Below, piece by piece: positions 1 through 64,000 of a stretch of DNA of 64,000 bases (position 1 is the stretch's first letter; each line of letters starts with the position of its first letter). The DNA is from Marsupella aquatica. Its lineage: Eukaryota > Plantae > Marchantiophyta. A program made the position numbers and the translations under genes. The DNA lies in assembly GCA_973895155.1 (NCBI GenBank), contig OZ316895.1:21960558-22024557 (forward strand), in the 5' to 3' direction. The notes beneath the pieces were generated by a model that was not told the origin of the DNA, did no database searches, and worked only from the letters and a program-made list of their open reading frames with translations.

Positions 1-162
1 TGGCACCGCTGAGCCTGGGTCTCAGAAAGGTATTTTTTAGTGTTCCTTTTGTGTTTGGTTTCATGTCATCATTACTTGAGAACTTACATTTGTCCAGCTT
101 GATATTGTGATGTTATTTGGTAATAACCCCTAACTTGCAAATTATACATCTTTGTAGGGGCA

Positions 163-1313
163 ATGTCTTCATCTTTTGAGATCTCCACCACAGATTCTTC
201 CTCCTCCGATGAAGATATACCACCTCCTCCTCAACCTCACACGACTGCACCTCCTCCTCGTGGTCCACCCCGTCAGCTTTGCCAATGTGCCAAATGCGTG
301 GGTCAGGTTTCCCAAAAGTCCTATATATGCACCCAGCATATTGAGAGATATGGACGTTACGGACGTCATACAACAGGGGCTTCCTCATCCCATGTGGTAA
401 GTGTTTACGCCTTAGTTTCTACCCTATTTCCACATTGCAATGGTGAAGGTTTTTAATTTCACACCTCTTGTTGTTTGTTTTGGTTTGGGTGGAATAGGTA
501 TCTAGTAGGCCTAGACCTGCGGCATCAGCACCTTATGTCCCATCACAAGGTGTTCTAGATGTTATAGGCAATGCATTCTCACAAGCCTTGGGTCTAGCAA
601 CAGCCCCCTCCAGTCCTAGGGCAGTTGGGGGTGAGCCTGTTGTCCCAAGAGGGAGAAAGCGTTCCAAGAGACGGCCCCGAGGGGATACTGATTTGTACAA
701 GGCAGTGGTTACCGGTAGGTGGGGTGATTGTGAGTTTACTGGCAAATGTGTTCCTATCATCAAGGACTGGGATCCCCAGACTCTTGGTTTGCCACAAGAG
801 CTTTCCTATGGTGAGGAGGTAGAGGTTTGGGGAAGACGTTGGGTTATCAAACCTTCCACACTTGGGGATAGACATGGCTATGGAGTTTTTGCTTGTGAAG
901 ACATCATTGTGGATACCGAGAGTGGAAGTGGTGGACGCGGTCGAGAAGGACCTACGTTGTTTCCTTATGGTGGACCCATCTACAAGAGAAGACATTGGAA
1001 CATGATCCTTGCACAACATCCTGAGTGGAAGACTTATGCCTTGGAGTTAGATACTTTTGATGGAAACACTAGGAGGTATAGTGAGCAGCGGGTGATAGAT
1101 GGGGACCCCATACGAACTGGGAATATAGCTGGTTTCATAAACAGTGCTGTGGGGACTCGCCCCAAGCGTAGGCAAAATTGTGAGTGGGTTTTCATTGAGG
1201 GTCCTCCACCAGCCCCTTATGGCCAGACATATCATCATGACCATTGTCTGGTTGTAGCTACTAGGACCATTCACTCAGGTGATGAGTTGTTTACTCACTA
1301 TGTGTGGGATTAG
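163..1313 (+). CDS. Transposon-borne SET-domain protein (putative lysine methyltransferase) with N-terminal C-x-C-x2-C...H motif; exons 163-396 and 498-1313, ~349 aa
   Basis: Donor GTG|gtaagt at 396 and acceptor aatag|GTA at 498 are both phase 0 and the frame is open. SET motifs occur in order: HGYGVFACEDI, FPYGGPI, IDG..TGNIAGFINS, NCEW, VATRTIHSGDELFTHY. Basic NLS-like RGRKRSKRRPR. A possible further upstream exon ends at 29 (aaag|gt), with an acceptor at 158. Confidence 0.8.
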
Positions 1314-1456
1314 AAAATGACCATACACATGGCGTTTGGCCACATTTTGTATTTACACCAGTACCGATATTATTTCATGTTTGCACACCCCCATATATTC
1401 TTCTACATGTTGTAACTATTTGCTTTGTAACTTTCAATTGTTTGCATTGTTTTTAG

Positions 1457-4400
1457 AATGTGCGACCCTCTCAAAATATGTTACCGCGGAGATTGAGAGC
1501 AGCATATCGGGAAATGGGTATGCCGGAAGAAGGACAAGGCTCTGAGTCACATTCCTCATCAAGTGACAGTGGAAGCAACAACCCTGATCGCAATGTACCC
1601 AAAACATATGAACAGGTTATTGATGACCAAGATAGAGCCATGGATGATTTTATGGTTGATTGGTTTGGTGTTGACGTCCCTGGTGATGATGCTGAGGTGT
1701 CTGCTGATCAAGGAGGTCATGTGCCCCCCAATGATCCACGACCAAGACATACCCCCGAGGGACAGCGCCAATGGGAGGAAGCAGAGGAACATGCCCGAAC
1801 TCCTATCTATGAGGGTGCTCGTTTGAGTCGTCTTTCTGCTATCTTGGGGTTGATGAATCTACAGGCCAAACACAAGGCAAGCAATGCCTTGTTATCTGAT
1901 ATGTTTGCACTTTGCCATGACCTTATGTTACCTTCTGGCAATGTGTTGCCAGGAACTTGGAAGGAGGCCAAGCGTGTTCTCTCATCAATTGGCATAGAAT
2001 ATCATATCATTCATGCATGTGTGAATGATTGCATGTTATTTCATGGGGCCGATGAGAAGAAGACACAGTGTACTGAATGTCATGAGCCACGGTATGACCC
2101 CAACATGATTACAAAGAAGGTGCCAAGAAAAGTTGTTCGTTGGTTTCCCATCATTCCTCGGTTGTTGCACATGTACAGGTGTTCTGATTTGGCAGAGTTG
2201 ATGGTATGGCATAAGACTCATCGATCAGAGCCTGGTGTTATGCGGTTGCCAATTGACTCTCCTGCAGTCAAACATATTGAGGAAACATGGCCAAACTTTG
2301 CACATGATCCTCGTCATGTGAGGTTGGGATTGGCATCTGATGGGGTTAGTCCTCATGCCCTTGGAGGCAAGGGAAGACCTACATCAGTTTGGCCTGTGGT
2401 TGTGATGAATTACAACCTTCCACCATGGCTATCCATGAAGAAGGGGTTCCTCTTGCTGTCTTTGATTATTCCAGGTCCAAAAAAGGTGAAGAACTTTGAC
2501 ACTTATTTGGCACTATTGATTGGAGAACTCCAAAAACTGTGGGGTGGAGTGTGGGCATATGATGGCAGGAAAAATACAGGAGGCATTCCACGTGTATTTA
2601 AATTGAGAGGGGTAGTTTGTTGGACAATGCATGACTATCCTGGTAAGATGACTTTTTGACCATATGCCACCCTTCTTTGATATGCTCTTTAATATACTTG
2701 TTTGTCATGTGACAACCCTAACATTTAGTCTGGTTTTATTTTTGGTGTAACCAGGGTTTGGCTTTGTCTCTGGATTGCAAACTCAGGGGTACAAAGCTTG
2801 CTCCACCTGTGGTCCACAATTGCAAGATATGGCAATTTGGTCCCCATGGCTTAGGAAGATTGTTTACATTGGGCATACAAAGTTTCTTCCAATGGGGCAT
2901 GAGATGAGGTCTGACCCACTTTTATTTTCCTCCTTTGACATGCCCCTTGGTGATATGCGGGAAATTCCGGAACCAACAACTTTTGGGCATTGGAAGTCAC
3001 TAGCTGATAGGGTGGCAGACCCTGATGATCCCCTCACCTTTGATGGTACTGGGTTGACGAGGTGGAGTATACTAGCCAGTTTGCCCTATTGGTCAGAGTT
3101 GAAGATCCGCCATCTTTTAGACCCCATGCACATAGAGGGAAATGTGGGGAAGGCGTTGATAGCTCATTTTTATGGGGAGAAGGACACTAACTTCAGGGAG
3201 GCATGTGAAGAGTTGGAAGTGCATCCAGATGTATGGGTACAAGTTGATCCTGCCACAGGTTTGGAACATCGTCCTTCTGCTCCTTGGGTGCTTAGTGTTG
3301 GCCAAAGACGTGAATTCCGGAATCGTATAGGGGAGATGCGGTTTCCTACAGGCTATGGTGCCAATTTGAGGAAAGCTTTTGGGATGGAGGACAATCACAA
3401 ATGGCCACGGTATCTCATGACACATGACTATCACCGCTTATTGCAGCATATATTGCCAGTGGCAATTATAGGGTTGGGGACCAAAGAAGTGCAAGATGCC
3501 ATTTGGTCATTGGGTCGTTTGTTGAGATGGATATGCTCAAAGGAGATATATGTGGAAGAGATTCCTGGAATGGAGGTATTGGCAGCTGAGGTGGTTTGCA
3601 AGTTGGAGAAGGCCCTCCCTCCTTCCTTCTTTGATTGTCAGGTTCATTTACTTGTGCATCTTGTGAGGGAGGTTGCCATTGCTGGTCCAGTTCATTGTCG
3701 ATGGATGTACTGGCTTGAGCGTTACATGTCAGTCTTGAAGGCTTATGTACGTAACCGTGCACAAGTGGAGGGAAGCATAGCTACAGGATACTTGGCTACA
3801 GAGAGCATGTTTTATTGTAGTAACATCTTGGCCACCATTGATCGGACTTTACCACGTACTTGGATGGAGGAGAGGCAAGAGGAGGAGGACTGTTTAACAG
3901 GAGCAACAAAAACACGCATGCTTACATCAACAGAGTGGACACAGTTGAATACATTCATGTTGAGTAATAGCAATGTCATGGATGAATGGAGGGAGTTTTA
4001 TGACAATGCCAAAAGAATGAGTCAAAGGGCAAGGATTTTTCCTAAGTTGCATGAGTTTATGAAGGAAAAGTTGATTGAGTTAGATGGCATTTTGGCACAA
4101 GGAGGAGATGTCTCACAGTTTCCTACTATGACAAATGACATTCGGACCATTGTTCATGGCCCTTTGAGAGTGGTAACATCCAAGACGGCCATGTGGACCC
4201 AAGGGAGACACTTCAGGTTTCACTAGTTCCTAACCTTGTTTTCCATATTCATGTACTACTACTTAAGATATAGTAATCATTTTACTTAAGATAAGTGTGT
4301 TTTTCTCTTTTGGTATGAAAGGTTCCTCATAACATGATTAGTGTTTTTTGTGTAGTAGTAACAATATATGGGTCTTGTTAATTTCAGGATTTCTTCCCTT

Positions 4401-4874
4401 GATGAGAAGAGGGCTCGTACTTTTGATTGTGGAGTTCAAGGGCAGTTTTGTCAGGACTCCCGGAGTAGCCGACATGACAGGAACATTGTTCGTGATGTTG
4501 TGCCACACTATGGGAAGATAGAGGAGATTTTGGTGGTCTCATATGACAACCAATCTAAGTTTGAGGAGTATGTCTTCAAGTGCAAGTGGTTCAAAGTGAA
4601 CCTTGTTGGTAATAATCGCACTGTACTCCAAGATGAGAGTGGGTTTACACGGTTGAGGACAAGTGCCACTAGTTTTCAAGCATCTCATTGGCAAACGTCA
4701 GAGCCATTTACTTTCCCATCTCACTTGGAGCAATGTTTCTATGTTCCATACCCCTTAGACCCAGAGTGGTCACTTGTCATCACATATGTGCCACGGTCTC
4801 GTTCCATTGTTTCAGACAAGCCAGACACTATTTTTGTGTCAGATGTAGAGGACATTGAAGGTGACCAAGTGTGA
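1457..4874 (+). CDS. CACTA TnpD/Tnp2-like transposase (Transposase_21, DUF4218 and DUF4216-like regions); exons 1457-2642, 2755-4216, 4388-4874, probably preceded by exon 163-396
   Basis: Motifs IHACVNDCMLF, RHVRLGLASDG, SVWPV..YNLPPW, HDYPG, RHLLDPMHIEGNV, HDYHRLLQ, HLLVHLVRE..AGPVHCRWMYWLERYM, HYGKIEEI..FKCKWF, EPFTFPSH..QCFYVPYP. GT-AG introns 2643-2754 and 4217-4387 keep the frame; no internal stops. Confidence 0.93.
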
Positions 4875-5279
4875 GAGACACTTATGGATATTTAAACCAA
4901 AAATCTATATCATGGATTGTTCATGTTGTTTCTTAATTAATATTTCATACACCATTAGTGTGGTAGGTATTTTCATTTTGGACTCCTACTTTCAAAAGAG
5001 GTCATGCATATAAGTGACATGGGTACTCCCTCCCTTATCCCTCCTCCCTCTTTGAACCCAAACTCTCCTTCCTCTTCCAAAAACTCCATAGCTTTTTCTC
5101 CTCCCTCCCTCTTCGCTAAAGTCTCTCCTATTTTTAGTAAACCCTCTTTGGACTCCCTTCTTCCTCCGTCCCTCATCCACCTTCCAACTCCCTTCCTCCC
5201 TCTTTCACCTTTCACCTCCCTCCCTCCTCCTCCCCCATTCAAACTCTAACCTAGATGCACACACAAGTCTAACATAAAC

Positions 5280-5774
5280 GTTTGCGAACTGTTTGCGAAA
5301 CTAAACAAATCCCAACCAAATCGCAATTCTGCCATTTAAACCGTTTCTCAATTATTCCATACTATACGCTTCACTATTTTGCGATATCCAGACCATCCCA
5401 CCTTTACCATCCATATCGTTTCGCACATTTGCCATACAAACCCATCGCAAATTGTTTGAAGCTAACCTTTTCGCAAACATCCTCCAATCCTAATTGTTTC
5501 GCATCATTAATGTTACCGTGGTTTCGGACTTTCGGAGCGGTCGCGGAGCCTTCGTAATGTGTTTTGTAATCTCTGTAGTTTCGCAAACTATTGTGATACA
5601 ATAAAGTTCGCAAAATGTTTGCGATGCAAATCGCATGGAAGACCAAAGTTGCGATACCACAAGTATCGCAAATTGCGATGCGTATTGAGTCATCAACGGT
5701 TTGAAGCATCTGGAATCGCAAACGTGTGTCCGGACTCAAATGAGCTTCGCAAAAGGGCAAAATATGTTGTAGTG
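5280..5774. repeat. CACTA subterminal repeat region and terminal inverted repeat
   Basis: Many TCGCAAA/TTTGCGA heptamers in direct and inverted orientation, ending in TTGTAGTG. Confidence 0.85.
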
Positions 5775-6894
5775 AATTACACTGCACCCTGTGTGATATA
5801 TTCAATCCAGGTTGCGCTGGACAACCTTAGGTAGATGCTATGCAAGCATCTAGCTTTTTCATACACAGGTTCTGAGGAGCAGTAAATTACTCAATCTGAA
5901 AGAACTGTCTAGTGATCTCGGGAGTGATTCTCGGAATCCTTGTTAGTAGGCAAGTATCATGCCATTTCCATCCAAGTTGCACCGTGAATTAAATTAGAAA
6001 CTGTTTTTTTAATTCCTAATAGCATTTTAATAATGACACTCAGAAACATGAAAAAGCCAGTGCCAATATAGTAAAGCAAATAGTTGTTTGCGTTGCTGTA
6101 AGGAATAACTCATTTTATTGTCACCTTTCACCAAGATCCTTCAATAATATTTACAAATTTTAATTGTGCATTATAGTTGGACTTCTTGAACTTCAAACCT
6201 GCTTACATTTGTTACAATTTTGATATAAAAAATGAACATTCCAATTCCACTTTGAGTCTAAAACTATTTTGACATGATCTGTCCCAGCCCAGGATCTGTC
6301 ATTCAGTCTATATGCTTGAGACTGACTACTTGTCATATAATCATTTTGCACCATATATTGCATAACAATTCTTGGTTTAACTCTCTAATGGCTGGTCTGA
6401 TAGTTATCTTAGGGGACAGAACCTGAATTTGATGCCCACATAATTTTAGATAATGTTTTATTATCACAAGTGCTAAGAATACTAGTATAATTGGCCTCAA
6501 GTTATACTTAGCAGCAAGCAATCAGATACTTGAGATAACTTCTAGATATTGTCATATTGGTCACACATTGATTGTGATCATCTAACTATATATAATTGTG
6601 ACTTCAACTTACTCTTCAGGACCTACAGTGAGTCTACCAAGGTGAAACCTCTAGAACAACATTCTGTACATGGTGCGTAACTAAAGTAGGGGATGCGGGA
6701 GGAAAACTGGGATTGGGAGCAGGCTGGCCAGGTGAGTATTGGAAAGTGGTTGACTATGATTGCAAGGAGTCACTGAAAACCAATTGTGTGAACACAAATC
6801 GGTGAACAGGCAACGGGCTTTTGATGTTCAGCAAACGTGCAATCAGGCTACTCTTCTATAACGGCATTTAGGAACACTCATTGGCTAGTCTTTT

Positions 6895-7310
6895 TGCTGA
6901 TGGAACATAATTAAAACCACTGTAAGACAAATGACCATGCCAATTCCCCCCAAAACTAACTTTGCCTTCTCTATGATATATTTAGTGAATTAAACATGAC
7001 ATGTGTGAACCATTGTGAAGTAAATTTAAAAGGTCAATACCTACAAACTACGGGGTACTTCCAAAAACAAAATGAGTTCTGCCTTGAATGAAAACCAGCT
7101 AGTCTTGGCTAATGGACCATAATTAAACCACTGTAAGAAAAACGACCTATTCCCCAAAAAAGAGTATCATTGCTTCCCCTATGGTTTAGTTTATTAAACA
7201 TGGTATCAAATCTGTGAACCATTGTGAACTTAATTGTAAGGATCAATACCCTACAAACTACAACAGAACTTCCAAAAACAAAATGGGTTTTGCCTTGAAT
7301 GAAAACAATA
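6895..7310. repeat. Degenerate tandem duplication, ~210 bp x2
   Basis: The string cataattaaa(a)ccactgtaag...gtgaaccattgtgaa...caatacc(c)tacaaacta...acttccaaaaacaaaatg..gccttgaatgaaaac occurs from ~6906 and again from ~7118. Confidence 0.8.
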
Positions 7311-10300
7311 GTCTAACCATAAATTTTTCAGAGCATTTCCATCAGTTGTTCAAGGACATAGTTCAAACACAGCTCTTTCAAATTTTCAGGTTTTAGGGAC
7401 TACTGCAGTAATTGAAAGACACGCACTCATTTTTCTGCTAATTAATATCTTAATATGCTTGTCCTAAACATCACAATTCAATTGAATGAAAAACACAAAT
7501 ACTTGGGTTTCAGAAACAGTTTATGTAGCACAAGACGCTCAATCTTATATTGCAAGTCAGGACGTTCTTTTGATTGTATTTAAATGATTTGTGATGAATA
7601 TCAAAGTGAGCAAATGTTTTAGTGTGGGCCAAGTACATTTCTGCGAACAAATATTGCCCAAGCAGGTTGATGTGATATACTTAGAATACATACAATTTGG
7701 TCAGCCCATAAATTGAAAGTAGTGGAGATTTAGAAACAATCAAACTATTGAAAACAGCAAGACCTACACACAAACACACAATAATTAAATCCCAACATAA
7801 TTACTTTGTATGCATTGCCCAGGACAATGCAACGTTTTTAAACACTACAAGTATTCTAAACCTTAGTTACTTTGTAAGCATTGCTTGTCCCTTGCTTACT
7901 AAAACATTCAAAGCTAAATCAATATTGCCAATGTAAGAAAAGCTTAATCAATTGGTGAATCTCAGTTACATTTGTATGCATTACCCATCCATAGTTTGCT
8001 AAAAGTTTTGGAGACGTGGTAACTTTAAAGTACTAAGTTGCAGAAGTGTAACCATATCAGATGATTGTCTGTACGTTTCAATAGTATGTAATTTGAAGAT
8101 AGCTGATATCCAGTTGGGTAGCTTTCAATACTAGTTCAGGGGCCTTAAGCCACACATACGCCCCCATAGCTTATTTAATCAGAATGCACATACTTTTGTA
8201 TAAGTCTTGGTAAATTTTTGTAGGAAGTTCATATCTGTACACAAACAAGTTTATTTTGATAAATATACAATGCAACAAGAATGTAACTTCCAAACACTTG
8301 TAGATAAAATCAATTATAAAATCTTGTACTGATTTCCAGACTGAGTCAATATGTGGCTAAGTAACGACATCTGGAATTAAATAGAATTAGAATTTCTCTA
8401 CCAAAAAGGGACTGGTTCTCTTGATATCAGGGAAAACAGTCAATTTTCCACTGGCATCACTTGTACTGGTATTTTCCCCCAATATCCAGAACTTGGCTAA
8501 AACGACTCTGGACATAAAGAGAAATAGCTATTTACTATGTATATGATAGTTTCATTACTTTCTCTTGTTCTTTGTGCACACGGTTTTGAACAGTCAAGTT
8601 ATCCTGTGAGTGCTTGTGAAGGTATTGCACGACCAGTAAGGTATTCCGTGTTTTTCTGTGAGTGCTTAGTAAAGCTCGTGCTTGACCAGTCAGGTTTCCC
8701 AAGTTTTCCCTGAGGGGTGTGAACTTTAAGCATCTGCACCAGTCCTTCAAAAGAGGATTGGAAGTGGAATTCAACCTACTCAGATGAATTGTGTGAGTAC
8801 AGGCAGAAAGGTGGTGCAGGTTCCCAATTGTTACAATGTCAGGTGGAAAAGTGTAGAAGGGATCTGCAGGACGACACGAGACGAATTCCAACGAGTTGAA
8901 TTAGCAAACCCAATCCCAATCCAAGTTGACGTCCCCCTTCTAAGTGCACAAGTCGCAAGCCTCAATCGATTTTATGACAGGCTCTGAAGGGATTGTGGTC
9001 ATAACGGGTACTGGTGGAAGTTGAGTGATATCGACTGACGCTACTACTGGTGATTCCAACCCTCTTTGGCAGACTGGTGCACATGCTCGTCATCACGAAT
9101 GAAATAGAGTGTGGCTAACGATAAACCGTGACGGTCCCTGAATGTCAAGATTAGAGTACGAACTCGCTGCCAAAGTAGAGATCAACAAATCCTTCGTTCG
9201 ATCCAGTTTGGCAGTGTCAGATGCTGTTCATAACTAATGAATTAGAATTTGACTGACCATAGAATGTGACGTTCCTCAATGTTCGATTGGATTACGAAAT
9301 CACTTTTAGAGTAGACATTAACAAAAGCCTCTTTTGAAACTGAACTCTTTCGAAACTGGCTTTGGTGGGAACAACTTTTGGATAAGGTGATTAAATTTAT
9401 GAAAAAGAACGAGAAATGGACAAACCTGACAGGTTTTTTTAGCGTACAGCTACAAGTGCTTGTGAAGTGCTTAGGCTGGTGGTAGGACTTGTTAGTGCCA
9501 GGCGGTTGGTCCATGATTCAAGTGCACCCCTTTAGTGCACACTTTTTGAAGGATGAAGTGCAATGTGCGTTACAGCCACCATGATATATATGCTGAAAAA
9601 CACAAGCTTCAAACGTATGAAATGAGTGGAATTATTCAATATTGCTTCGAATGTAACAATACAAGGTTAAAGTCATAGAAACGAGCTTGACGTATTTATA
9701 TTGTGAACAGAGATCTCAGTGGTTGATCGTGCCTTAGTGATTCCATTACAACCAATTGCAAGCACCCATTCCAATTGTTGACAATTCCCACTTCAAGCGT
9801 CCAAAACAAGTGCAGTTAAACAGTGACCACGGACGTACCAAGTTTGTGAAGCATAAGCTTTGTAGCCTTGTGTATCTCAACGGTAAAAAAATGTGCGAGA
9901 ACAATTTATTTGGCATTTTCAGGAATATTGCTAAACACCGACCAAAACTTTGATTAAATTCACAGAGCTGGTGATAGCTAAAATTTGGGGGGACGGGAGA
10001 GCTTGAAGCACACCCGTATGGGTTCTCGTCTCTGTTTGCAGCACCTTCTGTAGTCATATCATATTTCAGGATGCGACTTTATGCCCCAGCAGAGCACCGT
10101 TCATGTGTGTTGTGCTGCACTGCTGCAACTCGGACAGCCAGGGCCAGACAGTGGCCCTACAGTAGGCAAACAATCGTTCATTATCCAAAGAAATCAATAC
10201 TCTTGTTGCAGGTTTCGTAATGAACTAGAGGCCCCACGAATCTTTAAATGCAAACCACATTTTTCCAATACTTGCAGAACGAGACAGCAAAGATAAGATA

Positions 10301-10434
10301 CTTAACACATGACATACTTCCCCTACCTACGCATTTAGTTTCCTCATCTTGGAAATAGTGATTAAACTGAACTAGTTTTGAAATAGAACAATCCGTCACT
10401 ACCGGATCTCAGATCTGGGCTCCGAAACAAATCC

Positions 10435-10620
10435 TAAACATAAAATCTCTCGGGAGTCGCTCAAAACAAACCCAGAGGTCCACCATCTAGGTGTAATTCA
10501 TTCCAAAGGAACCCAATCCATAGGCCCTCAACATGAAATCTCTCGGGGCCGCTCAATGCAAACCCAGAGGTCCACCATCTAGATGTAATTGTTCCCAAAG
10601 GAAACCAATCCCCAGGCATT
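10435..10620. repeat. Tandem duplication, ~90 bp x2
   Basis: aaatctctcggg...aaacccagaggtccaccatctag.tgtaatt...ccaaagga occurs twice. Confidence 0.75.
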
Positions 10621-11143
10621 ATATAACTCATTACATAGCTTTTCAGGATTGTTGGCGCAGAGAAATGTACAATTATCTGGCGTTAGGTTGATTTATCTCA
10701 AGGAACTAGCGCACAATTATACATAATTAAGAACAGGAAAACAAGTGAAATGGAGCAACCATCCTGCCTGCTAACAGTCGAGGACTTGAACTGCTAAATT
10801 AGATCATTGGCACAAACACAACTCTCAAAAACGTGTCAAGTACTTCATCTATTGTATTTCCTCCGTAGTTGTCACAATTCATTATATCTACTCAACATTG
10901 TCAAGGTGAGCTGATTCAACAAAACAAATACCATACAACACCTTTCGAAAACATATAAGATGCAAAGGCAATTTCTTCTTTTTTTTCCACCCCTGAGAAT
11001 AGCAAAGTACGGATTAATTTTATAGTTGACGTACATCACATCTGAGGCGTGGTGCACCGCTGGATGCACAACCACGAAGACAATTGCAAAAGGCTGGTTA
11101 AGCCCCATTGTAGCTTGAACTATATTTCACTGCTGATGGGCTG

Positions 11144-14100
11144 CTAAGCAGTAGAACCCACTTGTTTTATAGCGATACCCTCTTGCTTTTTAGTATTTCC
11201 TACACCATTTGTCACAACAGGGGGAGCGGGAGTGATAGAAGGAGGGGGTGGGTTCAGATCTACATACTGCATAGGAACTCCGGGTGGGTGATGGACATCA
11301 TAAGCTTCCAACAAAGGAGGTACTTCAGTCCTAGTTGCTTCTGCTGCAGCCTTGGCAGCAATTTCTCCAGGAGGAGGATGATCAAACCTGCACGTGGATC
11401 CATACTTGCAAGCCCCAGTTTTCATATAATATGCACAGATAGTTTCACCCTGCAATACAGCCAGCATCCACGTCTTAAGCATAGGCCAGTTTGCCAAATA
11501 CAGCGCTGGCAAAAAAGTAACGTCATCGACCAAGTGTTCGGATAGCAAAGTTTTGGCAGTATAGCTTGCTAAAGACCTACACAAGACAGTTGCTGTCCCA
11601 GTGTGACAACGTCGACACAGAATGAAATAATACGATAGTCTCTCGAGAGACTACAGGAGGGATTCCAGTCATAAAGACGAGATTACCTCTCTTCTGGGAA
11701 GACCAGCCAACGTGAGCTTCGGGACTGCTTTGGGGAGAGATGGCTGCGTTGGCTGCCTATTGTGAGGATGATGAAACTTGCAGGCTGCTCCAAAACTGCA
11801 CTCTCCAGTTTTAAGGTAGTACTGTAGTCACAAAGAATACGAGAACCCGTCAGGAGTTCAACTTTTAAAGGACAAATCCTTACATCCTTGTCTAGATGGT
11901 CATTTTTGCTGTTCTTCACCCTCAGCAAGTTTCCAGGCCTATGCATCTGAATCCGAACAGCATGGAACAATGCCATAAGAAACTTACAGAGCAATCTGGA
12001 CCTCCAGGTCTTTGTGGATGTAGAGAATTCATCGTCATCCCATTCTCCTGCAAAAAGAAAGAGTGCAGAGAAAGAGGACCTAATCAACAATCACCAATAG
12101 CATTACAGTCTGGAGGGATGTGCATCTGCGTTGAAATACAACAACGCAAGCAGGAAAAAACTCTTGGCCACATATCGTACGTGCAACTAAGATTCTTTGT
12201 AGAAGGACGGTAGGATATTCTGTGATGAGAAGGGAAAGGAATTGGCTTACACATGTTATCAGCTACTGTTACAATTCCTCGAATTTTTAAATATAATTCA
12301 ATGAATAAATAGAAACAACTCGTCTGCCACTATCTCCATATTACGGATTTTTTCTGAAATTTTGGACTAAAAGTAAAATCATCGCAGTATCATTGTATCA
12401 AGTGGTCATCATCGCATTCCCGATGCAATGTTGACCGTTAAAACATACATACCTCCCCACTCTAAGAATTCAGTTTTGATGTTGTTCGACAAACTACTAT
12501 AAGCATTGTAGAGATTTCTAGGGGCTATATAAGGTAGCTAACTCACTTCCATTTTCACCGGTAGAGGATTTGGCGCAACTGTCCCGTCATGTACATACAT
12601 GTCTGCCTGCAAGGTCAGACATTGCCAGCCTTGTGAGGACTGAGACCTCTTGAGAAAGTTCAACGAGCAATTGTAGTTCTTTCTTTTGGTTGAATCGGGA
12701 AAATTATTTTCCGGGCTGCGATAGCTTGGTAAGAGAACTCACATTGTTGTATGGCGTTGTTGACACCGTTGTCACTGGAAGGCTTTGGGCTGGAATAGGA
12801 GGTAACACTGGTCTGGCCCCTGCAGATCAGGACATTGCAAGGATATGTTAGAACAACCACATGAGTGTATTCCAACTACATGAAGCGAGCAGATTTAATA
12901 TGAATGATCTAGTTGAAACATGACCAGGGAATGATGTTAACTAAATTACCTGGTCGTATCACTTCAGGATGGTTGAATCGACAGCTACCTCCAAATTTGC
13001 AGCTGCAACCCATTTCGAATAAGCAATTACAACCATTAGCAGGAACTCAACTGGAGTGAAAAGCAACGTTACTCCTGAAGGGGAGCAGGGACCCCAACGT
13101 TGCAAGAATGGCCCCGAATATGCTAGCTTCGAGCAGTGAGAGAAACAAAATGAAGTTAGAGCAGAGCAAGAGCGAATTACCTTCCAGTTTTTATGTAGTA
13201 CGTGCAATCTGTTTCACTCTGCACAAACAAATGAAGATCATAATCACCAAGTTAGGGAAACAGTACCAAAAAGCCTGATCTCCAAAGTTAAGAAAAGTGC
13301 TCAAAGATAGGACGCCAAGCAAACATCTGGCACCAGGACTAATACGTCACCAACAGATCCAAAGTCTCAGACGTAAGAGGCTCCTTTCATGATCTAAAGG
13401 ATAGCTAGAGATTGTAAAAATAAAATCTCATAGTATTTCTACAAAACCTATGTTCATTCCATCTCATCCTAGAAGTAGCACAAAGCTCATTCACGAGATA
13501 TTCACAAGTGGACAAAACAGTCAGTACGGCAAACATATTTATTCGGTTGCTGATATTCGGTTCAATCCTTAAACTTAACCTGTCTGAGAGGCAAGCCCTT
13601 TGAATTAAGGGGTGATGCTTTGTTAGAAGCCTTTTCCCCAATGGTAGGGACTTTCACCGGAACCGAATGTGTCCCTGAAATGGCCCCCGCTGAAATCGAG
13701 CTGGTGGGTGCAGCTCCTGTAGTTGCAGCTGCATCTGACCCTGCCATAGCTCCATTCTGAAAACTAGGGACAGCCTCATCCTTGTTTTGAAATGTCGAAT
13801 CAGATACTGCCGCCTGCCTCTCCTTGGGATGGTTAAACTTGCACCTTACACCATACTTGCACTCTCCTGTTTTCATATAAAACTGAACAACAGCACCATT
13901 CGGTGAATACACCACCGAATAACTTAACCTTTGACCCACAAATATTTTAATGCACCGTAAAAAGCCTTGTTTACAAGACATGTAGGTGAGCTTTCCGATA
14001 GGATTCATCCAAGCTTTAACGGGAAGACATACCGCACAATTCTGTTCCCCTGCTCGTTGCGGCAGATTAGCAGGATCGGTCGTCGGTAAGGCATTAATAG

Positions 14101-16830
14101 ATGTTCCTGTAACCTGAAAGCAACTGGGCTATCAATAAACTTTCACTTGTAAAAACAGAGAACCTGTACTCAATCCAAAGGATACTTGTAAAATCATAAC
14201 GAAGACAACTGGCGACCTGGTATGAAGGTGGAGTCAAGAAGATGATCAGAGACCCAAAGCCTGTAAAAAGCCATCCCTGTGCAGACAGACAAAGTTTCTG
14301 ACCTCCTGAGCTAAACTAATAAAACTTAAGACGATGATATTGACCTGTTGCTCAGCCTCACATATTATCTCGGGACGATGCCTGAACGGAAAAAGAGGAT
14401 ACGTACAAAACTACCAGCTACATAAAGAAAAACATTCACACGCATCGAATTCAAGAAACTTAAAAGAAACACCCCTGGAATAATTGCGAAGCAACCGCAT
14501 AGGGGTACGACGGTCAACGACAGGGACATCAGATAAGGTTACTGTTACGACGTAAGTTCGAGACTTGACGACGAGACTTCACAAACATAGAATTGTGTCG
14601 AACCTCTTTCCAATTTGGTATCCCTCCATAAGGGACCCATGAAGGGTGATCAAACTTGCAGGTAACGCCAAAGCTGCAAGTCCTCGTAGTCATGTAAAAT
14701 GCACATAGCCTCTCTCCTGGTCTCTGTGGGTAAAAAGCAACACTCCCGCCACTGTCCGGCCGTGGCCGCTTAGATAGCAAGTCAACTGATTGTGATACTT
14801 TAAATCAGAATGTAACATTTTGTAGACACATTGATCAGGATAATTTAAATTAAGACCAACCAATTCGATTCCATAATATATGTTGGAGGTATGGGATGCA
14901 CACACACACCACCATCGCATAATATTAATGGTAGTAAACATTAATAACAAGAAATTCATAACCACGGAATTGTACACAGATACCAGAGACCATATCAAGA
15001 CCAAAAAAACACGAACAGAGACGATGATGAACGGCAGAGCGTCATCAAATACCAAGGCCCAACAAGGGTTTTGAATTATATATATGATACCGTATTATCG
15101 CAGAATACCGATGGAAGAACGGCCAAATATCAATAGGGCCAACATGATATAGAATATCGCAGGGACCAAGAAGTGTAGGTAGCCATCAAGTCACCAGTAG
15201 TAAAACACGTACGCACCAATGCATCCGCAGCAACACCCTTTGTCAGATCATCACACACAAACTATCCCAAACTCCCGACCCTGAAGTTCTATACATGTAA
15301 GACAAGCCATTGGATGTACTAGAAAATATTTCCCATGCATCAAAGCTTTCGTAATCGTATTTAGACGATTTGAAGACACCAACGAAACTTCAACCTAAAA
15401 CTCAATTTTGCAATCTATCAAGAGTAGTGATATTTCATTCTCAGAAGCCGATAATGAAACATAAAGCGGTAGAGCACAACATCGTGAGTGGCTCCTTGTG
15501 GTCAAACAAAGTAAAAATCCAGCAGCCCTATATTATGAGAACGAGAAACCCCGGGTGAGCGTGGCAGTAGAGCTGCCAGAATTGAGGAGAAAGTGTGGAT
15601 CTTTCAGTATTCTACAAATATGATAGCCTCAGACCATACATTGCGCCATCCGTTGAGGTTCGCCTGACTATTTCGGCCTAAATGTCGGAGACAGAAAGAC
15701 GCTGACAGCAAGACTGTTCGCCTGACATTGATAGACCATTGGAGGGAATAGAGTACAAGCCTTGACCCTGAGTAGCCCAACGTGAATGTCAGGTAAAACC
15801 CGTCCAACAGATGGTAACGGCAACCAGTATGCTCTCAGATTACGGAACCGGCACTCTTGGAAGCTTAATTATCGACCAAAGTGATGCAACAATCTCCACG
15901 AATTCAGATTACAGGGAAAAAACGATGGTCGGGATGCAGCATCATCGTAACTACACGACGAGGTCTGCAAACTAATCTAAGCTATGGAACGACAAAATGA
16001 GTGGGAACAGCAGTATTTTGCATGTTCGGCAAACCCGGGCCTCCTCAGAACGATAGCTGGTCATCGACATTGCCACAAAAGCGACCGACAGACGAAGACG
16101 TAATGCACCGAACATTGTACGATGAATTCTGTCATAACTGACAGTAAGTTCCGGGGAATTTGCCACCCAAAAGAATTCCTCCATATTCTGAGACACAGGC
16201 TGGATATGATTCAATCCAACCAGGCATACACAACGACAGAAAGACGACCTTCTGCACGATAGCTCGAACGCCATTCAGGAAATGTCTTGAGAAGACAGAG
16301 CATCCAAAATGGCGACAATTGGTTGTCAAGGATAATGCTTACTAAGATGGGAGAAAGAAGGGTATGGATTGAAGGACCATACGAGGCTCTTCCAAATTAC
16401 CATCCTGTTCACATAAAGACACTGAAAGATGTGTACAAAATATTATTCAGAAGCCATTCAAGAATTCCAAAAGACATGTACGAGATAGAGAAATGGGTAA
16501 AGCTTACTGACCATCATCGGAAGATCGCTTTGCTCCAACCGTTGGCTGTTCGTAGGTATACTGCTGCGGGGGTATGGGAGGTGGTGGAGGAGGAAGCTGT
16601 CCATATGCGGAGATCAGCGAATTGGCGTAAAGATTGGCACCGGGGGAGTAAGGATTCTGATTGTATGGCGGGGGAGGTTGGTATTGCACATGCTGCGGCT
16701 GTTGTTGTTGTTGTTGTTGTTGTTGTTGTGGTTGTGCTGGTGGTGGTGGTTGCTGCGGTTGTTGCTGCTGCTGCACTCCCGGGGGAACTTGCTGCACCGG
16801 CTGGTACATTTGTGCCCCCGACGAAGTCAT
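11144..16830 (-). CDS. HUA1: CCCH tandem zinc-finger RNA-binding protein, HUA1/C3H37-like. Exons (minus) 16830-16512, 14785-14604, 14113-14033, 13882-13580, 13218-13181, 13002-12950, 12819-12743, 12606-12547, 12047-11988, 11821-11687, 11449-11144
   Basis: [49 protein letters not shown] matches the HUA1 N-terminal finger signature. Five C-x8-C-x5-C-x3-H fingers assemble across GT-AG introns in consistent phase. Q/P-rich N-terminus. Confidence 0.88.
16692..16775. repeat. (CAA/CAG)n microsatellite encoding poly-Gln in the CCCH gene
   Basis: gttgttgttg.../gctgctgctg runs on the + strand read [26 protein letters not shown] on the - strand. Confidence 0.9.
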
Positions 16831-18009
16831 TTTCAGATTCCGAACTGTAAAGGCCACCAGAACCTATCTCTCGTAGTAGAACCCACAATTGATTGCTCCT
16901 CCTCCTCCTGCTGCTCCTCCTTCACAACGAGAATGACGCCGAATAAGCCCAGTTTTCTCTCTTCCTCGGACAGCCCGTCATTCATTACACAGAGAGTAAA
17001 ACATTTGCGTGCCAATGCGCCCCTCACCACGCTGATAAACAGACACCTCCTGTCGCTCTGTCTCCCCCTCTCTCTCTCCCTCTCTGTCTCGCTCTATTAA
17101 CTTCTCATTCAATCCGGCAGTTAGAGGTCAAACAAGGCCAAGCGCATTATCAGAGTGCACGCCAAGCGCATTATCAGTCCCCCATCAACAGCCCATCGAT
17201 CAATCATCGCCGTCATGCCAAGCTTGTGAATCAATAGCCCCCGCTACTATAGTGCGAAAAATCGTTCCACTCTCCACAAGACCAGACCCCCCGCTTCATG
17301 CCTCCGCTTTCCTCTCTCATCCTCCCGCTCCTCCGCCTCGTCCCATCACCTCTTCACACTGCATGCTGCTTGCTCAGCACCATCATTCAATCAGCACAAC
17401 CGCACTCTCGTCCGTTCCACAAATCCTTTCGCCTCCCCTCCCCTCCCCTCACCGCGCCATTATATCACTCATTCAACCATCATCACTCTATCGTGGGCCC
17501 GTGCGATTCTTCACAGTTGCTCCTCTAAATCACCGTACTTCGTACAATCCTTCCGCATAGAACTTAACGGTGCCATTCCGCATGGCATACGACTATAAGC
17601 TAGATCATCCGCCTATTGATCTTCCCTCCCCCTGCCGCAGACGACGACGAAGAAGAAGAAGAAGGGCCCAATTCAGCGGAAGGACAGGGCGAGGGGAGGG
17701 CACAGAATCAGAATCCTCGGAGAGGAGGAGCTGCAGCAAATTCATCGCTTCTTCATGGCGGCATCCATTTGTCGTGCCTGCCCTCGTTGTGCCTCCTCTG
17801 AAATTTTCGGCCTCGTCCGCTCCGCAACCGACCAACGAACGAACGCAACTACTGCGATTTCGTTTCGTGCGAAAACAACAAGATCTCTTCTCTCTCATAC
17901 TTCATCATCTTCCTCATCTTCTTCGTCTTCGCTTCGAAAGCCCTCTTCTCCTGCAATCCATACTTTTTGCACGCGTTGACGAGTTTCTTCCAGTCTACAC
18001 GTGTCTGTC

Positions 18010-18415
18010 TGTCTCGAGTTTGTCTCTTAGACTAGGATTGTCATCGAATTTATTCCCCTCGTGCTTTTTCCTCTTTGTAAATGAATTGTTTCCGCCAGTC
18101 ATCAAATGATGCCCTTCCTGCTTTTCCTCTTTGTAAATGAATTGGTTCCTCCAGTCATGAAATGTATGCCCTTCGTGCTTTTCCTCTTTGTAATAAATTT
18201 GTCTCCTCGAGTCATCAGATTTATGCACTTCTTGCATTTCCTCTTTGTAATGATCTCCTCGAGTTTGTCTCCTAGGCCAGGGTCCTCATCAAATTGGTGT
18301 TCTTCGTGCTTTTCCTCTTTGTAATAAATTGTCTCCTCGAGTCATCAAATATATGCCCTTCATGCGTTTCCTCTTTGTAATTGTCAACTCGAGTTTGTCT
18401 TCGAGCCTTCCTCTT
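18010..18415. repeat. Degenerate ~62-bp minisatellite, array 1
   Basis: Units like ttttcctctttgtaat..tctcctcgagtttgtctcctagaccagggttgtcatcaaatttatgcccttcgtgc, some internally shortened. Confidence 0.85.
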
Positions 18416-18417
18416 TA

Positions 18418-21159
18418 CGGGTCTAGTTAGAGACTTGTAATTGTGAAAAATCTGTGAAAAATCCACATCATCCCATAAATTCTAAACCATTGGATCTGTG
18501 TAATTGGACCATCTAGATTCTTTTCATGTGTGAGCACTTGTGTGAACACTCATGTGAGACAAAAGTGAGAACTTGATTCTCAACCATTGGATGTTTCTTA
18601 TTGGAGCATCCAGATTTCTTGCATGTGGGAACTCTTGTATATTCCTTGGATGGGGGACACTTTATGCAGAATCATGTGGGACAACTAGTATGTGGGTCCA
18701 GCTCAATTCGTTTTTGTGTGGACTGTGCATTCAATAGAGTGTTGTGTATGGACTAGATCACATTGTCAAAGTGCATTCAAAGGAGTATTCTAAATATGTA
18801 GGCTAGATCAGATTGCCAAAGTGCATTGAAAGGAGCGTTATAAATCTGTCATTTTAAATTCATGTGCATAAAATTTAATTTTGGTAAGAATGACATCTAA
18901 AGCTCAACTATAATAATAAGAGGATGCGACAAGAAAAATGACGGCTTGGATTGAATCACTAATTGTAAATATCTATGATATTATCTTGAGCAACTTAGTT
19001 TGAAGATTCAATTTGTTAATACATGCTAATAAAACAAAATTTGCATCAATTTCCTAATGATCATGACAAATGGAAACAAAGACAAAAACCATAAGTGTAG
19101 AATCATCATAGGTGTTGGTGAGAGAGGTCATATAGACCAACTTTCATGGGACTATGAACACTTGTTTTCTTGCATGATGTGGATTATGTAATCAATTGTA
19201 CTTTATGATGTTATTTTGTCTTATTATTAAATGTAGCTTTCTCCATTATGTAGAGATTGTAACTAATAAACTGAACAAAAATAGGTTGGATAGGAGATTT
19301 AGTGATGTTGTGTTCAATATTTAGGGACTAATTTGTTGTGCTTGTGGAGGCTGATTGGAGGTTGAACTCATGACTCTTTTGGTGTGCCTAGGGTGATCAT
19401 AGTGGGGTTTAATGCATACTTCAGGCTAGGTGGGAGTATCGTTTACAGGAGACATTCAAGCTTGGAGGCGGACATCAAGTGGCAGAGTATTTTTTGTATG
19501 GCTCTCATCATGTGACCCAGGTAGGTTTGTAGCATTGCATGTTTTGTTTAATAATTACAGTTTGTATGGATTTTATTAGTTGTGAAGTGGCCCAATGTCC
19601 TTTCAATTCAATGGTTGAGCCCCCCTCTTCACCCTTTCTTGAGATGAACATTTTACTCTTGGTTGCCAGACAAACTTGGGAGAATTTACGAATTATTTTA
19701 TAATCAATAACAAGCTCAACTTTTTGACAACACTTGAAATACAGGTTTGCCTTCTTTCTCTTCTCTCCTTATGGTCCAGAAGTGTGCTTGCTAATATATT
19801 TTGTGATAACCCTATTTCAAACATTTGTTCAATTCTAAGATTTCACCTTAGTCAATTGATTTGTAATAATTATTTCTAGATAAAAGAAAGTGAAAAGTTC
19901 TAATTTGCAACATCAGATCTAAACTTAGTGAACTGTTTGACCTGAAAATTGGAGTTTCATATTTACTTGTAAATACTTTTTCAAATCTTGACAACTGAAA
20001 AGATGTAAATATTGATACTCTATCTAAGGAACTTTGCTACAAAGAAAGGCATAAGAAGACTTTAGATTGAGAGTTATTTCCTTTTGAAATTCCTTTTCCA
20101 ATAGAAATAGCAAAAGCAAGATCAACATTTGATACTACTCTTAACATAACATTGTCTTTACATTAAAAATGAAGAAGATCACAAATTAAGGCATCTTGGT
20201 GCCCACATCCGGAAGGTTGGTGTACTTTTTGACCCAATTATACCTTTTAAACTTAATAAGGTTACAAGTTAAGGCATTCTGGTGCACACATCCGCAAGGG
20301 TCGGTGTACTGTTTGACCCCAATTGTAACTTTAAAATTAATAAGGTTACAAGTTAAGGCATTCTGGTACACACATCCGCAAGGGTCGGTGTACTGTTTGA
20401 CCCCAATTGTAACTTTGAAATTGATAAGGTTATGAGTTAAGATATTAAGGTGCACACATCCCTAAGTAGGCTTATCGTAACTGAGATTGGATTAAGACAA
20501 AATTTTCATATCAATATATTTTTTAACTCACAATTTGGAGCTAAGTTTGAGCTCCAACTTTAATACTAGATTCCCCAGCTTTCCTCTCTATCCCTTAGAG
20601 AATGTTCAGCCCATTTGGTTGAGTAGAACAAAAATGATTTTTTTTAGAGATCGATGTTGATTTTGGCTTCAACTTAGTTGACCCACATTACTGGCCCATA
20701 TTTAATAATTATTCTTTCCCAGTTTTTGAGTGACAACTAGCATAGATCTTACATGCGTTATACTTCTCACACACATTACTATTCTTGCGCACTTCCATTC
20801 TCGCACACATGACAATTTTTACACAAGCGACATTATTGTGCATCAACCCACATTGCACAACTCTCATCATTGATCAACAAACATCAATGGTTAAGACTAG
20901 CTTGTTATCTTATTTTATTACCCAAAGTACTACCCAAGTTTTTGTTTAAATTTGACATCAAAGAATGTGTATCATTCTTGCAAATGAACCCAACATTTTC
21001 TTCACGGTTGCCACACGAGTGTCTTGAATGGTCACACGAGTGATACGACACATTGCGCAATCTCCACCATTGATAAGTAAAATCCAATGGATAAGAATGA
21101 ATGGATGATGTGGAATTTTCTCTGAATTTATAAATTTACAAGAGTCTCTAACTGGACCG
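18418..21159. mobile_element. Degenerate non-autonomous TIR element, PIF/Harbinger-like
   Basis: Left end tta-cgggtctagttagagacttgtaattgtgaaaaatctgtgaaaaatccacatcatcc is an imperfect inverted match to ggatgatgtggaattttctctgaatttataaatttacaagagtctctaactggaccg-taa (21103-21162). TTA/TAA flanks; no intact ORF. Confidence 0.55.
20186..20462. repeat. 84-bp tandem repeat, ~3.3 copies
   Basis: aaggcattctggtgcacacatccgcaagggtcggtgtactgtttgaccccaattgtaactttaaaattaataaggttacaagtt starts at 20188, 20271 and 20355. Confidence 0.9.
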
Positions 21160-23199
21160 TAAAAATGAGAACCCGTATCAGATTGCATTAGAATATTAGA
21201 CAATGTCCATGCAATCATGTCACACCAAAATAGATGCATGTACATCATTTTTCTTAACCATGTCATAATGAATGAGTGGACATGTCCAATTAACTTACCC
21301 CTCATTCCATGTCTCCACATCCATTTTACATCAACTTGTCATCAAACAATATGATACACTACTATCCCCCAAAAGCACTGTCATTTTTACAAAATGAGGA
21401 AAAAGTGAGAGTAAATCCTAGCCCTTTATCAAAAATTAATTTTTTTGGCACCATCAGATCCACCTAGACACCCCGCTAGACACTCCTCCCAACTCAAATG
21501 TCTGTAAGAATGCCTGCTCGCATCTGCCAAAAATGAAAATTATAATAAATTTTTGGAAATTTTGGAAAAATATGAATATCTAAACTATTATTTAAATACA
21601 CATATCAAGAGTCACCTACAAATAAAATAAATAAATAAATAAACACTCCCTCATATTGTGCGACCATAAATGGACACCTGTCGCACGTGCCCATGCACAG
21701 ACCTTTTCCCTCCCCAATAGCAACACTTTCACAACAATAACGTACCTCGAGGGCCTCACGCCAAGGGGGTCTCATATCAAGCGCAAAGTTTTTGGGGAAA
21801 GACACATTAAACATAAGTAAAAGTTTTAATCACTGATTTTTTAAACACAAATTCTTTTGACATTTTAGAATCTTCTTATAATTTTCAAAAATTGATTAAA
21901 ACAGCCCTAATGTTCTTCCACAAAAATCTATTAGTCTTTCACAAGATCCTATAAAAAAACCTTTACTTATTCGTACATTATGGGTAGGAAGAAAATAAGC
22001 GAGGACCCGTGGACAACAATGACCAAACTGATAACAATTTTACAACATTAACAACCCAACCAAAATGAGGAGACTTTTGCACCCATGATGTATGACAAAC
22101 AATCAGGCCCGTGCTTTTTAATCTGATGGCACTATCATGGTTGTTTTCCAAAATTTGACTTTTTTCATCCCAACAAAAGACTGTGAAGCAAAACATGGAA
22201 GGGGTCAAAGAGACTGGAAAAAGGGGAGGGGCAATGATCAAGGAGAAAGTGGGAGGCACATGGATGGGAAGACATGGCCTTCGAAGCTCAATGGATGAGA
22301 AAAGGGGAACGCAATGATAACTTTTATGCAACAAATTCTTTTACATACCTACATATTGTATGCCACTGTAACATCCTGCACAACATCATATTTTCTGCAA
22401 TTATATCTTTTGTACATCTTTTGCATAATGACATTTTTTATGCAATATCATCTTTTATGTCATGTCATCTTTTGGGTAATGACATCTTTTACACTAGAAC
22501 ATTTTCAATTTGCATAACAATATCTCTGGTGTAATACACAGGTATTGAGCTAGTTTAATTTGCATAACAACCAATCACCCAAAACTTCATTATGTTCTGT
22601 AGAGCCCTTAATGGTGGATGATAGGAATTTTATAACATTACCGAAACTAAACCTCAACTAATATTTTACCCTCGACTCCTTGCAACACTCAATGGTTCCA
22701 CCATAGGTTGTTCCAAACTAGCCAGAGTTACTTTGGTTAATCAAGAGTGGAAAAGGGTGGGATTATCATGATTTAACACAAAATAGTGACATAGTATCCA
22801 ATTCTATCATTTTGGTGCCCTTCGAGCCTGCAGTTGACCAAGGATGCACTACACAACAAGGGCACATGAGAACCTTCAAATCAGGTTGGACTTATCTAGA
22901 GAGTATTTGTAGTAGTGTTACCAGTTTGGGACAGGCTCCTTCTCGGGCTTCTTGAGGCATGTGGGTATCAAATTATGTGTTAGTTGGCTTGCAGTAACAA
23001 CTTGTTGGGTGCACTTGTGTGCAGCTCTTCAGAACTTTTCTTACGAGGACTCTAAGTGGGTTGCAGGAGTGTGATTCCCCACCAATCAAGCAAAACTTGT
23101 TTGTGCATTGAAGCTGACTAAGCCAACTTTGTCATTTAGATCATCTTTGTGCTTTTTAAATTCATTTTTATTGCAATGGATAGAAATAACTCCAACTTA

Positions 23200-24130
23200 G
23201 TTTATCACTTACAGAATAGACATGGTGGACTATTTTAGTAAAATCTTATTAAGTACCAATGAATGTCAAAGTTAAGAATATCACAAACGCAAAACTAGTC
23301 AATGATTAGTTTTCCACAGAAGACAGATGTTGTGACACAAATGTCTTCTAAGTAATTTACCTAAGCCCACCTTAAGCCAAGTTGACACAGGCAGATCAGA
23401 CCTAAGCTGACCTCAACTGAGCCAATCTGACCAGAAAAAACCTTGTCTAAGCCAAGTTGGCCTTTGCCAACCTAATCTATCTAAGCTAACTTCAAAATTT
23501 AAGACCAATGTTGTGCATTTTTTATTTCATTTCTATTGGATAAAAAAGGTGTGAGTCTACTATTTAATAGTATAGACATAGCCGTATACTCTGGTAAAAG
23601 CTGAGTACCCGATTGGAACTTGAAGTTGAGACATAAAAACAGATATTCAAAGATATATAAAATAGACAAAGATAGCCAATGATCAGGTTGCCACATATAC
23701 ACAAATCTCTTCTTAGGTGATTTACCTGAGATCATTTCACTTAAGCTGCTTTACCTAAGCTGACCTTAAGTCAACCTGACCTAAGCAGATCTGACCTCAA
23801 CCAACCTTACCTAAGCCAAATTTACATATGCTGACGTTACATACGCTGAATTCAAAACTTAGAGCACGGTTGAGCATTTTTAACTTTCATTCGTACTTGA
23901 TTTAAAAATTGAAAGTTTTAGAGCTCATAGAATATACATGGTGACCATATACTGTGGCAAAATCTTAGTACCAATGGAGCATGGGGTCAAGAAAAAAAAC
24001 AGGCAAAGATAGCCAACATTTGTCGGATTAGTATGCCACATAAGACATAATTAAATGCCTTTTAAGCTGATTTGACCCAGGCAGATCTAACCTGAGCCGA
24101 CCTCATCTATGCTGATATGACCTAGGAAAA
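23200..24130. repeat. Degenerate higher-order repeat (~360-bp units) built around short acctaagc/gacct motifs
   Basis: Three blocks begin near (a)tagacat(g/a)g..cc.tatact.tgg.aaaa.ct.agtacc (~23215, ~23572, ~23932), each followed by runs of ...tgacctaagc... microrepeats. Confidence 0.6.
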
Positions 24131-24799
24131 CTTAAAGAAAAACAATATTCATTATGGGAGCTTGTTTGTTTGGGTTTGAGTGGTCCTCACCCTCTTTCCC
24201 CCTTTATTCCTAAAAAAAAACAGAAAAACAATTCAATCAATCTACAAATCAATGTGGCATGGAAGAACTAGGAAACATTAAACCTTATAACTCTTTCCAT
24301 GATATGTGAAGGGTAGTGAAATGAATGTCTTTTTGCATTTGAATGGACATCCTTATTGCTAGTTGTGTTGAGATACATGTGTTGAGGAACCAGGGTTCAA
24401 TGCACAATCTATCTTGAATTAAAAGATGTTTGGTTCACCCATTTTAGGGTGCGTCCTTGACCAAAAGGAAAAATTGACTATATATATATATTAACACCAT
24501 ACATTGGCCATAGCTTAATAGCACTAATTCATGGTAAAGTACGTTGTGTTCAGAGAGTTAACCTATTTAATCACTTGCTTGAGTTAGGTATCAACAAGTT
24601 GTTATCCCTTGCTACTCTCAACAATGTTGTTACAAATGGGGCACTTGTAGAAGAACCCTACATCCTAATTCTCCCTCACCCACCTTCCCTTACCACATCA
24701 AACAACTTTCCTTTTGGTAGAGTCCAATTGAGAGAAAAGTGGTTAGAAATTTAGAGTTCAATAATGTTACCAACAACTCACAACTAGACCCACATACTG

Positions 24800-25217
24800 G
24801 TTGTAATTGTCTCCTCGAGTTTGTCTCCTAGACCAGGGGTGTCATCAAATTTATGCCCTTCTGCTTTTCCTCTTTGTAATGGTCTCCTTGAGTTGTCTCC
24901 TAGACCAGGATTGTCATCAAATTTATGCCCTTCGTGCTTTTCTTCTTTGTATGGTCTCCTCAAGTTGTCTCCTAGATCAGGGTTGTCACCAAATTTATGC
25001 CCTTCATGCTTTTCCTCTCTGCAATGGTCTCCTCAAGTTTGTCTCCTAGACCAGGGTTGCCATCAAATGTATGCCCTTCATGCTTTTCCTATGTGTAATG
25101 GTCTCCTCAAGTTGTCTCCTAGATAAGAGTTGTCATCAAATATACGCTCTTTGTGCTTTTCCTCTTTGAATTGTCTCCTCGAGTTTGTCTCCTAGCTAGA
25201 CCAAGGTTGTCATCAAA
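24800..25217. repeat. ~62-bp minisatellite, array 2 (~6.5 units; same family as 18010-18415 and 26100-26290)
   Basis: Repeated gtctcctagaccagggttgtcatcaaatttatgcccttc(g/a)tgcttttcctctttgtaatggtctcct. Confidence 0.9.
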
Positions 25218-25850
25218 CCTCAAAAATTGATGGACCCTACTTAACTAAAGTAGTTAAAGTTACAGACAGAAAAAGTTAATATCATCAAATTAGCCAGGGG
25301 TCTCAGATTTCAAAATTTGATGGCCAGAGAGGTATGACTGAGTGTTAGCACTTGAGTGGAGACTGATAGGTGTTGGGTTAGTGTTCCCTTTCTATGGGTT
25401 TCACGGATTTCTCCTAAAAAAAATTATTAATATATACAGTAGTTAAGGGTTGTCATGGGGTTCCAAAACTCAAAAATTGGATGGACCTTAATCAGTTAAA
25501 GTAGTTAAGGCTACATACCAAAAAATTGTCATCAAATTAGGGGTCTCAAATATCAAAATTGATGGACCCAAAACTATTTAAAGTAGTTAAGGTTACAAAC
25601 AGAAAAATTTATCATCAAATTAGGGGGTCTCAAATATCAAAATTTGATGGACCATAATTAGTTAAAGTAGTTAAGGTTACAGACAGAAAAATTATCATCA
25701 AATTAGCGGGTCTGAAACGTTAAAGTACTTAAGGTTACGGACAGAACAAGTTATCATCAAATTAGGGGGCCTCAAACCTCAAAATGTGATGCATCCCAAC
25801 TAGTTAAAGTACTTAAGGTTACGGACAGAACAAGTTATCATCAAATTAGG
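25215..25850. repeat. ~78-bp tandem array related to a MITE terminus
   Basis: Repeated aaagtagttaaggttacagacagaaaaattatcatcaaattaggggtctcaaa..tcaaaatttgatggacc. Confidence 0.85.
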
Positions 25851-26098
25851 GGTCTCAAACCTCAAAATTTGATGGACCTTAACTTAGTAGTTAAGGTTAT
25901 GAACAGAAAAACATTTTTAACTACCAAATCCATGATCCATAAATTTTTTGTCATGAGGATTGGTCATATGCCATGACCTTGGCCATTGATGACCATAGGT
26001 CCCTATAGAGGCTACAGCAAAAAGAACTAATTACATAACCTTGTGAAAAAGCTATGGCAAAAAGCCATATTTTCTAAGTATGACGTTTTGAGACACCC
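25849..26098. mobile_element. Tourist-like MITE (family also at 50288-50569 and 50636-50877)
   Basis: Ends GGGGTCTCAAA ... TTTGAGACACCC with TTA/TA flanks; interior is similar in inverted orientation to the 50.3-50.9 kb copies. Confidence 0.65.
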
Positions 26099-28755
26099 TA
26101 TTAATGCCCTTTCTGGATAGACTCTTCATAATGGTCTCCTTGAGAGTGTCTTCTAGACCAGGTTGTCATGAGCTCTGCCCTTCGTGATTTAGGGTTTACA
26201 TTTTCTCTTTGTAAATGTCTCCTTGAATTTGTCTTCACAACCAGGGTTGTCATAAACTTAATGACCTTCCTGATTTTTCTGTTTGTAAATTCATGGAAAA
26301 GAATGCAGGTCAATTGTTGATATTAATTAACGGTGTATCCATGTGCCATTTAAACCAATGAGACTTTATTCAGTTATTTCTTTTGGGTTTTCATGATGTT
26401 GTTTCTGTGTTACTCTAGTACATTAGCAACGTAAGGTGCATCCTTACCACCCTCCCAACCCTAAAAGAAAAGGGTCTCCTTAAGATTCCAAGAGTAAGTG
26501 ATTTCTTTTTTGTGTTTTGTGAGAGAGTTGTTCAAAGTGGTGGATATCTCCAAGGTACCAGAAAAATATATGGGACCCATCTAATATTGACTCATAAATG
26601 TTACATATTAAAACTTGTTCCCTTTACTTTCCTCTAGGGCTTTAGTGAAGATTTTTGCAATATTTAGCCAATTAAAAAATCAGTGGCAACAAAAGTTAGT
26701 ATTGTAGTGTCATCCTGGCTTGTGCAAAAACAAATTGTTAAGATTTTATGTCTAGCTAACAAATATTTTAGAGTGCTTGTGAACCATACCAATTTAAGAA
26801 TGTTAAGAGCATTTTGCTGTAAACATTGACTTTTCAATGTCTGCATTGTTTTTAAATTAAAAAGTAAAAAAACAGTAGAATATGTATTAGTTTCCTGACA
26901 ATTATTAAGGACCCCACTAGAGGTCCCTTCCAAACTTCCTGGCACCATAGCGCGCCACGTCAACAATAACCGTAACAAACAAGACTCATCAGTTTTGTGA
27001 ATCAAACTTATAATTTTCATTCGTGTTTGTGTCAATTTGGGTGTAAATTTTGGGACGCCATGCCGTAAAACGAAAAGTAAAAAATTAGAAATGCAAAGAG
27101 CAAGACGGTTAAAACTGTCACTATGTAACCATTTTAGTTACATTTCCAATTTTAAAACTTAAATTCAAAGATTTAAAAAATATTTTTCACATAACAAATA
27201 ATGACTAATAGCTAACTTGATAACTTCCTTGTTAAAGGGTAATTGGCACCTGGTGTAAGAATTTCGGCCCTTTGCAATTTGTAGAGGTTAACTCAGTCTT
27301 GGATTGAACTATGGTTAGTATGTTAACTAGGGTTAGAGTAAACCCTAGTTGAAGAGTTGGTCCTTATCTCTTCAACTTCTATGTGGTGTGAGAACACACA
27401 AGAGAGTTCTCAAGAGAGAACACAGTGATATAGCAAGAGATGAGAGCTATGGTGATGCTTGAGTAGACACATAATCATTAATAAAACTTGGTCTTCCCGT
27501 GGACGTAGCCAACCTTGAGGCGAACCACGTAACTATTGAGCACGTGTATGTTCAAAGTGTTTTTCCTGATCTGATTTCTCCCCACAATTGGTATCAGAGC
27601 TCAGATTTTTTCAGTCGATTAAGAACTCCATAGAACTTGCTTCAAGCAAAGCGAACAACGGATGATTTCCTCTTCGAGGCGGAGCAATTGAAAGAAGATT
27701 GGACTCAATCTTCTCACAAGTGTGGAGCACACAACCAGGGGCTCATTTCAGTGAAGCGATGAAGGCTTGAGGTCAGAAACGGAAACAATTGTAAGTGACG
27801 GTTTCAATTTACGTTATCGGGCAAGAGATAAGGTCAATTTCTCAGATCAGTCTTTTTGATTGTTCTATCGGGACTTGAAACTGAGATACGCTTGAGCGCC
27901 TTGTCTTTCTAGACGTTTTGATATCAACATCATTGAATTCCGTCAAACGATTGAGAAGCAATCTTAATTTCAATTCTCGTTTTTTGAGCTCAAAATTTTG
28001 GCTATGGCGGATAACTTAATATCAGTCACTTTCACCGAATTGTTTCTCCCTCATTACTCCACCGTTTTGCGAGTTCTTTATATCAATCTTGATGCCCTCG
28101 AAGTCTAGTTTATGAATCTGAAATCAGAATTGGATTTCGTCAAAAACTGAGACGGGAATTTGAGTGAATCCTCCGAGGGGTACTTTCTGCCGCGAGTAGT
28201 CACGACTTCCGCGGACGCGCGACGAGGTCGAAAACTTTGAGGAGGCCTTTTAGGGCTCGACAGGGCTCGGGCAGGGGGAAGTGCCCCCTATGAAGTCCCC
28301 CATAGGGGCTGTACAAGGGCGGACAGAATTTCCCAAAAAGATTCTTTTCCAGAGGCTTAAATGTTTACAGAAGGTCAAAGATTCCGAGCGGCAAATAAAA
28401 TCGGATCAACTTCAACTTTTGGAGAGGCGTACTTGGGGAAGCTAGGCAAGTATTGGTGCGTTCAATTCTGAAAAAGTATACTAGTGGAATCTTTGGCATA
28501 AGAGATTCCCTCTAGGGGTAATTATTTCATCTTTTACCCCCCTCCGGTCGGAGTAAAAATTCTCGGCACTCGAGAGTCCATTTGACAAACCGTTTTCAGA
28601 ATTTGGAGCGTTACCTTGTGGGCTACACATAAGAGTGATCAGTTTCAAAATTCACCAACTTTCATTTTTGGCCTTATTTTCACACCCCACATCTGAGCAT
28701 TCGACGTTTAATTCTTGTCGGAAGACGACTCCACACTACATTTGGCATTCCAGCA

Positions 28756-31700
28756 ATGGCGACTACTAGGATTGGAGGTCAAAGGTTTGAGGTGGAAAAA
28801 TTTGATGGTCAGATGGACTATACAATGTGGGAACGTAACGTGAGGGATGCACTTAGGGCGATGGGCCTAGGCAAGGTACTAAGATCTCAACCCAAGGAGA
28901 TGGAAGATGATGATTGGGCATGATCTCCAGGATCAAGCGGTAAGTATTGTTGGCATGTACATGAAAAACAATGTGAAGAAGCAGTTCGAGGAAAAAGCAA
29001 CACAAACGGTGATGGACTTGTTTCAAGCATTGCGCAACAAGTACTACAAGAAGAAGATGTCAAACCGAATGTATGCAAGCCTGAAGCTCATGCAATTCAA
29101 AATGGCTGATAGAGTCAAGATTCAAGATCATATCGATCAGTTCAATGATCTTGTGGTTGACCTAGAGAATTTGGGGGAGCATTTGAGCAAAGAAAAGAAA
29201 GCCTTACAACTCTTGAGCACTACCACCTTCGTACCAATCTTTGTCTCGAGTTCTTCTATTCCGTGATAAGACAACTATATCCTACAATGATGTGGTGAGT
29301 GCCCTGTTGACCGATGACATGCAGTCTAAGCTGGTTTCTTCAGCTCATCCTACCTCAACCTCATCATCAACAGCACTGTTGGTAGAAAGAGGCAAATCAA
29401 GGGAGCCATCTCATGAAAACAAAAGGTTTAACCCACTTCCCATGGATTGAGGAAGGTTCCACGATCGATCTTTTGATAGGAGGAGGTTTAGATCCAGATC
29501 TAGATCTCGATCCAAATCACCATCCAAGTCTACTCGTGAGATAAAGTGTTGGAAGTGTGACAAAGTGGGCCACATGAAGAAGGATTGTCGCGTCAAAGAC
29601 ACATTCAAGGAAGTTGCCGGTTCTTCAGCCCAAGTAGTTGTTCGAGAAGAGGATAGTGAAGGATTTGCATTGTGTACCACTTCCCAAGTTGAGGATTGTC
29701 AATGGATCTTGGATTTTGCTTGCTCATATCACATGTGCTATATGTGTGAACTTTTCTCATCCTACACTCCTATCAACGGATCTGTTTTGATGGGAAATAA
29801 TCATTCTTGCAAAGTTTTAGGGATTGGATCCATAAAGATTCAATTACCCGGTGGCAAGTACTGTACTCTATCAAATGTCAGACACATTCCATAAATGTGT
29901 AAGAATTTGATTTCTCTTGGCTACTTGGATGCGAAGGGTTATCAATGGAGTGCAACTGATGGGGTGTTAACAATCACGCATGGATCAACTGAAGTTCTTA
30001 TTGGCAAGAGGAAAAGAAACATCTATGTCTTGGAAGGCACCACCCTTCTTGCCGAAGTCAATTTGGTCACATCTCAGGAGGAGAAAATCAATTTATGGCA
30101 TGCTCGGCTTGGTCACATGAGTGAAAAAAGTTTGGAAATCTTACACAAGCGACATCTCCTACTAGGATTGCAAGCATGCAAGTTGAGTTTTTGTGATCAT
30201 TGTATTGTCGGCAAGAAAACAAGAACTCCATTTCTGACTGCCATTCATCATTCTAAAGTTGTACTTGAGTATATTCATTCCGATGTGTGGGGTCCTGCTC
30301 CGGTTTCCTCACATTCAGGCAAACAATACTATGTATCGTTTATCGATGATTATTCAAGGTTTGTTTGGATTTATTTCATTGCCCATAAGTTTGAAGTGCT
30401 TTCCATCTTCAAACAATGGGTAGCTCAAGTTGAGACACAGACTGCAAAGAATGTGAGATATCTACGATCAGATAATGGTGGTGAATACACCCGTGGCAAG
30501 TTCAACACGTATTGTGCAAATAAGGGAATTACTCACCATCTCACAACTGTGTACATTCCTGAGCAAAATGGTGTTGCTGAGCGACTCAACCGCACATTGT
30601 TGGAGCGAGCAAAGAGCATGTTGAGCCACTCTAAATTGCCACAAATCTTTTGGGCGGAAGTTGTCAACATAGCTGCTTATCTAGTAAATTTCTCTCCTAG
30701 TCGGGCAATTACTTACAAAACCCCCTTTGAGCTATGGCATAATTGACCTGCTGATTATTCAAAGCTTAAGGTTTTTGGCTGTGAAGCATATGCACATGTT
30801 CCTAGCAACAATAGGACTAAGCTAGATCCTAGAGCCCAAAAATGCATTTTTCTTGGTTATCAGCCCCTGGGCCCTCACTCTTTGTATATTATACAATCAT
30901 ACTTGTGAGCCTCCCCTACAAGGTACCCCTTCTTATTAATTTTTCTCCTATAGAGATTATCCTTGTTTTTTATAAAAACCAAAAATTTCCTCTTATTAAA
31001 GTATCTTCAGTGTATTACAAAAGGGAGTTTTGGGCAATAATAATTATCCTTCATATATTACAATTTCACTCCACACACCCGGTCCATCCCCCTAGGATCG
31101 CCCCCAATCCTCCCTTCAAATTTTTTTTGGCTTAGCATTGCTGCCAGTATTACTATTTTAATCTATGAAGGAGATATGGATATTGTAAGGATAATACACG
31201 TGTACCAATTATAATTTGACACGTGTACCAACAATATAATGTCGCGTGTTGCTACCTATTGATTTACCCTTTCGCAAAAGTAAGAAGGATGTCATTTCAA
31301 GGGATCTTGCAAAATTATAAGGTGGTTTCGGTATATATGCGGAGGTTGCGGAATTGTAAGCGAATTATAAAATTTACCGCCGAAGGGATAAAAATGACCC
31401 TTGAATGGTCCTCACGTCCTCCCCGTATTAGAAAGGAGTGGGGGCCCAGGGTTATCAGTATGACGTTAAAGGATATTGATTGTGGGATCTAGTTGATTGC
31501 AAGTTACTTGTTAGTCGGGATGTATCCTTCAATGAAGACAAATCATTGAAGGAGGGGGAGATAGGTCAATTCCCTACTACTAACAACGAGCAATCTCCTC
31601 CTCTAGAGGATTTAAGGGGAGAGGATGTGTCAAATGAAGAATATGTTGACACTACTGTAAGGCAAAGCGCACTACAATCAGATCAGCCAGAGTCTTCAGT

Positions 31701-33384
31701 GCGAAGAGGAACTCGTAAACGTCAAGCCCGGAAAAGGTATGGAACTTGGCTTCCTTCTGATCATGTGGATTTGGATGAAGAATCTATTGATGCATTGGTG
31801 ACAGAAGATGAAGATCCATCCTTATTTTGAGAGGTCCTAGCTTCTATGGAGAAGCAACAGTGGCAGGCAGCAATGCGCATGGAAATGAAATCACTTCATG
31901 ATAACAAGACTTGGGAATTCACAAGTCTACCTAGTGACAAGCAGGTTGTTGACAGCAAGTGGGTGTATAGGAAGAAAGATGGACCCACGGAGGATGCTGA
32001 GAAGATATTTAAGGCTCGGTTGGTAGCCAAGGGTTTTACTCAACAGAAAAATATAGACTATAATGAGGTTTTTTCACTCGTAGCAAAGTATTCAACAATA
32101 CGTGTGCTATGTGCCTTTGTAGTTTTATTTGATATGGTTTTAGATCAAATGGATGTTGTCACGACATTCTTATATGGTCGTTGGGGTGAGGTGATTTACA
32201 TGAGGCAACCAGAGGGTTTTGTGCAAAAGGGCAAGGAAAATTTGGTATGCAAGTTGCTAAAATCCTTGTATGGATTAAAGCAGAGCCCAAGGCAGTGAAA
32301 CAAGCGTTTTGATGAATTTTTGAAATCGCTTGGATTTGTGCGAAGCGTGTACGATCCATGTGTTTACATCAGGCGTGTGAACAACACAGGTTTTAAGCTT
32401 GTCATCCTTGTACTTTATGTGGATGACATGCTCATTGCAGCACAGGATAGGGGCGAAGTTGATAAGCTTAAGGCCCAACTCAATTCTGAGTTTAAGATGA
32501 AGGATTTGGGCACAGCCAAGAGGATCCTAGGCATGGAGATTGTCAGGGATGTTAACAAAGCCAAACTTTGGCTGACGCAGAAAAGATATGCAGAGAAGGT
32601 ACTCTCAAAATTCAACATAGCAGATGCTAAGGCTGTGAGTGTTCCTTTGGCAAGGCATTTCATTATTTCTGCAGCATTTTGTCCATCGGATGCGACAGAA
32701 AAAAGTTTGATGTCCAAAGTTCCTTATGAAAGTGCTGTGGGTAGTTTAATGTATCTCATGGTATGCACCTGACCAGACATAGCTTATGCCGTTAGCAAGG
32801 TAAGCAGATACATGGCAAATCCAGGAAAAGTTCATTGGGAAGCAGTGAAATGGATTTTGCGCTACATCAGAGGTTCCACTAAGAAGGGTTTATTGTTTGA
32901 TGCAAGTTCAAACAATATGAAAGTGCTTCAAGGTTATGTGGATGGAGACTACGCAGGTGATTTGGATAAGAGGAGATCAACAACTGGATATGTATTTACA
33001 CTTGCTGGTGGATGCATTAGTTGGAAGTCTACTCTCCAAAAGTGTGTTGCAAAGTCTACTATGGATGCCAAGTATGTAGCGGCAGCAGAAGCAACATCAG
33101 AGACCATTTGGTTAAAAAAGCTTGTCACGGAGATGGGCTTATCACAAGATTGTGTCTATCTTCATTGTGACAGTCAAAGTGCAATTTACACTGCCAAGAA
33201 TCAGGTGATGGATGGTAGGGTAAAGCACATTGATGTCCGCTATCATTTCATCCGACAGGCATTATCGGATGATGAGTTTGAGCTTGTCAAGATTGATGGA
33301 AAGCTTAATCCAGCGGATGCTTTTACCAAAGTATTAGACTCCAATAGTTTTTCAAGGCATTGTAATTATTTACAAATATTGTAA
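28756..33384 (+). pseudogene. Copia gag-pol polyprotein with frameshifts, stops and a MITE insertion
   Basis: gag EKFDG..WE, zinc knuckle CWKCDKVGHMKKDC, protease WILDFACSYH, integrase WHARLGH/HSDVWGP/RSDNGGEY/QNGVAER, RT KARLVAKGF/LYGLKQSPR/LYVDDML, RNase H DGDYAG/KHIDVRYHF. In-frame stops near 29892, 30744, 31828, 32296 and 32770. Confidence 0.95.
30864..31450. mobile_element. ~590-bp MITE inserted in the copia pol region
   Basis: TIRs CCCCTGGGCCCTCACTC / GAGTGGGGGCCCAGG. Target duplication (G)GTTATCAG (8-9 bp) on both sides. Removing it restores KCIFLGYQYDVKGY. Confidence 0.9.
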
Positions 33385-35356
33385 ATATAGAGTTAACCAA
33401 GAAATGTCTCTATATGAGTACTCCATCCGATGGTTTATCAGCTACGGCTTAGTTCTAGTTAACCCTTGCATTAGGGGGAGGGTCTTTTGGCCCTACTGTC
33501 TTGAACTTCCCACAGAGGAACTTGTAAGGAAAAGACAATGTTATGAACCCTCCCAAGACGTGAATCAAGGGGGAGTTTGTAGAGGTTAACTCAGTCTTGG
33601 GTTGAACTATGGTTAGTATGTTAACTAGGGTTAGAGTAAACCCTAGTTGAAGAGTTGGTCCTTATCTCTTCAACTTCTATGTGGTGTGAGAACACACAAG
33701 AGAGTTCTCAAGAGAGAACACAGTGATATAGCAAGAGATGAGAGCTTGAAGAGATAAGAGCTATGGTGATGCTTGAGTAGACACATAACTATTAATAAAG
33801 CTTGGTCTTCCCGTGGACGTAGCCAACCTTGAGGCGAACCACGTAACTATTGAGCACGTGTATGTTCAAAGTGTTTTTCCTGATCTGATTTCTCCCCACA
33901 CAATTAAGGTATACTGCTACCCATGGTCCGAACTTGAACTTAATGAACTGATACAATTCATTTGATCAGACATTTATCTAATTGCAAATGGACTTGCCAA
34001 GGATTGAATTCTGACTCATACTTTGAGAATTTGGTAGCATGTAATGAAAAGGCCTGATTTTGACAGCTGCTTGTGATAACCATGCTGTCAATTAGCCAAG
34101 GGGTCCATGAACTAATTAAAGGATACATAAATAGGAAGTACACACTTTACTTACTTTAAGTAAAACTAGAGCAGAAGTTTCCTAATGCCTTGATCTTGGA
34201 GTAGGCATTCTTCTCCACTAGTCCTATGCTCCAACTTTGCTCTTAAACAGGTGGTGAGTATCAATGTGCCTCTTTCCAGTTCTGTAAGCCCATATCCCAT
34301 CTTTTAATCACGCTTTATTAGATAGACTAGCCTCACTGTTTGCTGTCTTTTAACTACTTCAGGTTCAATTGTTTTCCAATGAATTCTCACATTTCCCTGT
34401 GTACAGCCCACACCATCAACTTTAATTATTCCCCCATAGTCATGGTTTAAAGGTCTCACTCACTCTAGAGAGTAGATCCTAAATGATGATTTCACATATT
34501 AAGCTCATATAGTCAGATAACAACAAAAATAAAAACACTGAGAAAAACCATTAAGTGAATTAAGCTGTAATAATACCCACTAATTGATGAGTAGTTTGTC
34601 CTTTGAACCCTAGCTGACTATGCCCTTCACTCTCGAGAGTGGGTCCTGAATAATGAACCACTATAGGATATAAACTCACCAAAAGGTGCCTTGGTCCATT
34701 TACCAAATAAACTTTTGGAGGGAATTCTTGACAATCTTCATTTGGGCCGTGGGATTACTTGAAAACAGGATAGGCTACAAACTTAAGCAATTGTATGGAA
34801 TTACTTGTCCAAAGTGCACCTAATACAAATCACATGAGTAAATGTGGTACAGGTGTGTAAGGCATACATTTATAGCCTACACTCCATCATCAGTGGTTAG
34901 GACAACCAGGGGAGAGAAAGAAAGACGAGCAAGGAAGTATTTTCTCCCCATTTGTGAATAGGTTTACCTGTTTCCAGTTTTTCAGGAGGCGGGGAAGCAA
35001 TATCTTTGGTGGGCGGGAGAGTTGCTCTTATTTTGTTTTTCGGTAGGTAATATATGATTTCTGGTTCCTTGTTGTGTGGTGTGACTTTTTCTCCTTTTGA
35101 GGAAAGAGGCGCAAGTTATTTAAATGTGTTGGTGTAATGAAATCTAAGCTACCAATGTAAAAATTGGCAAGAAAGAAAATAAAAAAACATAATCAAGCTC
35201 AATAGCAACTTCTGCGCATGGATGGGACAGAAGTGACATAATCTTTTCCACAATGACGTTGTCTCTGCAAACATATTTAATTCGCACCACTATATCTTTT
35301 GGGCAACAACATCTTCTCCACAAATTACATCCTATACACAATGATATATTTACATA

Positions 35357-37577
35357 CCCCACTAGAGGTCCCTTCCAAAATTCCTGGCACCAGAGCGTGC
35401 CGCGTCAACAACAACCGCAACAAGCAAGACTCATCGGTTTTGTGAATCAAACTTACATTTTTCATTCGTGTTTGTGTCAATTTGGGTGTAAATTTTGGGA
35501 CGCCATGCCATAAAAAGAAATGTAAAAATTTAGAAATGTAAAGAGCAAGACGGGTAAAACTGTCACTATGTAACCGTTTTAGTTACGTATCCAATTTTAA
35601 AAATTAAATTCAAAGATTTGAAAAGTATTTTTCATATAATAAACAATGACTAATAACTAACTTGATAACTTCCTTGTCAATGGGTAACTAGCACATGGAG
35701 TAAGATTTCCAGCCTTTTGCAATTCAGGCAAACTGCCATGGTCGAAACTTGAAGTCAATGAATTGATACAATTCATTTGATCAGACATTGATCTGGTTTC
35801 AAATGGACTTGCCACAAATGGACTATTGAGTCTCTTGAGAATTTGGTTGCATGTAGCGAAAAGGCCTGATTTGACAACTGCTTGTGATAGATCACGTTGT
35901 GGACTTCGGCCTGCAAAGCAATGTATTCATGTGGCAATTGAAAAAATGTCAAACTGCTCAGGCCATCGCTGAATGGGTCCACAATGATTTTGTGAGAAAA
36001 TCTATCCTACTTGTTCAACACAACATGACTACCAGCTTCTCTTCCTAATCAAACTTCTCTCTTCTCAAAGCTAACTTTGCCCTTCTCCATTTGGTGAATA
36101 GCTGCGTCAAGGGCATGAGACTATTAACCTCTAATTCAAAATTAATCCGTGGACCCCCATGTTCATCCAAGGAATGTGCGTGTGATTAAGTGAAATCAAT
36201 TTTCATCAAGGCGGTAACTAACAATTTTGAGTCTCCCGATGGTGTTGGTGTGTGCTCGTACAAAAACAAATGCTCAAAAGATAGAGATTTATCAAACGGA
36301 AGGTTGAATGTGGAGGAATTGAGTTTTCTTATAGGTTTTGCTTACACATTGGAGAAATCATCTTTCAACCATTTGTTGATTGATTGTTTGTGAGTTACAT
36401 TGAGCATTACCGCCACAAGACAGACTGGAGCACAACACTCAACTATTGACAAAAGAGAGCTTGTCGATTTGGTGGGAAGAACACACAAAACGAACGAGCC
36501 ATCATTTCAAACAAAGGATTTGTAGTTATTTTTAAGAAAGCTATGGTGTGAAGGGAAGACCAACAATTGTTTCTTTGACATAGAGGCTGCATTTGGCGTC
36601 AACCTGTGTTTTCAGTTGAAGACTATCTAAGAGATGCAAACAATTCAAGCCGGGAAGCAAGCATTGTGGACCAGCGATGATGACATAATCAAAGAAATCA
36701 ATTTGTAGCGGCTAAGTTTGTGACGGTGACGAGATTGTGATATCTCTTAATCGAGAAAGGGTTTCCAATGAGCCTCAAATTGACAAATTTTGTCAAGTTC
36801 CACATGAGTTTTTGAATTTCTTTGCCTTTCTAATGAGTGTGAGTATAATAAATTTTGATCATGAGTTCATGAATTCTTTTAGCTTTCTAAAATTGAGTCC
36901 GACATCGACAAATTCATGTCAGATGTTGTCACGGTACTCAAGAGATCTGGAGATTTTCAATCTCTTTAGCTTTCTAATGTGTGATATTGAGATTATTTGT
37001 CAAGAAATAGAGAGATCATGAGTATCTAAATTTCTCTAGCTTTCCAATGAACCTAACATTGATAGATTTTGTCAAGTACTAAGGAGATGAGTTTTTAATT
37101 TTACTCTAACTTTCTAATGAGTGTGACATTGAGAGATTTTATCACGACATTACTAAAGAGATCATGAGTTTCTAAATCTTGATCTTGAATTTTCCAATGA
37201 ATCAAACATTGGCAGATTTTATCAAGTACTAAGGAGATTTATTATTTAGTTTTACAATGTGAAGCCAAAGGGATTTTAACTATGTACATTTACAATTAAA
37301 AAATACAAACATTTTGATATAAAACACTTATATATCTTTGACAAACATCAAAATGGTAACTTTGTTTTACTAAATGACATCTCTTCCTTTGTATTTTGGT
37401 TTTTTTTACGTTTAATATTTACGGCATGGCGCCCCAAAAATTACATTGCTTTTGCCACAAACAGGAATGTGCACGTTTGTTATTGCTAAAAGTAGGATCA
37501 TTCGTGTTTGTGACTGGTTGTGGTGATGTGGCGCAACCTCATGGCAGAGAATTTGCAAAAGACCCCTAATGGGGTCC
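35357..37577. mobile_element. Non-autonomous element with long imperfect TIRs; a second copy of its left arm (26909-27279 plus 33901-34100) is the copia target
   Basis: cccactagaggtcccttccaaa.ttcctggcacc.. at 26912 and 35358 is collinear over several hundred bp. An inverted copy ending gcaaaagacccctaatggggtcc lies at ~37350-37577. Confidence 0.65.
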
Positions 37578-38757
37578 ATAATTAGTCAAAGTCAGACTTC
37601 AGTGAAATCTCCAGAATTTCCAATTATTTGAAAATACATTGACAAATCTCTACAAATTAACAAGGCTCAACTACTAGAAAGCTTAGGGTTCGTTGTTGAG
37701 AAAAGCAGTCTTCTCAATTGATCTTGAGAAAGTAGTTTTCTCAACTCAAAGTGTCCATGGCACTTTAGTGGTCGAATATAGTGTCATCCAATGCCCAAAT
37801 CAACTAACTAAAAAAACTGTGCCTTGGGTTTATTAATGTTCTAAAATTAGCTAAACTATCTCAGATATCTTAAGTGTTTTAATGCCTGCTAGCAGAGCAT
37901 TATGAACCATATTAGCCTCTCAAAACCTAAGCTAAAAGCCTTCATTTTACTGATCATTATGAAGACTATTGCAAAATCACATTTGGATGAGGTAATTTAT
38001 CCTATATTTTCACTAAAATTTGTAAAACTATCTCAGCATAATAACGTGTGTTACCAGATCATTTTGGACCATAATTGACTCACACAACTTGAGCTAAAGC
38101 TAATATCACATACATTATTTTTACTCAAACAAGACCTAAAAGATGTAGCTAGGGGTCCACAAACTAATTTCTGCAACGACATCTTATGTGCAAAGTCATT
38201 TTTCCACACCTGACAACTTTTGTGAAACAATCTTTTTTCCGCATCAACATCTGTGGAGCTACATTTTCTGTGCAATGCATGGTATTTTGCTAATAACTTC
38301 ATATAACCTCTTATAGTTAGTTAGATAACACCAAAAATCAAAAGAGAAAAAATCACTAAGTCCATTAAGCCTTAATAATGCGCAGTAATTTACTGACGAG
38401 CCGCTTGTCCGTCGAACCCTAAGTATGCCCTACCTAGAAAGATGGTGAAGTAGTGCCACTGCTCGAGTCTCGTGGGGTTTTGCTCGTTGAATGCTTTTCC
38501 TCCATTGTTGTGGGGTTTTGGTCGCAAATTCTCTGCACCCTGTAGCTGAGTGCGGGGCGGTGTTTCTGATTTCATGACGAGTAGACATTCGGATTGAAGA
38601 ACAGACAGGAAGCTGGTGAACATCATCCGCTGCCGCATTTTACCGCACCACGAGCTTCGTTTGCTATCGCCTTCTTCACGCCGCCTCAGGTTGCTGAATT
38701 CCGTAGGAGTGTTGTTTTTGAGGAATTGGAATCAGCAGGAACGGGACGCTTGGAAGG

Positions 38758-40806
38758 ATGGGCGGAGAAGAGACCCCCCTGGCTGTAGGGGACGGAGCTC
38801 CTCCGGTCGTGAAGGAGACTGTTCTCAAGAAACGGAAAAGGAACGATGAATGGGCCGCGGTCAGGAAGGAGCGACATGACATTGCGAAAGCGAAGGCTCG
38901 TGCTAACAGCCAGGACACATTCAGGCGGGCGGAAGATTATGTGAAGCAGTTCCGGCTACAGGTGAGTTGAAATTTGCATCGTGTTCGCTGGCAAAAGAGG
39001 TTCATGCCGTGCAAGGGAAAATTTTGCACGGTCTGTTGTGGTTTGCAAGTCTTCTGATTGTGGTCGTGGATGTCAGGAGAAAGATCTGATGAGGTTGCAA
39101 CGAGAAAGGAAGAAGTTGAAGACGATCCGACCTCAGAAATTAGAAGCTAACGACAGATTGTTGTTTGTCATCCGTATTCGTGGGTAAGCATTAAACCCTA
39201 AATCTCTGTGACTGACCCTCATTTGTTGAACTTCTTGGATGTTTGTAAGGTGTAGGCTCTAGGTCTAGATTGCACCGTAGGTATTTTTGCGCGTCTTTAT
39301 TTGAATCGTTGATAACTCGAAGGAGCCTCGTATCTTTGTCGAACGTTTTCTCCTTTTTACCCCAAGAGCGTCAACTGTGAAAGGCTATTGCATTCGTGTA
39401 GGCTGCCCTTACTTCCCGATACCTTCTCTGGACGGCATTTGCTTATGTCCAGCTGTATCTTGTCTTTCCATATATGCATAAGCTCGGATGGGTTGAATTA
39501 TACCCAGCGCCTCGTCTCTGACAACGAACCAAGCTATTGTAGTACTCATGTGTCGGAATTTACCATCAGTTATGACTGAAGGTCGTCGTCCACTGTGCAT
39601 TGTTTATTTTCTAACTCTGATTAGGCTGATAGAGGAATTGAAGTGAGTTTAATTGAGGTATTCTTGTGGGTGATTTGCTTCGCAGGACTACGGACATGCA
39701 CCCAAAGACTCGGAAAATATTGCATTTGCTGCGGTTGAGACAGGTGACCAAGTCCATCCAGAACCCTGAGCCCTAAAGCCCCCCGCATCCATCATGTGCA
39801 CCTTCTCAAATCTTTTTCAATTTTCTTAGCACATACGGGTCTGTCTGACGCTATCCTTTGGATTCCATCTCGTGTTGCCGCCATGTCGCGCAGATATTTT
39901 TCGGCGTTTTTATGAAGGCAACCAAAAATACAATAAGCATGTTACGGAAGGTTGAACCTTATGTGACCTATGGGTAAGTTCCTGTTGATGTGAGAACAGT
40001 ACTGTATTGGACCACTTTTATACAACATCACTCAGGGTTTGTCTACTTCGATCGGACCGCATTCTTTCTCTTTCCACCCGCTTTTATGCTTAAAACAAGG
40101 CTGTATATCCAGTTTGCCAGTGGCGCTTGTTTTCTGTCATGGGACCACATTATTGACAGTTCGCCAGGGACCAACAAAAGAGCTTATCATCTTGCGAACC
40201 ACTCCCATAGCTGCTCCTCCTGCCTGAACTCAAATTGTGCCAAAGGTTTTGAAAGTTGGATTTTTTCCGCAGGAATCCAAATTTGCAGACTGTGAGCGAC
40301 CTTATCTACAAGCGTGGTCATGCCAAGGTTAACAAAGAACGGACAAGCCTGACTGACAACAACATCATAGAGACTGTGAGTATCTCATGCCTCACTGGGT
40401 TGCTCGGTCTAGGACGGTATCCTTTATTTCTCTGATGCAGGTTCACGTGTAACTTGGCTTTTGATTAAGCGTGCTTTGAGATGACTGGGCCCTGTTCTAG
40501 GATCAGTGCAATTGAATGGAACAGCGCTGAGGCGTTGTCATGTAAGCATTCTGGTGTCAAGCTAATGACTTGAGTGGGTGCTCCTTGCAGGCATTGGGGA
40601 AACACGATATTATATGTATTCCCGATTTGATCAATGAGATTTACAGCATCGGCCCACACTTCAAGGAAGCAATTGAGTTTTTATGGCCCTTCAAATTATC
40701 ACCACCTCCAAACGGTGGTTCAAAACCAGGCAATCACTTTATAGAAGTTAGCGATGCAGGGAATAGGAAGGACAAAATTAACGATCTTATCTATCAAATG
40801 AATTAA
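38758..40806 (+). CDS. RPL7: Ribosomal protein L7/uL30-family protein, probably the divergent RPL7-like (Rlp7-type) paralog; exons 38758-38961, 39077-39183, 39686-39743, 39894-39973, 40273-40375, 40591-40806
   Basis: [112 protein letters not shown]. All introns are GT-AG and phase-consistent. Confidence 0.93.
39193..39201 (+). promoter_or_regulatory. Telo-box (AAACCCTAA) at the start of intron 2 of the RPL7-like gene
   Basis: Exact motif present. Telo-boxes are characteristic of plant ribosome-biogenesis genes, but function at this site is untested. Confidence 0.4.
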
Positions 40807-41499
40807 AATCAAAGTTTCCACACCTTCTGTGATGGGTTTGCGGCCTGTCTCAATCAATCTGTTGCGGACACCCTCATGTGAACCCCTGTATGTAATTGAA
40901 ACATGTGTCTACTGTAGATTTTCGGGTAGTCTCATGTCAAACCTTGTCTCTATAGTTTTCAAAAGGTAGTGTCATGTCAACTCATGTACAAGCTTTCCCT
41001 GAAATAATCTTAAATTTTATAACAGCGAAATCCTCAAGCGGAGGGAAGCCCATCAGCACCAGCCAAGAGCACATGAGGGACAACTCCCACCCACGTATGC
41101 GCTTTAATATGCTGCAAAGCATTGTAAATGTTTTTCCAAGTTTCACAAACACAGCCTAAAATTTTGCTCCACGGCTGAAATTTCAATAATCATTTAGTTT
41201 CCTAGTTTCACAAACACAGCCTATAATATTGTTCATGGGGCTGAGTTTTCAATAATTAATCGTTTTTCCTGCAAGCCATCTTCAAAGTGGAACAGTTGGA
41301 AGCAATACACACTCTTTCACATCAAAATGTCAAGAATATTCCTGAAATAAGCATTTTCTAAATTTCACAAACGCAATCTAAACTTCTGTTCTGTTCCAGG
41401 GTCTCAACTTCAAATGTTTACCTATTTTCTGGCAAATTGATATCCATAGAGTATTTATAGGGAGTGTCAAAACATAAATGAGATACGACCAAGTACATA

Positions 41500-42965
41500 A
41501 AATAATTTTAGGGCCAGTACAAAAACTTTATAGGCTACTATGTAAGTGAAGGGCTACCTTTGTAAGTGTATATAATTTTATGGCCGGTACAAAAACTTTA
41601 TAGCTACTATGTAAGTGAAAGTTACCTTTGTAAGAGCATTCCCACTGGTCCTGCAAACTGGCAGGCCTGCTACCATTATTAGCTTCCAGCACTGGAAAAT
41701 CAAAAATTGATACCCCACTGGACATCGTTATCAGCACCGCTATCCTTCCGGCCAGCCACAATTGGAGCCCGGCATGCCAGTCCTGGCATCAACAAGAGGC
41801 CGCTGTCCCGGCCGGTTCTAGCTTGCTATATGAAATTGATGGTCAGAATTTCTTGTGATTTGCCCTATAGAGTCATCACCAGACGGTCCATTACCTCATG
41901 CTTGATCTGTCCATGATCATTTTTCGAGTTCAACTCATAGCACTGCTGGAAATTGACTTCGATCGCGACCAGGGAGCACATTAGAACAGCACAGTCTATC
42001 TCGAAGATACAAAGCACAGACTTCCAAGCTCGGGCCGTCAATCAGAGAGGCATATGCTCAGTGAAAACAGTTTTGTGTCGTAAATTATGATCGAGAGTTG
42101 CAATTTTCTTGATCAGTACGGAGCCACATATGGGGAACACAGATAACTATAGAATCTGCCAGGGGTGTTTTCTGAAGGAGAGAGTAGAGCATTCAACTTT
42201 CTATGGCCCGAACTATAGGGCTTGTACGCACCATACTGGCCTGATATGTTGAACCAGGCTGGCTTCCCTGCCTGGTATCCAGTGTTGGGTGGGAGAATTG
42301 TCTGGGACAATTGCTGGCCAGACGGCCTGGCCCTTACCATCCTGCAAATGGCGGGACCAGTGGGGATGCTCTAAGTGTATGGCCGCCACAAAAACTCTAT
42401 AGGCTACCTCCTATGTGACAAAAACCTTACAGGCTACCTATGCAAATGAAGGACCTATGTAAATGAAGGATCAGACTAAAAACAATTAAGTACCTAAGTA
42501 AGTGAAGGTGACGGGGACAAAAACCTTATATGCTACCCATGTGAGTGAATGCTACCTATATAAGTGTATGGCCTGTACAAAAACTTTATAGGATACCTAT
42601 GTAAGTGAAGGTGACTGGGACAAAACCCTTACAGGCTACCGATGTAAATGAAGGATCAGACTAAAAAAAATGTGTACCTAAGTAAGTGAAGGTGACTGGG
42701 ACAAAAACCTTATAGGCTACCTATTTAAGTGAATGATCAGACAAAAAACATATGTGTCATAAGACTCTTATGGGAGTGCTTAGCTATGTAAGTGAAGGTG
42801 ACTGGGACAAAAACCTTATAGGCTATGTATGTAAATTAAGGATCAGACTAAAAGAAAATGTGTACCCACGTGGAGGTGACCATGACAAAAACCTTATAGG
42901 CTAGATATTTAAGTGAATGATCAGACTAAAGGAAAAAGTGTCATGAGACTCTTATGGGAGTGCTT
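41500..42965. repeat. Irregular tandem array (aaaaccttataggctacctatgtaagtgaaggtgactgggac-type units) interrupted by a MITE
   Basis: Same ~40-bp motif at 41518-41633 and many times at 42372-42930. Confidence 0.8.
41634..42371. mobile_element. Tourist/PIF-Harbinger MITE
   Basis: TIRs GAGCATTCCCACTGGTCC / GGACCAGTGGGGATGCTC with TAA target duplication on both sides. Confidence 0.88.
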
Positions 42966-45171
42966 TGATGCGCCCTAATCCATGGCACTAATCCATTTCC
43001 AAAGCGGAACAGTTGGAAAGCAACCGTCGGGCTCCACTCTCTAACTACCCTTCCTAACAGCTCTCTCTTCATCCGCCATTTAGCGGAGCAATCATCCCCC
43101 GGCTAAACAAAACGCCATAGTTAACGCCTACTAGTCTTAGCAGTACCGCATCACGACTGTCTGCCTCCTCCACCTTAATTAACCGCCCCTCTACTCTGGC
43201 GTCCCCAGCCCTCGGATCGACTCCCCCCCCTAATCCATCGGTCCGAACCCATGTTCCGCCAAACCGGCGCCAGTTCCGCCAGTTCCGCCATCGTCTGATT
43301 CGCGAATTGCGTTCGTAACTTTTCTTCGCGGAGTTTACTCTTTTCCTCTTTTGCTGTCGAGGTTCTCGAGGATTGGAAATCCTTCGAGGTCGTGGCGAAT
43401 TGGAAATCGTTCTTCTCAGCGCTGTGCAGCGAGCTAAGCAGCTCGGCAGCGAAGCGAACGAGCGAGCTAACGGTCGAGGAAGCGAGAAGAGAGTGAGTGA
43501 AAAGAGGTAGACGCTGTGCTTTGTGTTTTTTCCCGTCTCTGGCGAGCATTTTCTTTCTTCTCAACTTACTGTGTTTCTTCTAGCTCTCCGCCTTTTTCGG
43601 GGATTGTTCAACGACAAATAGTTTGTTGATTGGTTAGGAAGTGGAGTTGTTGACAGTTTTTCCCTTGGTCGATGGACGCAGTTCATTTTGTCCCTTCGAA
43701 CTTTACAGCGAGCTGCGTACTACAGCATGGCGCAAACGAGGGAACTAGCGAATTAGGAAGCGAGCGGAGTTGGTGCATTGATCGAGTACGAGACCCGTGT
43801 GCAATGCCTTATTTTTGTTTTGTTTCTGAAATGTGTTTTTAGCTCTCCGATTTTCTCGGAGCTTGTTCAACGATACCAAGTAATTAGATTGTCTACTGAT
43901 TAGCAAATTGTGTTGTCAATTGATGGCAACAAGTGCTCTCGTTGTCGACCATCGCAATTTGTGTGCTTGATTGATGACCTCGTGTGATTTCTAGAAAGGA
44001 GTCAGCGAAAGTCTGTTCTGTTAAAAAAAGAATTCTTGTGGAGCCTAGTCTGTTGCTGTTGAAGTAGTGGAGATTTGGAAAGCGGTCGTCTGCGTACCGG
44101 TCACCGTTCCTTTTCCTTCGCACTTACAGCTAACAAGGCAATTCTATTGAGAAGCGAACGATTGATCAAGCAAGCGAGCGGAGTGAGTGAAATTGTCTAG
44201 TACTAGACCCACATGCGTTCCGTTTTTTTCGTCTCTGTTAAGTTCTTTTCTCTCAACTCTGCTTGTAACCCTCCACCTTTCTTGGGGATTGTCCAACGAT
44301 AATTTCTGACTCCGTTACCAGTTAGTTTTGTCTGCGGTCGTCGATCTCGAGGGGAGGAGCTATACCACTTGCAAAGGAATGTGGAGAGCAACCCGCGGTA
44401 CGTTGTTCCCGCGCAAGGTTTCTCTCATTTTGAGACTTAGATTGTGGGTTTACACTCGCAGCATCCACACGTCCTGTGACACTCGTACACCTGCGCACAG
44501 TTTGGGCACGGGCTTGAAGTTTGGACATTCGAGCACGTCACTGTCGAGACCTATTAGCACCATCTGGACAAAATTGCCGTTCTCTCAATTCTATGGGGGC
44601 GGATTCGCTCTTTCTTCGCTGTATTGCTGTCTACCGTAAATTTCCCGTCGATCAGTTTATTGATTGCTGTCACGAAAGTTGTTCATTGATTAGGAATTGG
44701 AGTTTAGTGATCAATATTTTATCCATATCCTTATAGTTTACTGGAGCTGCGGAAGTTTATTGATTGTTGTTAACAGTTGTCTTCCTCGTGGATTGACCCA
44801 ATTTATGTGGTTGGTTAATTGCGTCGTTTGGTTTCTAGAAATGTGGTTAAGAGAGGATATAGTGAACGAAAGTCGATCCTGTCAAAAGAGGGAAGAGACA
44901 AAGAGCAAATGCAGACCCCAATTTTAAAACAATGGAGAGCTGCCTAGTTGGTTTGCAGCAGCAATCCTCATGCCAATGTGCTCCCTGAGTAGTCGTCAAT
45001 GTGATTAACTTGTGGTTCGTATACAGGAAAGAAGGAAGGAAGGAAGACTTAATTCAGTGAGTCTCTGGAGGGTTTAAGTACTTTGGTATCAGAGAAAAGT
45101 GTGCAGAGCGGTATAACGAATTGGCTAATGTAGGGACACATTAGGACTTTAGCAAGGAGGGAGTGGGCAGG

Positions 45172-47082
45172 ATGAGTCCGGATCTAGAGCCTCAGAGAAA
45201 TGCGAGACACCAGCAACAGTTTGTGTTCGAGAAGCAGCGGCAAGAGGTCTTGGGTAGTGACGTAAACGAGGTGACTGCGAGTGTGGCTGTTGTCGAGACG
45301 TCGTTGCCGCAGGAGAACGGCGATTCACCAGGTTTGGATACAGCGAACAAAACTGGAAAGGAAATAGTGGCAGTACCAGCAGCACAGGCAGCAGCAACTT
45401 CAGCAGCTCCAGTGAATATCGAGGATATGGATGAAGAATTAATGCAGGAGCAGGCGCAAGCAGTGGTCGAAGAGCTACAGAAACGCGGGGCGTGCACAAC
45501 GTTAGCTCTGGCGAAGATGTTGGGACTGGAGAAATCCACTCAGTTGAATCCCTTGTTGTATCTTCTCCTAGAGAAAAATGTGGTAACCAGAGTAACGGAT
45601 TTTCCCCCCATCTGGTCTCTGTCGCCCACATTCCCAATGAGCTCTCTTTCTTCCTCAACTCCCGCCGCTCCTGCTCCTGCTCCTGCTCCGACGTCGTCCT
45701 CCCTTGGTCCTTCTGCAATCCCGGCTGCTTCTCCTTTGGCGTATACTAGTGTACAGCCAGCTCGAATTATGGCTGAACAGCCTCAAGCAGTTCCCCGCCA
45801 CCCAGCTCCAGGGACTATCATAACATTTCCTCCAATTCCTGCTGAACGCGCAATAAAGCCAATCATCACCTTTCCGCCAATCCCTGCTGAGTCTCAGGTT
45901 CCGTCTGAGCCGGCTGCAACATCTGGTACACTGCAACAAGCTGATTATTGGCAATCTTTGTCTCAAATGTCCGGTGGAAAGAATCACCGAAATGGAGGTA
46001 CGTAACATCATCTTCTTTCCTTGATAGAAATTTCTTGAAGTGCGGAGTTGTCAAATACAGACGAGGAATAGGGAATCCACAGCTGGAAGGGAGAGAGCAA
46101 CAGAAAACAGTGGATGTACAGCCAAATCGAAAGTCCAGGCCGATAGTGAACGAGACAGTCTACCAGATTACCTAATTAAAGTCAATCGAATCAGCATTTG
46201 GTTCCTCATAATTGCTCTTACAGCAGCAATCTTGCGGGAATTTGTCATGATAAAAGCTCACCTCTAGTGACGCTAGGCGTCTTGCACAATTCTGAACTTG
46301 ATTCAGTGGAACCTAATGAGTTAATGGAGCGACCAGAGTCGTTTACTATCTGGGGACCTGGAAAGTCTCAATCTATACAACACTGCCGTGCTGCAAGATT
46401 ACTATGCACTTTAGTGGGACGTTTATCCGAACGTGGTTGGGAAAGTTGATTGGGCTTTGTCCAATGTATTGAACCATGATAGCACTCGACATATTACAAA
46501 AGTCCAGGGTTTACACAGCAGGGTTGATGAAGGCCAAGAGTAATTGAACCCCAGGCCTTTAGAATTCAGCAGTATATGTCGTGAAAAGCAGTTCTAGAGC
46601 TTGTATTTAATTTCGTAAGATTCTGGCACTAATCTTAATGATCTGCCTTCACGCATGGTCTTGAGCAGTTATGGTGTTTTTGGCTCATCGTTTGTTGATC
46701 AGGAGGAGGACCGCCATTCAAAAAATGGAAGAAACAAAAGAATCTCTCCGAGTTACAGTTGCGCCTTTTGAAAGAGCTCAAAGAAAGGGGACCCACTCGA
46801 ACACTCGAATTATCTAAGATTGTGGGGCTGGTGACAACCCGTGACGTGAATCCTTCAATTTACGATCTCAAGCAGAGGAACCTTGTGGTCAAAGTGAATA
46901 ATGCACCACCCGTATGGCAGCTGAACGAACCAGGCATGAGCAAGGCCCAGTTTCTTTCTGGAATGGAGGTTGATGAAGACGAGGATCAGTCTGACAGAGA
47001 CACTCAACCTGGGGCAGCCTTTGGGGGGGCTCCAATAGCCGTGAACTCTCAAGGGATATCGTCTCTCTCTTTCTTCCATTGA
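45172..47082 (+). CDS. Protein with two Z-alpha-like (Z-DNA/Z-RNA-binding) winged-helix domains; exons 45172-45997 and 46703-47082, ~401 aa
   Basis: Domain 1 (~45433-45624): EQAQAVVEELQKRGACTTLALAKMLGLEKSTQLNPLLYLLLEKNVVTRVTDFPPIWSL. Domain 2 (~46741-46926): ELQLRLLKELKERGPTRTLELSKIVGLVTTRDVNPSIYDLKQRNLVVKVNNAPPVWQL. Both have N-x3-Y and PP-x-W. Phase-1 donor GAG|gtacgt joins phase-matched acceptor atcag|GA. Confidence 0.85.
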
Positions 47083-48795
47083 CATATTGTGCACCTGCAA
47101 GGTATGTGGTAGTCATCGCAATTTGGACCTCCAGGGTGGCAGTAGGTGATGCTCTACTCGTTGTGTCTTGAGTGCAAACAACAACAGCAGTGTTTAGGAA
47201 TTGATTGCAAAACAAGTATCAAAAGTCCGAGGGTGCCTTGACCTCATTACCCGCGAAGAAAGTGGAAATTAAAGCTTTGCAGGGAAATTAGTTATCTGTT
47301 TGTATTTGTCGAATACCCCCGGTCGTGAAGGTGATTGTACCGGAGGTATTCCAATTGCAGCTCTTAGTTCATCCTTCAGTTAGAGAAGGAGCTGCTAACT
47401 AAGCCTATCCGTACCCATGTGCAAGGGCCTTTGTGTCGCCAAGATGTGGCTACCACGATTTGTGTCTATCTAACTTATGGACGGAAGTGTGTAATTTGTG
47501 CAGGACAGTGCGGAATTGCCATGGATTGTAATGAAACATATTCCTGAAATCAACGTCCTTCAAGCAGTATTTCCTTAGGAGCAAAATTTTGTCCTCAGCT
47601 GAAGTGAAAAGTCTTAGTCTTTTCCTGCTACAGAGAAGTATATAGATAGGTGGCATAGGTGTAACTTGGTTAGTGGGTGGTCGAGTCCTTGGCACACTCC
47701 ATCTGAAGTCATGAGATGGATGATAAGTTTTTACCTTCTAGCGCATTCCAACTGCTCGAGTTTTTCTACTTGATCAAAACTGAGAATTGGATTCAGTTTA
47801 AACGTCTGGATGTAGCTAATGACGATTGTTATGACTTAAATGGAAAGCGAACGTTTGATTCTCTATCTTCTGTCTCTCGTCTTTTTTGTTTGTAGTATTA
47901 GTTGCCTGTGTTGCCATGCAGGTCTTGCGTAATATCGTCATGGACCTTGCAATTTTCTTTTGTAGGTTTGTGCTGTCATTTTCGATGTACCGTGGCATCC
48001 CACAAAGCAGAACAATTTGGTGATGGAAGCTAAGGAGTGTTTTCCCGGTAACCATCTTGGAATGGGACCAATAGGGTTTGGAAAGGGTAATTAGTTATCT
48101 GTCCCATAGTCGACCTTTCGCCCAGCACGCACATTTTGGTACATCAGTCGACCTTTACAGTTTGCTAGCTATTTCTTGCAGAATGCCCTTTTCCCAGTCT
48201 AGGTCACAAGTGCAACATGAAAGACATGGCGACAATGAGAAATATTATCCAATAATTTGGTACAATGAAAAACACCATGGCTATGGCACTTTCACTGAGG
48301 AGACTTTAATCAATAACATTTTGTCCAGTAAATCGATGTGCACTTCGCATTGTGGAGGAGACACACACCAACTCGTCCGACTCTGGCAGTTTGAAACTCC
48401 TGCCAACGTTTTGAACAGCTTGCGCCTCTTTCTTTTGCCTTGAAACCGAAAGTCGAATCACCTATCAGAAGATGGAGCTTCCGCCTTTGAACGTGACTGG
48501 AATCATCCCAATCTTAAAGTTCGATCCTGAGATCTACATGAACGAGCTTTTCGACCTTCAGGTTGAAAGTGAACGAATGACAGCATAAATTTCTTCAGAT
48601 ATCCCCTAGAATCGTGATTTATGGGTTAAACCTTGAACGTGTTACTAAGGGTCCATTAGATCGTCCTGTACACATAGGTAAGCACGTTATTAAGCGACAA
48701 ACTACAACTCTGTGACGCAACATTCGTTCAGGCACGAGGATGTTGGTTTGAACATGAGCTAAATTTCAACAAAGAGCTGAAACAGAGAGATAAAA

Positions 48796-48869
48796 TGTTT
48801 CCGTCCAGGTTCGAACTGGAGACCTTCAGTGTGTTAGACTGACGTGATAACCAACTACACCACGGAAAC
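48796..48869 (-). tRNA. tRNA-Val (anticodon AAC)
   Basis: Minus strand GTTTCCGTGGTGTAGTTGGTTATCACGTCAGTCTAACACACTGAAGGTCTCCAGTTCGAACCTGGACGGAAACA: acceptor stem GTTTCCG/CGGAAAC, anticodon loop CTAACAC, T-loop GTTCGAA, followed by a TTTT terminator. Confidence 0.97.
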
Positions 48870-49916
48870 TTATTGATTGCAGCTTGAGGATTATAAAACT
48901 TAAAATCATACCTAATGTACTTTGAAGGCCTCCTTTATGTCTTCTTCTTATTTTGGATTCCTAGAAAGAAGAAAGGATCTGAATCCAATTATTTTATATA
49001 AGCTCTTAAACAATGTCAGTCCACTAAATGCCTGGTGGAAGAGTACCATTTTATGTCATTTATACACATTGTAAATATTTTAATTTCATTTGGACATTTT
49101 GCTTCATTTGACTGTTACCCTTGTCACCTGGCCATTTCACTTGTCACCTTAGGGTCTGGCAAAGGGACATTTCACTTCACCCAGCATTTTCCCTTGTTGC
49201 TAATAAGGCTCTACGTGTTGACCAGAAGTAAGGTAGAGCTCATCCTGAAATGAATGTTTATAAGTTCCTTAGCTTTCCTGTACTTATTTCCAAACTATTC
49301 TTGCTAGTACACGGTGGGTGTATTGTCAATGGTCAAACCCATTTTCATATGGCTATAATAGAAACCTGGCTGCCTTAGGCTTAACCTAGTCACACTTTGC
49401 CACTGAACAAACCAATGGGATAGCGCACCCACAGTCAAATTAGGACTCAACGGTCAAAACTGAAGGATAAAACTGTAGAGCAACCCAAGGGGTGGGGCTG
49501 ACTACAGTAGTTTGCGTAATTACATGAGAACTACTATAGTGAGAACATTGTCATACACAGCTTCTTTCCCATTAGGGTAGGGGATGGAGGCTGCATGAAG
49601 TTGATGCTTACTACACATGCGGGCAGGCCAGCTGTCACTACAAGTTCTTAATAGTTAACTTGACTGTTAGTTATGGGTTACAGACACAGTCCTTATGGAC
49701 TTGGAAATCAGTGTTCCGTGACTTTCTGTTTTTAATAGACATCCATAAGACATGGCCAAAAGGAAGCTTCACAGGCTGGGTAACGAATTAGAAAATTTCA
49801 CCTGACTAAGAGAACTGTTCGAGTTAGATGTTAACACAAGAACCTGTTTACTGTATTGCTTGAGGGTTGAGATTCCCTAATGTCCAAAAGAAAATTCAGG
49901 TGTGAAGGTTGTCTAA

Positions 49917-50281
49917 GAGCATTCACAAAGGTTGCGCTATTAGCAACCCAATAATGGGGTCAATGGTAACTAAGGCCACCGCTGTTGGGATTGTATGTGG
50001 CAGATGGCTACCTGATCCCCACCACTCTCCATGAGTGAAATGATGAGCTCCCTGTGAAGGACACATTGACAAGTGATTTTCATTTCTGCAGAGATTGGAA
50101 GGTTGGTGCCATACATGAACAGTTTGGCAAGACTGGGCAAAGGTGGCTACTCCATGTACCAAAAGGTGGTCCTGGAGGCTGTGTGGGAACCTGGCCTAGG
50201 ATCGAGAAAGGGCTTCAGCCTCACTCGCTAAACTTGCTCCTTGCGGGCATTCCCAACAGAGGGTGGGGAATGGGGATGCTC
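49917..50281. mobile_element. Tourist-like MITE
   Basis: TAA-GAGCATTC ... GGGATGCTC-TAA; same terminal hexamer as the 41634 element. Confidence 0.65.
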
Positions 50282-50287
50282 TAATTA

Positions 50288-50877
50288 GGGCGTCTCAAAA
50301 CTTCAAAGTTGCAGATGATGGCTTTTGGCCATAAACAATAGTTTTTTCATATGGTTATCTAAAAGCTGTTTTTTGTTTGTTTTGCTAGCTTCTATTGACA
50401 GTGACCTTTGGTCATTGCATATGGCAAAAAGTATGCCATGACCAAAAGTGATGGATTAGAAATTTGATAGTCCTTAATATTTTCACTCCTTTTTGTTTTT
50501 TGCTCTCCCTAACCTTAACCACCGTAACTACTAAGTTAAGATCCATTAAATGTTGAGGTTTGAGACCCCTTGTTAAAATTCAGGACAAGTAAAGCAACCT
50601 CAGTACTACTGTACAGGCCTCCTTGTACAGTATTTGGGCATCTCAAAGCTTCAAAATTATGGACAATGACTTTTGGCAATAAAGGAATGGTCATAACTTC
50701 TTCTCAAGCTTATGTAACTTTATTTTATTTTAATTAGTCTGTTGTGACTAATGGCATGCAACCAATCTTTATGGCAAAATGTCAAGGAATATAAATTTTT
50801 GTATTCTTTGACTTTTTGTGTCCCGAACCCATAACTAGTGAGTTAATGTCCATCAAATTCTGAGCTTTGAAACACCC
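50288..50877. mobile_element. Two tandem MITE copies (50288-50569 and 50636-50877)
   Basis: Each is bounded by GGGC(G/A)TCTCAAA ... TTTGAGACCCC or TTTGAAACACCC and has a similar interior. Confidence 0.65.
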
Positions 50878-52884
50878 TAAGTTGTTGGAAAATGGAAAGT
50901 GAAGCTCACTTAGCTTGGGTTTGAAGAAAGCCAGTCATTGATCGGTCAACACACTGCATTGCATGATGGGCTACTCAAGTACTCATAATCCTGTAGGGTC
51001 TGGCTTGTGACTCCCAGTTTCTCCTGGATTTTACTTTTTTGTATAAGTAAAGTGCTCCTTTCAATAAAAAATAGCACAATTGGCGTGCATATTTGTGTGG
51101 ACTCAAAAAGGTACTAATAAGAAACATCTACAACTATAATAAGGGATCTCATTTTTTTTGTCCATAGTCCCAATGCAAAAAAGCTCCTAAGTAGGAAAGA
51201 TCCTCAAACTGTTGGATTTGTTTGGCTGTTGTCCCTAACCATTGATGGAGGGAAAGGGCAACCCTGGCGCATATTGTGCCCCATAAATGCCCTGGCCCGA
51301 CTAGCTATGGGCTGGCCTCCTTGCGCTAAGCACAGCCATAGGGCGCCCTCGTGTATTTATAAGTGAACATGTAAGAGAGGTCTCCTGATCAGCCATGGTG
51401 CAGGACACGTACTTGTGATTAATGGAGTCACATTAGACAATGTGGCCCAAGTCTAATGTACATATCCATTTCTTTGTTCTGCCACAAACATGGAGCCCGT
51501 TTCAATTGCAAGGCATTGGCCATTACACCATTAGGGTATCATGTAATGCTTCAGTGGACATTCATGCCCTATTTGATTCCATTGCTTCGTTCTGTCACAA
51601 GTCTGGGGGCTGTTTCAATCACCAGGCATTTTCAGTAACACCATCAGGGCTGCTTTGTTCTGTGCATCCAAAATGGAATTTGTGGGCCGCCTTCACCAAT
51701 TGTCACAGATATGTGTGTAGGTTGTTTACAGATTGACATGAACGGCTTTGATAGAGTTAATGGACTTTGATAGACCCTCTCAATTGACACCGGTTCTCCC
51801 TTAGATCAAGTTAATGGATTTTGATACACTCTCTCAATCAATACCGGTTATCCCTGTTTGTCGGAGAACAATCATGTCGTCAGACTGTTCACTAAGAGTG
51901 CTTCCCGATTATACTTGGGGAAGGCCTTCTTCGGTTCAGGACAATGCATCATTGAAGGAGGATAATGATTTAACATTTTGTAGTTCAGACGTAGCAGCAG
52001 CTCAAGGACGAGGTTTGTGAGGAGGAAATTGAGGAGTCCATTACTTCAAGGCATACAAAGTAAAGTGTGGTTGAGGCATTCAATGTTTGTGGTACTTTCC
52101 TATCCACATGCCCTATTGGAACAACATTCTTCATCAAAGTATATGAAAAAGCAAATACATACCACGCTTGGCTTTGCATGATTCCATCTGCTGGGTATTC
52201 TCTCAATGAACTTAAGAGACGATTCCACTTGAAAAAGTCATGGGCGGTTACAAGATTTTACAGGGATAAATATAACTCATGACTGATTCTCTGATCAGAG
52301 TATCTGATTTGGAATGAGGGGAATGAATTAAGCATAAGAAAAGCAAGCAACCTGCATTTCGACGATAGAGGGTCTTGAAGACCTGGTTGATAGTGTTGGT
52401 AGGGTTTCAAGTGGACTCAGTCCATGCAAAATGCCATGTACAAATTATCCGTGGATATGCGGGGTGGCACTTGCAAGCAATAGACCTGATTACATGTTCC
52501 TGATGTCCGTCTGAGATGTCGTTCGTAAGCATCCTAAGTAACTGATCTAGACAAACGGTAGTTACTGGTCTCGACAAACAGTCTAAATTCACGGACACTC
52601 TCATTGTTGTCTCCTCTCTGTCAGGATTGGGAGATTCTCTGTATTGGAGATCGTTTTTGAGATATTATTATTAATCAACAAAGCAACAAATGCACCGTCT
52701 TTCCTGACAGAACCAGGCCATTGAAGTCTTGGACGCTTTCACGCTAGGCTATTCTTCAATAACACTGGGAGATTCTTTGTACTTGGGATGGGTGTACGAG
52801 ATGCTTTTCATTAACAAAGCCCTGAACTAATCAATTCTCCTATGACAAGAAAGGCTGCCTCTTGAAAGGCTGCCTCTTGAAACT

Positions 52885-55792
52885 ATGGATGCTTTAATTC
52901 TAGGCTGTAGAGGTTGTCCCCACACACTATCCTCTTCAAACTCACAGACATTGGGCAACCCACTGAGCCAAGTGCGGCAAAAGCATAATCGAATTCAAAA
53001 TCTAAGAAGGTATCCTATAGCTTGGCCCCTTCTCAATATCTTGGGCAGAAAATCCAAACCAGCACAGACCTGCAGAAGAGATCAGCTGTGCATGTGCAAA
53101 GGGATGCTTGTCGCCGTTCCAAAATTGACATCGTCAGAACATCAAAGGGGGTTGATCTGGAGCGCATACGAGTTTGAGCCTGACGATTCGGAAGGGGCCA
53201 AGGACAATGTTGCACGGTACAATAGGACGGTGTATGATCAGGCGGCATGGGTCCATCACCGCAGTGCTTTGAGACACGGGAGAACAATTTTATCAATGAT
53301 GGGTTCCAAAGTTGTTGCACCAGTGGTTCCTCCAGTCATGGGTCTGACTCTCAATGCTGTGGGCCTGGCCGTGTACAACCAGCTGATAGAGTCACATTGG
53401 CTACCTTCCTGGTTTCCTCTCCTTCATGTGCCTTCTCTCCCTTTCCAGCTACTGGCTCCAGCCTTGGCTCTTCTCCTTGTATTTCGGACCAATGCTTCGT
53501 ACTCTAGATTTGACGAGGCAAGGAGGGCGTGGGGCTCAACTGTGACAAAGACCAGAGATATAGCCCGGAAAGCTTTGACTTGCATAGTGGACCCTTGTGA
53601 TGCAGAGAGGGTGAACAAAATGCTGCGTCACTGTGTAAGTCGGGCTCCATCCTTTAAGCCTCTTGTATGAACGTGTTTTCCACCGATGGTTGCCCCAGAG
53701 TGCCCACTTAATTTATCTATCTTGCTGTTATCCTTTGAAGATTGTGTCGGGTAGCGACTTCCACATTTCACACTATGGCACATCACATTTTGCTTCTAAA
53801 ACCAGGACGCATTGGTGAGAGAGGACATGGTTGCTGGTTCCTTTGGAGCCGTATTGTTGAGAGTAAGCGTGCAAGTGCCATTGCCCTTGTCGTCCCTCTC
53901 AGCATCACAAATGCCCAGAAAAAATATTTCTTCAGACAAGGGAGCCTGAAATTTAAATTCAATCCAAATCAAACACAAGAAGAAGAAGAAGCAAAGCACA
54001 CACCATATAATAAACGCAAGGTGGAAAAATTGAAACAAAAGACAAAAATGTTGCAAAGCATTTAACAATATTTTGGGCCTCTTGATTTTATTTTAGAAAG
54101 TACTAAAATGATATTTCAAAAGGAAAAGTTGCTCTAGATAAGTGATGTGTTGAAAAGAAGATATCAGACAGCTTTGAATTGAGGATTTGAAATGTGTCTT
54201 GGAGCGAGTTATTACATTTAGGGTTAGAGTAGAAGGCATTAGACAGAGCCTCGAGTGAAATGTTACAAGAAAGAGTAATTTAAGGTCTCTTTGCCTCTGC
54301 AGGCAAAATTGTTTATAAACAGATTTAGCCTAAACAGCCTTGCATTGAGGATTTGAAAGAAATCTTTGAGAGATTTATTGCATTTTGGTTTTAAGTAGAA
54401 GGCATTAAACAGTGTCTCAGTGTGAAAAGTTTGGATAAAGAGTCAAATGTCTCTTGCCTCTGCAGACAAAATTGCTTATAAACAGATTTAGTCTAAAGAA
54501 GCTCGTAGGTCTTTCCCCATTTGGGAATGGGCTGGGAGTTCATTTAGGGGACATCACAAAAGAGACCTAAAGAGCCAGAAATCATCTGCATATGTCTAGA
54601 TTGTAGACGGGTGTGACGAGAAAAAATCTGCAGGGGACTCTTCTTGTTCTTCATCTTTGGCCATTCTTGGACTGGGTCCCTTGACGTTAATCATGAACAT
54701 TATGGGTTTTCCTGAATTTCTTCCAGTCAATGTGTACTTGTGAGTTCACGACCTTCTCAGTACCTCACAAAGAATAATCTCCGAGACTTTAAACCACCGT
54801 GTATTTTGTTCAGGTAGCATTTAGCTTCTGTATGAAAGAATACCTCCTACAGGAAGGAAAACTCAAAGAGGACTTGACATTTTTACTTGAGGAGGAAGAG
54901 TTGGCTGCCCTTTCAAAAGTGCCTGATCAACCGACCTTTTGCTTGATGACTATGTCAGAAATTATACACGACTGCAATATTTCTGATACAGAACGGGCTC
55001 TTATGGTAAGTTCTAAGGCAACATTGAATCCGAAGTTCCTTGAATTTCCTGACTGGACGCAAATAGACATGTGTGCACTTGAAGATAAATTTGAATGTGC
55101 AAGAGGATTTGAATGTGAAATTCAGTCAGACCTTTACTCGTTACAGTTCATTGCTTGTCAAAAATTTGCGTTCTGTATTTATCCTGACAGAACCAGTTAT
55201 TGCATTCATGGGATTTTTCAGAGTGAAACTGTCACCCACTTTTTTGACAACCTTGGAGCCTGTGAACGCATCTTTAAAACCCCAATCCCATTGTCATACA
55301 CGCGATTGACATCTCGATTGCTTGTCATCTGGCATATTGCCCTGCCATTAGCTCTCTGGGATCAATGCCGTTGGGCCATAGTTCCTACTACTACCCTTAG
55401 TGCTGCTGTCCTGTTTTGCATTGAGGAGGTAAGTCCCTCCTTTTGCCTAGTATCCAGTCACACATTAATCAATCATTTCTACCAGCTTTGAGGTAAGATT
55501 GTATATTGCATATTCTCTTAAAATACCATAGAAATAGAACAGTATGTTTCTGGTCAGAAAGTTCATTGCTCTACAAATGAAAGGGGCATAACTCTGAAAA
55601 TCACTATTATTCTGCATCCAGGTTGGGGTTCTGATCGAAGAACCTTTTGAGATTTTTCCCCTAGAGAGCCTATGCAATTTCTCTAGCAAGAACGTGGAGA
55701 ATCTTGTAAAAACTCATGGAGACTATCATAAGTACATCAAAGTCAAAGGCGACCATGAAAAGATGAAAAATAATCAATCCCCTGTAGTGTGA
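52885..55792 (+). CDS. Bestrophin-like (UPF0187/VCCN-type) chloride channel, probably plastid-targeted; exons 52885-53634, 54814-55005, 55222-55428, 55622-55792
   Basis: RTVYDQAAWVHHRS, LPFQLLAPALALLLVFRTNASYSRFDEARRAWG, GACERIFKTPIPLSYTRLTSRLLVIWH, LFCIEEVGVLIEEPF. S/R/K-rich N-terminal extension; GT-AG phase-0 introns. Confidence 0.92.
54170..54500. repeat. ~170-bp tandem duplication in intron 1 of the bestrophin-like gene
   Basis: attgaggatttgaaa...agtagaaggcatta.acag...ttgcctctgcag.caaaattg.ttataaacagatttag occurs twice. Confidence 0.8.
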
Positions 55793-58700
55793 GCCAGGAA
55801 GACGACCTCAAGTGTGTTGCTCGGGTAGGCACAAGATTTGTGTTGTTTAGACGTTCATGTGTTACAAAATTCAGTATTACAATGCTTTCCATATTAAGCA
55901 AGAAAAACTACTTCAGTATTTCAGTACACATTCAATGAATCTAAGGCAAGTATGAGTCTGATCGTACCCAAACAGAACTAGTGTCTCCAACAACTCTTGA
56001 TCAAAATCACAGCTCTGTTTGTTAGGAAGTTGTAGATTGGGTCTGTATAAATTATAGCATCATACTGCAGTGTATGGGCTGCTATTGCCAGCTCCATCGC
56101 CAAGAATAGTTGGACTTTTGTACACTCGATCCATCACAAAAAGGTTGATCAAGTTCCAGACGTCGAAACAAGTTTTCAAGCTTTAGATGCAAATGGAAAG
56201 GAAAGGCATCGGCCTTTTCAAAAAAAATATGAGAATATTCTGACCTTCTCTTGATCTGTTTAAGTAGCAGCTCAACTTGAATTCTTCCCCTGAGACGTGA
56301 AGAAATTTTTTAACTCAAATATGCATGCATTGAGCTCGAAGCTCGCTTTCTTTTAATCTGGGACAACATGGTTGACAGGAGAGTTGGGACTTATGCCTAA
56401 GGTGATTCTCAAACTCAGAGCTCCAACTTGAAACCCCCTTGAAACAGACCATGGACTGTAACACTAGTCTTTCAAGATCACTATGGCCTATCAGGTGTCA
56501 CAATCGCTGAATTCCAAGTCTACTAAAACGTGTTGTTGATAGTGTGAACCCTGGGGCTTGAGAATTTCAAATCTAAATGAAGATTAGGTTTCAATGTGTT
56601 TGCCATGGCAACTTATTGTAGAGGATTGTGGGCACCTGACTAACAAAATTTAACAGTACAAATTCTTGTGCTCAATGTTAATTGCAGCTGGAAAATCACT
56701 CGCCATGGTAAATGGCGCTCTGTCCACCCTTTGATTAGATTAATATGATGGCATGACATAAATAGACAAGCACAGATGCAAGACAATGTCATGACACATG
56801 AGATAGGCAGATGATTATAGCAAGGCATGACTAGCGCTAAGGGAGAACTGCAAATAGATTGCAAAGAGCATAAACAACAGAAACACTCAGCAAGATGAGT
56901 AAGCTTGTCCCTTACTGGACAAAAACATCTATTCTGAGAGAAAGCAAGTAGAAAGAAGAATGAGAGGCTAAGCCAACTCTTATCCAACTATACCCTAAAT
57001 GCTCCCAACCACACAGTGGGATAAAACAGAGAACGACTCAGACTTCTGTAAGTTTAGAACATGCATTCTGTCTTTTGCTTTGGCTAATGGTGGAGTATAT
57101 TAGGAAGGTATAAGGAACAATGGAGTTGTTTGCTCAGTTGACATGTACCAAAGACCCTAGTTGACAATAGGTTTTTTATGAAGGGCTATGAACCAATTTT
57201 TTAGCACCTTCAGATGCACCCATACATCTCAATTGTCTGCCCAAGCTGCCCTGAGCATTTTATCTCAGCTGTCTGCCCTCAACCCCTGCATCCCCAAGAT
57301 GAAAAAATCCATCCCAAAATTAGTTATAAAAATTGAAAATAATTTTAAAGAAAATTCTGAAAACTTGAAAACACTCTGGTCTTCGTGCCCTTGGGCCAGC
57401 GGAAGCCCGGATAGACCCAACGCTTTGTTAAAAAAAAACCAGATGGACTTTGGCAACCCCTATGGACCGAGCCAGATCATCATTTTTCACTAACACCTGT
57501 TATACTTATGTCCAAACTGTGTCCTGTAAAGAGTGTCCAGACCGGTTGCAATAAGTAGTCTATCCAAAAGTAGTCTATCCATTGTAGCCAGTATTCATTT
57601 ATGGGTCGCATTTAAAGTACATTCATACAATTCAAACCCAATGGGGCCACAAAATGCACTAATACTAGCGTTCGGTGCTACAGTCAAAATACATCCAATA
57701 TTGAGTGTCCAATTCTTTATGAGCATAATGAGGAGGCCTATGCGTTTCCTTATGTGAAGGACTTGTCGCTACAATAGTACTCAACGCTAATAAAAAAGGA
57801 CAAATAGTCCTGGAAATACCTCTCATATACACTAAAAGGGATGATGCCACCAAAAATTAGACCGCACCGACCCGATGCAATCCATACCTTCAACAAACTC
57901 CAGATCCAACGCAATATATGTTTTTGGTAGAATCTAATGATTAGAAGACAAAGCAGAATCATTATCCAAGCCAGCGGCAGTCTGCTTTCCATCAGGCCTA
58001 GATCAGTGGCCTCTACTATTAATGTAGGCCACGAAAGGTCCCCGCTCCAAAACCCTTGTGGCCCCAGGAAAAGTTGTGCTTTGAAAATCCGCACGACCCA
58101 GGAGCTAGCTTTTGAATTGTGCTCGCATCTCTGTCAGTCGAGTTGGACTTAATGGAGGAGGAGGCATGCGGAGCAAAAACCTTTTGCTGATCCCTCTTGG
58201 TGGGGATTCTCAATCTCAAAGGACATTTTGCTCCCCTTGGCTAATTGCCTCATCCAAAGGAAGATGATCTTGGTTCCAAAACTCCAATGTTTCAATCACC
58301 TTTATGGACCCACTAACATTGAGTGAACCAATCCTGTTCTTGATTGAGGAGACGCCAACCGTCACTCTCCCCTTCCCTGTATATCAATTTGATCCAAGTT
58401 GTGGAGAACGCATGGACCTGTCTCACTCAGTACCTCCTCTACGTCTACGGCACAAATTGGGACCAAAACGCAAGAGAACAAGCAAGGGAGTATAACGGAG
58501 AATGGTCACAACTATTGCAAGAAATACAAATGCAACTCCGAATATGTATCCAATGAACACTTCACCATTGCAAGGAATGACGCATGAACATTGGTTATCC
58601 ATTGAAATTCAACTTTTTTTAATACATCACACTCGGGGGATTGACTATCAAAAATCTCTGGAATCACGTGCAATCCAAAATAAGTATTTGTGATAGAAAT

Positions 58701-59689
58701 TAACTAAATTTTTAAAAAGCGTAGGAGGCAAAAGAAGGTATTATAAACTCATGTTTATAGAATATTCTCTAATATATACCTTTTATAAAATAAAATAATT
58801 TATTAATATTGAAAATGGAGAATTTTCTTGGAATAATTTTTTTATAAAATAGGTCTATTTATATTAGGCTAAAATTGCACGTGGTACCCCAAAATATACA
58901 CTTAGTTAACCCCCGAGATATCACATGAAACAACAAGAGCCAATGGGAAGAAAAGAGAGATACAACGACAACAAACGGCAAACAGCCAACTGTATCAATT
59001 GATATTAGAAAACATAGTGACAGGCCTATTAAAATGGCCTGCACAATATAGACGAGAACCCTATTAGGTAAAAAGCTAAACCTCCCATTTGGAATCACTA
59101 GTCACCAACTCGGTTCAAGAATCATAGCTTTTTGATCTATATGTGGACTCCGCTTTGTCGTCTACATACTTGCTTTGCCCAATGTCTTAACTGAAAAAAT
59201 GGTCATGCTAAACTTTTTATCCTTGCCTGTCCTCAGTCTAAGACCTTTAGTCTCCCATATAGCATCCTCACAAAATCTGCCCTTTGCACCATTGTTTTAG
59301 CATACAAAGGATCGAAGGACAAATGGGTTCTTCAGGGTGTCTACTACATTCCTAGCAACTTTCCTTTCAAGTCAAAAGTGCTTTTGAATATTCCACTATG
59401 ACTAGACAATTGAATCCAATTTCTTTAGTCAAAGTCAAAGAATTGGTGGAATGCTCGAGAGACTAGGATAACACTTAAAGGAAAAGTAAATAGCAATGAA
59501 AACAAAGTTGACGATCATTACTCAGAAGACTCGTCACTCTCATCATTTTCAGAACTTGATGTCCACCACATTCTTCTAGGCTTCATCATCTTTGGTTAGA
59601 TAAAACACCATTGCCAGCCTCATTCTTGTCATCAAAATCAAAATTAAGAATAGCATGGACTGAGTCTGTCATGCTTCTTACTCTTCCCC

Positions 59690-62380
59690 TACTTATGGGG
59701 AGGAGTTGATGTGGAAGTTTCCTTGTTCTCTGTAAGATCAAAGAAGACTCTAGGACCAGACGGACTAACGGCAGAGGTCTTTAGGGCAGGCTGGGATTAT
59801 ATTCACATGGAGTTGCTGGAGATGATACAAGACTTCTGGTTAACAGGCAAGCCAGCGGCAAGCATCAAGCTGGGCATTATCAAGCTGATACCCAAGAAAG
59901 AGGACAAAAGATTCTTGAAAGACTGGAGACCACTGACCATGCTAAATGCGATTTATAAATTGATTGCTAAGCTTTTGGCTGCCCGAATGCAACTGGTCAT
60001 TCCTAAGTTGATTAACAAGCAGCAAACTGGGTTCATCCCTGGCCGTCACATCTTAGAGAATATATCGGTAGCATGGCTCACTGGCGAATGGGCTCGGAAG
60101 ACCAGACGTCCGACACTCTTTTTGAAGCTAGACTTCGAAAAAGCTTTTGACAGGGTAAATCACGAATACTTGTGGGAAACAATGCTTCTCCTGGGGTTCA
60201 GTAGTTGGACCATTCAGCTAGTTCAAGCTCTGCTCTGGGCGGCTTCTTCACGGGTGGCTGTGAATGGGCTTATCTCAAAGGCAATTGTGTTGCGTCGGGG
60301 GGGGGGGGGGGTGAGGCAGGGCTGCCCCCTCTCTCCCTTACTCTTTGTGCTGTCCACCCAACCGCTGATTACGTTCCTAGATTCAGAGATCAAATTAAGA
60401 AGGAAGAATGCAGGGAATCAAGATTAGCGAACAATGTACTATCTGCTTCAGACTCTTTGCAGACGATGTTGGAATGTTTATCCCTGCATGTGAGACTGCA
60501 TTCTCTGAGGCTAGAGCAGCGTTGGCCTGCTATGAGTGCGCGTCTGGTGCTAGACTGAATCTCCAAAAATTGATTATCATACCATTCGCGCTTGAGTGCA
60601 TTCCAAAATGGCTAAGTAAAACTGAATGCAGGATCAGCAAAGCAGGAGAGCTGCAGATCTATCTTGGGGTGCCATTCGGACTAGAGCTTGGGGCGGATCA
60701 AATTCAGAAATTCTGTTTAGACAAGATTGCTAAGAGATTACCATCCTGGGCTAACAAACTGATCTCATTCATAGGAAGGACTAAGCTGATTAAACAGGTT
60801 TTGTTGGCGATCCCTATCTACCATGTGATGCACTTGAGATCATTTGCTGGGCTGGCAAAGAAATTGGTGGTGCTTTGCAGAGACTTTCTGTGGGGTTATA
60901 ATCAAGAGGGGAACAAGAAGATTCCTCTGGTGGCCTGGACAAAGATGGCACGGCCTAAAACAGATGGCGGACTTGGTTTCAAAGACTTCTGCACTCACTC
61001 TGAGGCTCTACTTACCCAATGGTTCATGAAGGCTCTGGATTGCCCCACTGCTGAATGGTTGCTATTGCTGCAGGCTAACCTTGATCTCATGGGCTGGAGG
61101 CATTACAAGGTGATACGTCGGAACATTTACACTTTCCAGGATAAGCTACTGATGTGCTCGCCACGGGCCAGCGGAGGAATGCCTTACACATGGGGCCTGT
61201 GGAAGGCCTGGGAGGCCTTAAGGCGTGGCCTCTCTTTTATGCCCGGTGTGGACGGTATACTTGGCAGATGGAGCATTCAAGACTCTATTCGTTGTCTCGC
61301 CGGGCCTCACTCCTGGCCGGTCACGGTTTTGGAGGAGGCTAGGTCACAGAGACCTTAGGGAGACTAGGAATCAGGAAAATAGCTGACTGCTGGTCTGGGG
61401 GCTCAGGGGTATGGATCGACCTTTCCCATCGCTGGCATTATCTTAGAGGTGTCTCTGATGAATGTAAGTCATAGTGTGCACTCCTGCTGGATGCCATCCA
61501 TTGTGGTCACTCCTGCTGGCTGGACCTGGAACCGGGTGCTAGGCAGTGGCGCTGGGCTGACACTTGGGCTTTCTCAAAGTCCTTTCGAATTAACAACCAG
61601 CGAGCTTACAAACTCTTAAGGACCAAAAGCACTGACTTTGAGAGATGGAATCAAATTTGGGGATGCAGGCGATCGGAAACAAAATGGAATTCTGTCTGGA
61701 CTCGAATTTGGAGCTCTGATTTGACTTCCAGGGCAAAAACATTCATTTGGCGCTTGATAGTTGGCGGTCTCTTCACGGGATCTTGGGCTGCTAAGATTGG
61801 TGCAGGCTCAGGTATATGTCATGTTTGCCCTGGGAGAACTGAAAGCATCCCCCATCTTTTCTTTGGCTGTGCTCACGCCATGCTCTATTGGGGAATCGGA
61901 GAGTCCAGCTCCTTGAGACAACTGTTTGGCAGGGGTTGAGGTAGCCTGGAACTCCTTGTTGCTGCTGATTCCAGAACACACACTCAATCTGCTTGCCTTT
62001 TCCTGCATTATCAAATGCTGTGGGCTCTATGGATGGGACGAAATGAGCAGATTTTGGAGAAAAAGTTGATCCAAGTCTTTGATTTTGGGCTGGTCCTCTT
62101 GGAAACCAAGACTCACCTACGGGCTGCAGGCTGGGGCCTCCCCATTGGTGGGCGGCACATCAGACTGGCTAAGGCTAGGGATCTCATAGCTTTAGAACGA
62201 CGACACTGGTTTGCTAGGAGTACTGGCAGAGTCACCTCAGTGGCTGCGTTGCTGGTCTAGGAGTGATAGTTATTGGAAGAGGTTGAATGGGTAATCTCGC
62301 TTTATCGGCTCTAGGGCTCTAAAAGCTGACATGATGTATGGGTCACTCACGTTATGGGCCACTAGGTTTAGTCCCCACTT
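59690..62380 (+). mobile_element. 5'-truncated L1-type LINE; ORF2 RT and zf-RVT, frameshifted
   Basis: GPDGLTAEVF, KLIPKK..WRPLTMLNAIYK, QTGFIPGR, KLDFEKAFDRV, GVRQGCPLSP, LFADD, YLGVP, GGLG, CHVC..ESIPHLFFGC. Frameshift near 60410 and later stops. Confidence 0.92.
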
Positions 62381-62386
62381 TTTCAT

Positions 62387-64000
62387 TGTGATTCTGGCCT
62401 TTGCCTTTGCCTTGTTGAGCATAGACGACGATCGCAACGGCAAGCCCATGAACCATCCAACGCACAATAGTCGACACAAGAGATACGTGGTTCACCTCCT
62501 TGAGGCTACGTCCACGGGAACACACAAGAGAGCTTTACTGAACTCTAAGCCCGTCAGCTATACCGAGTCTCCACAGTGTAAGCTCTCCCTATCTCTCAAG
62601 TGGCTCCATAACAATGAGCCTTGGTTCTACCTCTCCAAGCACACATGCCTCTTATGATATAGTGTGCAACTTAGTTGTACCTAACCACATAGTTGTACCT
62701 AATCACGTAGTTGTACCTAACCACATAGTTGTACCTAATCACGTAGTTGTACCTAACCACGTTGTTGTACCAACCCACGTTGTTGTACCAACCACGTCAT
62801 ACCTAACCTAGACGTAAGAGTAAATACCCAACAATCTTCCCCTTGACTCTGGTCTAGGGGAGAGTAATACTGCCAATGTATATGATCCCTCAGCGGGAAG
62901 TTCTGGACAAAAACCAAACTGGTTTCCCTCTCTAACTAGAGCAAACCAGAACTAAGCCATAGCCTAATACATAGGAATGAGGAAGAGCATATATCAGTAA
63001 TTACAATAAATATTAAGAAAACTCTACTTGTGATGCAATTGCAAAACCTGCAATACGTCACGGTGTCTAGAGAAACTCTCCAAAGGAATCACTTTAGTAA
63101 ATGCGTCAGCCGGGTTGAGTTTACCATCAATCTTGACTAGCTCAAACAAATTATTAGACACAGCCTGCCTGATAAAATGGTACCTGACATCAATGTGCTT
63201 CACTCTGCTGTCCATCACCTGGTTCATAGCAAGGTGGAGCGCACTTTGACTATCACAATGGAGCTTCACATTCCCTTGTGGCAATCCCATTTCAGTGATA
63301 AGTCTATCCAACCAAATCGCTTCCTTTGCTACTTCCGCAGCTGCAACATACTCCGCTTCTGTAGTAGATTGAGCAATACACTTCTACAAAGTAGACCTCC
63401 AACTTATGCATCCACCGCCAAGTGTGAACACGTATCCTGTTGTTGATCTCCTTCGGTCCAAATCTTGTCCATAGTCAGAATCAACATAGCCAATCAATGA
63501 TTTAGCATTCTTTGCATTCGCATCAAATAAAAGACCATGATCCACGGTACCCTTCAAGTACCTGATAATCCACTTCACTGCTTCCCAGTGTACCTTCCCT
63601 GGATTTGACATGTACCTGCTTACCTTACCCATAGCCATGGCAAGATCAGGTCTAGTGCAAGTCATCAAATACATGAGACTCCCCATTGCCTTGTCATACG
63701 GAACCTTTGACATCAACCCCTTCTTTGTGTCATCCGTAGGACACAACGCTGATGATAACTTGAAGTGTGGAGCCAAGGGGGTACTTACTGGCTTGCTATT
63801 CCCCATGTTGAACCTTGCAATTACCTTCCTCGCATAACTGCTTTGCGTCAACCATAGCTTGTCAGCCTCCAAGTCCCTAGTGATCTCCATACCCAAAATC
63901 CTCTTAGCTGGCCCTAAGTCCTTCATCTTAAACTCTACACTAAGCAGTGCCTTGAGCTTAACAATCTCAGACCTATCCTTGGCTGCAATTAGCATATCAT
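62387..64000 (-). mobile_element. Ty1/copia element, 3' end: RT/RNase H (63024-64000) and 3' LTR (~62833-62387)
   Basis: DMLIA, MKDLGPAKRILG, CTRPDL, YVDSDY, KHIDVRYHF. Minus-strand PPT AAGGGGAAGA precedes TG at 62833. LTR end ...CCAGAATCACA at 62387 is inferred because the other LTR is outside the window. Confidence 0.9.
62671..62808. repeat. 18-bp tandem repeat inside the copia LTR
   Basis: (c)cac(a/g)tagttgtacctaa repeated ~7 times. Confidence 0.9.

Follow-up and report, generated by a model that had tools for sequence, protein, structure and literature searches.

The window, that is, the whole stretch of 64,000 nucleotides analyzed here from Marsupella aquatica, carries a liverwort gene that is conserved from Calypogeia to Marchantia and encodes an enzyme-less protein with two Z-alpha domains, for which a role as a nuclear reader of Z-DNA acting through its second domain is the best reading of the sequence, with a probability that we put at roughly 45%. 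Profile, motif, and fold all place the protein in the Z-alpha domain family. To our knowledge, the biology of this domain comes almost only from the interferon immunity of animals and from the viruses that oppose it.

All features of the gene lie on the forward strand. Coding exon 1 (45172..45997) codes for residues 1-275 and supplies one further base, the first of codon 276; its ATG agrees with the annotated start in Calypogeia fissa, and RNA contigs of two relatives overlie it. It is followed by a phase 1 intron of 705 nt with GT..AG borders (45998..46702) and by coding exon 2 (46703..47082), which ends at the TGA stop codon at 47080-47082, as in the annotated C. fissa proteins. The joined exons give 401 codons with a single terminal stop, thus confirming the spliced, stop-free ORF of ~401 residues that had been read from the DNA, and the junction peptide is that of the annotated C. 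fissa orthologs except for one extra Gly. The 45997/46703 junction, for which a check in RNA had been proposed, was recovered in relatives: the exact intron is spliced out, with the exons joined in frame, in contigs of both putative RNA runs (X1 and X2) and in neither of two other runs compared (X3 and X5). X1 and X2 stem from related organisms and from separate studies, and the splicing evidence concerns expression in these relatives. As a control, the neighboring L7-like ribosomal protein gene is spliced in X1 and X2 (five and three joints, respectively) and in neither of the two genomic-type runs; X1 and X2 thus behave as RNA, and the joint in the Z-alpha gene is therefore not that of an intron-less DNA copy. 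The six runs that contain part of the stretch, none of which is on record as RNA, are uninformative on expression in the window species.

The transcribed 5′ leader extends at least from 45082 (45082..45171), since the X1 and X2 RNA contigs begin aligning at 45082/45083, and its sequence includes a minimal upstream ATG-stop at 45128-45133. A likely 3′ UTR (47083..47708) is indicated by X1 contigs of similar depth over 47108-47708 and by X2 up to 47158, in each case separate from the coding contig. A single DNA contig runs across the 5.5-kb stretch. Each exon encodes one repeat of ~64 residues, the two copies being ~35% identical, and a profile of the two domains gave no score above 7.3 bits in the other frames of the 64-kb window. 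The neighbors are the ribosomal L7-like gene, a tRNA-Val, a bestrophin gene, a CCCH zinc-finger gene, and transposons. Only two alternating purine-pyrimidine tracts occur in the window, both of which are short and neither of which is near the gene.

The two repeats are genuine domains of the Z-alpha family, as the original prediction held. Against Pfam PF02295, domain 1 (45436..45627, ~residues 89-152) scores 41.1 bits (E 1.8e-10) and domain 2 (46738..46929, ~residues 288-351) scores 31.2 bits (E 2.3e-7), with a cut-off of 21 and a runner-up family at 14.2 bits or less; the orthologs reach 59-62 bits for two stretches. An NCBIfam scan gave nothing above its cut-off. N126, Y130, P145, P146, and W148 of domain 1, as well as N325, Y329, P344, P345, and W347 of domain 2, align to ADAR1 N173, Y177, P192, P193, and W195; hence, the claim that all five contact residues are kept stands for both window copies, but it does not extend to domain 1 of some orthologs. 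Both window domains show the helix-3 motif NxxxY and the wing motif pPxW, and both have Pro at the position of ADAR1 Arg174, as do 116 of 146 related domains. The top PDB sequence matches of both are the Z domains of PKZ, ADAR1, and ZBP1.

The evidence on the fold comes from the model of domain 2 alone, since the full-length AlphaFold2 model (three-row alignment) had a pLDDT of 33 and was left unused. For domain 2, AlphaFold2 with a 22-row alignment, which consisted of Z-alpha domains and may bias the model that way, gave a pLDDT of 95.5 and a winged-helix fold of three helices and a hairpin. The first 10 Foldseek rows for this model consist entirely of Z domains from ZBP1, PKZ, or ADAR1, while VIA ranks the second domain of ZBP1 first (Z 12.1, rmsd 1.1, 60 residues), with MarR/ArsR winged helices close behind (Z 11.2, within 1 unit). 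The structural comparison that had been suggested as a check therefore returns ZBP1 and PKZ Z-alpha domains as best matches; however, because MarR-type proteins nearly tie, the fold alone is no proof of a Z-alpha domain, and it is the sequence motif that does the sorting. The nearest ESM Atlas clusters are generic bacterial winged helices only. Z-binding is not proven by prediction or fold, as the accessible part of PMC11298590 warns, which treats binding of Z-DNA/Z-RNA or B-to-Z conversion as the definitive criterion.

A search with exon 1 identified three proteins among 7,996 candidates, two from C. fissa (73-74% identical) and one from Marchantia paleacea, and the Marchantia domain 2 as query finds Mp7g05170 of M. 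polymorpha. These orthologs (CAM6121436 and CAM6120378 in C. fissa, Mapa_016115 in M. paleacea, and Mp7g05170/MARPO_0062s0008 in M. polymorpha) have the same two-domain layout, with domains that are 62-98% identical, and sit on megabase contigs in three liverwort species. UniRef automatically labels Mp7g05170 a 'Z-binding domain-containing protein', and the other database entries are hypothetical. Calypogeia and Marchantia represent two liverwort classes whose divergence was very early, and sequence comparison across them indicates that the gene is old.

The two-domain profile, run against 1.84 billion representatives, gave 228 hits. Among the 150 matches listed, the scores of liverwort-type domains range from 79 to 128 bits and that of the next domain is 56.7 bits; no ortholog from a moss, a hornwort, or a fern falls into this gap. 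Z-alpha is present in 106 of the 113 hits scanned, many of which are invertebrate ADAR1, and an organism is named for 3 of the 19 distinct hits looked up, all of them animals. Table S8 of PMC13069868, a source available in part, covers 115 bryophyte genomes (77 mosses, 31 liverworts, and 7 hornworts), 21 of which are listed with z-alpha, and 300 vascular plants, for which a z-alpha row is absent; its HGT cell for z-alpha is empty, and the accessible main-text passages do not mention the domain. The table gives no species, and we infer that the 21 bryophytes are liverworts.

The two domains are, by comparison among the orthologs, not equivalent. In domain 2, which is basic in the window, the Asn, Tyr, and Trp are kept in five of five distinct liverwort-type copies; its net charge ranges from 0 to +4, and its wing reads Pro-Pro in Calypogeia and Pro-Val in Marchantia. 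Domain 1 is acidic, with a net charge of -1 to -2 (-1 in the window), a property found in only 5 of 144 other domains. Between Calypogeia and Marchantia, domain 1 is 67-75% identical and domain 2 is 62% identical. The domain 1 Tyr is replaced by Phe in M. paleacea and by Ser in M. polymorpha, where the Asn is lost too, and its codon is changed to Cys in relative X1 and kept in X2 (as read from one X1 contig, among the 40 of 470 difference rows listed). Domain 1 thus departs from NxxxY in the two Marchantia species and, in all likelihood, in X1, which would amount to at least two separate losses of the Tyr, if the Tyr is ancestral. In the window species, domain 1 may still bind the Z-form, because all five residues are kept and because the domain resembles the Z-alpha of PKZ, a proven binder that has a Lys-Ser-Thr stretch similar to that of window domain 1 near helix 3.

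The domains are separated by a Pro/Ala/Ser-rich low-complexity linker (45628..45997), which aligns poorly to Marchantia and is likely disordered, judging from its composition. Sequence comparison reveals two copies of the motif Ile-Ile-Thr-Phe-Pro-Pro-Ile-Pro in the linker (45808..45894), which correspond to three looser Thr-Phe repeats in M. paleacea and to a degenerate form in M. polymorpha. Directly before domain 2, a basic K-K-x-K (46720..46731), a predicted monopartite NLS, is found at the same place in all five full or exon-2 sequences (the window, two C. fissa, and two Marchantia), and four-residue basic motifs commonly arise by chance. The C-terminal tail (46930..47079), acidic and then hydrophobic, is kept in Calypogeia-type proteins and is short or different in Marchantia.

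Compared with known systems, the protein is not ZBP1, ADAR1, or PKZ, since it is devoid of a RHIM and of any enzyme domain. RHIM motifs mediate RIPK1/RIPK3 signaling; their core tetrad, [IV]Q[IVLC]G, is absent from all six sequences scanned, and the Pfam scans show no RHIM family. The absence of a deaminase, kinase, or dsRBD, as noted previously, is borne out by Pfam scans of the window and the orthologs, in which the full-length orthologs show only z-alpha above the cut-off. The likeness to ZBP1 (DAI/DLM-1) consists of the two Z-alpha domains; its second domain is the best match of the domain 2 model (Foldseek E 6e-5, TM 0.86) and shares with domain 2 a helix 2-3 turn that is longer by one residue, which, along with the PDB alignments, upholds the proposed spacing like that of the second domains of ZBP1 and ADAR1. 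However, the liverwort domains are ~135 residues apart, are not N-terminal, and belong to a plant host, and ZBP1 is without the Pro-Pro wing that the Calypogeia domains possess (PMC13659236, in part). The original prediction of a ZBP1-like sensor is therefore disfavored: the RHIM-type tetrad is missing, the domains are not equivalent, and the NLS-like motif points to the nucleus.

ADAR1 p150 similarly combines one full N/Y/P/W domain with one that can lose its Tyr, i.e., Z-beta, and the nearest relatives include many Z domains of invertebrate ADAR1, but the order is reversed, with the degenerating liverwort domain coming first. The Z-alpha of fish PKZ is the best PDB sequence match of domain 1 (E 9e-6) and a near-best match of domain 2, whereas the eIF2-alpha kinase domain of PKZ is missing in the liverwort protein. 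The stand-alone viral Z-alpha proteins (giant-virus ZBPs, CyHV-3 ORF112, and poxvirus E3) are likewise enzyme-less with disordered flanks; in contrast, the liverwort gene is cellular, contains an intron, and lies among ordinary plant genes, and its product, unlike E3, has no dsRBD. Prasinophyte Z-alpha-PC4 (p15) proteins also place Z-alpha in the green lineage, with a proposed role in transcription (PMC11293857 and PMC11298590, both in part). PC4 (PF02229) has no match in the window or the orthologs and was found in the protein P0146; a metagenomic Z-alpha-PC4 protein is 43% identical over 46 aa, which is below the 53% over 59 aa of a metagenomic Z-alpha-methyltransferase, the closest single relative of domain 2.

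For the nuclear Z-DNA reader that we favor, the following mechanism is postulated. The K-K-x-K motif would import the protein into the nucleus, where domain 2 would grip the zig-zag backbone via Asn325 and Tyr329, the latter oriented by Trp347, and via the Pro wing, and would bind or stabilize Z-DNA, whether this arises on methylated alternating repeats or through supercoiling by transcription. As for domain 1, it may have been retained as a Z-beta-like module with a different task, such as protein docking or the binding of another nucleic-acid fold, while the disordered linker with its short repeats could recruit partners or drive condensates; the protein would thus be an adaptor in chromatin or transcription. 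Two giant-virus domains with NxxxY and pPxW flipped DNA, whereas domains without the N/Y did not (PMC11298590, in part), and the Asn, Tyr, and Trp of ADAR1 make the standard Z-specific contacts (PMC11293857, in part). The wing Pro-Pro motif, specifically its second Pro, is needed to flip RNA and is largely dispensable for DNA, according to the accessible part of PMC13659236. Since domain 2 of Marchantia has Pro-Val, an activity common to all orthologs would fit DNA or pre-formed Z-forms, and this activity, together with the NLS-like motif, favors a nuclear reader of Z-DNA. Z-DNA itself has been mapped in a plant genome, that of rice (PMC11933839, in part).

A possible, albeit doubtful, alternative is a Z-alpha-derived winged helix whose role is independent of Z-form binding, in which the protein would bind G-quadruplexes, B-DNA, or other proteins and the Z residues would be structural. 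The strong conservation of domain 1 despite the loss of its Tyr is what such a role would predict, and the Z-beta domain of ADAR1 binds G-quadruplexes (PMC13136903, in part); furthermore, generic winged helices score nearly as high structurally, and the ESM Atlas neighbors are generic bacterial ones. Against this, every liverwort copy has the Asn and Tyr of domain 2, despite changes at ~38% of the other positions of this domain between Calypogeia and Marchantia, and precisely these residues make Z-specific contacts in ADAR1 (PMC11293857, in part).

It is unlikely that the protein instead serves in defense against viruses or transposons as a sensor or adaptor for Z-RNA, which would act in the cytosol or in stress granules through linker condensation and partner signaling. 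The tandem layout resembles ZBP1 and PKZ, yet the RHIM tetrad, kinase, deaminase, and dsRBD are all absent; the Pro-Pro wing needed for A-to-Z flipping is present in both Calypogeia domains, yet Marchantia is without the second Pro in domain 2 and without the Tyr in domain 1. A disordered region combined with Z-alpha drives the condensates of ORF112 (PMC9881149, in part), whereas in the liverwort protein the NLS-like motif argues for another compartment. RNA viruses do infect liverworts (PMC11436993, in part); however, Mp7g05170 is missing from the accessible TMV differential-expression table of the same study, in which four of its neighbors are listed, a weak point that concerns one virus and one study.

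The origin of the gene was approached with two trees. A large quick tree of 155 domains scoring at least 28 bits was mostly unresolved, with 75 of 152 inner branches open; a careful tree included 54 of the 155 (9 liverwort domains, 36 top-scoring others, and 9 chosen rows) and only 65 columns. In both trees, domain 1 and domain 2 each form their own supported liverwort clade. Domain 2 groups weakly (93/79, not starred) with the metagenomic Z-alpha-methyltransferase and small tandem Z-alpha proteins, the latter of which, on visual inspection, look similar to the tandem domains of giant viruses given in Table S6 of PMC11298590 (in part). The branch of domain 1 is long and lies near amphioxus ADAR and another protein (97/90), a placement for which long-branch effects are likely. 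In AU tests, a single origin of domains 1 and 2 was not rejected (p 0.444), and neither was a grouping with the algal-type Z-alpha-PC4 domain, represented by one row (p 0.244), which in the free tree is placed separately from the liverwort domains.

In a viral fold search, the top two matches were Pithovirus proteins. Scans of metagenome contigs found no relatives among 596 and 137 pattern matches, and scans of viral contigs with P0157, P0089, and the domain-2 alignment likewise found none. With the two-domain alignment, 2 of 191 matches in viral contigs passed (L001 and L002, with equal score and length); L001 was rejected as a viral relative, since it is a phage tail-type gene that shares a short word only by chance. 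The ESM Atlas places P0157 in generic methyltransferase clusters, some of which are giant-viral. Capture of the gene from a virus is nonetheless plausible, because giant viruses are known to have been endogenized in early land plants (PMC11244446, in part).

Taken further, such a capture could have left a domesticated viral decoy, i.e., a giant-virus tandem Z-alpha gene that now buffers or masks Z-forms without signaling, which we regard as very improbable. The weak grouping of domain 2, the giant-viral look of the tandem proteins, the Pithovirus fold matches, and the early endogenization of giant viruses would all suit this scenario; however, none of those metagenomic proteins is linked to a viral contig, the AU test leaves the algal-type grouping unrejected on 65 columns only, the gene is flanked by ordinary plant genes, and the z-alpha HGT cell in the accessible Table S8 of PMC13069868 is empty. 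Although land plants are said to have no Z-alpha (PMC11293857, in part), contamination, a chance ORF, or a pseudogene is refuted by the megabase-contig orthologs in three liverworts and the splicing in RNA contigs of two relatives, in addition to the one DNA contig across 5.5 kb and the plant neighbors, in agreement with the original view of a real plant gene.

The broader history that we propose remains speculative and is, on balance, rather doubtful: land plants' first Z-nucleic-acid reader would be a tandem Z-alpha gene that was captured by a liverwort ancestor, possibly from a giant virus, gained an intron, and was maintained in both main classes of liverworts as a nuclear adaptor for Z-DNA, its two domains having independently evolved an ADAR1-like split into one that binds and one that is Z-beta-like.

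According to the accessible part of a 2024 survey (PMC11293857), canonical Z-alpha is not found in plants or fungi, having been discarded as plants became rooted, and is present in green algae. The conserved, expressed, and enzyme-less liverwort Z-alpha protein contradicts this stated land-plant loss. The accessible text of PMC11298590 lists prasinophytes, dinoflagellates, corals, and giant viruses and no land plant, and its Fig. 2, an NCBI-nr tree, could include a Marchantia leaf; PMC8775963 names no land-plant Z-alpha in the part available, and one supplementary file of PMC12513842 gave no match. No paper describing a liverwort Z-alpha protein was found in the literature covered, which was mostly open-access, and the expected novelty in plants holds to that extent, although the UniRef automatic label and the count in the accessible supplement of PMC13069868 already exist. 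What is known, then, is the Z-alpha domain; what is new is the liverwort host lineage and the effector-less, asymmetric two-domain layout, so far undescribed in the literature found.

Land plants of this lineage thus likely have a reader of left-handed DNA. Marchantia polymorpha is a haploid model in which knockouts are routine, and because it contains an ortholog, the role of Z-form recognition in cells that have no interferon, no RIPK3, and no ADAR editing is directly testable. If the proposed reading is true, plant Z-DNA, which has been mapped in rice, would gain its first candidate native reader.

The Z-alpha gene lies among plant genes on both strands. A Ribosomal protein L7-like gene (about 38730-40807, + strand), recognized by its Ribosomal_L30_N match, contains five introns, which were confirmed with RNA contigs from relatives. 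Downstream, a tRNA-Val (AAC) gene is located at 48796-48869 on the - strand, 1.7 kb from the Z-alpha gene, and is followed by a Bestrophin_2 family gene (about 52846-55800, +; family match), whose N-terminal extension is of the plastid type as judged by eye. A CCCH zinc-finger gene made up of several exons, its N-terminus rich in Gln and Pro, occupies about 11147-16900 (-). Upstream of the Z-alpha gene, the non-coding stretch 43735-44578 is covered at low depth by contigs of X1, a putative RNA run from a relative; this coverage may come from pre-mRNA, from a long 5' leader intron, or from a transcript distinct from that of the gene.

The window also carries mobile elements and repeats. Family matches (Transposase_21, DUF4218) identify a CACTA-type transposon at 498-4871 (+), and the ORF ahead of it displays a SET domain match (E 4.5e-6, above the cut-off), which makes it a possible histone methyltransferase carried by the transposon. 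Broken copia-type retroelements, recognized by eye, and a LINE-type reverse transcriptase (RVT_1) are found at 28639-33381 (+), 59654-62257 (+) and 63027-63998 (-), and a high-copy repeat spans 36000-38300.

Homologue searches retrieved Z-alpha domains joined to other proteins. In P0054 and P0157, encoded on JGI metagenome contigs of 1.0-1.5 kb, a class I SAM methyltransferase is fused with Z-alpha; among the matches listed, this Z-alpha-methyltransferase is the closest to domain 2, the second Z-alpha domain of the window protein, outside liverworts (53%). P0113 (ENA) is a DEAD/ResIII helicase with an N-terminal Z-alpha, possibly RIG-I- or Dicer-like, and P0060 joins an HtrA-type trypsin-PDZ protease to two Z-alpha domains, which could be a gene-model fusion. 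The Calypogeia fissa orthologs P0003 and P0004 are 96% identical and are located on separate megabase contigs, as expected for homoeologs in a polyploid, which we take this species to be.
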